Part shown: positions 1 to 64,000 of the stretch, piece by piece
Position numbering within the stretch: position 1 is the stretch's first letter
Layout of the letters: each line of letters begins with the position of its first letter
NCBI GenBank assembly: GCA_049512815.1
Contig: JBEKWS010000019.1
Coordinates: forward strand, 20,835-84,834
Length of the DNA: 64,000 nucleotides
Origin: Bacteroidales bacterium
GTDB taxonomy: Bacteria; Bacteroidota; Bacteroidia; Bacteroidales; VadinHA17
Direction of reading: 5' to 3'
Notes under the pieces: model-generated
Told to the model about the DNA's origin: nothing
Databases searched by the model: none
Seen by the model: the letters and a program-made list of their open reading frames with translations, nothing else
Made by a program: the position numbers and the translations under genes

Positions 1-777
1 TCTTCCTCCGGAAATGCCGGACTTTCCAGTTTTGGTGTTGCTCTTGTTGGCGTCTTGTTCTCTTACGGAGGCTGGCAGCATGCTTCGTTCCTTGCAGGTG
101 AGACAAAGAATCCTACAAGAAATGTTCCAATTGCCATGATTGCCGGTGCAATTGTAGTAACTATTATTTATATGCTCGTTAATATAAGCTATATGTTACT
201 CCTTCCTCTGGGTACAATTACTTCTTCTCAGAAAGTTGCTGCTGAAGCTGTCAGTACGATTCTTCCATTCGGAGGAATGCTTGTAGCAGCAATTATTGCA
301 ATTAGCACACTTGGTACCATTGGTATTTATACACTGTCTGCTCCAAGAATATATTTTGCAATGGCAGAAGATGGATTGTTTTTTAAAGGCATTGCAAAAG
401 TTCATCCTGTTTTCAAAACTCCTGTCAATGCAATAATAATTCAATCTGTCTGGGCAATTGTTCTCCTTATCTTCTGGAGAACATTCGAAAATCTTATTAC
501 CTACACAGTTTCTGTTGAATGGATCTTTTTTACTCTCGCTGCAGCAGGAATCTTTATTTTCAGGAAAAAGCTAAAGAATGTCGAAAGACCTTACAAAACA
601 TTCGGATACCCGGTAACACCTCTTATTTTCATATCTATCTGCACATGGTTTGTTCTTAATATAATGATAAACAAACCGTTACATATAGGTGTAGGAATCG
701 GTTGCCTGCTCCTTGGTGTACCAGTTTATTTCTACTTCAGAAAAAAGAATTTACATCATCATATTGATAATTTATGA
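1..777 (+). CDS. amino acid permease (APC superfamily), C-terminal part; the 5' end lies outside the window
   Basis: Frame 1 is open from base 1 up to the first listed Met at 55. The translation (FSYGGWQHASFLAGETKNP...) followed by several hydrophobic helices is typical of the second half of APC-type amino-acid transporters. Confidence 0.8.
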   Translation, partial: SSSGNAGLSSFGVALVGVLFSYGGWQHASFLAGETKNPTRNVPIAMIAGAIVVTIIYMLVNISYMLLLPLGTITSSQKVAAEAVSTILPFGGMLVAAIIAISTLGTIGIYTLSAPRIYFAMAEDGLFFKGIAKVHPVFKTPVNAIIIQSVWAIVLLIFWRTFENLITYTVSVEWIFFTLAAAGIFIFRKKLKNVERPYKTFGYPVTPLIFISICTWFVLNIMINKPLHIGVGIGCLLLGVPVYFYFRKKNLHHHIDNL

Positions 778-786
778 ACATCTTAA

Positions 787-838
787 ACCCCCTTTCCTGT
801 TTCCCCCAAGAGGAAGGCCGGGAAGGGGGTAATAAAAG
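787..838. repeat. partial copy (C) of the GC-rich repeat family; also a possible terminator hairpin
   Basis: ACCCCCTTTCC (787-797) pairs with GGAAGGGGGT (821-830) with one bulge. GGAAGGCCGGGAAGGGGGTAATAAAAG resembles the 3' end of copy B (32484-32510). Confidence 0.6.
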
Positions 839-856
839 ATATAATAATTTACTAAC

Positions 857-2017
857 ATGAAAGATATTTCTTATATAATCAACCATCTCGGAGAAGAACG
901 AGAAAAATACTTTAACGCCATCACTCCTCCGGTGTTTCAGACAAGTAATTTTGCTTTCAGGAATGTTGAGGAATTGAAAAAGGCAATTGCCGATGAAAAA
1001 AACAGCTATGTCTATTCACGCGGAAACAACCCTACAGTCGACATCCTTTGTAAAAAGATTGCAGCTCTTGAAGATACCGAGGAAGCTCTTGCTTTTGCCA
1101 GCGGTATGGCTGCCATCTCAACTGCAGTAATATCATTTATTAATTCAGGTGACCATATCGTTTCTGTACGAAGCAATTACAGCTGGGCCAACATGCTGAT
1201 GACAAGGTTTCTGACCCGTTTCGGTATTGAAACAACTTTTGTTGATGGCTGTGATACTGAAAACTTTAAAAAGGCTATCAGGAAGAACACCAGGATAATA
1301 TATCTGGAAAGTCCCAATTCGTTAACATTTGAACTTCAGGATATTGAGGCAGTTGCAGCAATTGCTAGGAACGCAGGAATAACAACCTTAATAGACAACA
1401 GTTATTCATCCCCGCTGACACAGTCTCCTGCCTCCATGGGAATAGACATAATACTCCATTCAGCAAGCAAGTACCTGGGTGGACACAGTGATATTGTTGC
1501 GGGAATGGTTTGTGGATCATCTGAGAACATATTGAGAATTTTCAAAAATGAATATATGGGTCTTGGAGGAATTATTTCTCCCTTTAATGCATGGCTTATG
1601 CTCAGAGGATTACGAACTCTTCAGGCAAGAATAGATCGGATATCGGAAACAACTACAAAAGTTTTGGAATATCTTGAAAATCATCCAATGGTTGCTGATG
1701 TTTTGCATCCTCTTTCAAAGAGACATCCGCAATACAATCTGGCCGTAAAACAGATGTTGAAACCAACAGGTCTTTTTTCAGTAAGGTTATCGGTAACTGA
1801 TAAAAACAAGATAGAGCTTTTTGTAAACAGTCTCAGGCAATTCATTATAGGGGTCTCATGGGGCGGACACGAATCGCTGGTTTTTCCGGCATTATCGTTT
1901 GATGAACAACGTACAAAAGATGGGTACTCAAATAATCTTATCAGATTCTACATTGGTCTGGATGAAGCAGACTCACTAATCCGGGATCTGGAACAAGCCT
2001 TTGGCAAAATCATTTAA
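857..2017 (+). CDS. PLP-dependent trans-sulfuration enzyme (cystathionine gamma-synthase / beta-lyase / methionine gamma-lyase family)
   Basis: 386 aa. Contains the Cys/Met-metabolism PLP family signature including the PLP-lysine context HSASKYLGGHSD. ATG start. Confidence 0.85.
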   Translation: MKDISYIINHLGEEREKYFNAITPPVFQTSNFAFRNVEELKKAIADEKNSYVYSRGNNPTVDILCKKIAALEDTEEALAFASGMAAISTAVISFINSGDHIVSVRSNYSWANMLMTRFLTRFGIETTFVDGCDTENFKKAIRKNTRIIYLESPNSLTFELQDIEAVAAIARNAGITTLIDNSYSSPLTQSPASMGIDIILHSASKYLGGHSDIVAGMVCGSSENILRIFKNEYMGLGGIISPFNAWLMLRGLRTLQARIDRISETTTKVLEYLENHPMVADVLHPLSKRHPQYNLAVKQMLKPTGLFSVRLSVTDKNKIELFVNSLRQFIIGVSWGGHESLVFPALSFDEQRTKDGYSNNLIRFYIGLDEADSLIRDLEQAFGKII

Positions 2018-2384
2018 GCTTTATAAAATTGAAGTGAACATCAAGCACCGAAGCAAAGTACTCTCCACGTTCCAGAATGTCATCATCACCATCTTCATAG
2101 TACCAGTTGAATATGTATTTCTTATGTTTCAGAGCAACGTAGGTAATCTTCTGCAGAATATGAATAAATACCTTGGCGCTGGCACTGTTAAAATATTCAA
2201 GATTCAAATCCACAGAGGTAACTTCAGCAGGAGCATTAATATATTCGGTAATCCAGTCTTCAATTGGTCCAAAAAAATCAGTTACATTCTCATGTATTGA
2301 CCTTCCCCTGATACGAATTATCCCTTCCGGATTTAAAATGACCTCTGGTGTATTCTTTGTCGGTGAAATCCTCAACTCCTCCAT
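2010..2384 (-). CDS. DUF1987 / SiaC-like small regulatory protein
   Basis: 124 aa. The N-terminus (ISPTKNTPEVILNPEGIIRIRGRSIHENVTDFFGPIEDWITEY) and the following LEYFNSASAKVFIHIL match the pattern I recall for DUF1987 (SiaC family). Its 3' end overlaps the convergent upstream gene by 8 nt. The two plus-strand ORFs here are antisense artefacts. Confidence 0.6.
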   Translation of the reverse strand: MEELRISPTKNTPEVILNPEGIIRIRGRSIHENVTDFFGPIEDWITEYINAPAEVTSVDLNLEYFNSASAKVFIHILQKITYVALKHKKYIFNWYYEDGDDDILERGEYFASVLDVHFNFIKLK

Positions 2385-2429
2385 CTCATTCTATTTGTTG
2401 CGAAATTACAAAAAAAAACAATAAAAATG

Positions 2430-3443
2430 TTAATACCTGGCTTGAGGAGTTACGTCATGACCTGAAAATTCACCCCTTAGGTATTTATAGTATCCAGTAA
2501 TTCCAATCATAGCAGCATTATCTGTTGTAAGTCTGAATTCAGGAATAAACAGGTTCCATTTTCTCTTTTCAGCTTCCAGTTTTATCTCATTTCTTAAACC
2601 GGAATTTGCTGAAACTCCCCCCGCGATTCCAATCTCTCTGATCCCGGTTTGTATTGAGGCTTTTATCATTTTTCCGATAAGAATACTGACTATTGTATGC
2701 TGAAGAGATGCGCACAGATCTGCTTTGTTTTTTTCTATAAAGGCCTGGTCTTCTTTTAACCTGTTGCGGAGGAAATAGAGAAAGCTTGTCTTTAATCCGC
2801 TGAAACTGAAATCAAGACCATTGACATGAGGTTTTGCAAACCTGAAAGCATTCATATTTCCTTCACTGGCCAGCTTATCGATCAGCGGGCCGGCAGGATA
2901 CGAAAAACCCATTACTTTTCCGCATTTATCAAAAGCCTCACCTGCCGCATCATCAATAGTGTTTCCGATAACCTCCATCTCAAGTTGGCTCTTCATAACA
3001 ATTATCTGTGTATGCCCTCCTGACACAAGCAGGCATAAGAAAGGGAAAGAGGGAAACTGGTTTTTCTTATCTTTTTCAAGTATAAAGTGAACCAGAACAT
3101 GTGCCTGAAGATGGTTTACCTCTATTAAAGGAATGTTTTGAGCAAGTGCAAATCCCTTTGCAAAAGAAGTTCCTACCAGAAGCGAACCAAGGAGTCCTGG
3201 TCCGCGTGTAAAAGCAACTGCATCAATATCTTCAACTTTTATCCCGGCTTCTAACAATGCCTGATGTGTAACAGGAACAATATTAACCTGATGAGCTCTT
3301 GATGCAAGTTCCGGGACAACACCCCCATACGACATATGGATATCCTGGTTGGCAATAAGATTGGAAAGAACATAACCGTCCCTGATAACTGCAACGGAGG
3401 TATCATCACATGACGATTCTATCGCTAAGATTGTAACTGCCAT
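2430..3443 (-). CDS. tsaD: tRNA N6-adenosine threonylcarbamoyltransferase TsaD
   Basis: 337 aa. ILAIESSCDDTSVAV at the N-terminus, the HMSYGGVVPELASRAH metal-binding motif, and Kae1/Gcp family length. Confidence 0.95.
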   Translation of the reverse strand: MAVTILAIESSCDDTSVAVIRDGYVLSNLIANQDIHMSYGGVVPELASRAHQVNIVPVTHQALLEAGIKVEDIDAVAFTRGPGLLGSLLVGTSFAKGFALAQNIPLIEVNHLQAHVLVHFILEKDKKNQFPSFPFLCLLVSGGHTQIIVMKSQLEMEVIGNTIDDAAGEAFDKCGKVMGFSYPAGPLIDKLASEGNMNAFRFAKPHVNGLDFSFSGLKTSFLYFLRNRLKEDQAFIEKNKADLCASLQHTIVSILIGKMIKASIQTGIREIGIAGGVSANSGLRNEIKLEAEKRKWNLFIPEFRLTTDNAAMIGITGYYKYLRGEFSGHDVTPQARY

Positions 3444-3472
3444 TAATACTTTGTTTTTCGGTATATTTCAGG

Positions 3473-3480
3473 TAATTTTG
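3473..3480 (+). promoter_or_regulatory. Bacteroidota -7 promoter box TAATTTTG (TAnnTTTG)
   Basis: Exact match to the TAnnTTTG consensus, 26 nt upstream of the ATG at 3506. Confidence 0.45.
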
Positions 3481-3505
3481 ATTCTTGATTTTTTAACACA
3501 TTTCA

Positions 3506-6500
3506 ATGCTCAAAAATATTAAAAAATCACTTAAGTATTTTGTTATTGTTATCGGGGTCATAATAATGCTCCCGACAGTCCTTTATCTTTTATTACAGAC
3601 TTCCGCAGTTCAGACTCTGATGGTAAAACGGATAACAAGTCATTTTTCAACTGAAATTAAATCAACAATATCTATTGGCAAAATTGAATATAAATTTTTT
3701 AATAAATTGTCTATCAATGATATACTTATTAAAGATAAAAATAATGATACACTGATATATTGCCAAAAAGTTATAGCTGGCATCAGGAGAATGGATTTTA
3801 AAAACAGGTCATTCAGGCTTGGAAGAGTAAGTTTGATTAAACCGGTTGTGGCATTTATTACAGACTCCTCTGGTCTGATGAACCTTACATGGTATATGGA
3901 CCTGATTAAGAATCCGGCTGACACAATAAAAAAAGTCAGCGTCAGTTTCTCAATCGATCAGATAGATATCAGTGATGCCAGGTTTTCTTTTATCAATCAT
4001 ACAGGTATAAAAGGTAAAACCAAAATGGACTTTAATAACCTGAATCTTGCCGGAATAAACGGGATTATTGAAGACTTTAAATCTTTAAATGATACAACTA
4101 CTTTTAACATCTACAATCTGGGATTTAAAGAATCATGCGGTTTCTCGGTGAAAAAAATGAACAGCTCTGTTATCATAGCCATGCAAAACATTTTGCTTAA
4201 CTCTGCTTTTATTAACTGCGACAACAGTATAATAAACATTTCCAGATTTGGTCTGATTGCTGATTCAGCCAGCTCATTTAAAAGATTCACTGAAAAAGTT
4301 AAACTTGATATCGTACTCGAAAAATCCCTGATAAATACTTCGGATCTGCAATATTTTATTCCTTTTGCTGATAGTGTAAATGAATCTGTATCATTATCAG
4401 GAAAGATCCTTGGCACCATATCCGAATTAAGAGGTCGAAATGTCAAACTTTCTTACAGGAACAATACTTCACTTGACTGTGATTTTGATTTTTCAGGACT
4501 TCCAAAAATAGAAAATGCATTCATATATATCGGAGTTAACAGCCTTAAGACAAATGCAAAGGATTTCGAACAGATCAATATACTGGGAAAAGAACTTCTG
4601 ATTATCCCGGAGGTTCTTAAAAAGCTGGGAAATATCTCATTTAATGGAAGTTTTACCGGATTTATAACTGATTTTGTAACCTATGGAGAAATCAGAACCA
4701 GCCAGGGAAATATTCGGACTGATATATCACTTAGGCCAGGAGAATCCAAAAAATACATGGTTAAGGGCCTGCTTAAGGGAAGTGATATTAATATCGGAGA
4801 ACTAATCGGAAAATCTGAATTATTAGGTAAGCTCAGTATGCAGACCAATGTTGATGGTTATGCCTATTCTTTAAAAAAATTTGCTGCAAATCTTACCGGT
4901 AGAATTGACAGTATTGAAATAAATAAATATTTATACCGTAACATATCTTTGAATGGATTCTTTACGGAGAAAACATGGGATGGAAGTATAAACATTGTTG
5001 ATAAGAATTTAAAACTCGACCTTCTGGGATTACTTAATTTTAACAATAAGCTACCCGAATTTGATTTTACCTTAAACATAGCTGATGCAAATCTTTATAA
5101 GTTGAATATTGACAAACTTGACTCTACCTCTTCCGTTACAATGCTTCTTACATCTAACTTCAAAGGGAATAGTATCGATAACCTTGATGGTGAAATAAAA
5201 CTTCTGCATTCCAACTTTAAAAAATTTAACAATAACCTCGAGCTTAATGACCTTTCCATCAGGAACTACAAAGAAAACTCTGAACCCGTATTAAGTCTGC
5301 GGACAGATTTTGTTGATGCAGATATAAAAGGTTATTACAATTTTGCTAAAATCGGGAATCTTATTAAATCAACTCTTGCAACACTGATGCCTTCTAAATT
5401 TCCTGTTACCGTCAAACGTAATGACCTCAAAAAGAACAATTTCACTTTTGAAATTAATTTTAAAAACACTGATAAAATCAATGATTTTTTCAGGACAGGT
5501 ATATTATTAGCAGACAAAAGCTCTATAAAGGGTTCCATTTTTACTGACAGTATAATACACATCGAAGGAAAAACAAATTTATTAAAAGTTAAAAATAATG
5601 TTTGGAAAGATTTTTCTTTGGATGCAAAGGTTTCAGGCTCTGAATTATTAATTGGTGTTAACGGTTCATCTCTCACCCTGCTGGGACAATCTGAGCTTAA
5701 GGATTTCTCTGTTGAACTTAAGACAAAGCCGGATAATTTCATTTTTACTGTTAATTGGGATAACAAAGACAAAATCCTCAACCGGGGTAATTTTATTGCG
5801 AGAGGTACAATAGAAAAGAATCTCATTGGAAAAAGAAATGTGATTCTGAAGGTTGATATTGATTCCTCGCATATTTATTCAGAAAATAACCTCTGGAAAT
5901 TAAGCAATTCATCCTTAGTGATTGATTCAAATGCAATAAGTATTAGTAAGCTCTATATCACCAGTAATGACCGTTATTACCTTGTTGATGGCTCTGTATC
6001 AGAGAATCCGGCAGATACATTGCATCTGGAATTTAAGAATATTGATATTGCACCTCTTAACTATTGGATAAACAGGAAAAGGAATAATGATCCTAATGCG
6101 CTTCCCCTGGATTTTAAGGGCAGTCTTAACGGAAAAATTCTTATAACCAATGTGTACAAGAGTTTATTACTTGCAGGTAATATAGTTGTAGAAAATTTCT
6201 CCTTGCTTGGCAGTGAGTTTGGTAATATTTCAATTAAATCGGAATTGGACAATATTAAAAAAGTTGTTAATATCCATGCCAGCAATAACTTCAATTCTGT
6301 AAAAATGTTTGATATTTCAGGAATGTATGATCCTGCAGCAAAAAAAATAGATCTTACCGCCAACACAACCAAATTACCTGTTGGTTTTCTTAACCCGTTG
6401 CTTAAAGTATTTGCTTCTGAAATAAAAGGATTTGCATCAGGTAAGGTAAATTTATCAGGAAATACAGATAATCTTGTTCTTAAAGGAACGGTGATGGCAG

Positions 6501-8011
6501 AGAACGCTTCAATGAAGATCAATTATCTGCAGACAAAATACACCTTAAATGATACTATCAGATTCGATAAGGATGGGATTAAATTCAATAATATCAGGGT
6601 TAATGACATAAAAGGAAATGTTGCTACTCTCTCCGGTTCAGTTAATCATAAGAATTTCCATGATTTTACTGCTGATCTCATTATCAAAATTATTTCAAAC
6701 GGTTTCCAGGTATTAAACACACAACTTAAGGACAATCCATTATTTTATGGCACCGCTTATGCTTCGGCTTTGGGAGTTGCAAAAATAAAAAGCGATCAGA
6801 ATTCCCTTTCATTCAAGATTAACGCTAAAACAGATAAAAACACAATGCTTTCTATCCCACTGAATAAAGGTCTTTCAGTTTCTGAATATTCGTTCATCAC
6901 CTTTGTTGACTCGAGTAAAGGTAAAAAAGTGGAACAAATAGCTGGTATCAGAACCTCTCCTGCTTCTGCAAAACAAATCGGGATTGATCTTGACATGATT
7001 CTTGATGTCACACCGGATGCTGTAATAAAAATTATTTTTGATTCAAAGGTAGGTGATATTATGAAAGGCAATGGATCAAGTGAAGATCTGCACATAACTC
7101 TTAACAAGAAGGGTGATTTCGGAATATGGGGTGAGTATTTAATTGAAGACGGGGACTATACTTTTACACTTGCTAATATTATAAATAAGACCTTTAAGGT
7201 GGAAAATGGAGGGAAGATAATGTTTACCGGAAATATCAAAGATGCAGAAATTGAATTGAAGGCTGACTATTTAAATTTAAAAACCTCTCTCTCAACGATA
7301 CTTCCGGATGTTCCGGATCCGAATGGAAAATATAAAGAAAGAATAAGTGTTGAACCTCAGCTGAATTTATCCGGCAAGTTGTTCAATCCAGTCGTCGCAT
7401 TCGATATTTATCTTCCGGATGCAGATGAAGAGCAAAGAGCTTACCTGCGAAATGCAATTTCAACGGAAGAAGAATTAACCCGGCAAACTGGATCCCTGCT
7501 TATATTAGGTAGTTTTATGCCACCCTTAGGATATTCATCTGGCTCTGCAACCACCATAGGAACTTCAGCAATGGCAGCTACAACTCTTGAAATGTTTTCA
7601 AACCAGTTTAGCAACATGTTATCACAGATAAGCAAAGATTTTGAACTCGGATTCCTTTACAGACCTGGATATGATGCTATAAACCCCCAGGAGGTTCAGC
7701 TTGCTTTATCAACTCAGCTACTGAAAAACAAAGTAGTACTCAATGGCAATGTTGATGTCAGGGGAACCAGCAGTGTAACAAATAATACAAATCAACTTGT
7801 GGGTGATTTTGATGCAGAAGTAAAGCTTACAGAAAAGTTACGCTTCAAAGTATTTAACAGGTTCAATGATGTTTATCAAGGATTGAGCCCCTACACTCAG
7901 GGCGTCGGAATCGTATTCAAAGAAGATTTTAATAAGTTTTCTGACTTGTTCAGAAAAAAAATCAAAACCGACATGAAGAAAGAGGATGAAACAAAAATAA
8001 AAGATAAATAG
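3506..8011 (+). CDS. translocation/assembly module TamB-like protein (DUF490-type giant envelope protein)
   Basis: 1501 aa. Single N-terminal membrane anchor (YFVIVIGVIIMLPTVLYLLL), a long beta-rich body, and a C-terminal region typical of Bacteroidota TamB-like proteins. It is divergent from tsaD; I recall this tsaD-tamB arrangement being common in Bacteroidota but did not verify that. Confidence 0.7.
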   Translation: MLKNIKKSLKYFVIVIGVIIMLPTVLYLLLQTSAVQTLMVKRITSHFSTEIKSTISIGKIEYKFFNKLSINDILIKDKNNDTLIYCQKVIAGIRRMDFKNRSFRLGRVSLIKPVVAFITDSSGLMNLTWYMDLIKNPADTIKKVSVSFSIDQIDISDARFSFINHTGIKGKTKMDFNNLNLAGINGIIEDFKSLNDTTTFNIYNLGFKESCGFSVKKMNSSVIIAMQNILLNSAFINCDNSIINISRFGLIADSASSFKRFTEKVKLDIVLEKSLINTSDLQYFIPFADSVNESVSLSGKILGTISELRGRNVKLSYRNNTSLDCDFDFSGLPKIENAFIYIGVNSLKTNAKDFEQINILGKELLIIPEVLKKLGNISFNGSFTGFITDFVTYGEIRTSQGNIRTDISLRPGESKKYMVKGLLKGSDINIGELIGKSELLGKLSMQTNVDGYAYSLKKFAANLTGRIDSIEINKYLYRNISLNGFFTEKTWDGSINIVDKNLKLDLLGLLNFNNKLPEFDFTLNIADANLYKLNIDKLDSTSSVTMLLTSNFKGNSIDNLDGEIKLLHSNFKKFNNNLELNDLSIRNYKENSEPVLSLRTDFVDADIKGYYNFAKIGNLIKSTLATLMPSKFPVTVKRNDLKKNNFTFEINFKNTDKINDFFRTGILLADKSSIKGSIFTDSIIHIEGKTNLLKVKNNVWKDFSLDAKVSGSELLIGVNGSSLTLLGQSELKDFSVELKTKPDNFIFTVNWDNKDKILNRGNFIARGTIEKNLIGKRNVILKVDIDSSHIYSENNLWKLSNSSLVIDSNAISISKLYITSNDRYYLVDGSVSENPADTLHLEFKNIDIAPLNYWINRKRNNDPNALPLDFKGSLNGKILITNVYKSLLLAGNIVVENFSLLGSEFGNISIKSELDNIKKVVNIHASNNFNSVKMFDISGMYDPAAKKIDLTANTTKLPVGFLNPLLKVFASEIKGFASGKVNLSGNTDNLVLKGTVMAENASMKINYLQTKYTLNDTIRFDKDGIKFNNIRVNDIKGNVATLSGSVNHKNFHDFTADLIIKIISNGFQVLNTQLKDNPLFYGTAYASALGVAKIKSDQNSLSFKINAKTDKNTMLSIPLNKGLSVSEYSFITFVDSSKGKKVEQIAGIRTSPASAKQIGIDLDMILDVTPDAVIKIIFDSKVGDIMKGNGSSEDLHITLNKKGDFGIWGEYLIEDGDYTFTLANIINKTFKVENGGKIMFTGNIKDAEIELKADYLNLKTSLSTILPDVPDPNGKYKERISVEPQLNLSGKLFNPVVAFDIYLPDADEEQRAYLRNAISTEEELTRQTGSLLILGSFMPPLGYSSGSATTIGTSAMAATTLEMFSNQFSNMLSQISKDFELGFLYRPGYDAINPQEVQLALSTQLLKNKVVLNGNVDVRGTSSVTNNTNQLVGDFDAEVKLTEKLRFKVFNRFNDVYQGLSPYTQGVGIVFKEDFNKFSDLFRKKIKTDMKKEDETKIKDK

Positions 8012-8095
8012 TTTGATACAAATTCCCTCTTTCATTGATACCCATAGTTAATAAATTTTTCATCATTGTTATTAACCCCGCATAATAGAATAGGG

Positions 8096-8103
8096 TATCT
8101 TTG
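8096..8103 (+). promoter_or_regulatory. candidate -7 promoter box TATCTTTG
   Basis: Exact TAnnTTTG match in the 193-nt intergenic region, about 100 nt upstream of the TTG start at 8205. The distance is long, so confidence is lower. Confidence 0.3.
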
Positions 8104-8204
8104 CGTTTTTTTATAACTTCGCACGTGAAAGTAATCTATATAAGATATTAGAAATATTTGAAACATTTTGAATATTGTACAATCAAATCGTTATAAACTA
8201 ATAA

Positions 8205-9140
8205 TTGCAACCCCAGTCAAATAATGACCTGCACAGAGTTCCTTCCGAAAAAAGGAAAGGGATATTCGGCACTACTTTAGTTCATGCAGTAATATTGGCT
8301 TTGCTTATTCTGGCCGGATTTACTATACCTCCGCCTCCTGAAATGGGAGAAGGTATAATGGTTAATTTCGGCACTGATGAAACTGGTTCCGGCATGATTG
8401 AGCCCTCTCCTTTTTCTGTTCAGATAGAAAAGGCAACACATCCCCGCGAAAAAGTTGCAGTGAAGACAGAAGATGAACATATTCTCACTCAAAACATAGA
8501 GGAAGCACCGGCAGTTAAGAAAATTGATCCGGAAGCAGCAAAGAAAAAACTGGAGAAAATTGAAGCCGATAAAAAGATTAAAGAGCAACTCACTGCGGAA
8601 AGAATCCGGAAAGAACAGGAAGAGACCGAAAGGAAGAGAATTGAAGCGGAACAGAAACGCCAGGCAGATATCATGAACCGGACAAAAAATGCTCTGGCAA
8701 ATTCAAAAAATGCAGGAACCAACTCTACAGGAGAAGGCATAACCGGAGGACCAGGTAATCAGGGTGTTACTACAGGATCAATTAATTCCAAAGTCCGTGG
8801 TGATGGCAGCGGCCTTGGCGATAAAGGCAATGGTTTTGGTGATAAGGGTAACGGTCTTGGTAATAAGGGTATATCATATAACCTTCAGGGTCGTGGTTTC
8901 CAGTCACTTCCTCCTCCTAAGTATGATTACCAGGGGGAAGGAAGAGTAGTCGTTGAAGTAAGTGTCGACAGGGCAGGTAAAGTTGTACAGGCCACGCCTG
9001 GTACAAAAGGGTCAACCACACTCGATGAATATTTACTTAAGGTAGCAAAAGAAGCTGCTCTTGAGGCCAGTTTCGAAGTAAAACAAGATGCCCCGGCTAT
9101 TCAAAAGGGTACTATCACATATAATTTTATTCTAAAATAG
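8205..9140 (+). CDS. TonB-family energy transducer-like protein (N-terminal anchor, charged linker, TonB-type C-terminal domain)
   Basis: 311 aa. TM anchor GTTLVHAVILALLILAGF, a Lys/Glu-rich linker, a Gly-rich GDKGNGFGDKGNGLGNKG repeat, and a C-terminal GRVVVEVSVDRAGKVVQA... TonB_C-like fold motif. The only in-frame start near the 5' end is TTG, so the start is uncertain. Confidence 0.6.
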   Translation: MQPQSNNDLHRVPSEKRKGIFGTTLVHAVILALLILAGFTIPPPPEMGEGIMVNFGTDETGSGMIEPSPFSVQIEKATHPREKVAVKTEDEHILTQNIEEAPAVKKIDPEAAKKKLEKIEADKKIKEQLTAERIRKEQEETERKRIEAEQKRQADIMNRTKNALANSKNAGTNSTGEGITGGPGNQGVTTGSINSKVRGDGSGLGDKGNGFGDKGNGLGNKGISYNLQGRGFQSLPPPKYDYQGEGRVVVEVSVDRAGKVVQATPGTKGSTTLDEYLLKVAKEAALEASFEVKQDAPAIQKGTITYNFILK

Positions 9141-9141
9141 G

Positions 9142-9179
9142 ATAATTCAGGAATGTGTCGCTATACATTCCTGAATTAT
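9142..9179. terminator. bidirectional hairpin terminator between convergent genes
   Basis: Perfect 15-bp stem ATAATTCAGGAATGT / ACATTCCTGAATTAT (9142-9156 and 9165-9179) with an 8-nt loop. Confidence 0.7.
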
Positions 9180-9568
9180 TATTGTCCTCTCTCAAATAAT
9201 TCCTTTATTGCAACATGAAGGTTATCAATAAGATTATTATCCTTAATAATATAATCATCAATACCTTTCCTTGCAAGCTCAAGTACAATTTCCCCTTTCT
9301 CCTGACCTGATAACATTATGACTGGAGTATCAGGCTTTAACTCTTTTAACTTATCCAGAACTTCCATTCCATTCATTACCTCCCGATCATTATTGACAAA
9401 AAAATAGTCCAGGATTATCAAGTCAGGGTTTTTATTTAACGCATTGAGGCAGTCTTCACCATATTCGAAAGCCTCAAGACGGTAACCCTCAGATGTAAAT
9501 CTCTTAATAACCAACATGTTTATAAAAGGATCGTCGTCGACAATAAAAATAAGTTTCTGGTCATTCAT
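9179..9568 (-). CDS. stand-alone response regulator receiver (CheY-like)
   Basis: 129 aa. IFIVDDDP, the DLIILDYFF phospho-acceptor Asp context, and PVIMLSG and K motifs. No output domain. Confidence 0.85.
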   Translation of the reverse strand: MNDQKLIFIVDDDPFINMLVIKRFTSEGYRLEAFEYGEDCLNALNKNPDLIILDYFFVNNDREVMNGMEVLDKLKELKPDTPVIMLSGQEKGEIVLELARKGIDDYIIKDNNLIDNLHVAIKELFERGQ

Positions 9569-9595
9569 CGAAGAGAGATTGATAATGGACGTTTA

Positions 9596-9603
9596 CAAAG
9601 TTA
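9596..9603 (-). promoter_or_regulatory. -7 promoter box TAACTTTG on the minus strand
   Basis: The plus strand reads CAAAGTTA. Exact TAnnTTTG on the minus strand, 28 nt upstream of the ATG at 9568. Confidence 0.45.
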
Positions 9604-9656
9604 TAATAAAAATCTAAATCATATGATTTTTAACAAATTCAGTCATTTTAGTTTTA

Positions 9657-10937
9657 TCAAACAGAAAAGAGAGGATAAGATTTCATCATCTTAATCACTT
9701 TTTCTCCGACTCTGGTAATCACTGTTTTATTTTCAATATTTGAAATAACCTCATCAATAAGGTCAACAATTATCCCCATATGTTCTTCTTTAAGCCCCCT
9801 GGTCGTAATTGCCGGTGTTCCAACCCTTAGTCCGGAAGTAAGAAACGGAGAACGGCTGTCAAACGGAACCATATTCTTATTTACAGTAATATGGGAAAGG
9901 ACAAGAGTGTTTTCAACCTTCTTACCTGTTATTTCAGGAAACCTGGTCCTGAGATCAATTAGCATCAAATGATTGTCAGTACCATCAGAAATAACCTTGT
10001 AGCCTTTATCCATAAAAGCTTTTGCCATTACGGAGGCGTTCTTTTTAACTCTCGATTGATATTCCCTGAATTCAGGAGAGAGCGCTTCACCGAAAGAGAC
10101 TGCTTTTGAAGCTATTATATGCTCCAGGGGACCGCCCTGGATACCCGGGAAAACTGCTGAATTTAAAAGAGAAGACATCATCCTTACTTCACCTTTTGTT
10201 GTAGTAATGCCCCATGGATTCACAAAATCTTTACCCATGAGGAGAATGCCGCCTCTCGGACCACGAAGAGTTTTATGGGTTGTTGAAGTTACAATATGAG
10301 CATATTTCAAAGGATTGCTGAGAAGTCCGGCTGCTATTAACCCTGCCGGATGTGCCATATCAACCATAAGAATAGCGCTGATCTTATCTGCAATCTTTCT
10401 CATCCTTTCATAATCCCACTCCCGCGAATATGCTGATGCCCCACCTATTATCATCTTTGGCCTTTCTTTCAGAGCAGTCTCCTCCATCATATCATAGTCG
10501 ACCAATCCATTGCTTTCTTTAACACTATAGGCAACCGGCCTGTAAAACAGACCTGAGGAATTAACGGGAGATCCATGAGAAAGATGTCCGCCATGTGCGA
10601 GGTTTAATCCCATAAAAGTATCTCCGGGTTTAAGTACAGCCATAAACACTGCCATATTTGCCTGGGCGCCGGAATGAGGCTGGACATTAGCATATTCAGC
10701 ATCAAAAAGTTGTTTCAACCTGTCGATTGCTATCTGCTCAGACTGGTCAACAATTTCACAACCACCATAATAACGGTTACCGGGATAACCTTCAGCATAC
10801 TTATTGGTCATTACTGACCCCATTGCTTCAAGCACCTGCGGACTTACAAAATTTTCAGAGGCAATCAGCTCTATTCCATTTACCTGGCGCTGACGCTCCT
10901 TTTCTATCAGGTCAAAAATCAAAGTATCTCTTTTCAT
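9657..10937 (-). CDS. glyA: serine hydroxymethyltransferase
   Basis: 426 aa. Contains the SHMT PLP-lysine motif [15 protein letters not shown]. Confidence 0.97.
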
Positions 10938-10957
10938 AATATATAATTTTAAACTTT

Positions 10958-11392
10958 TTATTCTTCTGAAAATTCAACATGTAATTCATGGTATGTTGTA
11001 TAAATCCTTGATTTGGAAATAAATCCTACATAGTATCCGTTATCGAGAACAGGAAGGTTCCATGCACCGGTCTTTCTGAAAGCTTCCATTACAGTTTCAA
11101 CGTTTTCCTTTTTATCTAAATACGAGGGAGGAATGGACATCAGATCTCTGACAAACAATAACGTCAGAAGCATTCCAATAAGTGGATAGGCAAGATACAG
11201 ATAGCTTCCCGATTCTCTGGTTATCCCTTGGGTAAGTATCTGATGAATATAATAAATCGCATTTTTCAGTAATGCAGCTGCAAGGGCACTAAATAATCCA
11301 ACAACCAGACTAAGGAAGTACACTAATTTAACCTGATCAATTTCAAAAAGGTTGTGGTGAAATAATCTCCTGAAAAAGCGATTTCTGAACAT
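10958..11392 (-). pseudogene. remnant of a ClC-type chloride channel gene: N-terminal about 80 aa joined in frame to the last CBS domain
   Basis: 144 aa. Residues 1-82 (…LKNAIYYIHQILTQG…YLYLAYPLIGMLLTLLFVR) resemble the start of Bacteroidota ClC channels. Residues about 84-144 (LMSIPPSYL…[44 protein letters not shown]) resemble their extreme C-terminal CBS domain. The roughly 450 aa normally between them are absent. A TAnnTTTG box lies at 11400-11407 on the minus strand. Confidence 0.5.
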
Positions 11393-11439
11393 AATTATGC
11401 AAATATAAAAACAATACTAAACCTTCACTGATTTTTACT

Positions 11440-11447
11440 TAAGTTTG
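11440..11447 (+). promoter_or_regulatory. -7 promoter box TAAGTTTG
   Basis: Exact TAnnTTTG match, 58 nt upstream of the ATG at 11506. Confidence 0.4.
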
Positions 11448-11505
11448 TCACAAGGTAATTCTCTGGCATGTACATATCCATTTCTAACAATATGAAAGTT
11501 TCATT

Positions 11506-12750
11506 ATGATTGATTACAAAAGGTTTTCACTTGATAATGGATTAAGGGTTCTGGTACACGAAGACAAATCCACTCCCCTCGTCGCTATGAATCTTCTTTA
11601 TGATGTCGGATCGAGGGATGAGGATCCGGCAATGACGGGAATGGCACACCTTTTTGAACATCTTATGTTCGGAGGTTCACAGAATATTCCGGATTACGAT
11701 ACACCTCTGCAATTGGTTGGTGGCGAGAACAACGCATTTACAAATAATGATATTACAAATTATTATCTTACAATTCCTTCAGAAAATATTGAAACAGGTT
11801 TTTGGCTGGAATCGGACAGAATGCTTGAGCTGGATTTTTCCCAAAAGAATCTTGATACACAGAAAAACGTTGTCATCGAGGAATTCAACCAACGATACCT
11901 GAATCAACCTTATGGAGATGCTATATTAAAACTAAGACCACTGGCATATAAAATACATCCTTATCGCTGGCCAACAATCGGTATGGAAATTGCTCATATT
12001 GAAAATACTGATCTTGAACAGGTTAGAAATTTTTTCTTTTCACATTATGCCCCAAATAATGCAATACTTGCCGTGACAGGAAACATAGGATATGACCTTG
12101 CATATAAACTTTCTCAAAAATGGTTCGGTCCAATTGAAAAAAGAGAAATACAGTTGAGAAAAATGCCTGTTGAACCAAAACAGAAACAAGAAAGAATCCT
12201 TATAATTGAAAAAGATGTGCCCTCAACAGCATTATATAAGGTATGGCACATAGGTCCGAGGAAAAGTAAAGATTTTTATACCCTCGACCTGATTTCGGAC
12301 CTTTTGGCCGGAGGAGAATCAGGCAGGTTGAATACAAATCTCGTCAGGAAAAAGAAATTATTCAGTGAAATAAATGCATATTTAACTTCAGATATTGACC
12401 CAGGACTTATTATTATCCAGGGTAAGTTAATGAAAGGAGTGAATATTGAATACGCCGAACAATCTATAAATGAAGTAATTAAAGATTTGCAGAAAAACAT
12501 AATTAAAGATGAGATGGAAAAAGTGAAGAACAAATTTGAATCTTCAACTGTCTTTTCCAATACAAGTATCCTTAATAAGGCTGCTAATCTTTCATTTTTT
12601 GAACTTCTCGGAAACCCTGGATTAATAAACAATGAGGTTGATGCATATAGAAATGTAAGTCAGTCAATGGTAATAGAAGCTTTAAGAAAATACTTTATTC
12701 CTTCGAATTGCAGTACATTATATTACAAATCAAGCCAAAAAGATAAATGA
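11506..12750 (+). CDS. M16 (pitrilysin) family zinc peptidase, catalytic subunit
   Basis: 414 aa. Inverted zinc motif HxxEH is present (GMAHLFEHLMFGGS). Confidence 0.85.
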   Translation: MIDYKRFSLDNGLRVLVHEDKSTPLVAMNLLYDVGSRDEDPAMTGMAHLFEHLMFGGSQNIPDYDTPLQLVGGENNAFTNNDITNYYLTIPSENIETGFWLESDRMLELDFSQKNLDTQKNVVIEEFNQRYLNQPYGDAILKLRPLAYKIHPYRWPTIGMEIAHIENTDLEQVRNFFFSHYAPNNAILAVTGNIGYDLAYKLSQKWFGPIEKREIQLRKMPVEPKQKQERILIIEKDVPSTALYKVWHIGPRKSKDFYTLDLISDLLAGGESGRLNTNLVRKKKLFSEINAYLTSDIDPGLIIIQGKLMKGVNIEYAEQSINEVIKDLQKNIIKDEMEKVKNKFESSTVFSNTSILNKAANLSFFELLGNPGLINNEVDAYRNVSQSMVIEALRKYFIPSNCSTLYYKSSQKDK

Positions 12751-14030
12751 TGAATAATCTGCAAAGAATACAGCCTCCGGTTTTCCCGATCGAAAAGGTT
12801 GTTATTCCCGAAGCAAAAACTTTCAGACTGAATAATGGAGTGCCGGTTTATTTAATTGAAGCCGGAACTGAAGATATTATGCGTATTGAATTCACTTTCA
12901 GAGCAGGGCAGGTCAGGGAGTATTTGCCCCTTCTATCTTCAACCTGCAACATGATGCTTTCAGAGGGATCGCAGAATTACAGTTCTGAAGAACTCAACAG
13001 ACTTCTGGATTATTATGGGATTTTCCTGAACCAGTCAGCTGAAAAGGACATGGCTGGAATTGTACTTTATTTCATGAATAAACATATTGAAAAGGTTTTG
13101 GAACTTAGTCGGGAGATATTGTTTCGTCCTGTTTTTCCTGAAACTGAACTCAACGCACTAATGAAAAAAAGGCTTCACTGGTACCTGGTAAACAGGGAAA
13201 AAGTTCAGAACCTTGCAATGGATATGTTTTTTGAATCTCTCTTTGGTAAGCATCATCCATACGGCTATCAGGTTTTTGAACAGGATTTTGAAAATTTAAC
13301 TCCTGCTCTTCTCTCAGATTTTCATTTAAAATATTATACTACCGGAAATATGGCAGTTATTATATCCGGTAAAATACACAACAAAACTACTGACCTTCTC
13401 AATACATATTTTGGAAATATCGGATCAAAGGAAATTCATGTTGAAGATTCCCATAATTTCCTTAAAGGTGAGAAAGAAAAAAAAGTCCATATTTTTAAAT
13501 CCGAAACGGTCCAATCTGCTATCAGAATTGGCTCAACAACCATCAACAAACGGCATCCTGATTATCCGGGTTTAAAGATTTTTGATTCATTTTTAGGTGG
13601 ATATTTTGGTTCAAGGTTAATGAAAAACATTCGCGAAGATAAAGGCTACACCTATGGAATAAGTTCATCGCTTTCTTCACTCGATCTTACAGGATATAAA
13701 GTGATATCAACAGAAGTTAGCCAGAAAAACTGTCAAAAGACTATTGATGAGATTTACAGCGAGATAAAACAACTGCAGAGTGTCCCGGTTAAGAAAGAGG
13801 AGATGGCAGTTGTACGTAATTATATGTCGGGGGAAATGGTAAGAATGTTCGACGGACCTTTTGCACTTGCTGAAAGTTTCAGGTCGGTTTGGGAGTTCGG
13901 ACTGGATAATACTTATTACTACACGTTAGCTGAAAAAATAAAAACAATAGATCCTGACGAAATAATTGAACTGGCACGTACGTATTACATCATTGATGAA
14001 CTTTATGAAGTAACCGTTGGCTCTGAATGA
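12747..14030 (+). CDS. M16 family peptidase-like protein, non-catalytic partner
   Basis: 427 aa with M16 fold-like sequence, but the HxxEH position reads STCNMMLSEG. ATGA start/stop overlap with the upstream M16 gene. Confidence 0.8.
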   Translation: MMNNLQRIQPPVFPIEKVVIPEAKTFRLNNGVPVYLIEAGTEDIMRIEFTFRAGQVREYLPLLSSTCNMMLSEGSQNYSSEELNRLLDYYGIFLNQSAEKDMAGIVLYFMNKHIEKVLELSREILFRPVFPETELNALMKKRLHWYLVNREKVQNLAMDMFFESLFGKHHPYGYQVFEQDFENLTPALLSDFHLKYYTTGNMAVIISGKIHNKTTDLLNTYFGNIGSKEIHVEDSHNFLKGEKEKKVHIFKSETVQSAIRIGSTTINKRHPDYPGLKIFDSFLGGYFGSRLMKNIREDKGYTYGISSSLSSLDLTGYKVISTEVSQKNCQKTIDEIYSEIKQLQSVPVKKEEMAVVRNYMSGEMVRMFDGPFALAESFRSVWEFGLDNTYYYTLAEKIKTIDPDEIIELARTYYIIDELYEVTVGSE

Positions 14031-15520
14031 AAAACAACCATTTTTATATTATCCTTGTTTTATTTAGTTCTTGGTCAACCAATGCTTATTCCCAAATTAA
14101 TTGTATTACGAATCCTCCATTGTCACCCGTTCTTACCTCTGTTTCAGTGGAGCCGGAAACAGGTTATACGAAATTAACATGGACATTGAGCCCTTCACCT
14201 GATATTGCAGCATATGTACTATATTCTTATAAAAATGGTGATGGTATGCCTATTGATACTTTGTGGGATCCCTCTGCAACAAGTTATACCTTAGCAACTA
14301 CTTCAACAAAGTACTTTAGTGTCTCTTATGTAATTGCAGCAATGAGACTGCCCAGATGCACAAGTATACTCTCGAATGCAATTAATTCGATATTTCAGGT
14401 GGCGTCTATTGATACATGTAATAAAAAGATCGTGGTTTCGTGGAATAGCTATCCATCTTTTCCATATAATGTTACGGGTTATTCGATTTTATTATCTGTC
14501 AATGGTGGTAGCTTTTCTGAAGCAGGAAATGTAAATGCCACTGAAAATAGTTTTACTCTAGACGATTTTTCAATCAACGTGGAATACTGTTTTGTTGTTC
14601 GCGCAAATCTGGAGGGAGGAACTTTTTCTACTTCAAATAATAATTGTTTGTCAACAAAGATGCAACGTCCTCCCCAATGGATCAATGCTGATCAGGCTAC
14701 CATAAATACTGAAAACAAAGTTGAACTCTCCTTTACAATTGATCCTTTATCGGAGATGAAACATTTCAGTCTCGAAAGAAGAAGCGGACCATCTGGCTCT
14801 TTTCAGGAGATATCACAACCTGTTTCGGTTGACGGATTAGTTTTTTATACTGATAATCAGGCAGATGTTAATACTATTAACTTTTACAGACTTTCAGCTA
14901 TTAACAGCTGCAATATTCCGGTTGTAGTATCAAATCTTGCCTCCAATATTGTACTTTCACTGGAAAAGTCAGGTAATGATATTATCCTGTCGTGGAATTC
15001 CTATAAAAAGTGGTTGGGAATGATATCATTATACAGGCTCTTTGTCAACACAGGAAATGGATTTGAAGAAAAAGTAGTATTACTGCCCACTGATTCAACT
15101 TTCATTCAAGGATATAAGCAAATAATGTATGAAGTCTCCGGAAATCAAGTCTGTTTCTATATAAGCGCTTCGGAAGCATCTAATCCTTATGGTGTTTCCG
15201 GACAAAGTCTTTCATCAAGGATTTGTACAAATCCAACAGAGATCATTACTGTCCCGAATGTTTTCACACCTAACAACGATCTCGATAATGATTTTTTCAA
15301 ACCTGTTTTATCATTTACGCCACAAAATTACCATCTGATAATCAGTGACAGGCAGGGCAATGTTTTGTTTGAATCCACAGATTATCTCGCAGCATGGGAT
15401 GGATCACGAAATGGAGATCCGCAGCCTCAGGGAGTTTATTTATGGTTTTTAAAAGTAACTACCCCATCGGGGAAGATTATTTCAAAGACAGGAACCATTA
15501 CCATTATCAGGAGCAGGTAA
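14027..15520 (+). CDS. secreted Fn3/Ig-like repeat protein with a type-B T9SS (gliding-motility-associated) C-terminal sorting domain
   Basis: 497 aa. N-terminal signal peptide and a C-terminal VPNVFTPNNDLDNDFFKP...GVYLWFLKV motif characteristic of the type-B CTD. ATGA overlap with the upstream M16 gene. Confidence 0.75.
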   Translation: MKNNHFYIILVLFSSWSTNAYSQINCITNPPLSPVLTSVSVEPETGYTKLTWTLSPSPDIAAYVLYSYKNGDGMPIDTLWDPSATSYTLATTSTKYFSVSYVIAAMRLPRCTSILSNAINSIFQVASIDTCNKKIVVSWNSYPSFPYNVTGYSILLSVNGGSFSEAGNVNATENSFTLDDFSINVEYCFVVRANLEGGTFSTSNNNCLSTKMQRPPQWINADQATINTENKVELSFTIDPLSEMKHFSLERRSGPSGSFQEISQPVSVDGLVFYTDNQADVNTINFYRLSAINSCNIPVVVSNLASNIVLSLEKSGNDIILSWNSYKKWLGMISLYRLFVNTGNGFEEKVVLLPTDSTFIQGYKQIMYEVSGNQVCFYISASEASNPYGVSGQSLSSRICTNPTEIITVPNVFTPNNDLDNDFFKPVLSFTPQNYHLIISDRQGNVLFESTDYLAAWDGSRNGDPQPQGVYLWFLKVTTPSGKIISKTGTITIIRSR

Positions 15521-15559
15521 TACGACATTGGTTAAAGATAACTCAACCTGAACAATTTG

Positions 15560-15694
15560 CCTCATCCCCCGACCCCTTCTCTTATCATTCTACCTCATCC
15601 CCCGACCCCTTCTCCCTTGGGAGAAGGGGAGTAAGCACAAGATATTCATTTAGTTAAGTCCCTCCCTCCTGGGGGAGGGATTTAGGGAGAGGCA
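15560..15694. repeat. GC-rich double-hairpin intergenic repeat, copy A
   Basis: 22-nt direct repeat CCTCATCCCCCGACCCCTTCTC at 15560-15581 and 15593-15614. Hairpin CCCCTTCTCC/GGAGAAGGGG (15606-15629, loop CTTG). Hairpin TCCCTCCC/GGGAGGGA (15659-15680). Then TTTAGGGAGAGGCA. Homologous to 32347-32510. Confidence 0.8.
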
Positions 15695-15778
15695 AAAGGA
15701 AAAAGGGAAAATTCACTTAGCACTATTAATTTGATAGCTAAACCTTGTTTTCAGCTAGCAACTTTGAGCTAGAAAAGC

Positions 15779-15786
15779 TATATTTG
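15779..15786 (+). promoter_or_regulatory. -7 promoter box TATATTTG
   Basis: Exact TAnnTTTG match, 35 nt upstream of the ATG at 15821. It lies only about 5 nt before the TTG at 15791, which argues against the longer ORF-track start. Confidence 0.45.
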
Positions 15787-15820
15787 TAGCTTGCATAAAA
15801 ACTTGCTGCATTGTTATTTT

Positions 15821-18067
15821 ATGGGGAACAAGGATATTTTTGATGAAGAAGATAAAAACCGTATTCAGGCTGAATATGATACTCTTATAAATAATCTTCT
15901 CAGGTGTAACAAACCCGGGGACAGGGAGCTTATTGACAAAGCATTTAAAATTGCAAACGAAGCTCACTGGAACATGAGGAGAAAATCCGGTGAACCATAT
16001 ATTATTCACCCTATTTCAGTTGCAAAAGTAGTTAACAATGAGATCGGACTCGGAGCCAAGTCAATTGCTGTGGCTCTCCTTCATGATGTTGTGGAAGATA
16101 CTGAATATTCCCTGGAAGATGTTGAAAAGGATTTCGGGCCTAAAATAGCATCTCTTATTGATGGGTTAACAAAGATATCAGGCACTTACAATAAGGAAAA
16201 TTCTTCTTCACTTCAGGCTGAGAACTTCAGGAAGATGCTTCTTACTCTTTCTGACGATCTTAGGGTAATTCTCATAAAAATTGCTGACCGTCTTCATAAT
16301 ATGAGAACACTCGATTCAATGCCTGAAAATAAAAAGATGAAGGTGGCAGGAGAAACAATTTTTCTTTATGCTCCTCTCGCTCACAGACTTGGATTATATG
16401 CCATTAAAAGTGAACTGGAAGACCTGAGTTTCAAATTCCGGCAGCCTCTAATTTATGAGGATATTACATCAAAGCTGAAGCACAGCGAAAAAAAGAATCT
16501 TGCTCTCATAAATAAGTTTTCATTGCCTATCATTCAAAAACTTTCAGAGGCCGGGTTACAGTTTGATATCAATGGAAGGCCGAAATCTATCTTTTCGATC
16601 TGGAAAAAGATGCAGGCCAAAAATGTCCCATTTGAAGAGATTTATGATGTTCTCGCTATCAGGATTGTCTTTGAACCGGTAGCCGGCATTCCTGAAAAAA
16701 CACAATGCTGGAATATTTATTCAATTATTACTGATTCTTATCTGCCTAAACCTGACAGGCTTCGCGACTGGGTAAGCCGCCCTAAGCCAAATGGATACGA
16801 AGCATTGCATGTTACTGTAATGGGCCCTGAAGGTCAATGGATTGAGGTACAGATACGAAGCAAACGGATGGATGAGATAGCAGAAAGGGGTTACGCAGCA
16901 CACTGGAAATATAAAGGAGACGAAGCCCAGGAAACCGAACTCGACAAATGGATTAAAAAGATCCGTATAATGCTTGAGAATCCTCATGAGGACCCAATCG
17001 AATTTCTGGATGAGTTTAAAATGAACCTGTTCTCTTCAGAAATAATGGTTTTTACACCAAAAGGGTTTCTTGTCAGTCTCCCAAAAGGGGCTTCAGCCCT
17101 GGATTTTGCTTATGAAATACATACTGAGATAGGGAATAAAGCTATCGGTGCAAAAATAAATTATAAGCTAAACCCTATAAACGCAATTCTGATGAGTGGA
17201 GACCAGGTAGAAATAATTACTTCCGATATTGCGAAACCCGAAATTGAATGGCTCTCTTTTGTCAGAACTTCGAAGGCAAAGGAGGCAATTAAGAATGCCT
17301 TAAAAGATGATTCGAAAGACAGTATCCAGAAGGGAATGGAGATTCTTGATACCAAACTTAAGGAAATTGGGATCACATTAAATAACGAAATCCTTAAAAC
17401 CCTTCTTCAAGCCTATGATGTTCAGAATAAAGAGGACCTATATTCTGGTATCGGTCTTGGCAGGATAAATCTGGACAATCTTAAGAAAACAGTTAAGAAG
17501 AATCCATCCAAAAACGTTATTAAGTACTGGGAGTTAAAGCTGATTGGATCTAAGAAAGAGAAAAAAGAAGCTGAAGTTACTCAGGGAAGCATTGATAAAA
17601 GTGTTCCGTTTCTTCTTAGGGAAAATGTTGATAATGCCGAACAATCATATGAAATAGCAAAATGCTGTAACCCTATTCCCGGAGATGAGGTTACAGGTTA
17701 TCATTCCCCGGAAGGAACTATTGTTATTCATAAACCAAAATGTCCGGTCGCAATCAGGATCATGTCGAATGAAGGAAACCGGATTATCGCAGTTAAATGG
17801 GCCATACATAAACTGGTTTCTTTTCTGGCGAGAATAAGTATGACCGGTATTGACAGGATAGGCCTTGTAAATGATATCACAAATATTATCTCAGCCGAAC
17901 TGAAGGTCAATATGACCAGAATTAATATTTCTGTCAATAATGGTATTTTTGAAGGAACGATCGATTTATTTGTCCACCATACAAAAGACCTTAACAATTT
18001 GATACTAAAAATCTCAAATATCAATGGCATTGAAAATGTCAGAAGAGTCGAAGATTTCTCTGAATAA
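15821..18067 (+). CDS. bifunctional (p)ppGpp synthetase/hydrolase, RelA/SpoT family
   Basis: HD hydrolase motif LLHDVVEDT, synthetase region RDWVSRPKPNGYEALH, and TGS and C-terminal ACT-like regions. Start placed at ATG 15821 rather than TTG 15791. Confidence 0.93.
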   Translation: MGNKDIFDEEDKNRIQAEYDTLINNLLRCNKPGDRELIDKAFKIANEAHWNMRRKSGEPYIIHPISVAKVVNNEIGLGAKSIAVALLHDVVEDTEYSLEDVEKDFGPKIASLIDGLTKISGTYNKENSSSLQAENFRKMLLTLSDDLRVILIKIADRLHNMRTLDSMPENKKMKVAGETIFLYAPLAHRLGLYAIKSELEDLSFKFRQPLIYEDITSKLKHSEKKNLALINKFSLPIIQKLSEAGLQFDINGRPKSIFSIWKKMQAKNVPFEEIYDVLAIRIVFEPVAGIPEKTQCWNIYSIITDSYLPKPDRLRDWVSRPKPNGYEALHVTVMGPEGQWIEVQIRSKRMDEIAERGYAAHWKYKGDEAQETELDKWIKKIRIMLENPHEDPIEFLDEFKMNLFSSEIMVFTPKGFLVSLPKGASALDFAYEIHTEIGNKAIGAKINYKLNPINAILMSGDQVEIITSDIAKPEIEWLSFVRTSKAKEAIKNALKDDSKDSIQKGMEILDTKLKEIGITLNNEILKTLLQAYDVQNKEDLYSGIGLGRINLDNLKKTVKKNPSKNVIKYWELKLIGSKKEKKEAEVTQGSIDKSVPFLLRENVDNAEQSYEIAKCCNPIPGDEVTGYHSPEGTIVIHKPKCPVAIRIMSNEGNRIIAVKWAIHKLVSFLARISMTGIDRIGLVNDITNIISAELKVNMTRINISVNNGIFEGTIDLFVHHTKDLNNLILKISNINGIENVRRVEDFSE

Positions 18068-18109
18068 TTTTTCAGTTAATTCTATCCACCGAAATCCGGA
18101 AAAAATGCA

Positions 18110-18117
18110 TACTTTTG
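18110..18117 (+). promoter_or_regulatory. -7 promoter box TACTTTTG
   Basis: Exact TAnnTTTG match, 25 nt upstream of the ATG at 18142. Confidence 0.45.
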
Positions 18118-18141
18118 TTATTATTTTAAATTAGACCAGAT

Positions 18142-18591
18142 ATGATTAGTGATGATACCAAATTAACAGTAAAGAAGATCTTCACTGAATATCTCGAAAA
18201 GAAAGGGCATAGGAAGACACCTGAGAGGTATGCAATTCTTGATGAGATTTATTCACGGTCAGGACATTTCGATATTGAGTCGCTTTACATATTTATGAAA
18301 AACAAAAATTACCGGGTGAGCAGAGCTACGTTGTATAATACCATTGAGTTGCTACTCGATTGTAACCTGGTTATTAAGCATCAGTTCGGCAGGAATATTG
18401 CACAATTTGAAAGAGCATACCAATGCGGACAGCACGACCATCTCATTGATATTGAAACAGGTAAAGTTATTGAATTCTGCGACCCGAGGATACAAGAGAT
18501 TATCAATACTGCAAGTGAAATGCATAACTTCACACCTCAATACCATTCTTTATATATTTATGGCAATTACAAGGGAAAGGATAAAGAATAA
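18142..18591 (+). CDS. Fur-family metalloregulator
   Basis: 149 aa. Winged-helix region ([12 protein letters not shown]…[13 protein letters not shown]) and a C-terminal metal site ([21 protein letters not shown]). Confidence 0.8.
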
Positions 18592-18592
18592 A

Positions 18593-18622
18593 GAAAAAGG
18601 GGCTTTTCACAGCCCTTTTTTT
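18593..18622. terminator. bidirectional rho-independent terminator
   Basis: Stem GAAAAAGGGGCT / AGCCCTTTTTTT (GGGCT/AGCCC core extended by A-T pairs and G-U wobbles) with loop TTTCAC. Flanked by A-run and T-run, between convergent genes. Confidence 0.7.
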
Positions 18623-18625
18623 ATA

Positions 18626-19174
18626 TTAGAATGCGAAACCAAGAGCGAACCCTACTCTGAATCCAAAGCCGCTAAATAATTTTGTATCAAATGTTGTTAC
18701 ATCACCTTCAGTTGCTTTAAGAGATGCACTCCCATAATGTCCACCAAAAAATAGGTCCATAGTGAAGCCTGAAGCTTTTATCCATTGGCGCCCAAGAAGC
18801 AACCCGCCACCAATTGAGGATAATGTTCCCTTTGCAGAATTATCTGATAAACTGTAATTCTGATAACGGATGTAAGGTGCAACATACATGCCATCAATTG
18901 CATTCTTTTTTGTATAAAATCTCACCTCTGGTGTTAGAATCAGGCCTGTGAATTTCGTGCCACTGATCTTGTAATTGAGATATGCAACTCCTAGTTGACC
19001 CGACATTGCGTCTGACAATTTACGTTCATAAAAAACAGATCCGGTTCCCAATATCAGGCATAGTGTATTTATTTTAAGCACATTTTTTTCACTTGCTACA
19101 CTGGTAGTTTTCTCCTGTGAAAAGGATGGGATTGCAAAAACAACCGCCAACAGAATAATTAAAGTTTTTTTCAT
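18626..19174 (-). CDS. small outer-membrane beta-barrel protein (uncharacterised)
   Basis: 182 aa. Signal peptide MKKTLIILLAVVFAIPSFSQ, alternating beta-strand pattern, and C-terminal GFRVGFALGFAF ending in Phe. Confidence 0.55.
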   Translation of the reverse strand: MKKTLIILLAVVFAIPSFSQEKTTSVASEKNVLKINTLCLILGTGSVFYERKLSDAMSGQLGVAYLNYKISGTKFTGLILTPEVRFYTKKNAIDGMYVAPYIRYQNYSLSDNSAKGTLSSIGGGLLLGRQWIKASGFTMDLFFGGHYGSASLKATEGDVTTFDTKLFSGFGFRVGFALGFAF

Positions 19175-19226
19175 ATTTGATAGGTTAGTATTGGTTTAAA
19201 AATGAAATATGACAATGTTGATAAGG

Positions 19227-19234
19227 CAAATTTA
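19227..19234 (-). promoter_or_regulatory. candidate -7 promoter box TAAATTTG on the minus strand
   Basis: The plus strand reads CAAATTTA, 53 nt upstream of the ATG at 19174. Confidence 0.35.
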
Positions 19235-19451
19235 TTTATTTGATTCTAAAAATCCTAATCCCATCGATCCCTATAATGTTTTACTCGGCAGCACATACAT
19301 GCAATCTTGTGAAACAGAATTCAGAATACGGTTTGTTTTTCGGGTTTCAAACAATCATATCATTTATCAACAATCTGTTTTTGTGTGGTCGTTAAGTTGA
19401 AATTATTCGTACCTTGTAAAGCATAAAAAAAATTATTACATAATATCTAAT

Positions 19452-20720
19452 ATGAACATTGACATACTGTTAGGACTGCAGTGGGGCGATGAGGGAAAGG
19501 GTAAAATTGTTGATGCTTTAAGTCCGATTTATGATGTTGTTGCCCGTTTTCAGGGTGGACCAAATGCCGGGCATTCTCTTGAGTTTAATAATGTTAAGCA
19601 CGTTCTCCATCTTATTCCTTCAGGTATATTTCATCCTGATAAAATCAATATTATAGGAAATGGGGTAGTAATAGATCCCTCTGTTTTTAAGAAAGAAATC
19701 GAAGAACTAGGACCTCCGATCAGTGAACTGACCAGACGACTTATTATATCTAACAGAGCCAACCTTATACTCCCTAGTCACAGGATATTGGATGCCGCTT
19801 ATGAGATACATAAAGGAAATAATAAAATCGGATCAACTCTTAAAGGAATTGGCCCTGCATATACTGATAAAACAAGCCGTAATGGGCTGAGAGTCGGAGA
19901 TATTTTCAGAGGAGATTTCAGGCAGATATATAATAATCATCTTAAGAACCATCTGATGATACTGAAAAACTATGATTTAAAATTCGATCTGAAAGAGTAC
20001 GAGAATGGTTGGTTCGAAGGAATTGAAATGTTGAAAAAATTTCCTATTGTTAATACCGAATACCTTGTTAATGAACTCATTGGAGAAGGCAAAAAAGTGC
20101 TCGCCGAAGGTGCGCAAGGAACAATGCTTGATGTGGATTTTGGTTCATATCCTTTTGTAACTTCATCAAACACTATTAGTGCCGGTGCATGTACAGGTTT
20201 AGGTATTTCACCAAAAATGATCGGTGAAATTTTCGGTATATTTAAAGCTTATTGTACCCGGGTCGGATGCGGCCCATTCCCTACTGAACTGCTTGATGAT
20301 ACTGGAGCAAACTTAAGGAATATCGGACATGAGTTCGGTTCCACAACCGGAAGACCACGACGTTGCGGATGGCTAGATCTGCCAGCATTGAAGTATTCTA
20401 TCATGATAAATGGTATTACAAAGCTTTTCATGACCAAAGCCGATGTAATGTCAGGTTTTAAAACCATAAAAATTTGCACTTCTTATAAAATTGACGGAAA
20501 AGTATGTCAGGAGCTGCCATTTGGAAACAATTCCCCGATTGAACCTGTATATACTGAGCTACAAGGATGGGAAGACATGATAACTGGCATAAGGGAATTT
20601 GATGAATTACCAGATACACTCAAAAAATACATAGAATTTATAGAGAAACATACCGGAGTACCCGTCACTATGGTCTCTGTCGGTCCCGACAGGAAGGAGA
20701 CAATATTCAGAAATCACTAA
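19452..20720 (+). CDS. purA: adenylosuccinate synthase
   Basis: 422 aa. Contains the GLQWGDEGKGKIVD P-loop and GSTTGRPRRCGWLD motifs. Confidence 0.97.
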   Translation: MNIDILLGLQWGDEGKGKIVDALSPIYDVVARFQGGPNAGHSLEFNNVKHVLHLIPSGIFHPDKINIIGNGVVIDPSVFKKEIEELGPPISELTRRLIISNRANLILPSHRILDAAYEIHKGNNKIGSTLKGIGPAYTDKTSRNGLRVGDIFRGDFRQIYNNHLKNHLMILKNYDLKFDLKEYENGWFEGIEMLKKFPIVNTEYLVNELIGEGKKVLAEGAQGTMLDVDFGSYPFVTSSNTISAGACTGLGISPKMIGEIFGIFKAYCTRVGCGPFPTELLDDTGANLRNIGHEFGSTTGRPRRCGWLDLPALKYSIMINGITKLFMTKADVMSGFKTIKICTSYKIDGKVCQELPFGNNSPIEPVYTELQGWEDMITGIREFDELPDTLKKYIEFIEKHTGVPVTMVSVGPDRKETIFRNH

Positions 20721-20793
20721 TCGTTTCTGTTTTTATTTGTTTTCAACCACCCTGACTGTAAAAATCAGGGGCCAGGTCTATAATCTTATTATA

Positions 20794-21267
20794 TCATTTC
20801 ATAGTATAAAGCCAGGCTTCATTCTGGACGGAATCCTGAAACTCCTTCAGTCGGGAAACTGCTTTTTTAAAACTATCATGAGCTTCTACCGATACAAGTT
20901 CAAACCTGCTTCCCACTATCTTTAGTATTTTTGGATCATAGCCATGTTTCCGGTATACTTCTGCAAGGCCTTTTGCATATTCAGGTGTGATGAAACTGCC
21001 AAGGATAATATTATACTTGTATTTTGCTTCCCCTGCTAACCTGCCTTCATCAGCTTTTCTTACAGAATCCAGTTTTGCATTTTCAATTGCCATTAAACGG
21101 ACCTGAACTTTTTTTATAGAATCGGCAGCCCTTATGCTGTCTTGCTGTGCTAACAATAATGCCAGCGTTTTGTCTTTCCCGCCAAATAGTCCTCCGCCCT
21201 TAAAATATTTACAGGACGGGAGAACAATCAGAAGTCCTATTAATACAATTGCCGATAAATTTCTCAT
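20794..21267 (-). CDS. SPOR-domain-like lipoprotein
   Basis: Signal/lipobox LLIVLPSC. C-terminal YKYNIILGSFITPEYAKGLAEVYRKHGYDPKILKI… resembles a SPOR peptidoglycan-binding repeat. Start placed at ATG 21267 rather than TTG 21288. Confidence 0.5.
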   Translation of the reverse strand: MRNLSAIVLIGLLIVLPSCKYFKGGGLFGGKDKTLALLLAQQDSIRAADSIKKVQVRLMAIENAKLDSVRKADEGRLAGEAKYKYNIILGSFITPEYAKGLAEVYRKHGYDPKILKIVGSRFELVSVEAHDSFKKAVSRLKEFQDSVQNEAWLYTMK

Positions 21268-21448
21268 AATAAGATATTTAAGATTCAAATAAAACTTGTT
21301 CCATTGTGTCTTTTAAAGAGTACTAACCAAAGATACAAATTATTGAAAACCAAACCAAATGATATAAATATAACAGCTGCATGTCAAAATACTGCAGATT
21401 TTGTATATTCGGCATATTAATTTTCTGCCAATTATAAAAACCGAGCTG

Positions 21449-23362
21449 ATGAAATCATTAATTCAATTCTTCGAAGAAAGCGTTGAAAAGTACAGCGATA
21501 ATGTTTATCTGTGGGAGAAACCTAATGATAAATATGAAGGAACAACTTATGGTGAAACAAAAAAGCAGGTTTATGAATTTGCTGCCGGACTTATAAAATT
21601 AGGAATAAAAAAGGGAGACAGGTTAAGCCTTATTTCTGAAGGCAGGAACAGCTGGGTTACAGGAGAATTAGGAATCCTGTACACCGGTGCAATTAATGTT
21701 CCATTATCAGTAAAGCTTAATCCGGATGAAATAAAATTCAGAATTAACCATTCAGGTTCAAGAATGATTCTGATCTCTTCAATTCAGGCTCAGAAACTGA
21801 AAGAAATACTTGTGGAGTGCCCTTTAATAGAAAAAATAATTCATTTTGATACGCAGGAAGAGTATTCAAAAAATGAGATCCATTTTAATGAAGTAAGGAA
21901 GAACGGAAGGGAATGGCTGGAATCGACTGATAATTATGCGAATTTCGAGAAATTATTCAAAAGCCTCACTCCTGATGATTTTGCAAACATCTGCTATACA
22001 TCAGGTACAACTGCCGATCCAAAAGGTATCATTCTGACTCATGGAAATTATGTCACAAATGTTTACCAGGCTTACAGTCTGATAGATATCCCATCTTTCT
22101 ACAAGACACTTATTATCCTGCCCTGGGACCATTCTTTCGGACATACCGGCGGAATATTTGCATTCATGGGTAAAGGAGCAAGCATAGCCTCGGTAAAAAC
22201 AGGAAAAACTCCAATGGAGACTTTAAGGAACCTTCCAGCTTGTCTGAAAGAAATTAAGCCTAATATGCTCATGAGCGTTCCTGCAATTGCAAAGAATTTC
22301 AGGAAGAATATTGAAAAAGGTATTAAAGAAAAAGGGAGTGCAATTGAGATGCTTTTTAACCATGCACTTAAGGTCTCCTACTCATATAACAAAGAGGGTT
22401 GGAATAAAGGGAGAGGTTTGCAGAGACTTAAAAAACCTCTTCTCAGGCTTTATGATAAGATTCTGTTCAGTAAGATTCGTGAGGCTTATGGTGGAGAACT
22501 CGACTATTTTATTGGCGGTGGAGCCCTCCTTGAAATAGAACTTCAGAGATTCTTTTATGCTCTGGGAATCCCAATGTATCAGGGTTATGGATTAAGTGAA
22601 GCTTCGCCCGTTATATCTTCTAATTCCACCAGTCGTCATAAACTAGGATCATCCGGAGCGCTTGTAAATAATATGGATCTTAAAATATGCGATGACAATG
22701 ACAATGAAGTACCTATAGGTCAAAAAGGTGAGATAGTCATCAGAGGTGGAAATGTTATGCATGGCTATTGGAAAAACGATGCCGCTACAAAAGATACAAT
22801 AAAAAATGGATGGTTGTATACGGGCGATATGGGGTATATGTCCGAAGATGGGTTCCTCTATGTACTGGGACGATTTAAAAGTCTCCTAATTGCCGATGAT
22901 GGTGAAAAATTCAGCCCTGAAGGTATAGAGGAAGCAATCTCAGAACAATCAAAATACATTGATCAATGTATGCTTTACAACAACCAGAAAGCATACACTG
23001 TAGCTCTTGTAGTACCGAACGAGCATACACTCAAATTATTTCTTGAAGAAAAGAATCTGACTGCTGACTCAGACGAAGGTAAGCGTGCTGTTATTACTTT
23101 GATTGAAAGTGAAGTAAATGAATATCGTACTAATGGAAAATTCGGTAGTATGTTTCCTCAGAGATGGCTTCCGGTTGCAATTGGTATTCTGGAAGAAAGT
23201 TTTACAGAAGATAATGGTCTCATGAATTCTACAATGAAGATTGTAAGAGGAAAAGTAATGGACAAGTATCAGGACCTGATTGATTATTTATATACTCCTG
23301 ATGCAAAAGCAGTTACTAATGAAAGAAATATCGAAGAGGTCGAAAAAATGAAGCTTGGTTAG
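21449..23362 (+). CDS. long-chain fatty-acid--CoA ligase (AMP-binding superfamily)
   Basis: AMP-binding motif YTSGTTADPKGIILTHGN and GWLYTGDMG. Start placed at ATG 21449 (MKSLIQFFEE) rather than TTG 21401. Confidence 0.85.
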   Translation: MKSLIQFFEESVEKYSDNVYLWEKPNDKYEGTTYGETKKQVYEFAAGLIKLGIKKGDRLSLISEGRNSWVTGELGILYTGAINVPLSVKLNPDEIKFRINHSGSRMILISSIQAQKLKEILVECPLIEKIIHFDTQEEYSKNEIHFNEVRKNGREWLESTDNYANFEKLFKSLTPDDFANICYTSGTTADPKGIILTHGNYVTNVYQAYSLIDIPSFYKTLIILPWDHSFGHTGGIFAFMGKGASIASVKTGKTPMETLRNLPACLKEIKPNMLMSVPAIAKNFRKNIEKGIKEKGSAIEMLFNHALKVSYSYNKEGWNKGRGLQRLKKPLLRLYDKILFSKIREAYGGELDYFIGGGALLEIELQRFFYALGIPMYQGYGLSEASPVISSNSTSRHKLGSSGALVNNMDLKICDDNDNEVPIGQKGEIVIRGGNVMHGYWKNDAATKDTIKNGWLYTGDMGYMSEDGFLYVLGRFKSLLIADDGEKFSPEGIEEAISEQSKYIDQCMLYNNQKAYTVALVVPNEHTLKLFLEEKNLTADSDEGKRAVITLIESEVNEYRTNGKFGSMFPQRWLPVAIGILEESFTEDNGLMNSTMKIVRGKVMDKYQDLIDYLYTPDAKAVTNERNIEEVEKMKLG

Positions 23363-23397
23363 ATAGATTGGAGACTACCCGATCAAAATAAATGTAA

Positions 23398-25422
23398 ATG
23401 AGATCTTTTGTTATAACATTAGCAATGTTGCTTTTTGTTTTAAGTGTATCATGTACACATAAAAATGAAATAAACTGGAAAATTGCTGAAAACCCAATTC
23501 TTACAAAATGGGCCCCCAATGTTGACCCTTTAAAGCCATGGTTACAATATCCTCGTCCTGATATGATAAGAAATGCATGGATAAATCTTAATGGTCTTTG
23601 GGATTATGCAGTTACACCAATGGGTACAAAACCGGAAAAGTGGGATGGTTCAATCCTTGTTCCATACGCTGTCGAATCAGCAATATCGGGTGTGAAAAGA
23701 AAAGTCTCTGAAAATGAGAATCTCTGGTATAAAAGAAGCTTTAGAATACCGAATGTTTGGAATAAAAAACATATCCTTCTAAATTTTGAGGCATGCGACT
23801 GGGAAACTATGGTTTGGATTGATGGAAAAAAGGTCGGAACACACCGTGGTGGATACGATCCATTTACTTTTGATATTACACAATCTCTTGTTGATAAGAA
23901 ACTTCATGAATTGCTTGTTTGTGTCTGGGACCCCACTGATAAGGGAACTCAGCCGCGTGGTAAACAGGTTTCATCCCCGGGTAGTATCTGGTATACTTCA
24001 ACAACTGGAATCTGGCAAACAGTTTGGATTGAACCGGTAAACGAATCTTACATTTCTTCATTCAGGACCATTACTAATGCTGATAACGGAACTCTTATCT
24101 TTAAAACAGATGTAAAAAATGCTGGCGCCGGTTCACTTTCATTCACAATTAAGAAAGAAGGAAGAACAATCGCAACAGCCAGAGGGAATACTGATAAGGA
24201 GATTAGTGTGCAGATTAAAGATCCTATGCTCTGGACTCCTGACAAGCCTTTTTTATATGATATCATCATCGAATTAAAAAATAAAAATAAAACGATAGAC
24301 AAGGTGAAATCTTATACCGGCATCCGAAAGATATCTATTGGAAAAACTTCTGACGGGTTTACAAGGATGTTACTGAATAATGAATTTGTATATCAGAATG
24401 GTCCTCTCGATCAGGGATTCTGGCCGGATGGTATTTATACACCTCCAACTGAAAAGGCAATGGTAAATGATCTGCAAATGATTAAAAGAATGGGGTTCAA
24501 TATGTTGCGGAAACATGTAAAAGTTGAAAACAGGATCTTCTATTATTGGTGCGATAAGCTCGGTATTATTGTATGGCAGGATATGCCAAGTGGGGATAAA
24601 TCTATCGGAGGGAACCAACCCGATATCGATAAATCAAAAGAGGCAACAGAACAGTATGAATTCGAATTGAGACGAATGATAGAAACAAAATATAATCATC
24701 CATCAATCATTATGTGGGTTCCGTTTAACGAAGGATGGGGTCAGTTTGAAACTGGGAGAATTACTCATCTGATAACAGATTATGATACTACAAGACTCGT
24801 TAACAGTGCATCTGGCTGGACCGACAGAGGAACGGGCAATATTAATGATATTCATCATTATCCCGACCCTGCTGCTCAGCCGGCCGAGGAGAAAAGAGCA
24901 ATAGTGCTTGGTGAATTTGGGGGACTCGGGCTTCCTCTCCAGGGTCATACGTGGGAACAAAAGAACTGGGGATACAGGAATATGGAAGATACACTTCAGC
25001 TACTTACCCGATATGAATCTTATTATGATCTGGTTCAAAGGTTCGTGAAAGAGAATGGCTTAAGCGCAACAGTTTATACTCAGACCACCGATGTGGAGAC
25101 GGAAACGAATGGTCTCATGACCTACGACAGAAAGATAAATAAGATGGGAACTGAAAACGTTTTCAATGCAAATCATAATATTATTCCACCATCAATTGTT
25201 TCCCCCATCAGGATATTTACTGATAACTATATTATTGAATTAAAAAATTCCAGAGAAGGCGGGGAAATTTTCTATACTACCGATGGCAGTAATCCGAACG
25301 AAAAATCTACTCAGTATACTGGACCATTTAAAGTATCAGAAACCACTACAATTAAGGCATTCACAAAATGGAGTGACGCACAGAGCCGGGTAATTTCTTA
25401 TTTGATTGAGAAGAAAAATTAA
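23398..25422 (+). CDS. glycoside hydrolase family 2-like lipoprotein with a C-terminal chitobiase/Fn3-associated domain
   Basis: 674 aa. Lipoprotein signal LFVLSVSC, GH2 sugar-binding/Ig/TIM order with WVPFNEGWG (acid/base NE), and a C-terminal GGEIFYTTDGSNPNEKSTQYTGPF motif. Confidence 0.75.
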   Translation: MRSFVITLAMLLFVLSVSCTHKNEINWKIAENPILTKWAPNVDPLKPWLQYPRPDMIRNAWINLNGLWDYAVTPMGTKPEKWDGSILVPYAVESAISGVKRKVSENENLWYKRSFRIPNVWNKKHILLNFEACDWETMVWIDGKKVGTHRGGYDPFTFDITQSLVDKKLHELLVCVWDPTDKGTQPRGKQVSSPGSIWYTSTTGIWQTVWIEPVNESYISSFRTITNADNGTLIFKTDVKNAGAGSLSFTIKKEGRTIATARGNTDKEISVQIKDPMLWTPDKPFLYDIIIELKNKNKTIDKVKSYTGIRKISIGKTSDGFTRMLLNNEFVYQNGPLDQGFWPDGIYTPPTEKAMVNDLQMIKRMGFNMLRKHVKVENRIFYYWCDKLGIIVWQDMPSGDKSIGGNQPDIDKSKEATEQYEFELRRMIETKYNHPSIIMWVPFNEGWGQFETGRITHLITDYDTTRLVNSASGWTDRGTGNINDIHHYPDPAAQPAEEKRAIVLGEFGGLGLPLQGHTWEQKNWGYRNMEDTLQLLTRYESYYDLVQRFVKENGLSATVYTQTTDVETETNGLMTYDRKINKMGTENVFNANHNIIPPSIVSPIRIFTDNYIIELKNSREGGEIFYTTDGSNPNEKSTQYTGPFKVSETTTIKAFTKWSDAQSRVISYLIEKKN

Positions 25423-25970
25423 ACTATTAACCTGCTCTTGAACGGCAGGAAAGTCATAAAGTCGGCATGATGAACAATATATGCCTCAGTGGTTCTTTTC
25501 ACCAGATCACCTTCATGTGCATGGGCTGCAATTATATGGCACACTTCAGGTGGTATTCCGCATTCCTCCGCCAGAGAGACTCCTGAAAATGGGTGCCTGA
25601 GATATTGCCCGTACTTACCCTGAACAGCCTTTCCTTCTTTATCAAGCTCATATTCGAGCAATTTACCAACATCGGCGAGGATGGCTCCGGAAATTAGAAC
25701 ATCCATATTAACAGGAAGGTCAGTTGTGAAAAATTCGTTCATCTTCTCACCGCATGATCTGGCAACATGAACGACACATCTTTTGTGAGCGATGAAACTT
25801 ACCTTAAGGTCAGGGCCACACAAAAGTGTAAATGGGATTCTCTCAAGATCGCCGGTTGTCAGGACACTCCTTTTAAGTGCAGTTTCCCAGGTTTTAGCAG
25901 TTTTTTCCCTGAGTAAGTTGTCTTTTATCCATTCAAGTTCCGGCCACAATTTTTTAACCTGTTCAGTCAT
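25419..25970 (-). CDS. HD-superfamily-like protein with a non-canonical dyad
   Basis: 183 aa with HD-domain-like layout (…IAHKRCVVHVARS…, …IAAHAHEGD…, …IVHHADF…). The usual HD dyad position reads ILADVGK (Ala-Asp). Confidence 0.5.
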   Translation of the reverse strand: MTEQVKKLWPELEWIKDNLLREKTAKTWETALKRSVLTTGDLERIPFTLLCGPDLKVSFIAHKRCVVHVARSCGEKMNEFFTTDLPVNMDVLISGAILADVGKLLEYELDKEGKAVQGKYGQYLRHPFSGVSLAEECGIPPEVCHIIAAHAHEGDLVKRTTEAYIVHHADFMTFLPFKSRLIV

Positions 25971-25985
25971 TTGAAATTGTTTTTG

Positions 25986-27182
25986 TTATTTTAATCTTGC
26001 TATTATGGCATCAGTCATCTGTAATGTTGAAGCGGCACCATGATAAACTACTTCAGGTCTGCCTGCCAACTTCATCATATCATAAGTTCTGACTTTACCT
26101 TCTTCGATCACGGCAGCAACCGCTTTACGGATTTTAGATGATATTTTCTTCTCATCAAGATAATCAAGCATCATACAGGCCGATTCAATCATTGCAATAG
26201 GGTTCACTATTGAAACTTCATAACCGGCATATTTCGGAGCTGAACCATGGGTTGGTTCAAACACTGCAATACCGTCAGAGGAGAACTGAGCACTGCAGGC
26301 AAACCCTAACCCCCCTATGAGGCCGGCAAAAGCGTCGGACGCAATATCTCCAAACATGTTACCTGCAACAATTACGCCATACTCCTCAGGATTTTTTGTA
26401 AGCCACATCATTTGTGCATCTATATTAGTGTTCAGTAGTTTAATTTCAGGAAAAGAGTTTTTCTGGATCCCTTTTGCCAGTTTCCACATCAACCCGGATG
26501 TTTCTCTGATCACATTTGGCTTCTCACAGACTGTGACTGATTTATATCCATACTTCTTTGCATATTCAAAAGCTGCCATTAGAATTCTCATAGTTGCTTT
26601 TCTGGTAAAGATCCTTGTAGAAATTGAAATTTCCTCGACAGGAACTTTCCCAAAATTTTCGACGAATTTAGGATGAGTCATAAAAGCCTGATGAACATGG
26701 GCCGGAGGATTGGTCCATTCAACACCTGAATATAAACATTCCGTATTCTGACGGAATATTACTACATCAACGAGTGGTTCATCAATTGTATTACCTTTCC
26801 CTCTTCTGACAAAGTTAAGCGGGTTACCTTTGTAAGACTTGCACGGACGCACACATATATCAAGATTAAAGAGTTGTCTTAAACCTACAATGGGACTTGA
26901 ATAGGTAAATCCTTTCCCTTGCAGATCCGGAGAAAGTTCAGCCTTTGACTCATCATCAGGTTTTGAGGTAATTGCTCCAAAAAGTGCAATTTTATATTTT
27001 TTAATAAGATCAATGGTTCTTTGAGGTAAAGGATTGCCCTCTTTACACCAGAATTCCCAGCCAATATCGCCATGTAAATAATTGGCTTCAAATCGTGCCG
27101 CATCCAGTACCCTGATCGCCTGCTTAAGAACGACAACTCCTATCCCATCGCCTGGTAAAGTAACTATAGTACGTTTTGACAT
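25986..27182 (-). CDS. isocitrate/isopropylmalate dehydrogenase family protein
   Basis: 398 aa. TLPGDGIG N-terminus, GLRQLFNLDICVRP, VIFRQNTECLYSGVEW, and NMFGDIASD metal-site motif. Substrate specificity cannot be resolved by eye. Confidence 0.85.
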   Translation of the reverse strand: MSKRTIVTLPGDGIGVVVLKQAIRVLDAARFEANYLHGDIGWEFWCKEGNPLPQRTIDLIKKYKIALFGAITSKPDDESKAELSPDLQGKGFTYSSPIVGLRQLFNLDICVRPCKSYKGNPLNFVRRGKGNTIDEPLVDVVIFRQNTECLYSGVEWTNPPAHVHQAFMTHPKFVENFGKVPVEEISISTRIFTRKATMRILMAAFEYAKKYGYKSVTVCEKPNVIRETSGLMWKLAKGIQKNSFPEIKLLNTNIDAQMMWLTKNPEEYGVIVAGNMFGDIASDAFAGLIGGLGFACSAQFSSDGIAVFEPTHGSAPKYAGYEVSIVNPIAMIESACMMLDYLDEKKISSKIRKAVAAVIEEGKVRTYDMMKLAGRPEVVYHGAASTLQMTDAIIARLK

Positions 27183-27299
27183 ATGAATTGTATCTGTTTG
27201 GTTAAGAATGGATGTTAATTGTAAAAATAGTTAATTTATTACAAGACTTAAAACCAGACTAAAATTATACAATAAAGCCGGAAAGATGAAAATAATTGG

Positions 27300-27307
27300 T
27301 ACTTTTG
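27300..27307 (+). promoter_or_regulatory. -7 promoter box TACTTTTG
   Basis: Exact TAnnTTTG match, 29 nt upstream of the ATG at 27336. Confidence 0.45.
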
Positions 27308-27335
27308 CGGCCATTAAAAGACCATTAGTTCTAGT

Positions 27336-28799
27336 ATGAGCATTTTAAGTCAATTAAATCCGGAGCCGATCTGGATCTACTTTGAAGAGATTTGTAATAT
27401 TCCACGACTGTCAAAGAATGAGGGGAAAATCAGACGGTATCTTCTTGATTTTGCTAAGAATAACAATCTGGAATCGAAAGAGGATGAAATTGGGAATATA
27501 CTGATTGTCAAACCACCAACAGCGGGAATGGAGGACAGGAAGACGGTTGTTCTTCAGAGTCACATGGACATGGTTGGGGAAAAAAATGCTGACTATCCGC
27601 ATGATTGGACAACTGATCCAATAATACCATCTATACAAGATGGATGGGTCACAGCTGCTGGGACTACGCTTGGTGCCGATGATGGGATCGGTATTGCCTC
27701 ACAAATGGCAATCCTTACAGATAAAAACCTGAAGGCAGGGCAGATCGAATGCCTGTTCACGGTAGATGAAGAATCAGGTATGACAGGTGCAATTAATCTT
27801 AAAGCTGATTTTTTCACCGGCAGAACACTTATTAATCTCGATTCGGAAGATGAAGGAATACTTTTCATAGGTTGTGCAGGAGGTATGGACACAATAGGAA
27901 CCATGAATTATAACTCTATTCCGGCAGAAGATGGCTCATGTGCGCTTGATATATCTGTGACTGGTCTGCATGGTGGTCATTCCGGAGATGAAATTCACAA
28001 AGGCTACGGCAATGCTGTTAAAATAATGAACAGGATATTATGGAATATTTCAAATCAGTTTGAAATTTCGGTAGCTAACTTTGATGGAGGGAATCTTCGG
28101 AACGCAATTCCAAGAGAAGCTTTTTCGACAATTGCGTTTAACAAAACAGCTAATGAACCGATAAAAAACCGGATCAATGGTTTTTACTTAACTCTGACTG
28201 ATGAATTTGGAGATTTGGAGAAAGAGTTAAAGATTTCCGTGAAAGAAGTTGATCCTCCCCCATACATAATGGATAAGGAGAATCAAAAAAAATTTCTTAA
28301 TGCTCTATCTTGTTGTCCTCATGGTGTTATTGCATGGTCGAAGGTGATGGATGATCTGGTTGAAACATCTACAAACCTCGCATCAGCTAAGTTCAGTGAA
28401 AACAATACAATAAAAATTATTACCACCCAAAGAAGTTCAGTTGAATCATCTAAACTTGAAGCTTGCTCAACAGTTGAATCTTGTCTGAAACTTGCCGGAG
28501 CAAAAGTGGTTCATTCTGATGGATATCCGGGTTGGAAGCCAAATCTTGCATCAGAGATCCTGAAAATAACCCGTAAATCATATCTTAAGCTATTTGGAAA
28601 AGAGCCTTCAATCAGGGCAATACATGCTGGTCTTGAGTGTGGTCTGGTATTTGAAAAGATCAAAGGGATTGACATGATATCTTTTGGGCCAACTATCAAA
28701 GGAGCTCATACTCCTGAAGAGATGATTGAAATCAGGACAGCTCAAATGTTCTGGGATCTCCTCATTGATGTAGTCAGAAATATGCCGGTTCAAGAATAA
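27336..28799 (+). CDS. pepD: aminoacyl-histidine dipeptidase (M20C, PepD-like)
   Basis: 487 aa. Contains LQSHMDMVGEK, GADDGIG and FTVDEESGMTGA motifs of the Xaa-His dipeptidase family. Confidence 0.9.
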   Translation: MSILSQLNPEPIWIYFEEICNIPRLSKNEGKIRRYLLDFAKNNNLESKEDEIGNILIVKPPTAGMEDRKTVVLQSHMDMVGEKNADYPHDWTTDPIIPSIQDGWVTAAGTTLGADDGIGIASQMAILTDKNLKAGQIECLFTVDEESGMTGAINLKADFFTGRTLINLDSEDEGILFIGCAGGMDTIGTMNYNSIPAEDGSCALDISVTGLHGGHSGDEIHKGYGNAVKIMNRILWNISNQFEISVANFDGGNLRNAIPREAFSTIAFNKTANEPIKNRINGFYLTLTDEFGDLEKELKISVKEVDPPPYIMDKENQKKFLNALSCCPHGVIAWSKVMDDLVETSTNLASAKFSENNTIKIITTQRSSVESSKLEACSTVESCLKLAGAKVVHSDGYPGWKPNLASEILKITRKSYLKLFGKEPSIRAIHAGLECGLVFEKIKGIDMISFGPTIKGAHTPEEMIEIRTAQMFWDLLIDVVRNMPVQE

Positions 28800-28832
28800 T
28801 AGTCTGTTATTTGTACAGGAAATATTGGCTGG

Positions 28833-28995
28833 TTAATCATAAATTAGGAATTCATCTTTACCTGCACCACAAACAGGGCATATATAATCGACCGGGAGAT
28901 TGTCGAAAGAGATGCCCGGTTCTATTCCACCGGAAGGGTCTCCCTGTTCCGGATCATACATATATCCGCAAATGGTGCATTTAAACCTTTCCATA
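28833..28995 (-). CDS. rubredoxin, with its ATG one base out of frame relative to the rubredoxin reading frame
   Basis: Not in the ORF track because it is under 60 aa. The minus strand reads ATGGAAAGGTTTAAAATGCACCATTTGCGGATAT… The frame ending at TAA (28833-28835) encodes [49 protein letters not shown], with both CxxCG knuckles. ATG-to-stop is 163 nt, which is not a multiple of 3. Removing one A from the AAAA run gives [11 protein letters not shown]…. Confidence 0.65.
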
Positions 28996-29002
28996 ATATA
29001 AA

Positions 29003-30562
29003 TCAACTTGATTTTATTTTTCTTACCACATCGATAACGGTTCCGTCAACCCATTTGATAGCAGCTACAATATCTTCTTCAAATCGAGGCTTTTGTGGTT
29101 TTCCGCAAATACTTTCAGCTTCATCCTTAAGTTCCTGAAGGGTTTTTAAAGGAAGTCCGCTTTCTTTGACATTGTAAATCAGATCCTGCCGCAACGGATT
29201 AATAGCAATTCCTCTTTCTGTTACAATCACATCAATTAGTTCTCCAGGGCCACAAAGCGTAGTGACTTCATCCACTATTACCGGGATCCTGTCGCGGAAT
29301 AAGGGTATCGGAAGAATAACATTACGGGCATGAAGGCAATTTTGCCAACCTCCAATACCATGAAGAAGGTAGCCATCTGAATGTGTAACAACGTTACCAT
29401 TGAAATTCAAGTCAACCTCGGTAGCCCCCAGTATCATAATATCCATCATACTCGTCAGGTTTCCCTTTGAATGATAGTTATAAGCATTGAAAACAGAGTA
29501 AGGAACATGGTTGGGATTATTCTCAACAGACTTTACTGAGTCCAGATCAAATACCTGTGCATCAAGAATAAAATCCATCTGACCCTCCTCAAGCATTTTT
29601 ACCATGTATTTTGTACTTCCTCCAAAACCAAATCTCGATTTCCATCCTTTATTTTTCAGGATCTGATGCACAAATACTGCAATTGCCAATGATGTTCCGC
29701 CAGCGCCTGCCTGCATTGTAACTCCATCTTTCAAAATGCCCGATTTTTCAAGAAATGAGGCAGTCAATTCCGCAATTAAAAGTCTGTCGGGGCTTTTGGT
29801 TATCTGCGTAGTGCCGGATACAATTTTTTCGGGTATTCCGATCTTGTCCACAACTACAACATAATCAACATAATTTCCTTCAATTTCCATTGGAAAGCAT
29901 GGAAGTTCAACAAGATTATCAGTCACAACAATTACTTTACTGGCATACATATAATCGGCCTTTGCATAACCCAGAACTCCACAGGCTGAGGAGCCTCCTG
30001 TCCCCTTTGCATTACCATAAGAATCTGATGTTGGTGCGGCAAGAACAGCAATGTCAATCATGACCTCACCATCCTGGATTGCCTGAACCCTGCCTCCATG
30101 CGATCTAAGGACAGCCGTTCCCTTCATTCTGCCTTCAGAAACATAACGGCCAAGGGGCCCATTCATACTACCCTCTATCCTGTTAATTGTGCCATCCTCA
30201 AGATATTTTATCACAGGGTAATTGCAAGGAAAAGAGGCAGAAGGGAACCATACCAGGTCTTTTACTCCAAGAGCGGAAGCGAGCTCAAATACTTTATTGC
30301 TGATCAAATCACCATCTCTCAGGTGATGATGTGTTGAAATAGTCATCCCATCACAAAGACCACATTTGCGAAGAGCTTCTTCAAGTGAACTGACAACCTT
30401 ATTACCATCCCCGGGATAATCAAAGCATGTTGGTATCGGAGGCGAATACTTTCGTCCTTCCGGTCTGTGTTTGCCAACTCCTTTAAAAGGGACCACAGGC
30501 TTACCATTGATCTCCAGAGGAACTGATCTGCCGGCAGCATTTATCACAGTTTTAATTGACAT
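29003..30562 (-). CDS. citF: citrate lyase alpha subunit (citrate CoA-transferase)
   Basis: 519 aa. N-terminal region …[14 protein letters not shown]… and overall length are typical of CitF. Confidence 0.88.
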
Positions 30563-30585
30563 ATTGTCTCTTTTAGTTCTTTATT

Positions 30586-31809
30586 CTAATCAGATGGAAT
30601 TTCATTAATCCAGTTGCCAGATAAAAGACCCAGACGCACAGCAAGATCAATGGTTTTTTGTGCGCGTACTACAACCGGGGGATCTATCATCTTCGATCCC
30701 AGAGCAACAACACCAAGCCCCTTAAGTTTTGCAGTTTCAAACGCCATAACAACCTTTTTTGATAATTCTATCTCATTTTCATCCGGCGCAAATCCTTGTC
30801 GAATTATCGCTATCTGCCTGGGATGAATACAACCCATTCCTTCAAAACCCAGCGATTTTGATATCAGAACATTTTGTTTTAGCGCCTCCATATCAGCTAC
30901 ATCTGAAAAAACAGAGTCAATAGGTTGAATACCTGCTGCCTTTGCAGCAACTACCAGCCGGGTTCTTGCATAAAAAGATTCGTTGCCTTCCACCGTCCTG
31001 GAAACACCCAGATCGGCTGTGTAATCTTCCAGACCTATTGCGATTGCAACAACATTTTTGGAAGCACGGGCAATCTCAAAAGAATACTCGATTCCAAGTG
31101 CACTCTCAATTATAGGCATCAGGTATACCTGATTCTTAAGATTGAATTTCTTTTTAATCCCTGAAATTTCTTTTTCGACCTGTTGAATATAATCAACACT
31201 TTCACATTTCGGAATAAGTACAAGATTAACATTATGCGGAATTATAAAATGAAGATCTTCCAGACCTCTTTCACCCTGGTTTATTCTGACCATCCTTTCT
31301 GCCCCGCAGAAATTAATCTGTCGTAATGCATTTCTGACAAGAATTCTGGCTTCATCTTTCTTTTCTGGAGCAACGGAGTCTTCAAGATCAAGAATAATTC
31401 CGTCAGCAGAATGAAGACCTGCATTGATCATCAGGCCGGGTGTATTCCCTGGTATATATAACCGTGAAAAACGAAACCTGTCGCGGGTTGTAGAATAATT
31501 ATTTTCTTTGAGAAACTCAGGAAGATAATCAAGATCGGTATTAAGCAATTGTTTAACTGCCGATTCCATACGTGCAGCAATTACAAAAGGCAGAGCTCCT
31601 GAGTCATTTATCTTTACAACAGCATTCTTAACTTCGTAAATATCAAGTACTTCCCCAATAAGCTTCATGATTGATTCACCATAAAGAGCTTTAACTTTAG
31701 AGGTAAGTTCAATATTTATTCCTCCCTCAGACTCTAATACTAAAGCAATTTCGCAATCGGACCTGACCTTTGGACCGGAATTGCCGGCAATAGCTATGGT
31801 TTTTTTCAT
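30586..31809 (-). CDS. fusion of citrate lyase acyl-carrier (gamma, CitD-like) and citryl-ACP lyase (beta, CitE-like) subunits
   Basis: 407 aa. Residues about 1-95 (IAIAGNSGPKVRSDCEI…VKINDSGALPFVIAARMESAV) look like CitD. Residues about 100-407 (SRLYIPGNTPGLMINAGLHSADGIILDLEDSVAPEKKDEAR…) look like CitE / the HpcH-HpaI aldolase family. Confidence 0.75.
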   Translation of the reverse strand: MKKTIAIAGNSGPKVRSDCEIALVLESEGGINIELTSKVKALYGESIMKLIGEVLDIYEVKNAVVKINDSGALPFVIAARMESAVKQLLNTDLDYLPEFLKENNYSTTRDRFRFSRLYIPGNTPGLMINAGLHSADGIILDLEDSVAPEKKDEARILVRNALRQINFCGAERMVRINQGERGLEDLHFIIPHNVNLVLIPKCESVDYIQQVEKEISGIKKKFNLKNQVYLMPIIESALGIEYSFEIARASKNVVAIAIGLEDYTADLGVSRTVEGNESFYARTRLVVAAKAAGIQPIDSVFSDVADMEALKQNVLISKSLGFEGMGCIHPRQIAIIRQGFAPDENEIELSKKVVMAFETAKLKGLGVVALGSKMIDPPVVVRAQKTIDLAVRLGLLSGNWINEIPSD

Positions 31810-31840
31810 TTTGCCATTTTATTGGTTATGCTGTACAAAC

Positions 31841-32263
31841 CTACTGATTTTTCAAACTACTTTTATTTTCGCAAAGTTCAATCAGAACACCGGAGGTTGC
31901 TTTTGGATGTAAAAAAGCAATATCAAGACCTTCAGCTCCTTTCCTCGGTTTAGAATCAATCAATCTGACACCCAGATTTGCTGCATGTACCAATTGCTCT
32001 TCAATTCTTTCAACAGAAAATGCAATATGATGAATTCCTTCACCTCGCTTTTCTATGAATTTACCGATAGGACCTTCAGGGTCAGTCGATTCGAGGAGTT
32101 CTATCTTAGTTTGTCCGACCATAAAGAATGCAGTCCTCAATTTTTGTTCAGGTATTTCTTCAATATTATAGCATGCAAGACCCATTACCTTTTCATAAAA
32201 ATCTATTGCATCCTCAAGCTTACTGACAGCTATCCCAATATGTTCAATATGTGAGGGTTTCAT
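31841..32263 (-). CDS. methylmalonyl-CoA epimerase / VOC (glyoxalase) family protein
   Basis: 140 aa. IEHIGIAVSKLEDAIDFY…, EGIHHIAF and IAFLHPK are typical of methylmalonyl-CoA epimerases. Confidence 0.75.
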   Translation of the reverse strand: MKPSHIEHIGIAVSKLEDAIDFYEKVMGLACYNIEEIPEQKLRTAFFMVGQTKIELLESTDPEGPIGKFIEKRGEGIHHIAFSVERIEEQLVHAANLGVRLIDSKPRKGAEGLDIAFLHPKATSGVLIELCENKSSLKNQ

Positions 32264-32346
32264 CCGGATTAGAATAAGTTATTTTGATTTTAGGATATTA
32301 TTAATAATAAGTAAAATTTCAAATAAATATTTTTTTATGAACTCTA

Positions 32347-32510
32347 TCCCCAGCCCCTTCCCATTTTCTCACCTCATCCCCCTCGCCTCTTTCTCCCAGG
32401 AGAGAAGGGGGTAACTACATAATATATACTGTATTTGCTCCTCCCTCTTGAGGGAGGGGTTGGGGAGAGGCAGATCCCAGGGTAGAAGGCCGAGGAAGGG
32501 TTATTAAAAA
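32347..32510. repeat. GC-rich double-hairpin intergenic repeat, copy B
   Basis: ACCTCATCCCCCTCGCCTCTTTCTCCCAGGAGAGAAGGGGG, then a spacer, then CCTCCCTCTTGAGGGAGG (7-bp stem, loop CTTG), then TTGGGGAGAGGCA. It is collinear with copy A. The 3' extension GAAGGCCGAGGAAGGGTTATTAAAA matches 811-838. Confidence 0.8.
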
Positions 32511-32560
32511 CATCTTAGGTTATGGGTATCAACTCGAATCATTCAGGTTAAAAGGTCATT

Positions 32561-34120
32561 CTAAAATGGAAATTCTACAGGTGTTTTTATTTTAGACTCA
32601 ACGTTCTCAGGCTTTTTAGCCGCAACATGAACAGTGTTCCCATCAACGTAAATTGCTTTATACGGAACGGTAGGGCATGCAAATTCGCAATGGCCGCAAC
32701 CTATACAAATATCTTCTGTAACTTCAGGAATTACAAGGTTTCCTTCGTAAGGAATCATGTGGACAGCTTTTGTGGGACAACTTTCTGAGCATGCTCCACA
32801 AGCTGTTTTTTCAGTTTTTACAATGCAATTATCTTTAATAAATTTTGCTTTCCCGAGCTGGGTAAGCTTTTTAGCTTCAAGTACAAGAGGATGTAATGCA
32901 TTAGTAGGGCAAATCTCAGTGCATTTTGTGCAGTTATATGTACAAAAGCTCATGTGGTAATCCATCACCGGCTGCATAATACCTGCAATTCCGTATTGCT
33001 TAAATGCAGGTTGCAGGACACCATTCGGACAAACATTAATGCACAGTGAACAGGCAATACAATCTTTATTAAAAACTTCAATCCCAATTCCACCGGGAGG
33101 ACAAACCGGACATGTTTTGTTTTCTTTAACTGTTGAGTCTTTTTTAGGTTTTGGCGTTTTTTTGTCCTGCCCGTTTGAAACACGTGATAAACCTAAAAGG
33201 AGGAGGATTGACCCAACTAGGATCTTACGTTTACCCTCATCAGTCTCATGAACTTTCCTTTTAAACTTTACAATTCCGAATGAAATGGCTTTGTCCTGGC
33301 ATATATGTATACAATTGAAGCAACTGACACATCTGGTGATATCAACATCGTGCTTAAGAAAGTCAATACAGGAAGATTTACATCGCATGGAACATCTTCC
33401 ACACCTTGTACAAGAAGTCTCATCAAATTTTATCCTGAAAAGTGAAATCTTGGAGAGAAGACCAAGAAATGTTCCAACAGGACAGATCATGTTGCAATAT
33501 AGGCGACCCTTAGTTAATGAAAGCAATCCAATAAGAATAAAGAATACTACAGGAATAGAATATACAATCAAAGGAAATCCTTTCACAGGAATATTACTAA
33601 GTGTATAGATATCAAATCTACCAAGTATTCCTGCAAGAAAATTATTTATCACAATAACAACCGGCTTGGCAAAACAGGTCATAAACCTGCCAAAAATACT
33701 ATAAGGATCCAGAAGAGTTATCATATAAATACCCCACACTAAAGTAACAATAAGGGTTATTGCAAGGAGAGAGTATCTTAATATTGTAAAGGGTTTCTTA
33801 AACCCATATCTCCTGAACTTTCTTCTAATACGTCCTCCCATCCTGCTAAAAAGGTCTTGTCCGATACCAAGCGGACATAGAAATGAACAATAGGTTCGAC
33901 CAGATAGTAATGTCAGCAAAAGTACAACAAGAAAACCACCTGCTGCTATAGTTTTAAGATCATAAAACTTTAAAACAGATGGTATAAATTGTAAAAACAA
34001 TAAAGAATTTATATAGTTAGCCGGAATTAATGATTTGAAATCAACAAAAACCAGGAAAAAAAAGATAAAAACAAGTGTTGAAAAAACGATTCTGATTCTT
34101 CTAAGCACGGCTGACCTCAT
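32561..34120 (-). CDS. membrane-anchored polyferredoxin (NapH/MauN-like N-terminal domain plus multiple 4Fe-4S ferredoxin domains)
   Basis: 519 aa. About 6 TM helices carry CSFLCPLG and CNMICPVG motifs. Next come CTRCGRCSMRC, CVSCFNCIHIC, CIACSLCINVCP, CTKCTEICP, CGACSESCP and CIGCGHCEFACP cluster motifs. Confidence 0.8.
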   Translation of the reverse strand: MRSAVLRRIRIVFSTLVFIFFFLVFVDFKSLIPANYINSLLFLQFIPSVLKFYDLKTIAAGGFLVVLLLTLLSGRTYCSFLCPLGIGQDLFSRMGGRIRRKFRRYGFKKPFTILRYSLLAITLIVTLVWGIYMITLLDPYSIFGRFMTCFAKPVVIVINNFLAGILGRFDIYTLSNIPVKGFPLIVYSIPVVFFILIGLLSLTKGRLYCNMICPVGTFLGLLSKISLFRIKFDETSCTRCGRCSMRCKSSCIDFLKHDVDITRCVSCFNCIHICQDKAISFGIVKFKRKVHETDEGKRKILVGSILLLLGLSRVSNGQDKKTPKPKKDSTVKENKTCPVCPPGGIGIEVFNKDCIACSLCINVCPNGVLQPAFKQYGIAGIMQPVMDYHMSFCTYNCTKCTEICPTNALHPLVLEAKKLTQLGKAKFIKDNCIVKTEKTACGACSESCPTKAVHMIPYEGNLVIPEVTEDICIGCGHCEFACPTVPYKAIYVDGNTVHVAAKKPENVESKIKTPVEFPF

Positions 34121-34126
34121 CAGAAA

Positions 34127-35047
34127 TTACATTTTAATTCTTTTAATATTCAGAGAATCCAGGTTCATATTCCCCAATCCCATTTTATGCGCAATTGCTA
34201 TGTATTCTATCTTCTCGGTAGCTACTCCCAGCATTTTGGCAGCTGCAGCATCTCCGGCTACCCAGTCGGTAGTAAGTATCTGAGACTTCATAGAAACAAC
34301 ATCTTCTTTTGATACTGCCTGAGGACCATGTTTTACAATTACATTATAACAATCTATAACATTAAGTGCCGGTTTCTTCTCATACAGGGCATAATCTGCA
34401 ATACACTGGTTCAGATTATTCGAATGCCAGTAACCTCTGTCCCAGACAAGACCCATGTTGTTTTTAAGACAACAGGTCATTCTTGTCGAATTATGATCTT
34501 TAAGAACAGGTACATTTATAAATACATCTGTGTCAAGCAAAACCTGATGTACCTTGGCTTTCTGAAGCTTTATTCCTCCCGGAATTTCAATTTGCTGGTA
34601 ATAGCTTTCCGAGTTACCAGGAACAACTTTTGCACCTGCATCTTTTGCAGCTTTCTCAATTCCCGAGTTTTTATAACAATTTACCCAGTTATCACATGTG
34701 TGATCAAATATATAAACCTCTTTGGCACCTGCTTTGAAACAATGTTCTATAATCCTTTTAACCAGCAGCGGATTGGTATCTGCTGCAAGATCAGGAATCA
34801 CATCCCAACCAATATTAGGCTTAATCAGTACTTTTTGTCCTTTCTCAACAAATGCCCCCATTCCTCCCAATTCCTGTATTCCAAGGTCGAACATTGCATC
34901 AGGATTGCCACCCATTATGGCTACTATATCATATTTTGGCGAGAGAGGTGTCGATGACCAGAGTTTACCAAATCCGCCCATTCTTAACGCTGCACCGGTG
35001 GCGATACTCCCACCAATTGATGTTTTAAGAAAATCCCTTCTTTTCAT
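34127..35047 (-). CDS. Tat-signal DUF362 domain protein
   Basis: Twin-arginine leader MKRRDFLKTSIGGSIATGAAL. The body (…KVLIKPNIGW…VPVLKDHNSTRMTCCLKNNMG…) matches my recollection of DUF362 (PF04015). It lies 6 nt upstream of the polyferredoxin gene. The start could also be 35071. Confidence 0.65.
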   Translation of the reverse strand: MKRRDFLKTSIGGSIATGAALRMGGFGKLWSSTPLSPKYDIVAIMGGNPDAMFDLGIQELGGMGAFVEKGQKVLIKPNIGWDVIPDLAADTNPLLVKRIIEHCFKAGAKEVYIFDHTCDNWVNCYKNSGIEKAAKDAGAKVVPGNSESYYQQIEIPGGIKLQKAKVHQVLLDTDVFINVPVLKDHNSTRMTCCLKNNMGLVWDRGYWHSNNLNQCIADYALYEKKPALNVIDCYNVIVKHGPQAVSKEDVVSMKSQILTTDWVAGDAAAAKMLGVATEKIEYIAIAHKMGLGNMNLDSLNIKRIKM

Positions 35048-35231
35048 AATCTTAATAAACTGCTTCAACAATATACTTTTTGGATAAGTTCCGAAAAATA
35101 CAATTTTTTTTTATTATTCCGTAAACAATGTAAGTAGTATATTAGTAACGCAAAAATGCAAATACGTATTTTAAAGAAATGGATTAACATTCTTACGTTT
35201 TATTTGTTCCTAATTATATTACCCTAAGAAT

Positions 35232-36410
35232 ATGAAAATTATCGGTTATGATTGTTTTTCAGGTATCAGCGGAGATATGAATCTCGGTGCAATGATCGAC
35301 CTGGGTGTTGATAAAAAATATCTTATTGATGAATTAAATAAACTTAATCTCCAGGGTTGGGAGCTTATTGTTCAGAAAGACCAGAGACATGGTATCCACG
35401 GAACAAAAGTTACAGTTAAACAGACCAGTAATGAGCATACTCACCGGCACCTTTCAGATATTGAAAAGATCATAAATGACTCAACCCTTGACAGTAAGAC
35501 TAAGGAGCTGAGCAGGAAAATATTTATGAAGATTGCTCAGGCTGAAGCAACTGTACATGGAATCTCAATTGAACAAATACATTTTCACGAAATCGGAGCA
35601 ATTGATTCTATTATTGATATTGTCGGCGCTGCAATATGTTATAATGTCTTGAATGTTGATGGAGTTCACGTGTCAACTGTGGAGCTCGGAGGTGGTTTTG
35701 TTAAGTGTGATCATGGAAAGCTTCCTGTTCCGGCACCTGCAACTGTTGAAATCATTAAAGGAATTCCTATAAAAAAAGACGGCGTCGACTTTGAAGCCAC
35801 AACTCCTACGGGAGCTGCAATATTAGCAACACTGGGAACCGACTTCAACCCTGATTTGGCTATGAAAATTGAAAAAACAGCATATGGAGTAGGTCAGAAA
35901 GAACATCACGATGTTCCCAACCTTCTGAGAGTATTTCTTGGTGAAAAGATGGCGAATTCAGGATCTGGACATGATGCGCTTCATCTTGAATGTAACATTG
36001 ATGATATGAATCCTGAATTTTTTGAATATATCTCCGACAGACTCTTTAAATTGGGCGTATCAGATGTTTTCTTTTCAAATATTATGATGAAAAAGGGCCG
36101 ACCAGGTATTTTACTTAATGTTATATGCGAAACTGAACTATCGGATAATGTCAAAAATATCATTTTTACTGAATCAACATCATTGGGAATCAGGACTTAT
36201 CCTTTCAGAAAGGATACTCTGGTCAGAAAATTCGAAACTATTCAGACTATTTACGGCAATGTAACTGTTAAACATTCTTTTTATAATGGGAATGAGGTAT
36301 CATGTAAGCCTGAATATGAAGAATGTAAGAATATAGCCATTGAAAAAGGGATTCCTGTCAAAGAGGTGTACAGTAATATAATGGGGTTGTTAGTAAAAAG
36401 TAAAAAGTAA
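35232..36410 (+). CDS. larC: nickel-pincer cofactor biosynthesis protein LarC (nickel insertase, DUF111), single uninterrupted ORF
   Basis: 392 aa. Contains the DCFSGISGDMNLGAMIDLGV N-terminus and HFHEIGAIDSIIDIVG motif of the LarC/DUF111 family. Confidence 0.9.
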   Translation: MKIIGYDCFSGISGDMNLGAMIDLGVDKKYLIDELNKLNLQGWELIVQKDQRHGIHGTKVTVKQTSNEHTHRHLSDIEKIINDSTLDSKTKELSRKIFMKIAQAEATVHGISIEQIHFHEIGAIDSIIDIVGAAICYNVLNVDGVHVSTVELGGGFVKCDHGKLPVPAPATVEIIKGIPIKKDGVDFEATTPTGAAILATLGTDFNPDLAMKIEKTAYGVGQKEHHDVPNLLRVFLGEKMANSGSGHDALHLECNIDDMNPEFFEYISDRLFKLGVSDVFFSNIMMKKGRPGILLNVICETELSDNVKNIIFTESTSLGIRTYPFRKDTLVRKFETIQTIYGNVTVKHSFYNGNEVSCKPEYEECKNIAIEKGIPVKEVYSNIMGLLVKSKK

Positions 36411-36430
36411 AAAGTAAAAATAAGAAGGAA

Positions 36431-37249
36431 ATGAGAGAGGATAGGTTATTAAAACTCAATTTGATCCTGAAAGATATGGGTTCAATTGTAGTTGCATATT
36501 CAGGAGGAGTTGACAGTACTTTTCTTTTGCACAGAGCTAATACAGTCAGAAAATCAGGTTTAATTGCAATTACAATAAGAACACCATATATACCGTCCAG
36601 CGAAATAGCTGAAGCCACTGATTTTACAAAGACTTTTGGCATCAAACATAAAATATTGGATATTCCTTTTCCGGATATGATGAGAAGTAACCCGATTGAG
36701 AGATGTTATCTATGCAAGAAAACGCTTTTCACAGAGTTATTGACTTTTGCGAAGGAAAACAATTATCAATTTGTTATTGACGGAACAAACGCTGACGATA
36801 CCAGTGATTTCAGACCCGGTCTGGAAGCATTGAAAGAATTGGGTATCAGGAGTCCTCTTCTTGAGGCTGGTCTCACAAAAAAGAATATAAAAGAATTATC
36901 AAGAGATGAAGGTTTGGACATTTGGGATAAACCTGCCATGTCCTGCTTGCTAACAAGAGTCCCATACGATACTGAGATTAGTGAAGGAGTGCTCAGATTG
37001 GTTGAGGAAGCTGAAAATATGTTATTTGAAAAGGGTTATCCCGGAACAAGAGTTCGAATACATGGAGATTTAGCCAGAATTGAATGTATGCCGGGATATA
37101 TCGAAAAAATCATCCATAACCCTGACAAAGAACATATTATATCCGACCTGAAGAAAATTGGATTCAGATATGTATCTTTGGACCTTGAAGGTTACAAACA
37201 GGAAGTTCAAATCCTGAAAGGAAAGAAATATGAATGCAAAAGAAGTTGA
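36431..37249 (+). CDS. larE: ATP-dependent sulfur transferase LarE (PP-loop ATP pyrophosphatase)
   Basis: 272 aa. PP-loop AYSGGVDS, and cysteines in RCYLCKK and AMSCLLTR. Confidence 0.9.
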   Translation: MREDRLLKLNLILKDMGSIVVAYSGGVDSTFLLHRANTVRKSGLIAITIRTPYIPSSEIAEATDFTKTFGIKHKILDIPFPDMMRSNPIERCYLCKKTLFTELLTFAKENNYQFVIDGTNADDTSDFRPGLEALKELGIRSPLLEAGLTKKNIKELSRDEGLDIWDKPAMSCLLTRVPYDTEISEGVLRLVEEAENMLFEKGYPGTRVRIHGDLARIECMPGYIEKIIHNPDKEHIISDLKKIGFRYVSLDLEGYKQEVQILKGKKYECKRS

Positions 37250-37979
37250 AAAACTGCTTAAGAATATTAAAAATGGACAGACCAGTATAGAAGAGGCTAT
37301 GGAGGTTCTTAAAAACTTTCCATACACTGATCTCGCTTTTGCAAGATTAGATCATCATCGCGAAATGCGTACAGGTTATCCTGAAATTATTTACTGCGAA
37401 GGTAAATCGGTCGAGCAGGTTAAAGAGATATTCAGGGTGATGTCAGAGAAAGAAAATAATGTTATTGGCACGAGGGCAAATAATGAAATGTACGAAGCTG
37501 TAAGGAACATTTTAACCGATGCTATTTATTACCCTGTAGCAAGGATCATTTCTTTGCAAAATAAAAAACCTACAGTCTCTAAAAACAGAATTGCTATAAT
37601 AACAGCCGGTACCTCTGATATGCCAGTCGCAGAAGAAGCTGCAGTCACAGCCGAACTCCTTGGAAATGATGTATTGAGAATATATGATGCGGGGGTGGCA
37701 GGGATCCACCGCCTTGTTGACAAGCTACTGGAAATCAGAACCTGCCGGGTAATAATTGTCATTGCAGGTATGGAAGGTGCCCTGGCCAGCGTTGTCGGCG
37801 GACTTGTTGACAAGCCGGTAATTGCTGTTCCGACAAGCGTTGGGTACGGAGCCAATTTCGGGGGGATATCAGCACTTCTGGCAATGCTAACCAGTTGTTC
37901 TACAGGTATTACTGTTGTGAATATTGATAATGGGTTCGGGGCCGGTTTCGCTGCCAGCATGATAAACAAAATGGAGTGA
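37230..37979 (+). CDS. larB: nickel-pincer cofactor biosynthesis protein LarB (NaAD carboxylase/hydrolase, PurE-like)
   Basis: 249 aa. Contains TGYPEIIYCEGKS and the PurE-like IITAGTSDMPVAEEA…AGMEGALASVVGG. Overlaps larE by 20 nt. Confidence 0.9.
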   Translation: MNAKEVEKLLKNIKNGQTSIEEAMEVLKNFPYTDLAFARLDHHREMRTGYPEIIYCEGKSVEQVKEIFRVMSEKENNVIGTRANNEMYEAVRNILTDAIYYPVARIISLQNKKPTVSKNRIAIITAGTSDMPVAEEAAVTAELLGNDVLRIYDAGVAGIHRLVDKLLEIRTCRVIIVIAGMEGALASVVGGLVDKPVIAVPTSVGYGANFGGISALLAMLTSCSTGITVVNIDNGFGAGFAASMINKME

Positions 37980-38596
37980 TTCTTTTTGCAATGGCAGGAA
38001 AAAGATTAATTTCCACAGCATACTTACCACCAATTGAGTACTTCTCTTTATTTTCACAAGCAGATGAAGTATTTATTGAAAGAGAGGAGAACTACCAGAA
38101 ACAGTCATACCGGAACAGATGTTACATTCTCTCCGCACATGGTCCACAAATTCTGTCAGTACCAGTATATCTTGGCAGTCTGCATAAAACGCCCGTTAAA
38201 GACATCAGGATAGATTACTCCAAACGCTGGCAACAAGTGCATTTAAGGGCTATGACTGCATCTTATAACTCATCTCCCTATTTTGAATTCTATTTTGAAA
38301 ACATTGAAAAGATAATCTTAAAAAATTTTAGTTTTCTTCTTGACCTGAATATGGAGCTTACCGAATCAGTTCTTGAAATGTTAAAATTGAAAATTAAAAT
38401 CTCATACACTGCCACTTTTCAACCTGTCGGAGAAACGGAAAATGATTTCAGATACAAAATAACCCCAAAAGAAGAATCTCAATATACAGTGAAAAAATAC
38501 TTCCACGTATTTGATAATAATAATAAATTAGTTCAGGGTCTGAGTATTCTTGACCTTATTTTTAATATGGGACCGGAGTCAGTCAATTATCTTTAA
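37976..38596 (+). CDS. WbqC-like family protein
   Basis: STAYLPPIEYFSLF…ENYQKQSYRNRCYIL…ILSVPV matches the WbqC-like family pattern. The start is either GTG 37976 (overlapping the larB stop) or ATG 37991. Confidence 0.6.
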   Translation: MILFAMAGKRLISTAYLPPIEYFSLFSQADEVFIEREENYQKQSYRNRCYILSAHGPQILSVPVYLGSLHKTPVKDIRIDYSKRWQQVHLRAMTASYNSSPYFEFYFENIEKIILKNFSFLLDLNMELTESVLEMLKLKIKISYTATFQPVGETENDFRYKITPKEESQYTVKKYFHVFDNNNKLVQGLSILDLIFNMGPESVNYL

Positions 38597-38687
38597 AATC
38601 TGGCGTAACAGCTATAGAGGCAGTAGAGGCCTTATAAGCTACGAGTATCTGACCACTAGCCACTTATCACGAGCTACAAGCTAAAAA

Positions 38688-38719
38688 AAGGAGGCTTTCT
38701 CAGAAGAGACAGCCTCCTT
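38688..38719. terminator. hairpin terminator between convergent genes
   Basis: 9-bp stem AAGGAGGCT / AGCCTCCTT (38688-38696 and 38711-38719), preceded by an A-run. Confidence 0.6.
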
Positions 38720-38739
38720 CAAAGGAAGTTATTAAAGTA

Positions 38740-40233
38740 TTAAATACCAAACTTATATCCAAAAGTAACTGCAAAAGTGTTTCTTGTAGTTTTAATTGTT
38801 GCAGGTTCCAGGTAACCCGGGTCAGAATACATATAATACAACCTACTGCTGTACAGTGCTGTGAAAGCCAAATCCAGGTAAAGATTCTGGTGTCTCATAC
38901 CAACACCAAATGAGAGAGAATTATAATCAAGGTTCTTGTTATCTTCACTTGGTTTAAAAGCTTTCCCGTAATAACTATAGCCACCTCTAAGGTAAATGTT
39001 ACTTAAACGTAATTCGGCACCAAGTCGAATGTTTGAAGCCGTCTTGTACATTTCCCTTATAATACTGTTTTCATCGGAAAAACTCTGACCGTCAATCGCT
39101 TTGCTAAATTGTGACATACTATAATCTACGAACTCATAATCTGCACTAATTATTGCACGCTTTTTTATCTGGACTGCAAAACCGGCATTAGCTCTGAACG
39201 GGGTAGTTAAAGTATACTTGTAACTCAAAGGGTTATTTGTATACTCATATTGGTCAAGATTATTAAGTTGGGTATCAAAATGTGAAGAAATATTGTCAAA
39301 GTAATTCTCAGTAATTCTATATACTGTCGGAGATTGTAAAGCAAGGCCTATCCTTAAGAAATCGACAGGCTTAATTATTGTTCCGATTTTCAGAGAATAG
39401 CCTGTCCCGGTAGCTTCAAGATGGTCGGTATATGTAAAACTCTTGAAATCATAAATAACATTGTTAACGTCAGACTCAAGGTGTTCTAAATGCCCGGTAT
39501 ATTTTAGCATGCTGATTGCCAGAGTAGTTCCGAAATAAAACTTATTGGAAAAATTAGCTCCGATTGAGAATGCATGTTCGCCGGTATAGCCGACATTTGT
39601 AATTACTCTTTTTATTTCCTGACCATACGTCGAAAAAGAGTTAGCACCGTAACGTGAAAATGTTGTTCCATATAAAGTATTTGATGTTGGAAGTGTATCA
39701 ATTAAATATGTTTGATATGCTGCCCATGCATCATCTGGAATATCCGTAGTACTCTTTCCATTTGCCCGGGAAACCCAATAATCAGCCATTGAGCTGTTAT
39801 TACTGATCCCGCTTATTGTAATATTCTCAGTAAAGTTGTTTGATCTGTTATATGAATAGGCGATATTTAAATTTACCAGGCCTTTCTCCTTATCGGTCGA
39901 AAAAATGGTGGATACAATTCCTATTTGACTCAAATTAAATACAGAACTGATGTCTTTAGATGCTGAATTATTCCAAAGAGAGGATGTACTGTTATAAACC
40001 AGTTGTGGGGTCAGACTGAATTCAGAAGATCTGAATACGCCTGTACCGGCAGGATTAAGGCTGATGGCAGATAAATCTCCCCCGAGAGCTGTGAAAGCAC
40101 CTCCCATTGACATAAACCTGGCAGTACCTCCATAAAATATCTGGGAATATCTCAATGCATCATCTATGTTCTGTGCAAAAACCTCTGTGAACACTGATAA
40201 TATCGCTAATATTACTAAACCTATCCTTTTCAT
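38740..40233 (-). CDS. FadL/OMPP1/TodX-like outer-membrane beta-barrel protein
   Basis: 497 aa. Signal peptide ending FAQ, N-terminal …ARFMSMGGAFTALGGDLSAISLNPAG… (FadL-family hallmark), and C-terminal beta-signal FGYKFGI. Confidence 0.6.
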   Translation of the reverse strand: MKRIGLVILAILSVFTEVFAQNIDDALRYSQIFYGGTARFMSMGGAFTALGGDLSAISLNPAGTGVFRSSEFSLTPQLVYNSTSSLWNNSASKDISSVFNLSQIGIVSTIFSTDKEKGLVNLNIAYSYNRSNNFTENITISGISNNSSMADYWVSRANGKSTTDIPDDAWAAYQTYLIDTLPTSNTLYGTTFSRYGANSFSTYGQEIKRVITNVGYTGEHAFSIGANFSNKFYFGTTLAISMLKYTGHLEHLESDVNNVIYDFKSFTYTDHLEATGTGYSLKIGTIIKPVDFLRIGLALQSPTVYRITENYFDNISSHFDTQLNNLDQYEYTNNPLSYKYTLTTPFRANAGFAVQIKKRAIISADYEFVDYSMSQFSKAIDGQSFSDENSIIREMYKTASNIRLGAELRLSNIYLRGGYSYYGKAFKPSEDNKNLDYNSLSFGVGMRHQNLYLDLAFTALYSSRLYYMYSDPGYLEPATIKTTRNTFAVTFGYKFGI

Positions 40234-40315
40234 AAAATTTGCATTTTTTTGTAAGACTAACCCTGCACTCCTTTATTTAGAATGAACGATTTTAAAAATA
40301 TTTTATTGTTTTCAA

Positions 40316-41704
40316 CTACCTCCTGCCTGAAGATGAACGACCTGATGAAGACCCTGATGAAGATCCTGATGAAGATCCTGATGAAGATCCTGAGGAAGAG
40401 GAACCTGATGATCCACTGCTAAACGATGATGAAGATCTGCTGCTTCCCGAAGATGAGCCCGATGAAAAACTTGATCCTCTTTCCACGCCGCTTCTGGATG
40501 GAACAGAATAGCTTTGAGAGTTTCTGTACGAATTAGATCTGATTTGTCCTGAAGGAACAGAATATCCTGATGGTGATCCATATCTCCTCTGAACATTTCC
40601 TGAAGAATTGCTTCTTACATTGTTATAAGGGTTCTGATAGTAACCTTGATTTGAAGGGGTTCGCACTGAACCAGAGTTATTGTACATCCTGCTGTTATTA
40701 TATGACGGTCTTGTGCTCATCCGTGGATTGCTGTAACTCGGTGTATATTTCCTGTTTACACTATTATATTCAGGTTTTACATTTGCCTGAGTCTTCTTGA
40801 TGGAGGTCGTCGGACGAATGTTTTCTGCTTGGGCTTGGTTCTGATCAAGTCTTCTGTTTGCCTGATTAACTGACTGCTGAGAATTTACTCCCGATGAAAC
40901 AGTCTTCCTCTGATCAACAGCAACTGTTTGAGATCCTGAAGAGATTCGTCTGTTAACTCCGGAATTTCCTCCTGAAAGATAAGAATCTCTTCTTGCAGAG
41001 CCGGTGGCAGACACATTATTGTTCGATCTTGAAGAAAGGGTACTTGGTCTCTCTCTCCTGCCATAAGTCACACTATTTTTCCTTTCATTAAGAGAGTAAC
41101 TTCCCGAATAACCATAGAAAGGAGAATAAAATGAGCCAAAGCCACCATAATAACCACCATAACCACCATAATAACCAGGATAATAGCCTCCATATCCATA
41201 ATAGTCACCATATAATCCTCCGTAGCCAAAATAAGGACTCCCGAATAATGAGTTGCCAAAGCCATAGGAATAAGGGAACCCTCCATAACCAAAACTGTAA
41301 CCAAATGACGGATAACCATAGTCAAAATAGAACGGGTCTCTCCAATAAGGATCAAAATAGTTCCCGTAGAATTGTCTTAACCTGCCTGCATATGAGTAGT
41401 TATCAAAATAATCATATCCCCCGTTATTATAGTAGTTGTTATTATGAATCTGGTTGCCAATATCAACTGCATTTGAATACTGGTCTGCAACAATAGTATC
41501 GGCTGCATAAATATTGTCATAATAGTCTTTATTCTTTAGAGTACGTTCAGGAATCTGTTCATTTACAGACGGTTTTGTCGTAACCACCGGTTTATCTGAA
41601 GGTAAATAATAAAGATCATCATACTCTGCACCTGTATAAAGGCTTGAAGTACAGGAGCCAAGGGTCAGAAGTGCAAGGACTAATATTTGAGATATTGTTT
41701 TCAT
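40316..41704 (-). CDS. secreted low-complexity lipoprotein: Tyr/Gly-rich segment, Asn/Ser/Arg-rich segment, poly-(Ser-Gly) tail
   Basis: 462 aa. Lipoprotein-type signal LLTLGSC, then …GYGGYYPGYYGGYGGYYGGFGSFYSPFYGYSGSY…, ending …GSSSGSSSGSSSGSSSGRSSSGRR. Paralogous to 41845-42924. Confidence 0.6.
   Translation of the reverse strand: MKTISQILVLALLTLGSCTSSLYTGAEYDDLYYLPSDKPVVTTKPSVNEQIPERTLKNKDYYDNIYAADTIVADQYSNAVDIGNQIHNNNYYNNGGYDYFDNYSYAGRLRQFYGNYFDPYWRDPFYFDYGYPSFGYSFGYGGFPYSYGFGNSLFGSPYFGYGGLYGDYYGYGGYYPGYYGGYGGYYGGFGSFYSPFYGYSGSYSLNERKNSVTYGRRERPSTLSSRSNNNVSATGSARRDSYLSGGNSGVNRRISSGSQTVAVDQRKTVSSGVNSQQSVNQANRRLDQNQAQAENIRPTTSIKKTQANVKPEYNSVNRKYTPSYSNPRMSTRPSYNNSRMYNNSGSVRTPSNQGYYQNPYNNVRSNSSGNVQRRYGSPSGYSVPSGQIRSNSYRNSQSYSVPSRSGVERGSSFSSGSSSGSSRSSSSFSSGSSGSSSSGSSSGSSSGSSSGSSSGRSSSGRR
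40341..40412. repeat. 12-nt tandem repeat (CCTGATGAAGAT x about 6) inside the coding tail
   Basis: Units at 40341, 40353, 40365 and 40377 are near-identical, and those at 40389 and 40401 are degenerate. On the minus strand they encode the (SSGS)n tail. Confidence 0.85.
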
Positions 41705-41757
41705 TTTAATTCCCCCTATTGTTTTCTAAATGACACGCAAATATTGTACCAAAGAAA

Positions 41758-41765
41758 CAAAATTA
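41758..41765 (-). promoter_or_regulatory. candidate -7 promoter box TAATTTTG on the minus strand
   Basis: The plus strand reads CAAAATTA, 54 nt upstream of the ATG at 41704. Confidence 0.3.
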
Positions 41766-41844
41766 TTGAACTAAGTGTTACGATTACAGAAATAAATTAT
41801 TATTCGAATAAAATCAGGGATATGACATTGCATGTCCTCTTATT

Positions 41845-42924
41845 TTATCTTCGTCCGGAGGATTTTCCATGAGAAGAGACGGATCTGGAACCAGATGACC
41901 TGGATGAACCATGCGAAGAACTGCTTCTAATTCCGGAACCGGAGGTCATTGATCTGGACGATGAATGTACCTGTGGAGAACTCATTGATCTGTATGAATG
42001 TGAGGATATGCCTCCATTCGAATGTACAGTCCTGTTGTTGTTTTCTCCCTGTGAAATATAATTGTTGCTGCGATTATTATTTACGCCTGTATTGATATTT
42101 CTTGAATTCTGAACCCTAACATTATTACTTGCGTAAAACCTATTGTTACTAATGTTACCTTTATTTCCGAAAGTGCGGGCGTTATTAGGTTGCTCCCTTT
42201 TAACTGCCGGAGTACTTATCCGTCTGGTTTCCCCTGCATGAAGACCATTATTATTTCTGACAACCGGTCTGCTCTTGCTGACTTCATTCCTGGAATAGTT
42301 ACCGGAGGAATTGTCCCTTCTATATACATTATTATTATAAGTTGATCCTGAATTGCTGCCAGGGTTCCGCCTTGAACCGGACTCAGCATAGGAATATCTG
42401 TTTAGATTATAACCGTGATGATTATTTCCCGAATAGTGATTGTATCTGTAGTCATTGTATCCGTAGTAATGATTATGGCCATTCCAGCCCCAATAATTGT
42501 TTCGCCATCTGTTTCCGAAGTTAAAATTGAATATAAAAGGCGTGAACCAGCTATTATAATAAAAAGGATCATAACCCCAGCTATAATTTACCCCGAAATA
42601 AGGATCGTATCCATAATAATCACCATAACCAAAATTAAATCCTAAACCGTTGCCACCATATATGTTTAATCCCCAATACCATGGCTGATAATCATACCAG
42701 TAAGGATCTGTAAAGAGCGGAGAATAATAATCGAATGCGGCATAAGATCTGTGAAACCTGTTTATCCTTGATGCAAAATAATAGTCATAATTATCGTAAT
42801 AGTTATTTACCACTAATTTGGCGTCATCATTCCTGTAGTCTCTCGAATCAGCACTCTGCCCTTTTACTGTTGAAAAGGTAAGCAGAAGAACTGATAAAAC
42901 TCCGATGTAATATTTTGCTTTCAT
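41845..42924 (-). CDS. secreted low-complexity protein, paralog of 40316-41704 (aromatic/Gly-rich then Asn/Ser/Arg-rich)
   Basis: Signal peptide MKAKYYIGVLSVLLLTFSTVKGQ, with the start placed at ATG 42924 rather than 43014. Contains …ASRINRFHRSYAAFDYYSPLFTDPYWYDYQPWYWG…GYGDYYGYDPYFG… and ends …SSHGKSSGRR. Confidence 0.6.
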   Translation of the reverse strand: MKAKYYIGVLSVLLLTFSTVKGQSADSRDYRNDDAKLVVNNYYDNYDYYFASRINRFHRSYAAFDYYSPLFTDPYWYDYQPWYWGLNIYGGNGLGFNFGYGDYYGYDPYFGVNYSWGYDPFYYNSWFTPFIFNFNFGNRWRNNYWGWNGHNHYYGYNDYRYNHYSGNNHHGYNLNRYSYAESGSRRNPGSNSGSTYNNNVYRRDNSSGNYSRNEVSKSRPVVRNNNGLHAGETRRISTPAVKREQPNNARTFGNKGNISNNRFYASNNVRVQNSRNINTGVNNNRSNNYISQGENNNRTVHSNGGISSHSYRSMSSPQVHSSSRSMTSGSGIRSSSSHGSSRSSGSRSVSSHGKSSGRR

Positions 42925-43022
42925 GATGAACCTACCTTTCTTTTTTTGATAATAACTGAAGTTTTTATTTATTTTTACGCAATCTATTTTTCTAGACTTA
43001 TAAACAAATACCATACCAAAAA

Positions 43023-44498
43023 ATGGCGAAATTTTTAACTAACAGGGACGAAAATTATGCACAATGGTATAATGATCTGGTTATCAAGGCAGATTTGGCT
43101 GAGAATTCAGCTGTAAGAGGATGTATGGTTATCAAACCATACGGGTATGCTATCTGGGAAAAGATACAGGCTGAACTCGACAGACTATTTAAAGCAACAG
43201 GGCATGTAAATGCATATTTTCCATTATTTATTCCAAAATCATTTTTCAGCAAGGAAGCAGCACATGTAGAGGGATTTGCTAAAGAATGTGCCGTTGTAAC
43301 TCATTACCGTCTTAAAAATGATGAAAATGGAAAAGGAATTATTGTTGATCCTACAGCAAAGCTTGAGGAAGAACTCATCATACGTCCTACTTCAGAAACC
43401 ATAATCTGGCATTCATATAAAAACTGGATTCACTCATACAGGGATCTGCCTATTCTAATAAATCAATGGGCCAATGTTGTGAGATGGGAAATGAGGACAA
43501 GGCTATTTCTGAGAACTACCGAATTTCTCTGGCAGGAGGGGCATACCGCTCATGCAACCAAAGAGGAGGCTTTAGAGGAGGCTGAAAAGATGATTAATGT
43601 TTATGCTGGTTTTGCAGAAAATTCAATGGCGCTACCTGTTATAAAGGGCTATAAAAGTGAAAATGAGCGATTTGCAGGAGCTCTCGACACCTATGCCATA
43701 GAAGCATTGATGCAGGATGGAAAAGCCCTGCAAGCTGGTACCAGCCATTTCCTGGGACAAAACTTCGCTAAAGCATTTGATGTTCAGTTTACTGACAAGA
43801 CCGGAAAGCTCGATTATGTCTGGGCCACTTCCTGGGGTGTAACCACCAGGCTGATTGGTGCAATTATTATGGGTCATGCTGACAATCACGGGCTGGTATT
43901 ACCTCCAAAACTTGCTCCGATCCAGGTTGTAATAATCCCTATTTATAAAAACATTAAGCAACTGGCCACTTTATCTGAAACAGCAAAAAAAATCAAAGCA
44001 GGATTAGAGTCATTGGGGATATCAGTAAAATATGATGACAGAGATAATAACAAACCCGGATGGAAATTTGCTGATTATGAGCTGAAAGGAGTTCCTGTCC
44101 GACTTGCTATCGGACCCCGCGATCTTGAAAATAGTACAATTGAAGTTGCCAGAAGGGATAACCTTACAAAAGAGACGATTCCGATAGATAATGTATATGA
44201 GTATATCCCTAAACTGCTTGATGACATCCAGAACAATATTTATAATAAAGCTTTGAATTTCAGAAAAGAAAATACTTTCTATGTTGATAGTTGGGAAGAT
44301 TTTCTTAAAGTTCTGGATAGCCAGGGTGGTTTCATAATGGCTCATTGGGACGGAACAGTCGAAACTGAAGAAAAAATTAAAGAAGAAACAAAAGCGACAA
44401 TCAGGTGTATCCCTTTTGACAGCCCTGAAGAACCAGGCAAATGCGTTTATTCCGGGAAACCGTCAAAAAGAAGAGTTCTCTTTGCAGTATCCTATTAA
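43023..44498 (+). CDS. proS: proline--tRNA ligase (archaeal/eukaryote-like class II type)
   Basis: 491 aa. Contains …[17 protein letters not shown]…, RPTSETI and [10 protein letters not shown] motifs and a C-terminal Zn-type domain ending in Tyr. Confidence 0.95.
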
Positions 44499-44606
44499 TT
44501 AAGCTATTACAATTAACACGGACGTTCCATTCAATGTCCATGTTTTATTTATCCTTAATAATTATTATTTTAGGCGCCAATATCTCATTTAAAAACAGCT
44601 TTTATC

Positions 44607-45317
44607 ATGGCCGATCAAAATGAAAAGAAACTGGCAATAATTGGAACACTTAAAGAGAAATCCCTGCTTAAGCAAAAGGTATTTGATAATACTCTTGAAT
44701 CATTTTGTATAGTAAAGGATGTTCTTAAAAATTTATCAAAAGAAGTAAATACAAATTTAAGCGGTATGGATTCCAGAATAAGACTGGAGTATACTGACAG
44801 AAGCAATTTTGATGCCCAGATTAAGGTTGCCGGAGATATATTGCTTTTCAGCATGCACTCCAACATCTTTCAGTTTGACAGGGAACACCCTGCATGGAAA
44901 ACAGCGTATATTCAGAAAAACAGGTATAATGCGTACTCCGGCATAATCAATATTTATAACTTTCTCAGCGACTCATTCAAGTATTCACGTTTAGATGACC
45001 TGGGATACCTGATAGCCAGAATCTTTATTAACCATGAGAAACAGTACTTTGTTGAGGGAAAAAGACAGATGGGAATGTTGTTTACAAATTATGGTAGTGA
45101 AGAAATTAGCAAAGAATCATTACAACTGATTATTTCAACAGCAATTCAATACGCTCTGGAATTTGACCTTCTCGTACCACCCTACGACGCTGTAAAGATT
45201 GCTACAGTAGGTCAGGCAGAAGCAAAGATTCAACATTCAAGGGTAATAACAGGTAAACGTCTTGGATTCCAGTTTAATTCAGATGATGTGTTGATCAGCA
45301 ATCCTCAAGAAACCTGA
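44607..45317 (+). CDS. conserved hypothetical protein
   Basis: 236 aa with normal composition and no recognisable motif. Its stop overlaps the next start (TGATG). Confidence 0.5.
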   Translation: MADQNEKKLAIIGTLKEKSLLKQKVFDNTLESFCIVKDVLKNLSKEVNTNLSGMDSRIRLEYTDRSNFDAQIKVAGDILLFSMHSNIFQFDREHPAWKTAYIQKNRYNAYSGIINIYNFLSDSFKYSRLDDLGYLIARIFINHEKQYFVEGKRQMGMLFTNYGSEEISKESLQLIISTAIQYALEFDLLVPPYDAVKIATVGQAEAKIQHSRVITGKRLGFQFNSDDVLISNPQET

Positions 45318-47257
45318 TGTGCAATATTCAAAGAAAATACAGGAGTTCGTTAAGGCCCTGGATTTTTGTGGCGCTTCTGTTTTTTTACAACATAGCATAT
45401 CCACAAACCTTCTCAGAACCTGACACATTAATAGTAATTTCACACATTACATTTCCACAAATCAGGGGCAAAATATCTTTTTTTTCGAATGATGCATCAT
45501 TAAAATTGCGTTCTTCCCTGGTACCACCCACTACTTTACTGAAAAATAAAAACAGTGAGTTTTTCGTTTCATTGAAAGTTAGAGCATCCAAGAGTCTTCT
45601 GACCAGAAAGTTATATGACTTTGTGGTAGTAAATCCCGACACGACTAATAAAAAACAGATCACAGGACGAAGCGACGCAAATTATATCAGATATTCAGGT
45701 AAGAAGATACGAAAAATTGAAATCCAGAAACTGAATGTTTTCGGGACAGATATTAATAATCCTGCTTCAAATAATCCGAAAAAGATTAATGATATTTTAA
45801 ATAGTACACATTTTAACACTAATGAGAATATTATAAGAAAAAATCTTCTCTTTTCAGAAGGTGATGAAATTTCACCTTTGTTGCTCAGTGATAACGAAAG
45901 GTTATTACGACAACTTCCCTACATAGATGATGCCAGAATAATTGTTGTTCCTGTATCTGATGAATTGGTAGATATTTTAGTTCTCACAAAGGATGTATAT
46001 TCACTCGGTGCCTTATATACTTATAAAGGGCTTGAAAACGGTTCTGTATCGGTTTTTGATAAAAACATTTTCGGAATGGGCCATGAATTTGGACTTGATG
46101 TACCCTATAATAGCAAAGATTCAGATTCCCCAGGAATTGGAGTACACTATCTGGCAAATAATATTGGAAAATCTTTCATTAACCTAAACGTTTACTTTCT
46201 TTATGGATTGGGAGAAAAAACATATGGTTTCGACTTAAGTCGCAATTTTGTAAGCTCCACCACAAAATACGCGGGAGGGATTTCTGTCAGGCAAATGTAT
46301 ACTACAGAAAATCTTGACACACTTCTTGTCCCGGCGCCTCTTAAATACAATTTGCAGGATTATTGGCTCTCAAGATCGTTTCTGATTAACAAAGAGTCAG
46401 TATCAAGAATCATTATAGGTGTTCGTTATACAAATAATAATGTATTTGACAGACCAATAATATTACCTGAATCATACTACAACCTTCAGAATTACAGGAT
46501 TTTTCTGGGATCACTCGCTCTTTCAATCCAGAAATACTATAAAACTAACCTCCTTTATAGTTATGGTCGTACTGAAGATATCCCATATGGTGCTTTATTC
46601 AAATTTACTGCCGGAAGAGAATTTAACGAATTCAAGTTGAGAACTTATCTTGGAGGTGAGGTTTCTTTAGGTAAATCAATTAATTCAGTCGGCTATTTTT
46701 ATAACTATGCAGGGCTTTCGACATATTTAAATGAAAATCAAACAGAACAGGGAGTTTTAACTTTAGGAATGAATTATTTTTCTAACCTGGTAACCATTGG
46801 AAACATCAAGATAAGGAACTTTGTTAATTTTGAATATATGAGAGGATTTAACAGGTATTCAAACGAATTCCTTAAGTTTGAAAATGTTAATGGATTCTCC
46901 GGATTTAAAAATGATTCGGTAAACGGTACTCAAAGATTATCTGTCAGTCTTGAATCAGTTTTATTCAGTCAGCTCAATATATATGGCTTCAGATTTGCAT
47001 TTTTCGGTTTTACTGATTTTTCTTTTCTGTCAGGAACAAATGAGATATTAGGAAATGGTTATTCACTTTCAAGTATTGGTGTAGGTATAAGGATCAGAAA
47101 CGACAACCTGGTGTTTAATACTTTTCAAATAAGGATTGGATTCTTCCCAAACCCACCCTCCTATTCAAAAACTGACGCTGTTGTAATTTCGGGAGAACAG
47201 CTTCTAAGACCAAATAATTTTGATCCCGGTCCCCCTTCAATTATTCCCTACCGGTAA
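45317..47257 (+). CDS. Omp85-superfamily-like outer-membrane protein with one POTRA-like domain
   Basis: 646 aa. Signal peptide, a POTRA-like segment (KIRKIEIQKLNVFG…LLFSEGDEISPLLLSDNERLLRQLPYIDDARIIVVPVSDELVDILVLTKD), and a long beta-rich C-terminal region. Confidence 0.45.
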   Translation: MCNIQRKYRSSLRPWIFVALLFFYNIAYPQTFSEPDTLIVISHITFPQIRGKISFFSNDASLKLRSSLVPPTTLLKNKNSEFFVSLKVRASKSLLTRKLYDFVVVNPDTTNKKQITGRSDANYIRYSGKKIRKIEIQKLNVFGTDINNPASNNPKKINDILNSTHFNTNENIIRKNLLFSEGDEISPLLLSDNERLLRQLPYIDDARIIVVPVSDELVDILVLTKDVYSLGALYTYKGLENGSVSVFDKNIFGMGHEFGLDVPYNSKDSDSPGIGVHYLANNIGKSFINLNVYFLYGLGEKTYGFDLSRNFVSSTTKYAGGISVRQMYTTENLDTLLVPAPLKYNLQDYWLSRSFLINKESVSRIIIGVRYTNNNVFDRPIILPESYYNLQNYRIFLGSLALSIQKYYKTNLLYSYGRTEDIPYGALFKFTAGREFNEFKLRTYLGGEVSLGKSINSVGYFYNYAGLSTYLNENQTEQGVLTLGMNYFSNLVTIGNIKIRNFVNFEYMRGFNRYSNEFLKFENVNGFSGFKNDSVNGTQRLSVSLESVLFSQLNIYGFRFAFFGFTDFSFLSGTNEILGNGYSLSSIGVGIRIRNDNLVFNTFQIRIGFFPNPPSYSKTDAVVISGEQLLRPNNFDPGPPSIIPYR

Positions 47258-47327
47258 TGAACAAAACAATTTCTAATTTGTAATATCAGAAGATCAATAA
47301 TTATTAATATTAATTAAATCAAAAATA

Positions 47328-47960
47328 ATGGCTGTTTTAGTTGGAAAAAAAGCTCCGGCATTTTCTGCACCTGCAGTGATAAATGGCGGTGAAATTGTTG
47401 AAGATTTCTCTATTGAACAATATCTTGGAAAAAAGTATGTAGTATTCTTCTTCTATCCTGCTGATTTTACATTTGTCTGCCCAACAGAACTTCTTGCGTT
47501 TCAGGATAGAATAAAGGATTTCGAAGAGAAAAATGTTGCCTTGGTTGCATGTTCTGTTGACTCAAAATATTCTCATTGGAAATGGCTTCAAACCGAACTT
47601 AAGAATGGCGGAATCAAGGGTGTTAAGTATCCGTTAGTATCTGATCTTTCAAAGACAATATCGGAAAACTATGATGTCCTCGCCGGTAATTACGACTATT
47701 CAGAAGAGGGAGATGTTACCTTTATCGGAACTCCAGAGGCTTACAGGGGATTGTTTCTTATAGACAAAAAAGGAATTGTCAGACACCAGACCGTCAATGA
47801 CATGCCACTTGGAAGAAGTGTATCTGAAACACTTAGAATGGTTGATGCCCTTCAGTTTTTTGAGGAAAACGGTGAAGTTTGTCCGGCAGACTGGCATAAA
47901 GGGGAAAAGGGAATGAAGGAAACGCAGGAAAGTGTTGCCGACTGGCTTTCGAAAAAATAG
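47328..47960 (+). CDS. typical 2-Cys peroxiredoxin (AhpC/Prx1 family)
   Basis: 210 aa. Peroxidatic Cys in FTFVCPTEL and resolving Cys in GEVCPADW. Confidence 0.92.
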   Translation: MAVLVGKKAPAFSAPAVINGGEIVEDFSIEQYLGKKYVVFFFYPADFTFVCPTELLAFQDRIKDFEEKNVALVACSVDSKYSHWKWLQTELKNGGIKGVKYPLVSDLSKTISENYDVLAGNYDYSEEGDVTFIGTPEAYRGLFLIDKKGIVRHQTVNDMPLGRSVSETLRMVDALQFFEENGEVCPADWHKGEKGMKETQESVADWLSKK

Positions 47961-47979
47961 CTTTTTCAGATTTATTCTC

Positions 47980-48010
47980 AAAGGTATCCACTAAAAGGAT
48001 ACCTTTTTCT
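47980..48010 (+). terminator. rho-independent terminator
   Basis: 10-bp stem AAAGGTATCC / GGATACCTTT with a 7-nt loop, followed by a T-run. Confidence 0.7.
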
Positions 48011-48017
48011 ATTTTTG
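48010..48017 (+). promoter_or_regulatory. -7 promoter box TATTTTTG
   Basis: Exact TAnnTTTG match, 8 nt before ATG 48025 and 20 nt before ATG 48037. This suggests a near-leaderless mRNA or use of the second ATG. Confidence 0.35.
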
Positions 48018-48024
48018 CATTTCA

Positions 48025-49389
48025 ATGCAATATAATATGGTTAATGAGTTTAAGAAGTTTATTTTTTTAAACAATCTGATAAAACCAGCCGACAATATTC
48101 TGCTGGCCGTCAGTGGTGGTATAGATTCAATGGTAATGACTCACTTATTCCATCGCTATGGTTACAATATAGGTATAGCTCACTGCAATTTTTCCCTGAG
48201 AGCCCGGGAATCCGATAAAGATGAGGAGATGGTCCGTCAATATGCATCGGAACACAATATTCCGTTCTATTCCACCCGGTTTGAAACAAAAGCTTATGCA
48301 AAAAAACACGGATTATCAATTCAGATGGCTGCAAGAGAGCTGAGGTATAAATGGTTCGAAGAGATCAGAAAAAAAAACGGATACGAGTCAATTGCAGTTG
48401 CCCATAACCTTAATGATAATATTGAGACTCTTATAATAAACCTAATCAGGGGAACAGGTTTATCCGGGATGGCAGGAATGAAACCAGTCAGTAACAGAAT
48501 TATCCGGCCATTGCTCTTCGCAACCAGACAGGATATAATTACTTATCGTAACCAGCATAAAATTGTTTTTCGTGAAGACAAATCAAATGCAGATACGAAA
48601 TATATCAGGAATAAAATAAGACACCTGATAATACCTGTTCTCAAAGAGATTAATCCTTCTATTGAGATAACACTTAATGAAACTGCTGAAAGATTCTCAG
48701 GGATTAATGAAATTGTATCCGATTATATCTCCCAGTTTCGGGAAAGTATATCAGAACAAAAAGAACAATTCATCACATTTAATATAAGCCTGTTAAGAAC
48801 ACATTTGCATAATAAGGCTGTTTTGTTTGAATTGTTTAAACCATTCGGCATAACAAATGCCCAGCTAAAAGACCTGATAAAAGTAATTGATGGTAAAACC
48901 GGAGGTCAGATCTTTACCGATACTCATAGGATCATTAAAAACAGGAAGGAGATAATAGTATCTGATGAAAATATTGCAAATGAAACTTCCTATATAATTA
49001 AGAACATTCAGGAATTTTACATCTCCCCGATAATCTCTTCAGCACGGTATGTCAAAATCTCAGAAATGTTTGAAATCCCATCTGATCCTCACACGGCCTG
49101 TATTGATTCGGATAAGGTTTCTTTCCCGATGAAAATCAGAAAATGGAAAGCGGGAGATCATTTCTACCCATTGGGAATGACTCAGAAGAAAAAGCTGAGT
49201 GACTATTTTATCGACAACAAATATTCAAGAATCGACAAGGAAAATATTTTTATCCTTGAATCCGATAAAAAAATTGTCTGGATAATCGGGGACAGAATTG
49301 ATGACAGGTTCAAGATAACCAAATCAACTGAAAAAGGACTACTTATTAAATCTAAAAGAAAAGCACTGATAATTAAACCGATAAGATAG
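48025..49389 (+). CDS. tilS: tRNA(Ile)-lysidine synthetase
   Basis: 454 aa. PP-loop LLAVSGGIDSMV and a TilS substrate-binding C-terminal region. Confidence 0.9.
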   Translation: MQYNMVNEFKKFIFLNNLIKPADNILLAVSGGIDSMVMTHLFHRYGYNIGIAHCNFSLRARESDKDEEMVRQYASEHNIPFYSTRFETKAYAKKHGLSIQMAARELRYKWFEEIRKKNGYESIAVAHNLNDNIETLIINLIRGTGLSGMAGMKPVSNRIIRPLLFATRQDIITYRNQHKIVFREDKSNADTKYIRNKIRHLIIPVLKEINPSIEITLNETAERFSGINEIVSDYISQFRESISEQKEQFITFNISLLRTHLHNKAVLFELFKPFGITNAQLKDLIKVIDGKTGGQIFTDTHRIIKNRKEIIVSDENIANETSYIIKNIQEFYISPIISSARYVKISEMFEIPSDPHTACIDSDKVSFPMKIRKWKAGDHFYPLGMTQKKKLSDYFIDNKYSRIDKENIFILESDKKIVWIIGDRIDDRFKITKSTEKGLLIKSKRKALIIKPIR

Positions 49390-49463
49390 TTTTTCCAAGC
49401 AAACGGCTATCATCGATTAATATATCCATTAAAAATAATCCAATAATTAATTTCTGAAATCTC

Positions 49464-49482
49464 CCCTCCTTTTGAAGGAGGG
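49464..49482. repeat. short GC-rich hairpin related to the CCCTCC/GGAGGG repeat motif
   Basis: CCCTCCTT / AAGGAGGG 8-bp stem with a 3-nt loop, in the tilS-aroC convergent spacer. It may simply be a terminator. Confidence 0.45.
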
Positions 49483-49509
49483 TAGACTAAAGATAGTTTA
49501 TTCAGAAAA

Positions 49510-50505
49510 TCAGATTTTTCGCTCGCCATGAATCCCCCGATCGATTAGTATCAGATCAGCCAATGCAATTGCTGTTGCAGCCTCAACTATTACAGGCATT
49601 CTTAGAGCAATACAGGTATCATGCCTTCCTTTTACCTTAAGAGTCGCCATCTTGCCTTCTTTAAAATTAAATGTCATTTGATATACTCCGGTCGATGAGG
49701 TTGGTTTTACCACTATCCTGAATATAATTTCGTTTCCGTTTGTAATACCTCCATTGATTCCGCCGGCATTATTGGTTGCTGTTTTTCCGCTACTATTTAT
49801 AAAAGGATCATTATGTTCAGACCCTTTCATTGCTGCTGCAGCAAATCCGGAACCAAATTCTATTCCTTTGATGGCGGGTACTGAAAAGATTATGTGACTC
49901 ACTGCAGATTCAACCGAGTAGAAGAATGGTTCTCCTATAGCCAAAGGAGGATTCTTCACCTTGCATTCAATAATGCCACCGATTGAATCATTTAATGCAA
50001 TAGCCTCATTAACAGCTTTTTTGATATCTTCAGAGCCTCCGGCTGAAATAAGCCTTGCAGAGATTTCGGCTGACCCGGTAATCTTTTTTGCTATAACACC
50101 GGCTGCAACCAGACCCCATGTTATTCTTCCTGAAAAATGACCGCTACCGCGCATATCGGAAAAACCAGAATGTTTTATGTGTGAAACAAAATCAGCATGT
50201 CCGGGCCGGGGGACGTGTTTGAATTCATCATAATCGGAAGAGATTTTGTCACTGTTTTTTGTGATTAAAGTAACAGGAGCACCTGTTGTTGTTCCATTGA
50301 AAACACCGCTAAGTATTTCAGGCTGGTCCGGTTCCTGACGTTTGGTGCTTCCTTTGCTCCCACTTTGACGTCTCTGAAGATCCGGTATAAAATCATCTGT
50401 ATTGATAGCTAATCCAGGAGGGCATCCGTCTATTATCACTCCAACTACAGGACCATGTGATTCTCCAAATAGAGAAACTCTGAAAATAACTCCGAAGGAA
50501 TTCAT
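49510..50505 (-). CDS. aroC: chorismate synthase
   Basis: 331 aa. Starts MNSFGVIFRVSLFGESHGPVVGVIIDGCPPG and contains GRHDTC. Confidence 0.92.
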   Translation of the reverse strand: MNSFGVIFRVSLFGESHGPVVGVIIDGCPPGLAINTDDFIPDLQRRQSGSKGSTKRQEPDQPEILSGVFNGTTTGAPVTLITKNSDKISSDYDEFKHVPRPGHADFVSHIKHSGFSDMRGSGHFSGRITWGLVAAGVIAKKITGSAEISARLISAGGSEDIKKAVNEAIALNDSIGGIIECKVKNPPLAIGEPFFYSVESAVSHIIFSVPAIKGIEFGSGFAAAAMKGSEHNDPFINSSGKTATNNAGGINGGITNGNEIIFRIVVKPTSSTGVYQMTFNFKEGKMATLKVKGRHDTCIALRMPVIVEAATAIALADLILIDRGIHGERKI

Positions 50506-50509
50506 AATT

Positions 50510-51547
50510 CTATTTATTATCTCTGAACCTTTTATAAAAATCTATTACTTCTGTAACAGGAACTTTTTTAACAATTGCTTTTCCAATACCTTCAGTAAAT
50601 ACAAAATGAATATCTGTACCTGATTTCTTTTTATCATGAAATATAAGTTTCGCCATCTGATCGTATGTTATATCATGCTCCTCAATCAATTTAAATCTTT
50701 TAAGCAGATTGATGATCCTGGATTTTTCTTCCTGGCTGATGTATCCTTTTTCACATGAAAAGTTCGTCGCCAGCTCCATTCCGTATGCTACAGCAAAGCC
50801 ATGTTTCACAGATTTTTGCATCTCTACAACGTGCCCAAAAGTATGTCCGAAATTAAGAATACGCCTCAATCCTGCCTCCTTTTCATCTTTTGATACAATT
50901 AATCCTTTAAAATTGACTGATTTAGCAACAAGTACAGCAAGTAGCTTACGGTCTCTGGACATGATTCCCTCAAAACTTCTTTCAATAAGTTCAAATAAAC
51001 CTTTATCACCAATAACTGCTGTTTTGATCAGTTCTGCCAGTCCCGATAAATACTCCTGTTCAGGAAGAGTAAGTAACATTGCCGGATCACAAATAACAAA
51101 CTCAGGTTGTCTGATGTTGCCAAGAATGTTCTTTATACCTCCAAGGTTAACTCCATTTTTTCCACCAGTACTGGCATCCACCTGGGATAATAAAGTGGAG
51201 GAAACATATCCGCATCGGATGCCTCTCATATATATTGACGAAAGGAACCCGGCAACATCACAAACCACTCCTCCTCCTATTGCCAAAACAAAGCCTGTAC
51301 GATCGATTTCTGCTTCAAGGAGTTTTTCAGCAAGATATTCAATGACTTCAAGTTTCTTACTTCCTTCTCCCGGTGATAGTGAAAAAATAGGAACTTTCGG
51401 AAATCTTCCGCCATATAAGCGCCGGACATTATCATCAGTAATTATTACCACATCCTTTTCAGGAAGCAGTCCGAATACTGATTCCCAGCTCTCTCCAACC
51501 AGAATTTCCGATCTGACACCAGGAGTATCAATGATTATTTTTTCCAA
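50510..51547 (-). CDS. aroB: 3-dehydroquinate synthase
   Basis: 345 aa. Contains GGGVVCDVAGF, LNFGHTFGH and the HG metal-site pattern. It ends 4 nt upstream of aroC. Confidence 0.9.
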   Translation of the reverse strand: MEKIIIDTPGVRSEILVGESWESVFGLLPEKDVVIITDDNVRRLYGGRFPKVPIFSLSPGEGSKKLEVIEYLAEKLLEAEIDRTGFVLAIGGGVVCDVAGFLSSIYMRGIRCGYVSSTLLSQVDASTGGKNGVNLGGIKNILGNIRQPEFVICDPAMLLTLPEQEYLSGLAELIKTAVIGDKGLFELIERSFEGIMSRDRKLLAVLVAKSVNFKGLIVSKDEKEAGLRRILNFGHTFGHVVEMQKSVKHGFAVAYGMELATNFSCEKGYISQEEKSRIINLLKRFKLIEEHDITYDQMAKLIFHDKKKSGTDIHFVFTEGIGKAIVKKVPVTEVIDFYKRFRDNK

Positions 51548-51627
51548 TTGAGTTACTTATTGAATGTTAAAGTTAAAAAATCCGGACCTAATTCAACAGT
51601 TATTATTATAAAATTGAATTTTAAAGA

Positions 51628-53508
51628 TCATTTTTCACTTAATTCGAGCCATCTTAACTCCTTTTCATCCAATATCTTCATTATTTCCCCATGTCTTTCT
51701 GACTTTGAATACAAATCTTCCTGATTGAAGGCTCCCTGACTCATTTCAGTTTCAATAAGTTTTTTTTCTGACTCGAGGCTTTCGATTTCATCCGAAAGTA
51801 CTTCAAACTCCCTCTTTTCTTTAAATGTCATACCTTGTCTTTTTTCTTTTTTAGGTGGTATTTCTGTGGTTTCCTCTGAATTTGAAATTTTTAAATGTTT
51901 ACCGACTGATACCTTCTTTTCATTTTCATTCTCTTTCTGTTTTTCCCTGAGTTGAGTGTAGTTCCCAGGAAAATCCTTAATAACTCCATCTCCTTTGTAT
52001 TCAAATATATGATCTACAACCTTATCCATAAAGTACCTGTCATGGGATACTACTATTACACAACCCCTGAAACCTGCCAGGTATTCTTCAAGAACATTAA
52101 GTGTAAGAATATCAAGATCATTGGTCGGTTCATCGAGAATCAGGAAATTAGGATTCTTCATAAGAACGGTCAGAAGGTAAAGTCGTCTTTTCTCACCTCC
52201 TGATAATTTTCTGATTAAAGTATACTGTTTTTCGGGAGGGAATAAAAAATAGTTCATAAACTGGGTTATTGACAGAACATTGCCGTCGCTGATTACTACT
52301 TTTTCTGCAATACTCTTCACCGCATCAATAACAACCATTTCGTTATCAAATTCAATGCCCTGTTGCCTGTAATAGCCAAAAACAATTGTCTCTCCACGGT
52401 CAACTGTACCCTTATCAGGTTCAGTCAGACCGGTAATTATATTCAGCAAAGTGGTTTTCCCTGTACCGTTCTTACCAATAAGTCCTGCTTTTTCAAACCT
52501 GTTAAAAAGGTAAGTAAAATCTTTAAGCAGCACTTTATCACCATATGATTTACTCACATTTTTAATTTCAAGGATCTTACTTCCCATTCTCGAGATGTTC
52601 ACATTTATGTTGATACTCTTTTCTTCAGGTCTGTTAGCTGCCCTATCCTTCAGATCATAAAAAGACTCAATCCTCGATTTTGCCTTATGCCGCCGAGCTT
52701 TTGGCATCCTTCTCATCCAGTCGAGTTCAGTCTTCAAAAGGTTTTTAGCTTTCTCGGAATTCATCTTGGCTGAGTACTCCCTGCTCTGTTTTTTTTCAAG
52801 GAAATATTCATAATTGCCCTCATACCTGTAGAGTTCATTATCTGCAAGTTCCAATATTACATTACATACCCTGTCGAGAAAGTATCTGTCGTGAGTAACC
52901 ATCAGAAGTGTTTTATTCGATTTAATAAGGTACTCCTCAAGCCACTCAATCATATCAAGATCAAGATGGTTTGTAGGTTCATCAAGTATAAGAAGGTCAG
53001 CGTCCTCGACAAGTATTTTTGCTAAAACAACTCTTTTCTTTTGCCCGCCTGAAAGAGTACCGATTACTTCGTTCAGGTCGGTAAGCTTAAGCTTGAAAAG
53101 GATCTGTTTAACTGCCACTTCATAATCCCAGGCTTTATGATCATCCATACGCTGAATCATAATCTGGAGCATTTCAGGTGAACCAGAGAGAACACATTCT
53201 TCATATTCCCTGATGACTCTTACAAGTTGACTGTCTGTGCAGAAAAGTTCATCAATTATTTTATTTGATTCATTCAGTACAGGAGTCTGCTGAAGATATG
53301 CTATCCTTAAATCGCGTTTGATACTAAGAGAACCTTCATCAGGGTTTTCCTTGCCGGCGAGTATATCGAGTAAAGATGATTTTCCTGCACCATTGACAGC
53401 AATCAGTGCCACCTTATTATCCTTGTTGATGTTAAAACTTATGTTTTCGAAAAGAAGATTGTCTCCGATTCGTCTGGCAATATTATCTGCCTGCAGGTAA
53501 CCTATCAT
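51628..53508 (-). CDS. ABC-F family ATPase (two ABC domains, no TM domain)
   Basis: 626 aa. Walker A AVNGAGKSS and GKNGTGKTT, two LSGG signatures, and a C-terminal coiled coil. Confidence 0.9.
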   Translation of the reverse strand: MIGYLQADNIARRIGDNLLFENISFNINKDNKVALIAVNGAGKSSLLDILAGKENPDEGSLSIKRDLRIAYLQQTPVLNESNKIIDELFCTDSQLVRVIREYEECVLSGSPEMLQIMIQRMDDHKAWDYEVAVKQILFKLKLTDLNEVIGTLSGGQKKRVVLAKILVEDADLLILDEPTNHLDLDMIEWLEEYLIKSNKTLLMVTHDRYFLDRVCNVILELADNELYRYEGNYEYFLEKKQSREYSAKMNSEKAKNLLKTELDWMRRMPKARRHKAKSRIESFYDLKDRAANRPEEKSININVNISRMGSKILEIKNVSKSYGDKVLLKDFTYLFNRFEKAGLIGKNGTGKTTLLNIITGLTEPDKGTVDRGETIVFGYYRQQGIEFDNEMVVIDAVKSIAEKVVISDGNVLSITQFMNYFLFPPEKQYTLIRKLSGGEKRRLYLLTVLMKNPNFLILDEPTNDLDILTLNVLEEYLAGFRGCVIVVSHDRYFMDKVVDHIFEYKGDGVIKDFPGNYTQLREKQKENENEKKVSVGKHLKISNSEETTEIPPKKEKRQGMTFKEKREFEVLSDEIESLESEKKLIETEMSQGAFNQEDLYSKSERHGEIMKILDEKELRWLELSEK

Positions 53509-53525
53509 AAATATTCAATATTGTG

Positions 53526-53533
53526 CAAAGATA
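53526..53533 (-). promoter_or_regulatory. -7 promoter box TATCTTTG on the minus strand
   Basis: The plus strand reads CAAAGATA, 17 nt upstream of the ATG at 53508. It lies inside the TTG-extended nth ORF, which supports the shorter nth start. Confidence 0.4.
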
Positions 53534-53571
53534 AAAAGTGTTACCTTACCTGCACTATTAATTTACACCCT

Positions 53572-54249
53572 ATGACCATTAAGGAAAGATTTGATCGGAC
53601 CATAGAATATTTCAAAATAAAATACCCTGCCGCGGAAACAGAACTGGCTTATCAGAATACTTTTGAGTTGATTGTGGCAGTGATATTATCTGCGCAATGT
53701 ACAGATAAAAGAGTCAATATTATAACACCCTCTCTGATGAAAAAATATCCCAATGCTGTATCGATGGCTAAAGCTGAACCTGAAGAGATTTTTAAATATA
53801 TAAAATCATGTACTTATCCAAATAACAAGGCTAAACATCTTTCAGGAATGTCGAGGATGCTGGTATCTGAATTTGGAGGAATAGTTCCTTCAGAGCCCAA
53901 GCTTTTACAGCGACTACCCGGAGTTGGAAGAAAGACTGCGAATGTTGTTGCTTCGGTGGTCTTCAGAAAACCGGTGATGCCTGTTGATACACATGTTTTC
54001 AGAGTATCAAACAGGATTGGTCTGGTTAAAAATGCTAAAACACCCCTCAGTGTTGAAGTACAGCTCACCGGACATATTCCAACTAATCTTATACATGAAG
54101 CACATCACTGGCTTATAATACATGGCAGATATGTCTGCAGAGCCAGAAATCCTCTTTGCAGCCAGTGTGGGCTTTCTGATTTCTGTAAATATTACAGTAA
54201 AAAGAAGGAAATAAATAGAAATAAAACTATAAAGGAAACAGGAAATTAA
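53572..54249 (+). CDS. nth: endonuclease III
   Basis: HhH-GPD motif LPGVGRKTANVV and the Fe-S cluster loop CRARNPLCSQCGLSDFC. Start placed at ATG 53572 (MTIKERF) rather than TTG 53521. Confidence 0.92.
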   Translation: MTIKERFDRTIEYFKIKYPAAETELAYQNTFELIVAVILSAQCTDKRVNIITPSLMKKYPNAVSMAKAEPEEIFKYIKSCTYPNNKAKHLSGMSRMLVSEFGGIVPSEPKLLQRLPGVGRKTANVVASVVFRKPVMPVDTHVFRVSNRIGLVKNAKTPLSVEVQLTGHIPTNLIHEAHHWLIIHGRYVCRARNPLCSQCGLSDFCKYYSKKKEINRNKTIKETGN

Positions 54250-54314
54250 AAGTTTCGAACCGGAATTAAATCAATATTTGCTATTTTTAAAATGTAATTG
54301 AAAACACCAGATTG

Positions 54315-57300
54315 ATGGACTATAGAGAGAGCTACATAGAGTTGCTGGAAACGAACAAAAGATTAGAGAAGGAGATTGAGTTTTTCCGTTCAAAAAGCCG
54401 GGAAAAATCCGAGATTGTCAGGGATATGATCTTTAAGGTATTTCACTCTGCATCTTATTTAATGGCAATAAGCAAGCTGGATACAGGCCAATATGTTGAT
54501 GTTAATGAAACATTTCATAAAGCACTTGGCTATTCAAAAGAAGAGATTATAGGTCATACAACTGATGATATTCAGATTTTTGCAGATTTTGAAGAGAGCA
54601 ACAAATATATAAAACTGATCTCCAAACTAAAGAGCATTAAAGGCTATCCCGTAACTTTGAAAACTAAAACCGGCGAAGAGAAACCTTATTTGTTTTCTGC
54701 TGATACTGTGCAGCTTGATGATGAAATTTATCTGCTTACAGTTTTCAGTGAAATAAATACATCAAAAGACAGAAAGATAAAAGAGAGTCAGGGAAGTTTG
54801 TTTGATGAAATTTTTGAAACTGTCAGCAGCTACCTTGCACTATTTAGTGTTGATAACGATAACAGGTTTTATATTATTGATCTAAACAGAAAAGTTGAAG
54901 AGGTAGAATTCATCAGAAAAAGTGAAGTAATTGGTAAATATATCGAAGAAACGCCTTTGGTGAACCGAACGAAGCTGATTGAACTTCTTAACCACCTTCA
55001 TATAACAGGGGATGCACATAAATTAGCAGCTTCACCAAAAGGAGACGATTCCGAAGGGTTTTATATGGGTTTCCTTCTTACCTCAGGAAATTTCGTAATA
55101 ACCTGGGAACCAGGAAGTCAGCAAAGAGGAAAGGATGATAAGAACAAACAAGGAATTGCCTTTGAGAAGTTTGCAGAAATGCTTCCTGAGATGTTATATG
55201 AGGTAGATCTCACCGGGAAGATTTTATATAGCAATAAGCAAGGGTTGACCTTTTTCGGATATTCAAAAAAAGATCTGGCAACAGGGGTAAATATAGCAGA
55301 AATATTTCCGGATAATTATCAGAAAATGATCGAAAATCTGAAAGGACTGACATCGCCGGGACAAATCTCCAGTAATGAGTATTTTGCCAGAAAAAAGGAT
55401 GGAACTCTTGTTCCCATTGTTACTCACTCTTTTGCAATATTCCTAGATGACAGAATAATCGGATACAGGGGTATTGCAACAGATATCAGTAAACAAAAGG
55501 AATATGAGAATCAGATAATAAGGGAAAAAGCATTTCTAGAACATCTATATGATTCAACTCCGGTTGCAATTGCAATTACAAGCCCATCGGGTATAATTTC
55601 CATGGTTAACAGAGAGTTCACCAATCTTTTTGGCTTTACATTAGAAGAGGCAGTAAATAAAAACATAAATGATCTTGTGGTTCCGGATGATCTTAAAGAA
55701 GAAGCCATGAGAATCGATAGTCTTGCATCTCTCAATCAGAAAGAGCTAAGACAAACAATAAGAAAGGATAAATACGGCAATAAAATTCATGTTGATCTGG
55801 TTGCGACGGCAATCGTAATTAATAATGAAATTGTTGCAAATCTTGGCATTTATAGAGATATAACTACCGAAAGGAAAAATCAGCTTTTACAGGAGATTTT
55901 ATTTAATATATCAACGGCAGCTCTTAAACAGTATGATATTAAAGAAATCTATCCGATCATTGTACGAGAGCTAAGTAAAATATGGGATACCAACAATTTT
56001 TTTATAGCTCTTTATGATAAAGCTTCTGAAACTCTCTCGCTGCCGTTTTTTGCAGACGAAAAAGACAATTTTTATGAAATCCCTACTAAAAAGACAATTA
56101 CAGGTTGGGTAATTAAAAACAATAAGTCAGTCCTTCTTAAAGAAAAAGATCTGAAACTTCTTGACGAATCAGGAGATATTGACCTTGTAGGCACACCATG
56201 TAAGGTCTGGATGGGCGTTCCTCTGAAAGTGGATAATAACACTATTGGGGTAATGTGTCTTCAAGATTATAATGATGAAGATAAATTTTCGCAAGATGAT
56301 CTTTATGTACTGGATTTTATTGCGAATCAGATTGCTATAGCCATCCAGAGAAGAATAATGCTTGACAATATCATTCTTTCGCGCCAGAAAGCTGAAGAGG
56401 CAGCTCAGTCGAAGCAATTGTTCATGTCAACTATGAGTCATGAAATAAGAACACCCCTTAATGAAGTTATCGGGATTACCAATCTACTCCTTCAGGGAAA
56501 TCCCCGCGAAGATCAGATGGATTTTATAAAAACCCTTAAGTTTTCCGGAAATCACCTTCTTACACTCGTTAATGATGTTCTCGATTACAATAAAATGGAA
56601 TTGGGTAAAATAATTTTCGAGCAAACGCAATTTAATCTCATTGACCTTCTCGATGAGATAATGAGATCATATTCATTCAGGTCAAAAGCAAAGAATCTTA
56701 GTTTTGATATCAAGAAAGCAGATGATCTGCCAGCTGAGGTTATAGGTGACCCGATAAGGCTTAATCAGATTCTCTCTAACCTGCTCTCAAATGCACTGAA
56801 ATTCACTATTCACGGAAGCATTTCCGTAATCATAAAGGAATTAAGTAGGACAAGTAATCAGTCGAAAATGGAATTCACTGTTACCGATACAGGAATAGGC
56901 ATTCCAAAAGATAAGCACTTCCTGATCTTCGAAAGTTTTACCCAGGCTGAGCCGGATACTACAAGACAATTTGGTGGAACAGGACTCGGATTGGCCATCT
57001 GCAAAAAACTGATAGAATTGCAAGGAGGTACAATTACATTCGATAGTGAACCAGATAAAGGGTCAACTTTCCGGTTTGTCATCTCATTTGGAATTTCGGA
57101 AAAGGGTGGTCAGACCCATGTTGCGGAATTACCGGAGAGTTTTTCCGGACTTGAAGGCAAAAAGATCCTTGTTGCAGAAGATAATAAGATAAATTTTTTC
57201 GTCGCCAATAAATTCCTGATCGGCTGGGGAATATCAGTTACACTCGCTGAAAACGGACAAATAGCTCTTGATATACTTGAAAGAGAAGATTTTGATCTCA

Positions 57301-57524
57301 TCCTTATGGATTTACATATGCCTGTTATGGATGGTATTGAGGCTACCCGGATCATTAGAAAATCTGAAAACCCCAGAATTAAGGACATTCCTATTGTGGC
57401 CCTTACTGCAGCAATTATGTCAGAGAGCCACGACAAAATTGATGACCTGAAAATAAATGACTATGTCCTTAAACCTTTTAAACCTCACGATCTCTTTGAA
57501 AGAATACTTAAACATATAAGGTAA
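54315..57524 (+). CDS. hybrid sensor histidine kinase/response regulator (PAS repeats, GAF, HisKA, HATPase_c, REC)
   Basis: H-box MSHEIRTPLN, N/G boxes (LLSNALKF, DTGIGI, GGTGLGL), and a C-terminal receiver domain (DLILMDLHMPVMDG). ATG at 54315. Confidence 0.9.
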   Translation: MDYRESYIELLETNKRLEKEIEFFRSKSREKSEIVRDMIFKVFHSASYLMAISKLDTGQYVDVNETFHKALGYSKEEIIGHTTDDIQIFADFEESNKYIKLISKLKSIKGYPVTLKTKTGEEKPYLFSADTVQLDDEIYLLTVFSEINTSKDRKIKESQGSLFDEIFETVSSYLALFSVDNDNRFYIIDLNRKVEEVEFIRKSEVIGKYIEETPLVNRTKLIELLNHLHITGDAHKLAASPKGDDSEGFYMGFLLTSGNFVITWEPGSQQRGKDDKNKQGIAFEKFAEMLPEMLYEVDLTGKILYSNKQGLTFFGYSKKDLATGVNIAEIFPDNYQKMIENLKGLTSPGQISSNEYFARKKDGTLVPIVTHSFAIFLDDRIIGYRGIATDISKQKEYENQIIREKAFLEHLYDSTPVAIAITSPSGIISMVNREFTNLFGFTLEEAVNKNINDLVVPDDLKEEAMRIDSLASLNQKELRQTIRKDKYGNKIHVDLVATAIVINNEIVANLGIYRDITTERKNQLLQEILFNISTAALKQYDIKEIYPIIVRELSKIWDTNNFFIALYDKASETLSLPFFADEKDNFYEIPTKKTITGWVIKNNKSVLLKEKDLKLLDESGDIDLVGTPCKVWMGVPLKVDNNTIGVMCLQDYNDEDKFSQDDLYVLDFIANQIAIAIQRRIMLDNIILSRQKAEEAAQSKQLFMSTMSHEIRTPLNEVIGITNLLLQGNPREDQMDFIKTLKFSGNHLLTLVNDVLDYNKMELGKIIFEQTQFNLIDLLDEIMRSYSFRSKAKNLSFDIKKADDLPAEVIGDPIRLNQILSNLLSNALKFTIHGSISVIIKELSRTSNQSKMEFTVTDTGIGIPKDKHFLIFESFTQAEPDTTRQFGGTGLGLAICKKLIELQGGTITFDSEPDKGSTFRFVISFGISEKGGQTHVAELPESFSGLEGKKILVAEDNKINFFVANKFLIGWGISVTLAENGQIALDILEREDFDLILMDLHMPVMDGIEATRIIRKSENPRIKDIPIVALTAAIMSESHDKIDDLKINDYVLKPFKPHDLFERILKHIR

Positions 57525-57564
57525 CGGGGTGATGCCCCGAACCCCCATTATGTTTGTTTAATTT

Positions 57565-57598
57565 GTTACTTTCTTTTTATCAAGAAAAAGAAAGTAAC
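57565..57598. terminator. bidirectional hairpin terminator
   Basis: Perfect 14-bp stem GTTACTTTCTTTTT / AAAAAGAAAGTAAC with loop ATCAAG, between convergent genes. Confidence 0.7.
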
Positions 57599-57635
57599 TA
57601 TGGTGTGGGGCAACGACCCATATTAATAAAATAGT

Positions 57636-58838
57636 TTACTTGATGCAGTTCTTGCTGATGTAATCTGTTACATGTTTATTGCCGAGACTGAATGATCTTC
57701 TGAAATCGTGACAGGCATCTTCCACCTTTCCTGAATTAAGCAGTGCTATACCTTTGTTAAGCCAAATGTCTGAATTTTCTGGCCTGAGATCCAACGACAT
57801 ACTGTAGTCATTAATAGCTAAATCCCATGACTTTGAAACAAAATACGAATTTGCCCGGTCAACATAGCATTCCGGATCGTTAGGATGAAGTTTCAGATTC
57901 TTTGAAAAATATTCAATAGCTTTAAGGTTGTCGCCAGATATAGCCTCAACCTTTCCAGCCAGACTTAAACCAGCTTTGTTTTCAGGATAGATTTCAAGGT
58001 ATTTATCAATATCAATCAAAGCTTTATCAGTTTCTCCGGTTTTTCTGTAACAATCTGCTCTGAGAATCAGCAACTCAGCATCTGCAACTCCTGAACTAAG
58101 TAGTTGAGAATAGGTTGCTGATGCACCCACTGGATTTGATGCTCCTGTCTGGGCCTTTGCAAGAATCCGTAAATACTTTTCATTCCCGGGATTTATAGCA
58201 GTCAGTCCGGATATAGTCTTTATTACTTCAGAATAATTTCCGGATGCAAGGTTAATTAATGCTTCCGCATAGAGTATGTCATCATTGCTCTGATAACTTT
58301 TCTTAAGTTCCGAAAGAACTGCCTTTGATTCATCGATTTTCCCGGCTGATACATAATATTCTATTTCCGAAATACTTTTTTCAGAGATACTGTACCATTC
58401 TTTCTTCCAGAACTGACGCCACTCCTGCCTGTTTTCAATTACTCCGAAAGCCGGATCAAGCATTATCTCTTTTTCGCCTTTCTTAAACGGAGAATTCAGA
58501 TTAATTTCAAGATGATAGAGTGCCGTGGCTGCATCGCCTTTAAGGGCATAAATTCTTGAAAGTCCATATTCTCCTGAGAAAGGAGAGATTTTATTAGCTT
58601 CATTAAAATCGCTGATGGCCCCTGAATAGTCACCTTTTAGAATATTTGCTTCTGCCCTTTCAATATAAAGTCTGCTCTCTTTTTTTTCAGTTATTGCTCC
58701 TGAAAGCAAGTTTATTGCCTGCTCAGGTTTCCCTGCTTCTGTGAGTGCTCTGGCTTTAAGAATATAATCAACGGTTTGTTGCGCATGAACAGTTCCAACA
58801 CTAAGCAAAATCCAAAACAGAATTAATATCTTCTTCAT
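57636..58838 (-). CDS. secreted tetratricopeptide-repeat protein
   Basis: 400 aa. Signal peptide ending VHAQ, and recurring 34-aa TPR-like A/Y/L patterns. Confidence 0.75.
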   Translation of the reverse strand: MKKILILFWILLSVGTVHAQQTVDYILKARALTEAGKPEQAINLLSGAITEKKESRLYIERAEANILKGDYSGAISDFNEANKISPFSGEYGLSRIYALKGDAATALYHLEINLNSPFKKGEKEIMLDPAFGVIENRQEWRQFWKKEWYSISEKSISEIEYYVSAGKIDESKAVLSELKKSYQSNDDILYAEALINLASGNYSEVIKTISGLTAINPGNEKYLRILAKAQTGASNPVGASATYSQLLSSGVADAELLILRADCYRKTGETDKALIDIDKYLEIYPENKAGLSLAGKVEAISGDNLKAIEYFSKNLKLHPNDPECYVDRANSYFVSKSWDLAINDYSMSLDLRPENSDIWLNKGIALLNSGKVEDACHDFRRSFSLGNKHVTDYISKNCIK

Positions 58839-58857
58839 CTTAATAAGTCCTTAAAAA

Positions 58858-61488
58858 TCATTTCGTAGGCTCAGCATTTACCTTTGCATTTAATTCGGTA
58901 ATAACATGAACAAAACCCGAAAGATGGAATAATTCAAGTCCTGAAATTCTCCTTTCATAAACATCGCATTGATAGAAATATACACCCGGAGATACAATTT
59001 TTCCCTTGTATGTCCCATCCCAATCGATTTTAGGTTCTTCAGTCCTGAATAACAGCATACCATTCCTGTTAAAAAGCCTGAAATCAATCTTTTCAACAAG
59101 TCCTGATGATTTGGCAACCAGTTTATCATTTATATTATCTCCATTAGGAGTAAAAACATTCGGTATCTCATAAAAGTTACAGGAATCAATACATATAGTC
59201 GCCGATTTATCACCCTCATTACCTTTTGAATCAAAAGCTGAAACTGCATAACATCTTGCAATAGTTTCACCCGGATAATGCTTGTATGAAAAAATGTTTT
59301 TATCGTTGATAGTTGTAAGCAGGGAAAGACTTTCCTCTGACAACATTTTAGAATAGATCTTGTAGCCGGCAATATCTTCAAAACAAACAGGATCGGTTAT
59401 TGACCACGAAATGGTGTTATATAAACTATCGCACTGACTGGTAACATTCACCATTGGTGGACATGGTGGTTCATTATCGACAGGAGTGGTACAGATACTC
59501 TCAGAAAGATTAATAAGATTCTTTGGCATGTTGTCAGCCAGGTAACCACCTACCGACTTCACATAATAGCAATATTGTTTACCGTTTACCAGACCGTTAT
59601 CTACCCATGTCAGCTGATTTGTTGAGCCAACGGAGTCATAGGCCATAGTGGCATCATTCAATCTGAAAAAATCATAGCTTGTATTTATCCATGGAACATT
59701 ACGGTTAATAGTAAAACGTGCCTTCCTGTCGCCGGGCGAGATTGAAAGAAAAACAGATGATGCATACGCCGGCTCACCTATACGAAATATAGAGTCAGTC
59801 TTATTATTCCACAATTCAATCTTATAGATATAACCGGTTGACTGGGTATTGATCAGTGTGTCAATCAGGATTGTATCGTTAAGGTCAACAGTCAGAATGG
59901 AATCAATCTTTAGGAAATCTGTCCCTCCAACTCCATTTGCTCTGAAAACAAAGTATTTATAGGGACCCTTTGCAGGAATAGTATCAAGGTTGTGTTTATC
60001 AGGCTTTTTCCACGAGAGGTAAATTGATCCCTTAACCGCATCAGTATTCCTTACACTTACATTTTTTATTACAGGCACCCCGGATACAAGAGTTGAGGTA
60101 ACCTCATTTGAGGCTTTACTTTCAGATCCATTAGGATAAACAGCAACTATTCTATATGTATATTCCTTACCAGACTGTAACCCTTGTCCGTTATCATTAT
60201 CCGAAAATGAAGTCGTTGAACTGCCACCAATGTATCCTACCTTTGCAAAACCAGTGGACGCAGGTATACCGGAGGTACATGAATCAGGTTTGAATGTAGA
60301 AGCTCCTTCCCTTCTGTAGATGCTAAAACCTGCTATTACATTAGTCCCGTAACCCGACCATGTTAACTTTATAACTTTACCTTCAGGTACAGCATTAATG
60401 ATATGAGGTGATGGACCAAGAACTCTGATATTTATGTTGCTAATATCGGATAATCTCACATCAGGATTAGAGTCATCCGATTTGAAAATCACATTATAGG
60501 GTTGTTTCCTAACTGCCTCATGACAAGTTATCCACCTGAATCTTGACGATGCAAATCCTGCCACAGAATCTACTTTGGTAAACCTGGCCGGGCATGAAGT
60601 CAGGGTAAAAACACCTGAAGTAGCTTTAAGAGTCAAATTATCTTTATCTGGATCTGTCGCTGTAAAAAGAAAATCAATAGTGTCACCTGCTTCTACACAA
60701 TAATCATGCAGAGGGCCATTAACAGGAGGTTTATTTTTGGTGTTGTAAACCTCAATCTGCATATCACGAACAACCACTCCGATTTTTTTACCATTTCGCC
60801 ATTCCTGAATCTCCATAGCAACATTAAATTTCCCGGTATCTGCCGGAGTATCCCATATCAGATCTCCGCTAATGGAATCAACTCTTATTGAATGAGTTGC
60901 AGGAGGCAAGGTGTAGTTTTCGATGGGTTTACCATCTTCGCGTTCACATATCGTGAGCTTATAAGAAAGACTGTCACCATCGGGATCATAAGCGGCCGGA
61001 TTATGAATAAATAAATAATGATAAGCCGCTTTGTCATAAGGAGGGTTAAGCAGTATCGGTGTGTTGTCACGTCCCATTGCCGGATTTACTGTCAGAATAG
61101 TTGAAATTGCAAAAACAACATTAACTGAATTTGGAATGTTTTTAACTCCGGCATTCCTGTTTGGATCCTGCACCACAATCCGGTAAATGCCCGGACCCGG
61201 ATAAGTGTGGATGATTTTATAAATATTCCTCCTGTAATAGTTCGGAAGAGTTAACATACTTATTCTTGGTGCAACTGAAGTGGAATTATCACCCCACTCA
61301 ACATTAAGCGTGGGCCTGTCTGCAAAACTTAAAGTATAGGTAAAAGTAGTTATTGTGATCTCATAAGTCAGATCCGACAACTGGATATAAGTGATTTCTC
61401 CTGCCCGGTTATGTGTAGCATTCAGGCAAGTAAAAGAAAATGATACCAGTACCAGTAGAAAAAATTTCTTTATCATTAGATTTTTCAC
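58858..61488 (-). CDS. large cell-surface protein with a type-B T9SS (gliding-motility-associated) C-terminal sorting domain
   Basis: 876 aa. Signal peptide, N-terminal HNRAGEITY motif, Ig/Fn3-like repeats, and C-terminal IPNVFTPNGDNINDKL…GVYFYQC. Confidence 0.75.
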   Translation of the reverse strand: MKNLMIKKFFLLVLVSFSFTCLNATHNRAGEITYIQLSDLTYEITITTFTYTLSFADRPTLNVEWGDNSTSVAPRISMLTLPNYYRRNIYKIIHTYPGPGIYRIVVQDPNRNAGVKNIPNSVNVVFAISTILTVNPAMGRDNTPILLNPPYDKAAYHYLFIHNPAAYDPDGDSLSYKLTICEREDGKPIENYTLPPATHSIRVDSISGDLIWDTPADTGKFNVAMEIQEWRNGKKIGVVVRDMQIEVYNTKNKPPVNGPLHDYCVEAGDTIDFLFTATDPDKDNLTLKATSGVFTLTSCPARFTKVDSVAGFASSRFRWITCHEAVRKQPYNVIFKSDDSNPDVRLSDISNINIRVLGPSPHIINAVPEGKVIKLTWSGYGTNVIAGFSIYRREGASTFKPDSCTSGIPASTGFAKVGYIGGSSTTSFSDNDNGQGLQSGKEYTYRIVAVYPNGSESKASNEVTSTLVSGVPVIKNVSVRNTDAVKGSIYLSWKKPDKHNLDTIPAKGPYKYFVFRANGVGGTDFLKIDSILTVDLNDTILIDTLINTQSTGYIYKIELWNNKTDSIFRIGEPAYASSVFLSISPGDRKARFTINRNVPWINTSYDFFRLNDATMAYDSVGSTNQLTWVDNGLVNGKQYCYYVKSVGGYLADNMPKNLINLSESICTTPVDNEPPCPPMVNVTSQCDSLYNTISWSITDPVCFEDIAGYKIYSKMLSEESLSLLTTINDKNIFSYKHYPGETIARCYAVSAFDSKGNEGDKSATICIDSCNFYEIPNVFTPNGDNINDKLVAKSSGLVEKIDFRLFNRNGMLLFRTEEPKIDWDGTYKGKIVSPGVYFYQCDVYERRISGLELFHLSGFVHVITELNAKVNAEPTK

Positions 61489-61496
61489 TGCTGAAA

Positions 61497-61976
61497 TTAT
61501 TTTATTTTAAAAGTTTGTTCTGTCATATCTGAAGTCAACTTAACACCTTCTTCAAAATTATTGATCCTTACAATTATCATATTGGACATGTCATTATAAA
61601 GCCCTGTCATTATAAGGTTTTTCACTGAAACAATTCTTGGATTTTTCCCTCTGCCATATTCCAGGTTCATACTAATTTCATTATCAGCCAAATTCATGTT
61701 CTGTAGTTTCACGGAAAGTTGTTTTTCATTAACTTTTATTATCACCTTTTCTGCAAGATACTTCTCCATAATATTCAATGATGAGGAATTTTTTGTTGAA
61801 AAATCCTTATCCTGAATCTCGGTCCCGTTTAATTTAGAGTCACGAAGAAAATCGTCGAAATACATCCTTATAAATACTTTAAATGAATCAATTTCCGGAA
61901 CATAATCTATGCTTGTAATGGTAACATGCACCGGATGAAATAAAAACCATATTGAAAAAAACAAAGTCTTGAACAT
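61497..61976 (-). CDS. small secreted/membrane-anchored hypothetical protein (possibly DUF6702-like)
   Basis: 159 aa. Hydrophobic N-terminus followed by HPVHVTITSIDY. It ends 9 nt upstream of the T9SS cargo gene. The family assignment is from memory only. Confidence 0.4.
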   Translation of the reverse strand: MFKTLFFSIWFLFHPVHVTITSIDYVPEIDSFKVFIRMYFDDFLRDSKLNGTEIQDKDFSTKNSSSLNIMEKYLAEKVIIKVNEKQLSVKLQNMNLADNEISMNLEYGRGKNPRIVSVKNLIMTGLYNDMSNMIIVRINNFEEGVKLTSDMTEQTFKIK

Positions 61977-62029
61977 TGTCCATCAGTTACAGGCCTGATT
62001 AATGCATCAAAAATCAGACCAATTATTCA

Positions 62030-63460
62030 TTAATCTTTAATACTTACACGATCTTTAAGATATTGAACAGAACCGACCTCTATGAATGAAAAACCCGAAC
62101 CTCCTGTGAAATTTCCTGCAAGCACTACAACAATATCATCACTTTTAAGATTATGCGTCTTAATAAGATTTTTTAAGGCGATATGAATAAACTCATCAAC
62201 CGATTTTCTTCGCTCCTGGTAACTTGCATAAACACCATAAGAAAGTGCCAGTTCTCTCATTGTATTTTCTGTATAACATTGTGCAAGGATCAGATCGATA
62301 CCTCTGTAAGAGGCCATGTCCCTTATGGTCCTGCCACCAGTAGTATCCGCAATGATTCCTCTGGCTCCTATTCTGAATGCGGTCTTTACCGCAACTTTAG
62401 CCAGGTACGCTGATATTTCACCTGTTACATTGAGGTAAGGAATATCAAGAAATTTTTCCTTGTTCTTCTCTATCTCCATAGCAACCTTGGTCATTGTTTT
62501 TACAGCTTCCAAAGGATATTTCCCATTAGCTGTCTCCCCACTAAGCATCATTGCATCAGTCTGTGAATAAATTGCACTGGCTATATCGCTGACTTCTGCC
62601 CTGGTTGGCCGTGGATTGGTAATCATCGAATGAAGCATTTGTGTTGCAACTATAACCGGTTTCCTGCTAATTATGCATTTTGTAATTATCATCTTCTGGA
62701 TAACAGGAATTTTTTCATATGGAATCTCAATAGCAAGATCCCCCCTGGCAACCATAATACCGTATACATTTTCGAGGATATCATCCAGGTTTTCAACACC
62801 TTCCTGATTTTCAATTTTAGCTATTATCTTAATGCTGCTATCGAAAGAATTAAGAACAGCCTGAACGTCAAATACATCCTGCTTTGACCTTACAAATGAA
62901 TGAGCGATAAAATCGACCTTGTTCTTAGAAGCCATTTCCAGAAAAGCTTTGTCCTTTTCAGTAAGTGACGGGAGGGTAATCTTTACACTTGGAATGTTAA
63001 CACTTTTTCTTGAAGTAAGGATCCCATCATTCTCAATAGTACATTCCAGTGCATCGCCTTTCTTTTTTAATACCCTTAGTTCCAATTCCCCGTCATCCAT
63101 CAGAATAAGAGATCCCAGTGGAATATCTGAAGAAAAATTCTTATAAGTCACATAAATTGCTTCATCCGAACTCTTTTTGTCTGGATCTCCGATAATGTTT
63201 ATCGTGGCACCTTTCTTAAGTTGAATTGGAGCATCACATACAGTAGTACGTATTTCAGGACCCTTGGTATCAAGAATTATTGCAATTTTGTCAGAGACTT
63301 CCTGTGTATTCTTTATTATGCGAAGTGCTCCCTCAATATCAAGATGTGCCGAATTGATCCTGATGACATCCATTCCGGCCTCATATAATTCCTTAATAAA
63401 TCCGGATTCACAGTTTTTATCTGAAATAGTGGCAACAATCTTAGTCCTTTTGCTGTTCAT
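62030..63460 (-). CDS. pyk: pyruvate kinase
   Basis: 476 aa. Contains TKIVATI, LDTKGPEIRT and MVARGDLAIEIP motifs. Confidence 0.95.
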   Translation of the reverse strand: MNSKRTKIVATISDKNCESGFIKELYEAGMDVIRINSAHLDIEGALRIIKNTQEVSDKIAIILDTKGPEIRTTVCDAPIQLKKGATINIIGDPDKKSSDEAIYVTYKNFSSDIPLGSLILMDDGELELRVLKKKGDALECTIENDGILTSRKSVNIPSVKITLPSLTEKDKAFLEMASKNKVDFIAHSFVRSKQDVFDVQAVLNSFDSSIKIIAKIENQEGVENLDDILENVYGIMVARGDLAIEIPYEKIPVIQKMIITKCIISRKPVIVATQMLHSMITNPRPTRAEVSDIASAIYSQTDAMMLSGETANGKYPLEAVKTMTKVAMEIEKNKEKFLDIPYLNVTGEISAYLAKVAVKTAFRIGARGIIADTTGGRTIRDMASYRGIDLILAQCYTENTMRELALSYGVYASYQERRKSVDEFIHIALKNLIKTHNLKSDDIVVVLAGNFTGGSGFSFIEVGSVQYLKDRVSIKD

Positions 63461-63463
63461 AAA

Positions 63464-63901
63464 TTATTTCTTCTTTAATTTAGTGATTTCAATTAGCGCT
63501 TCGACGGCAAGCCTGTAACTATCAAGGCCAAAACCAGATATGCTGCCAGTACAATTTCTCCCGATAAGACTGGTATGCCGGAATTCCTCACGTGCTGAAA
63601 TATTTGTAATATGAACTTCAATGACCGGAGTTTTTACTGCAGCTATTGCATCAGCAATTGAAACAGAAGTGTGAGTGTACCCTCCTGCATTAAGGATTAT
63701 TCCATCATATGAAAACCCTGACTTCTGAATCTCATCTATTATCTCACCTTCAATGTTCGACTGAAAATATTTGAAGATGATATCCGGGAAACGCGATTTC
63801 AAGACTGGCAAGTAGTCTTCAAAAGAGGATCCTCCATATTTTTCAGGTTCTCTCCTGCCAAGGAGATTCAGGTTTGGACCATTAATAATTTCTATTTGCA
63901 T
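63464..63901 (-). CDS. aroQ: type II 3-dehydroquinate dehydratase
   Basis: 145 aa. Contains INGPNLNLLGRREPEKYG, NAGGYTHTSVSI and EVHITNI motifs. Confidence 0.95.
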   Translation of the reverse strand: MQIEIINGPNLNLLGRREPEKYGGSSFEDYLPVLKSRFPDIIFKYFQSNIEGEIIDEIQKSGFSYDGIILNAGGYTHTSVSIADAIAAVKTPVIEVHITNISAREEFRHTSLIGRNCTGSISGFGLDSYRLAVEALIEITKLKKK

Positions 63902-64000
63902 CTGATACTGAATTTATTACGGTAATTAAATATAGCAATATTGGCTGGTTTCATATTTTGAGTACTGTTTTCATTTATATCTAAAGTGCTATGTTTGTAT

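Follow-up and report, generated by a model that had tools for sequence, protein, structure and literature searches.

A DUF362 protein with a twin-arginine leader and a predicted LarA-like fold, encoded beside larC, larE and larB, is a candidate nickel-pincer nucleotide enzyme

Results

Organization of the locus

Two compact, divergently oriented operons lie in the stretch of Bacteroidales DNA that we analyzed over its full length of 64 kb (the window). On the forward strand, larC (35232–36410) encodes a full-length LarC1 + LarC2 fusion, the CTP-dependent nickel-inserting cyclometallase; it is followed after a gap of 20 nt by larE (36431–37249), the gene for a [4Fe-4S]-type (CxxC...C) sulfur insertase, which in turn overlaps by 20 nt with larB (37230–37979), the gene for the NaAD carboxylase/hydrolase. 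On the reverse strand, a DUF362 (PF04015) gene runs over 34127–35047 when read from an ATG codon, or over 34127–35071 from a TTG codon, and the gene of a 519-aa polyferredoxin (32561–34120) follows 6 nt downstream. The ATG start yields a protein of 306 aa that begins with MKRRDFLK and has the length of nearly all homologs. Depending on the start codon, the spacer to larC measures 160 nt (TTG) or 184 nt (ATG). All five reading frames were found at the coordinates given in the initial annotation, and its description of complete, tightly packed lar genes opposite a DUF362-polyferredoxin pair holds for gaps and overlap alike.

The divergent intergenic region (35048–35231), which is 130–200 nt long in most of 58 divergent loci, contains two conserved blocks, GC.AATATAC.AT and T.GTATTTT.C, that may be back-to-back promoter elements. 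No palindrome was seen in this region, and an Rfam search of it returned no match. Beyond larB, and overlapping it by 4 nt, a WbqC-like gene (37976–38596, forward strand; PF08889, E 6.6e-38) is probably co-transcribed with larB. It lies downstream of larB in the Bacteroidales-type loci (the cluster was found in 31 loci), is missing from proteobacterial-type lar clusters, and still adjoins DUF362 at three loci without lar (L043, L050, L076), so it is an uncertain member of a lar/DUF362 system.

The lar genes and the absence of LarA in the narrow sense

larC, larE and larB are intact, and their products all score above the curated cutoffs: LarC with 215.9 bits for its LarC1 part (TIGR00299, cutoff 90) and 140.6 bits for its LarC2 part (NF052512, cutoff 50), LarE with 285.1 bits (TIGR00268, cutoff 150), and LarB with 303.1 bits (NF033503, cutoff 175). 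The locus holds a complete set for the biosynthesis of the nickel-pincer nucleotide (NPN). LarE possesses an SGGVDS motif at residue 24, and its Cys92, Cys95 and Cys172 sit where T. maritima LarE has its cluster ligands (PMC9283937).

That no LarA/DUF2088 reading frame is present in the 64 kb was borne out by three kinds of searches: tblastn with L. plantarum LarA found no match at E<10, a LarA HMM, searched without filtering through all 342 six-frame ORFs, reached a best E of 0.4, and Pfam scans of 29 ORFs of the window detected neither PF09861 nor an aldo-keto reductase. The designation of the lar genes as an operon without larA is correct for LarA in the narrow sense, but the divergent DUF362 gene encodes a remote member of the LarA superfamily, as set out below. 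The accompanying statement that LarA-family enzymes are the only characterized users of NPN is out of date, since NphT aldo-keto reductases use it as well (PMC13524815) and an NPAD-dependent ornithine cyclodeaminase is cited in the same paper.

Export signal, family and fold of the DUF362 protein

The N-terminus of the DUF362 protein (MKRRDFLKTSIGGSIATGAAL..., 34943–35047, reverse strand) carries the motif KRRDFLK, which fits the S/T-R-R-x-F-L-K consensus of Tat (twin-arginine) signal peptides. The leader is kept across the family: among 92 diverse homologs, residue 3 is Arg in 87 and position 4 is Arg in 77 and Lys in 8; the Arg pair is found in 80 of the 81 sequences from the genome loci and the window. 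This agrees with the canonical twin-arginine leader noted from the start.

Membership in PF04015 is clear (150.8 bits, cutoff 24; E 6.7e-44), and the AF2 model of the protein is of high confidence (pLDDT 94.9, pTM 0.88). A structural comparison of this model with LarA, which the initial annotation had proposed as a check, recovered the LarA fold: all 18 Foldseek matches in the PDB with E<=1e-3 are LarA-family chains (E 1.4e-5 to 9.7e-4, probability 1.00, 207–288 aligned columns), and those that come next (E>=7e-3) are unrelated Rossmann-type enzymes. DUF362 and DUF2088 (LarA_N) also share the Pfam clan CL0471 (PMC11770544). Profile and single-sequence searches with DUF362 against PDB sequences did not find LarA. 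On the strength of the model comparison, we regard the DUF362 protein as a compact, very distant homolog of the LarA superfamily; if it does use NPN, it would be a divergent LarA-like enzyme and not a new NPN-binding fold. A conserved set of Cys residues for an Fe-S cluster of its own was not found among the 92 homologs, in which C118 is present in 52 and C215 in 37.

Candidate residues of an NPN site

In LarA, Lys184 tethers NPN and His174 is catalytic (PMC12611868; checked on the L. plantarum sequence). Our hhalign comparison pairs DUF362 His185 with LarA His174 and Lys195 with Lys184, at a posterior confidence of 8–9 for this segment and an overall E of 0.13, so that homology at the sequence level is not significant alone; it also aligns the DUF362 strand DVFINVPV with DLLISEGF of LarA. 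The candidate NPN-site segment H185...K195...H208 (HNSTRMTCCLKNNMGLVWDRGYWH) is encoded at 34424–34495 (reverse strand). Its residues are strongly conserved in the 92 diverse homologs (His185 and Lys195 in 88 each, His208 in 87). Asn78, His185, Lys195 and His208 occur together in 87 of them, at 31–90% identity (85 if Lys76 is included), and are lost jointly in the five others (P0140, P0143, P0158, P0191, P0193); all four are invariant in the 81 sequences from the genome loci and the window, and in six further loci.

Asn78 belongs to a K76-P77-N78 loop after the first core β-strand (34814–34822, reverse strand; Lys76, Pro77 and Asn78 conserved in 89, 90 and 87 of the 92 homologs, respectively), which hhalign places on LarA residues 69–71. 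This loop shares the topological position of the S71-D72-x-T74-R75 ribose/phosphate loop of LarA and, judged by that position, might be its functional equivalent.

The initial annotation had suggested looking for a Lys/His-lined pocket comparable to the NPN site. Lys195 and His185 align. Five residues are invariant across LarA homologs, and the Lys alone among them maps cleanly onto DUF362. For the catalytic His108 of LarA there is no conserved counterpart in the 92 homologs, whose corresponding region reads D115-x-T/P-C/hydrophobic, so that only one of the two catalytic His residues is retained; Asp72 and Arg75 have merely topological candidates in Lys76 and Asn78. In an extended alignment, His208 falls near LarA Met216/His217 rather than the nickel ligand His200. 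Asp115, Asp232, Asp266 and Thr91 of DUF362 are strongly conserved as well. A literature search yielded no paper testing NPN binding by any DUF362 protein.

The polyferredoxin

The partner protein combines two Fer4_5 domains with several Fer4 families, and its scores against the NapH (86 bits), NapF (52.8 bits) and NapG (43 bits) profiles are all below the cutoffs. This polytopic protein has the PFD architecture, in which a membrane module resembling NapH is joined to a four-cluster domain resembling NapG/NapF. About six transmembrane helices had been proposed; we find four strongly hydrophobic segments (residues 4–34, 48–84, 111–139 and 179–205) and one weaker, Tat-type helix, TM5, which stays under the hydrophobicity threshold passed by the four Sec-type helices. 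The count of six [4Fe-4S] motifs proved right; among 71 homologs, conservation reaches 99% or more at every one of their 24 Cys residues. Two CX3CP motifs (33872–33889 and 33479–33496) are present in addition.

Two of the six motifs (C237–C274; 33299–33412, reverse strand; Cys 99–100% conserved in the 71 homologs) are predicted to face the cytoplasm by analogy to NapH (PMC5449189). Next comes an internal signal anchor of the Tat type (DEGKRKILVGSILLLLGLSRVSNGQ, 33167–33241, reverse strand), made up of a dibasic motif, the weakly hydrophobic helix TM5 and an Arg after it. All 71 homologs show [RK][RK]x plus two hydrophobic residues at this site; 39 have a strict RR, and the window protein has KR. 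Because it is positioned after this anchor, the domain with the remaining four motifs (C354–C482; 32672–33061, reverse strand; 16 Cys, each 100% conserved in the 71 homologs) is predicted to face the periplasm. The anchor and the weak TM5 match the dual Sec/Tat PFD family, for which insertion by both pathways and a periplasmic location of the four clusters have been established experimentally (PMC5449189).

Gene neighborhoods in other genomes

The pairing of DUF362 with the polyferredoxin is near-universal across phyla: in 76 of 80 genome loci the two genes are same-strand neighbors, and of the four loci that depart from this, three are contig ends. The lar genes are found beside this pair in three gene orders, in distant lineages with GC contents of 37–74%. 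The divergent order of the window occurs in all 31 assessable loci of its Bacteroidales/Rikenellaceae clade and also in L060, L082, L084 and 20 metagenome loci. DUF362-PFD-larC-larE-larB on one strand is found in Competibacteraceae (L041, L178, L180, L181) and in a separate lineage (L184/L185), and larC-larE-larB-DUF362-PFD in L182 (74% GC) and L187. LarC of Competibacteraceae belongs to the family's own lineage (68–80% identity among its members, 44% to LarC of the window), and the lar cluster there is therefore no recent block transfer. Viewed from LarC, DUF362 is adjacent in six of nine contexts.

The linkage of DUF362 to lar that had been anticipated for related genomes is thus supported by three gene orders, but it is not family-wide. 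Outside the clade of the window, only 4 of the 48 more distant DUF362 genome loci have lar within 10 kb; none of 19 assessable distant metagenome loci does, and the DUF362 locus of Parabacteroides distasonis has no lar within 12 kb. LarC is solitary in L186, and larE is absent from seven clusters in the window's own clade.

Synteny in that clade extends to WbqC, MCEE, citDE, citF and prolyl-tRNA synthetase genes, and the flanking genes of the high-GC lineages differ (polA, H+-PPase, pyruvate:ferredoxin oxidoreductase subunits).

Discussion

Our preferred reading of these data, to which we give a probability of about 0.6, is that the DUF362 protein depends on NPN, is exported by Tat and acts as a redox enzyme wired to the membrane. 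The DUF362 protein would be the catalytic, NPN-binding subunit and is the probable client of the divergent lar set. What the analysis establishes is which genes are present and how they are spaced, the LarA fold of the model, the conservation and co-variation of Lys and His residues, the Tat motifs on both proteins, the near-universal DUF362-polyferredoxin pairing and the lar adjacency in three orders. The steps from there to NPN binding, to a particular tether residue, to contact between the two proteins, and to a direction of electron flow and a substrate are inferred. The original proposal of a Tat-exported NPN enzyme connected to the polyferredoxin is partly supported, by the LarA fold, the alignment of Lys195 and His185, the leader, the internal anchor and lar adjacency in three orders; it did not recognize the kinship of DUF362 with LarA, and linkage to lar stops short of the whole family. 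That the 64 kb encode no alternative NPN client, be it LarA or an aldo-keto reductase, supports the assignment to DUF362.

In such a scheme, LarB, the [4Fe-4S]-type LarE and LarC would make NPN in the cytoplasm, where DUF362 would fold and take up the cofactor, probably tethered to Lys195, with His185 alone in the acid/base role and His208 as a candidate nickel ligand. The loaded protein would be exported in folded form via the Tat pathway and dock in the periplasm on the NapG-like four-cluster domain of the co-transcribed polyferredoxin, placed outside by the internal Tat-type anchor after insertion of the four NapH-like helices by Sec. A chain of six clusters could then connect the NPN site with the menaquinone pool and/or cytoplasmic donors. 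Given this wiring, the enzyme would oxidize or reduce a small molecule in the periplasm by a net two electrons (hydride), as opposed to the redox-neutral racemization carried out by LarA. We know of no precedent among NPN enzymes for coupling one-electron Fe-S carriers to a hydride cofactor, which counts against this reading. If the proposal is true, this would be the first nickel-pincer enzyme outside the cytoplasm and coupled to an electron-transport chain, and DUF362 is a strong, testable candidate for that role.

DUF362 and the polyferredoxin might instead form a periplasmic redox module that operates without NPN, its LarA-like scaffold binding another ligand, a metal or nothing, with lar serving an unlinked client (whether a LarA homolog, an aldo-keto reductase of the NphT type or something else) and the adjacency reflecting shared regulation or history. 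We consider this unlikely, although it deserves serious attention: the two genes are kept as a unit irrespective of lar, most distant loci (P. distasonis included) lack lar nearby, lar genes can scatter, and the invariant LarA residues His108, Asp72 and Arg75 are without clear DUF362 counterparts. Yet adjacency through three gene orders and from 37 to 74% GC is hard to account for without functional coupling, the PDB offers no fold relatives other than NPN enzymes, and the Lys aligned to the tether is conserved and is kept or lost along with two His and an Asn. Tat export, moreover, implies that a cofactor is inserted in the cytoplasm, and DUF362 has no conserved Cys set for an Fe-S cluster of its own.

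The evidence from fold and linkage would equally suit a protein that binds NPN, a precursor or a variant such as NPAD in a non-catalytic role, as a carrier, for storage or escort, or for periplasmic handling or scavenging, while the polyferredoxin has another task. The retention of just one catalytic His agrees with this, as does the dinucleotide cofactor variant cited in PMC13524815. We nevertheless hold such a role to be improbable, since DUF362 is strictly paired, usually at a distance of a few nt and in the same orientation, with an electron-transfer protein of six clusters that sends its four-cluster domain to the same compartment, which favors redox catalysis; the conserved Asp115, Asp232, Asp266 and Thr91 likewise resemble an active site beyond a mere binding pocket. 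Chance synteny, by which the two operons would be neighbors merely through one inherited ancestral Bacteroidales arrangement, merits hardly any credence. The whole neighborhood is syntenic in the window's clade, so conservation there is little informative alone, but two more gene orders in unrelated high-GC lineages with different flanking genes already contradict this explanation, and a given 3-kb cluster is expected by chance in a 20-kb interval at well under 1%.

Gene Layout and the Absence of LarA

The five open reading frames that the initial annotation had placed in this part of the window were all found at its coordinates, and the close packing it had described was recovered as well. 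The gene for the polyferredoxin PFD (32561-34120) and the DUF362 gene (34127-35071 when read from a TTG start codon) lie on the reverse strand, separated by 6 nt; larC (35232-36410), larE (36431-37249) and larB (37230-37979) lie on the forward strand, with a gap of 20 nt between larC and larE and an overlap of 20 nt between larE and larB. An ATG codon at 35047 inside the DUF362 reading frame opens a 306-amino-acid protein that begins with MKRRDFLK; judged by homolog length, this is a better start than the TTG codon because the same size is found in nearly all of the 120 most similar homologs. The divergent spacer between DUF362 and larC is 184 nt long if counted from the ATG and 160 nt if counted from the TTG, in agreement with the range previously estimated. 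Two conserved blocks in the aligned DUF362/larC intergenic regions may be promoter elements; a shared operator was not seen there. Scans for sigma-70 promoters and terminators, with a model ill suited to Bacteroidota, stayed at background level, and no Rfam family, riboswitches included, was detected between 28 and 40 kb of the window.

The identities assigned to the three lar genes stand, as each protein clears its curated NCBIfam equivalog cutoff: LarB with 303.1 bits (cutoff 175), LarE with 285.1 bits (cutoff 150), and LarC with 215.9 bits for the LarC1 model (cutoff 90) and 140.6 bits for LarC2 (cutoff 50). LarE proteins occur as a type with a single sacrificial cysteine, represented by Lactiplantibacillus plantarum, and as a type with a CxxC...C [4Fe-4S] site, represented by Thermotoga maritima, whose cluster ligands are the equivalents of Cys92, Cys95, and Cys172 (PMC9283937). 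The window LarE carries an SGGVDS P-loop at residue 24 together with C92, C95, and C172, and from its sequence it is probably of the catalytic, cluster-dependent rather than the sacrificial type. The NCBIfam model that recognizes it bears the label 'sacrificial sulfur transferase'.

The statement that no LarA is encoded in the 64 kb is upheld in the narrow sense in which tblastn, a LarA HMM, and Pfam can address it. The authentic L. plantarum LarA sequence (taken from plasmid NZ_CP055122.1) found nothing by tblastn, even at E<10, in the window and 85 related loci. With its filters switched off, a search of the 342 six-frame ORFs of the window with a LarA HMM reached a best E-value of 0.4, and 8.1 on the DUF362 ORF. 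A Pfam scan of 29 window ORFs, housekeeping genes among them, returned neither PF09861 nor the aldo-keto reductase family PF00248, and the aldo-keto reductase encoded next to larBCE in Clostridium butyricum gave a best E-value of 0.03 by blastp against all window ORFs. The products of larB, larC, and larE make the nickel-pincer nucleotide (NPN), an organometallic cofactor. About 15% of genomes possess larBCE in the absence of larA, many cyanobacteria among them (PMC11796402).

DUF362 as a Distant Relative of LarA

DUF362 matches the PF04015 profile over all of its 200 positions (1-200; 150.8 bits, cutoff 24). In a 2024 JBC study of LarA, DUF362 sequences served as the outgroup of the LarA tree since PF04015 and PF09861 both belong to Pfam clan CL0471 (PMC11770544). 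An AlphaFold2 model of DUF362 (pLDDT 94.9; pTM 0.88) yielded 18 Foldseek matches in the PDB at E≤1e-3 (1.4e-5 to 9.7e-4; probability 1.00), all of them LarA-family NPN enzymes (matched chains 5HUQ, 6C1W, 8EZF/H, 2YJG, 9EIA/D, 6D6Z, 7S91, 9Q3J, and 9Q3K), with query-normalized TM-scores of 0.37-0.51, 207-288 aligned columns, and 8-14% identity. Behind them, at E≥7e-3, came generic Rossmann-type methyltransferases and dehydrogenases. By this comparison the model has the LarA fold. At the level of sequence, PF09861 did not match DUF362, phmmer and hmmsearch runs against the PDB sequences returned noise only and no LarA, and the longer DUF362 representatives contained no fusions to Lar proteins. 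As modeled, the homology between DUF362 and LarA is visible by fold and clan only; nevertheless, we regard it as nearly certain that the DUF362 gene encodes a remote member of the LarA superfamily, the absence of LarA itself notwithstanding.

The core of the LarA site consists of five parts, namely a tethering lysine that holds the cofactor as a thioamide, a histidine completing the square-planar coordination of nickel, the catalytic pair His108/His174, a ribose-binding aspartate, and a phosphate-binding arginine or lysine (PMC12611868). In the sequence of L. plantarum LarA we located D72, R75, H108, H174, K184, and H200, and all six proved invariant in an alignment of 10 LarA sequences (26-58% identity). 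For DUF362, an alignment of 92 sequences (31-90% identity) was used. The comparison of the two profiles by hhalign is non-significant when taken alone (E 0.13), and it serves here only to set the residue register in its high-confidence segment. The alignment spans the region from the N-terminal strand to the lysine, with posterior confidence of 8-9 over DVFINVPVLKDHNSTRMTCCLK against DLLISEGFIESHFFAGFSGGRK, and it pairs H185 of DUF362 with LarA His174 and K195 with LarA Lys184. K195 is, on this alignment evidence only, the equivalent of the tethering lysine.

These residues are strongly conserved among the 92 sequences: K76 in 89, P77 in 90, N78 in 87, H185 in 88, K195 in 88, H208 in 87, and D232 in all 92. 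K195 and/or H208 is missing from five sequences (the homologs P0140, P0143, P0158, P0191, and P0193), each of which has lost several of N78, H185, K195, and H208 jointly, the pattern expected from one functional site. The full set is kept in 81 sequences from the genome loci and the window and in six further ones, whether or not lar genes lie next door, and the DUF362 proteins of lar-less genomes are about 62% identical to their lar-linked relatives. H208 co-varies with K195; a low-confidence extension of the hhalign alignment puts it by M216/H217 of LarA and not at the nickel ligand H200. At the position of LarA Asp72/Arg75, a K76-P77-N78 loop stands in a topologically equivalent place with a differing residue pattern. 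The DUF362 alignment holds no conserved counterpart of LarA His108: the corresponding region reads D115-x-T/P-C/hydrophobic, with H116 in only 39 of the 92 sequences, so that the two opposed histidines that LarA needs for racemization are not reproduced. A single acid/base histidine in place of two would fit a one-directional hydride transfer and not a racemase. Taken together, we think it reasonably probable, with appreciable room for doubt, that DUF362 uses NPN.

The only NCBIfam match of DUF362 is a weak one to the 'Npun_F2552 family' (54 bits; cutoff 500), a name presumably taken from a locus tag of the cyanobacterium Nostoc. Among cyanobacteria that have larBCE and no larA, the NPN client might be a DUF362-like family.

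Predicted Export of DUF362 and Architecture of the Polyferredoxin

The N-terminus of DUF362, MKRRDFLKTSIGGSIATGAAL, conforms to the Tat consensus S/T-R-R-x-F-L-K followed by a moderately hydrophobic h-region, and the arginine pair is conserved throughout the DUF362 family. At a threshold of E 0.001, the window protein was not matched by the Pfam TAT_signal model.

The 24 cysteines that make up six four-cysteine [4Fe-4S] motifs in PFD, joined by two CX3CP motifs, are 99-100% conserved in 71 homologs, which confirms the six cluster motifs of the initial annotation. Its estimate of about six transmembrane helices has to be revised to four strong helices and one weakly hydrophobic one: four segments have a family-mean hydropathy above 1.5, and TM5 (ILVGSILLLLGLS followed by R) falls under this threshold. 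Two four-cysteine motifs and both CX3CP motifs precede TM5; the 16 cysteines that follow it are 100% conserved. Behind the second cluster pair, every homolog (71/71) has a dibasic motif with hydrophobic residues, which takes the twin-arginine form (RRx plus two hydrophobic residues, RRxF[LIV]-like) before TM5 in 39 of 71 proteins and reads KRK in the window. The weakly hydrophobic helix with its basic residue comes next, and then the four-cluster domain.

This architecture resembles the 'PFD' family described by Tooke et al. (2017; PMC5449189), whose members have five transmembrane domains, carry a twin-arginine motif ahead of TMD5, and place four clusters outside the membrane. That family was described as a NapH-NapG fusion, and its need for both Sec and Tat was shown by experiment (PMC5449189). 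By analogy, the four-cluster domain of the window PFD is predicted to reach the periplasm through Tat. Judged from their motifs, DUF362 and PFD are both likely to face the periplasm by way of this pathway.

Conservation of Gene Linkage Across Genomes

When a single genome of each GTDB species was scanned, 80 loci were recovered, in Bacteroidales, Rikenellaceae, Ignavibacteriota, Melioribacter, Prolixibacteraceae, Desulfobacter, Competibacteraceae, Geopsychrobacteraceae, Opitutales, and Chitinophagaceae. PFD follows DUF362 on the same strand at 76 of them, and contig ends explain three of the four exceptions. Hence, the two genes constitute a conserved unit, and it is very likely that their products form a single functional one.

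The tie to the lar genes is narrower. In the window's clade, larC adjoins DUF362 divergently at all 31 assessable loci; outside this clade, larC is near DUF362 at only 4 of 48 loci (L041, L060, L082, and L084). A metagenome scan added 20 lar-linked loci, mostly from the same clade. No lar genes were present in 19 distant metagenome loci with sufficiently long flanks, nor within 12 kb of the DUF362-PFD pair of Parabacteroides distasonis. The initial annotation had proposed to look for a DUF362-lar linkage across Bacteroidota genomes; it is borne out in the window's clade and by three gene orders, and 44 of the 48 other loci have no lar genes nearby.

In L041, a Competibacteraceae MAG, all five genes share a strand in the order DUF362-PFD-larC-larE-larB; PFD and larC are 6 nt apart, and polA follows directly downstream. 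The LarC of this locus is one of many in a lineage native to the Competibacteraceae (68-80% identity inside the family, 44% to the window LarC). A survey of the contexts of LarC relatives, anchored on LarC and including the loci L178-L187, found the same one-strand operon in L178 (on a 3.6-Mb contig), L180, and L181; in the latter two, mobile or defense genes are inserted between DUF362 and PFD, and PFD-larC is intact. In another lineage (L184 and L185, 60-62% GC) small ORFs stand between DUF362-PFD and larCEB, and L182 (74% GC) and L187 display a third order, larC-larE-larB-DUF362-PFD. At L179, a locus of Candidatus Competibacter denitrificans (CAWKRO010000001.1), only PFD-larC is present, flanked by a HAD hydrolase gene and by polA; DUF362, larE, and larB are missing together at a place where sister genomes have DUF362-PFD-larC-larE-larB, and the locus looks like a decaying or remodeled cluster. 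L183 is cut by a contig edge, and the larC of L186 is solitary.

Chance synteny might be offered as an explanation for the neighborhood seen in the window; we rejected it on the basis of the three gene orders observed. The lar genes and DUF362-PFD are neighbors through all three, in lineages with GC contents from 37 to 74%, and an adjacency that is kept through three rearrangements is strong evidence for their functional coupling. The non-adjacency found elsewhere weighs little against it because lar genes are scattered in some genomes.

Several loci depart from these arrangements in detail. The inserts of L180 and L181 comprise SLFN_AlbA_2, Uma2, and unannotated ORFs, with PFD-larCEB contiguous; in L068 (Candidatus Contendobacter), DUF362 has no PFD within 7.8 kb, and the gap between the two genes probably has the same insertional cause. 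larE is absent from seven clusters of the window's clade, in which larC and larB stand beside DUF362 with no larE between them (L009, L012, L014, L023, L033, L065, and L008); it must be elsewhere in those genomes or missing. The Geopsychrobacteraceae locus L079 (OY761157.1) has two DUF362 ORFs (312 and 310 amino acids) with a 299-amino-acid ORF between them and a single PFD gene thereafter. Twelve lar-less loci, most of them from Ignavibacteriota and Melioribacter (L037, L042, L044, L046, L047, L054, L058, L066, L070, L071, L073, and L074), encode a multi-pass membrane protein of 167-206 amino acids upstream of DUF362 in divergent orientation. The P. distasonis pair (L097; 47% identity) is located between an aldose 1-epimerase gene and tgt on a record named 'plasmid 5' (NZ_OY725750.1); this record is rich in housekeeping genes (tgt, LptF/G, a xylose operon, and Trk) and may be a mislabeled chromosomal fragment. 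Neither the 175-amino-acid upstream membrane protein nor a hypothetical neighbor in P. distasonis has a Pfam match.

Comparison With Known Systems and Proposed Function

Three types of NPN clients have been characterized in the literature cited here: the LarA racemases/epimerases, the NphT aldo-keto reductases with their hydride shuttle, and an NPAD-using ornithine cyclodeaminase. The reactions of LarA and NphT are redox-neutral overall, as the hydride is given back to an organic acceptor. With the LarA family of 2-hydroxyacid racemases/epimerases (PDB 5HUQ, 2YJG, 9EIA, 6D6Z, and 9Q3J/K), DUF362 shares the fold, the clan, a conserved lysine and histidine aligned with Lys184 and His174, and a gene placed beside larB, larC, and larE. 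It differs in its low identity (8-14%) and lack of a PF09861 match, in its mature size (about 270 versus about 420 amino acids), and in having no conserved counterparts of His108, Asp72, and Arg75. In addition, DUF362 carries a Tat signal, whereas a signal peptide or export is not mentioned for the LarA superfamily in the LarA paper examined, and it is obligatorily paired with PFD. This obligatory pairing implies a net transfer of electrons rather than an internal hydride shuttle.

The NphT and ornithine cyclodeaminase clients were likewise discovered from larBCE clusters without larA that have a neighbor carrying a His/Lys pair. Their folds, a TIM barrel and the ornithine cyclodeaminase fold, are unrelated to that of DUF362, and the paper describing them suggests neither export nor coupling to an electron chain. 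Since this 2026 discovery pipeline was aimed at proteins without LarA homology (PMC13524815), DUF362 would lie outside its focus. A C. butyricum plasmid (L087; NZ_CP039706.1) carries larB-larC-larE with an ECF-type cobalt/nickel transporter and an aldo/keto reductase gene, and larBCE with such a reductase is the NphT-type context of the 2026 Nature Chemistry study.

On the side of the polyferredoxin, the closest architectural parallel is Q1NSB0 from the deltaproteobacterium MLMS-1 (PMC5449189), compared here by architecture. Both have four N-terminal helices with CX3CP and cytoplasmic clusters, a dibasic or twin-arginine motif before a weakly hydrophobic TM5, a trailing positive charge, and four [4Fe-4S] motifs thereafter. 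The window protein has KR instead of RR at the motif, and its cytoplasmic part holds two four-cysteine and two CX3CP motifs, whereas three clusters are counted in PMC5449189. That study gives the family neither partner nor function; here, a Tat-exported DUF362 is the conserved partner. The logic also recalls NapGH, in which a membrane Fe-S protein and a periplasmic four-cluster ferredoxin link the quinone pool to a Tat-exported periplasmic enzyme. The similarity of PFD to NapH (86 bits; cutoff 213), NapG (43.4; 178.85), and NapF (52.8; 102.2) is at the domain level, far under the NCBIfam equivalog cutoffs. Moreover, the two parts are fused in PFD, no nap genes are nearby, and the terminal enzyme is a LarA-like protein and not a molybdoenzyme.

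Collectively, we favor a model to which we assign a probability of about 0.6. LarB, cluster-type LarE, and LarC would make NPN in the cytoplasm, where it would be put onto the folded, LarA-like DUF362, probably at K195. The holo-protein would then be exported by Tat and would trade electrons with the periplasmic clusters of PFD, and through these with menaquinone or cytoplasmic donors. As a default guess by analogy with LarA, the substrate could be a 2-hydroxy/2-oxo acid or a sugar-type C-H/C=O couple.

A more far-reaching interpretation, which we put forward tentatively and would not yet bet on, is that PF04015/DUF362 represents a large overlooked nickel-pincer branch, with the Tat-exported subfamily as the first extracytoplasmic, net-redox NPN enzyme. 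Under this bolder interpretation, the cofactor would convert between two-electron hydride chemistry at the substrate and the passage of single electrons along a NapGH-type wire of six clusters that leads to the quinone pool; the orphan Sec/Tat polyferredoxins would gain their physiological partner, and some of the roughly 15% of genomes with larBCE and no larA could be explained.

Parts of this picture are already known, namely the clan tie between DUF362 and LarA, the PFD architecture, and the idea, proposed in print, that genomes with larBCE and no larA harbor hidden clients (PMC11796402; PMC13524815). In the literature that could be searched we found nothing that links DUF362 to NPN or reports lar genes in Bacteroidales, nor did we find the combination of lar genes with a Tat-exported, LarA-like DUF362 and an obligatory Sec/Tat polyferredoxin. 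The locus offers a specific, widespread, and testable candidate for an NPN client that would be exported by Tat after loading and wired to a quinone-linked Fe-S chain. If the model is true, DUF362 would be the first NPN enzyme to act outside the cytoplasm and also the first with a link to an electron-transport chain. The range of NPN chemistry would then include electron transfer of the respiratory type, a function could be given to a Pfam domain that lacks one, and the Sec/Tat polyferredoxin family would have a partner. Experiments are feasible now, as the cultured gut bacterium P. distasonis possesses the DUF362-PFD pair and a working larBCE co-expression system exists for E. coli (PMC11796402).

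Neighboring Genes

A WbqC-like gene (PF08889; 37976-38596, forward strand) shares 4 nt with the 3' end of larB. It lies 3' of larB in Bacteroidales-type loci; the proteobacterial-type lar-DUF362 clusters lack it, and in L043, L050, and L076, where no lar genes intervene, it directly adjoins DUF362. Its role may be accessory, or it may be a mere syntenic neighbor. Downstream of PFD, after a gap of 297 nt, a methylmalonyl-CoA epimerase gene, a CitD-CitE fusion, and citF occupy 29003-32263 on the reverse strand. The CitE part scores 264 bits, under the citrate-lyase equivalog cutoff of 443, and the CitD-CitE/citF set may encode a lyase acting on a non-citrate substrate; the three genes are kept together in the Bacteroidales clade only, where relatives add a rubredoxin gene. 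On the other flank, a stretch on the reverse strand (38740-43014) comprises the gene for a FadL/Toluene_X-like outer-membrane protein (38740-40233) and those for two secreted proteins of low complexity in which Tyr, Gly, Asn, and Ser abound (40316-41704 and 41845-43014); all three are syntenic in relatives (clusters c5 and c6).
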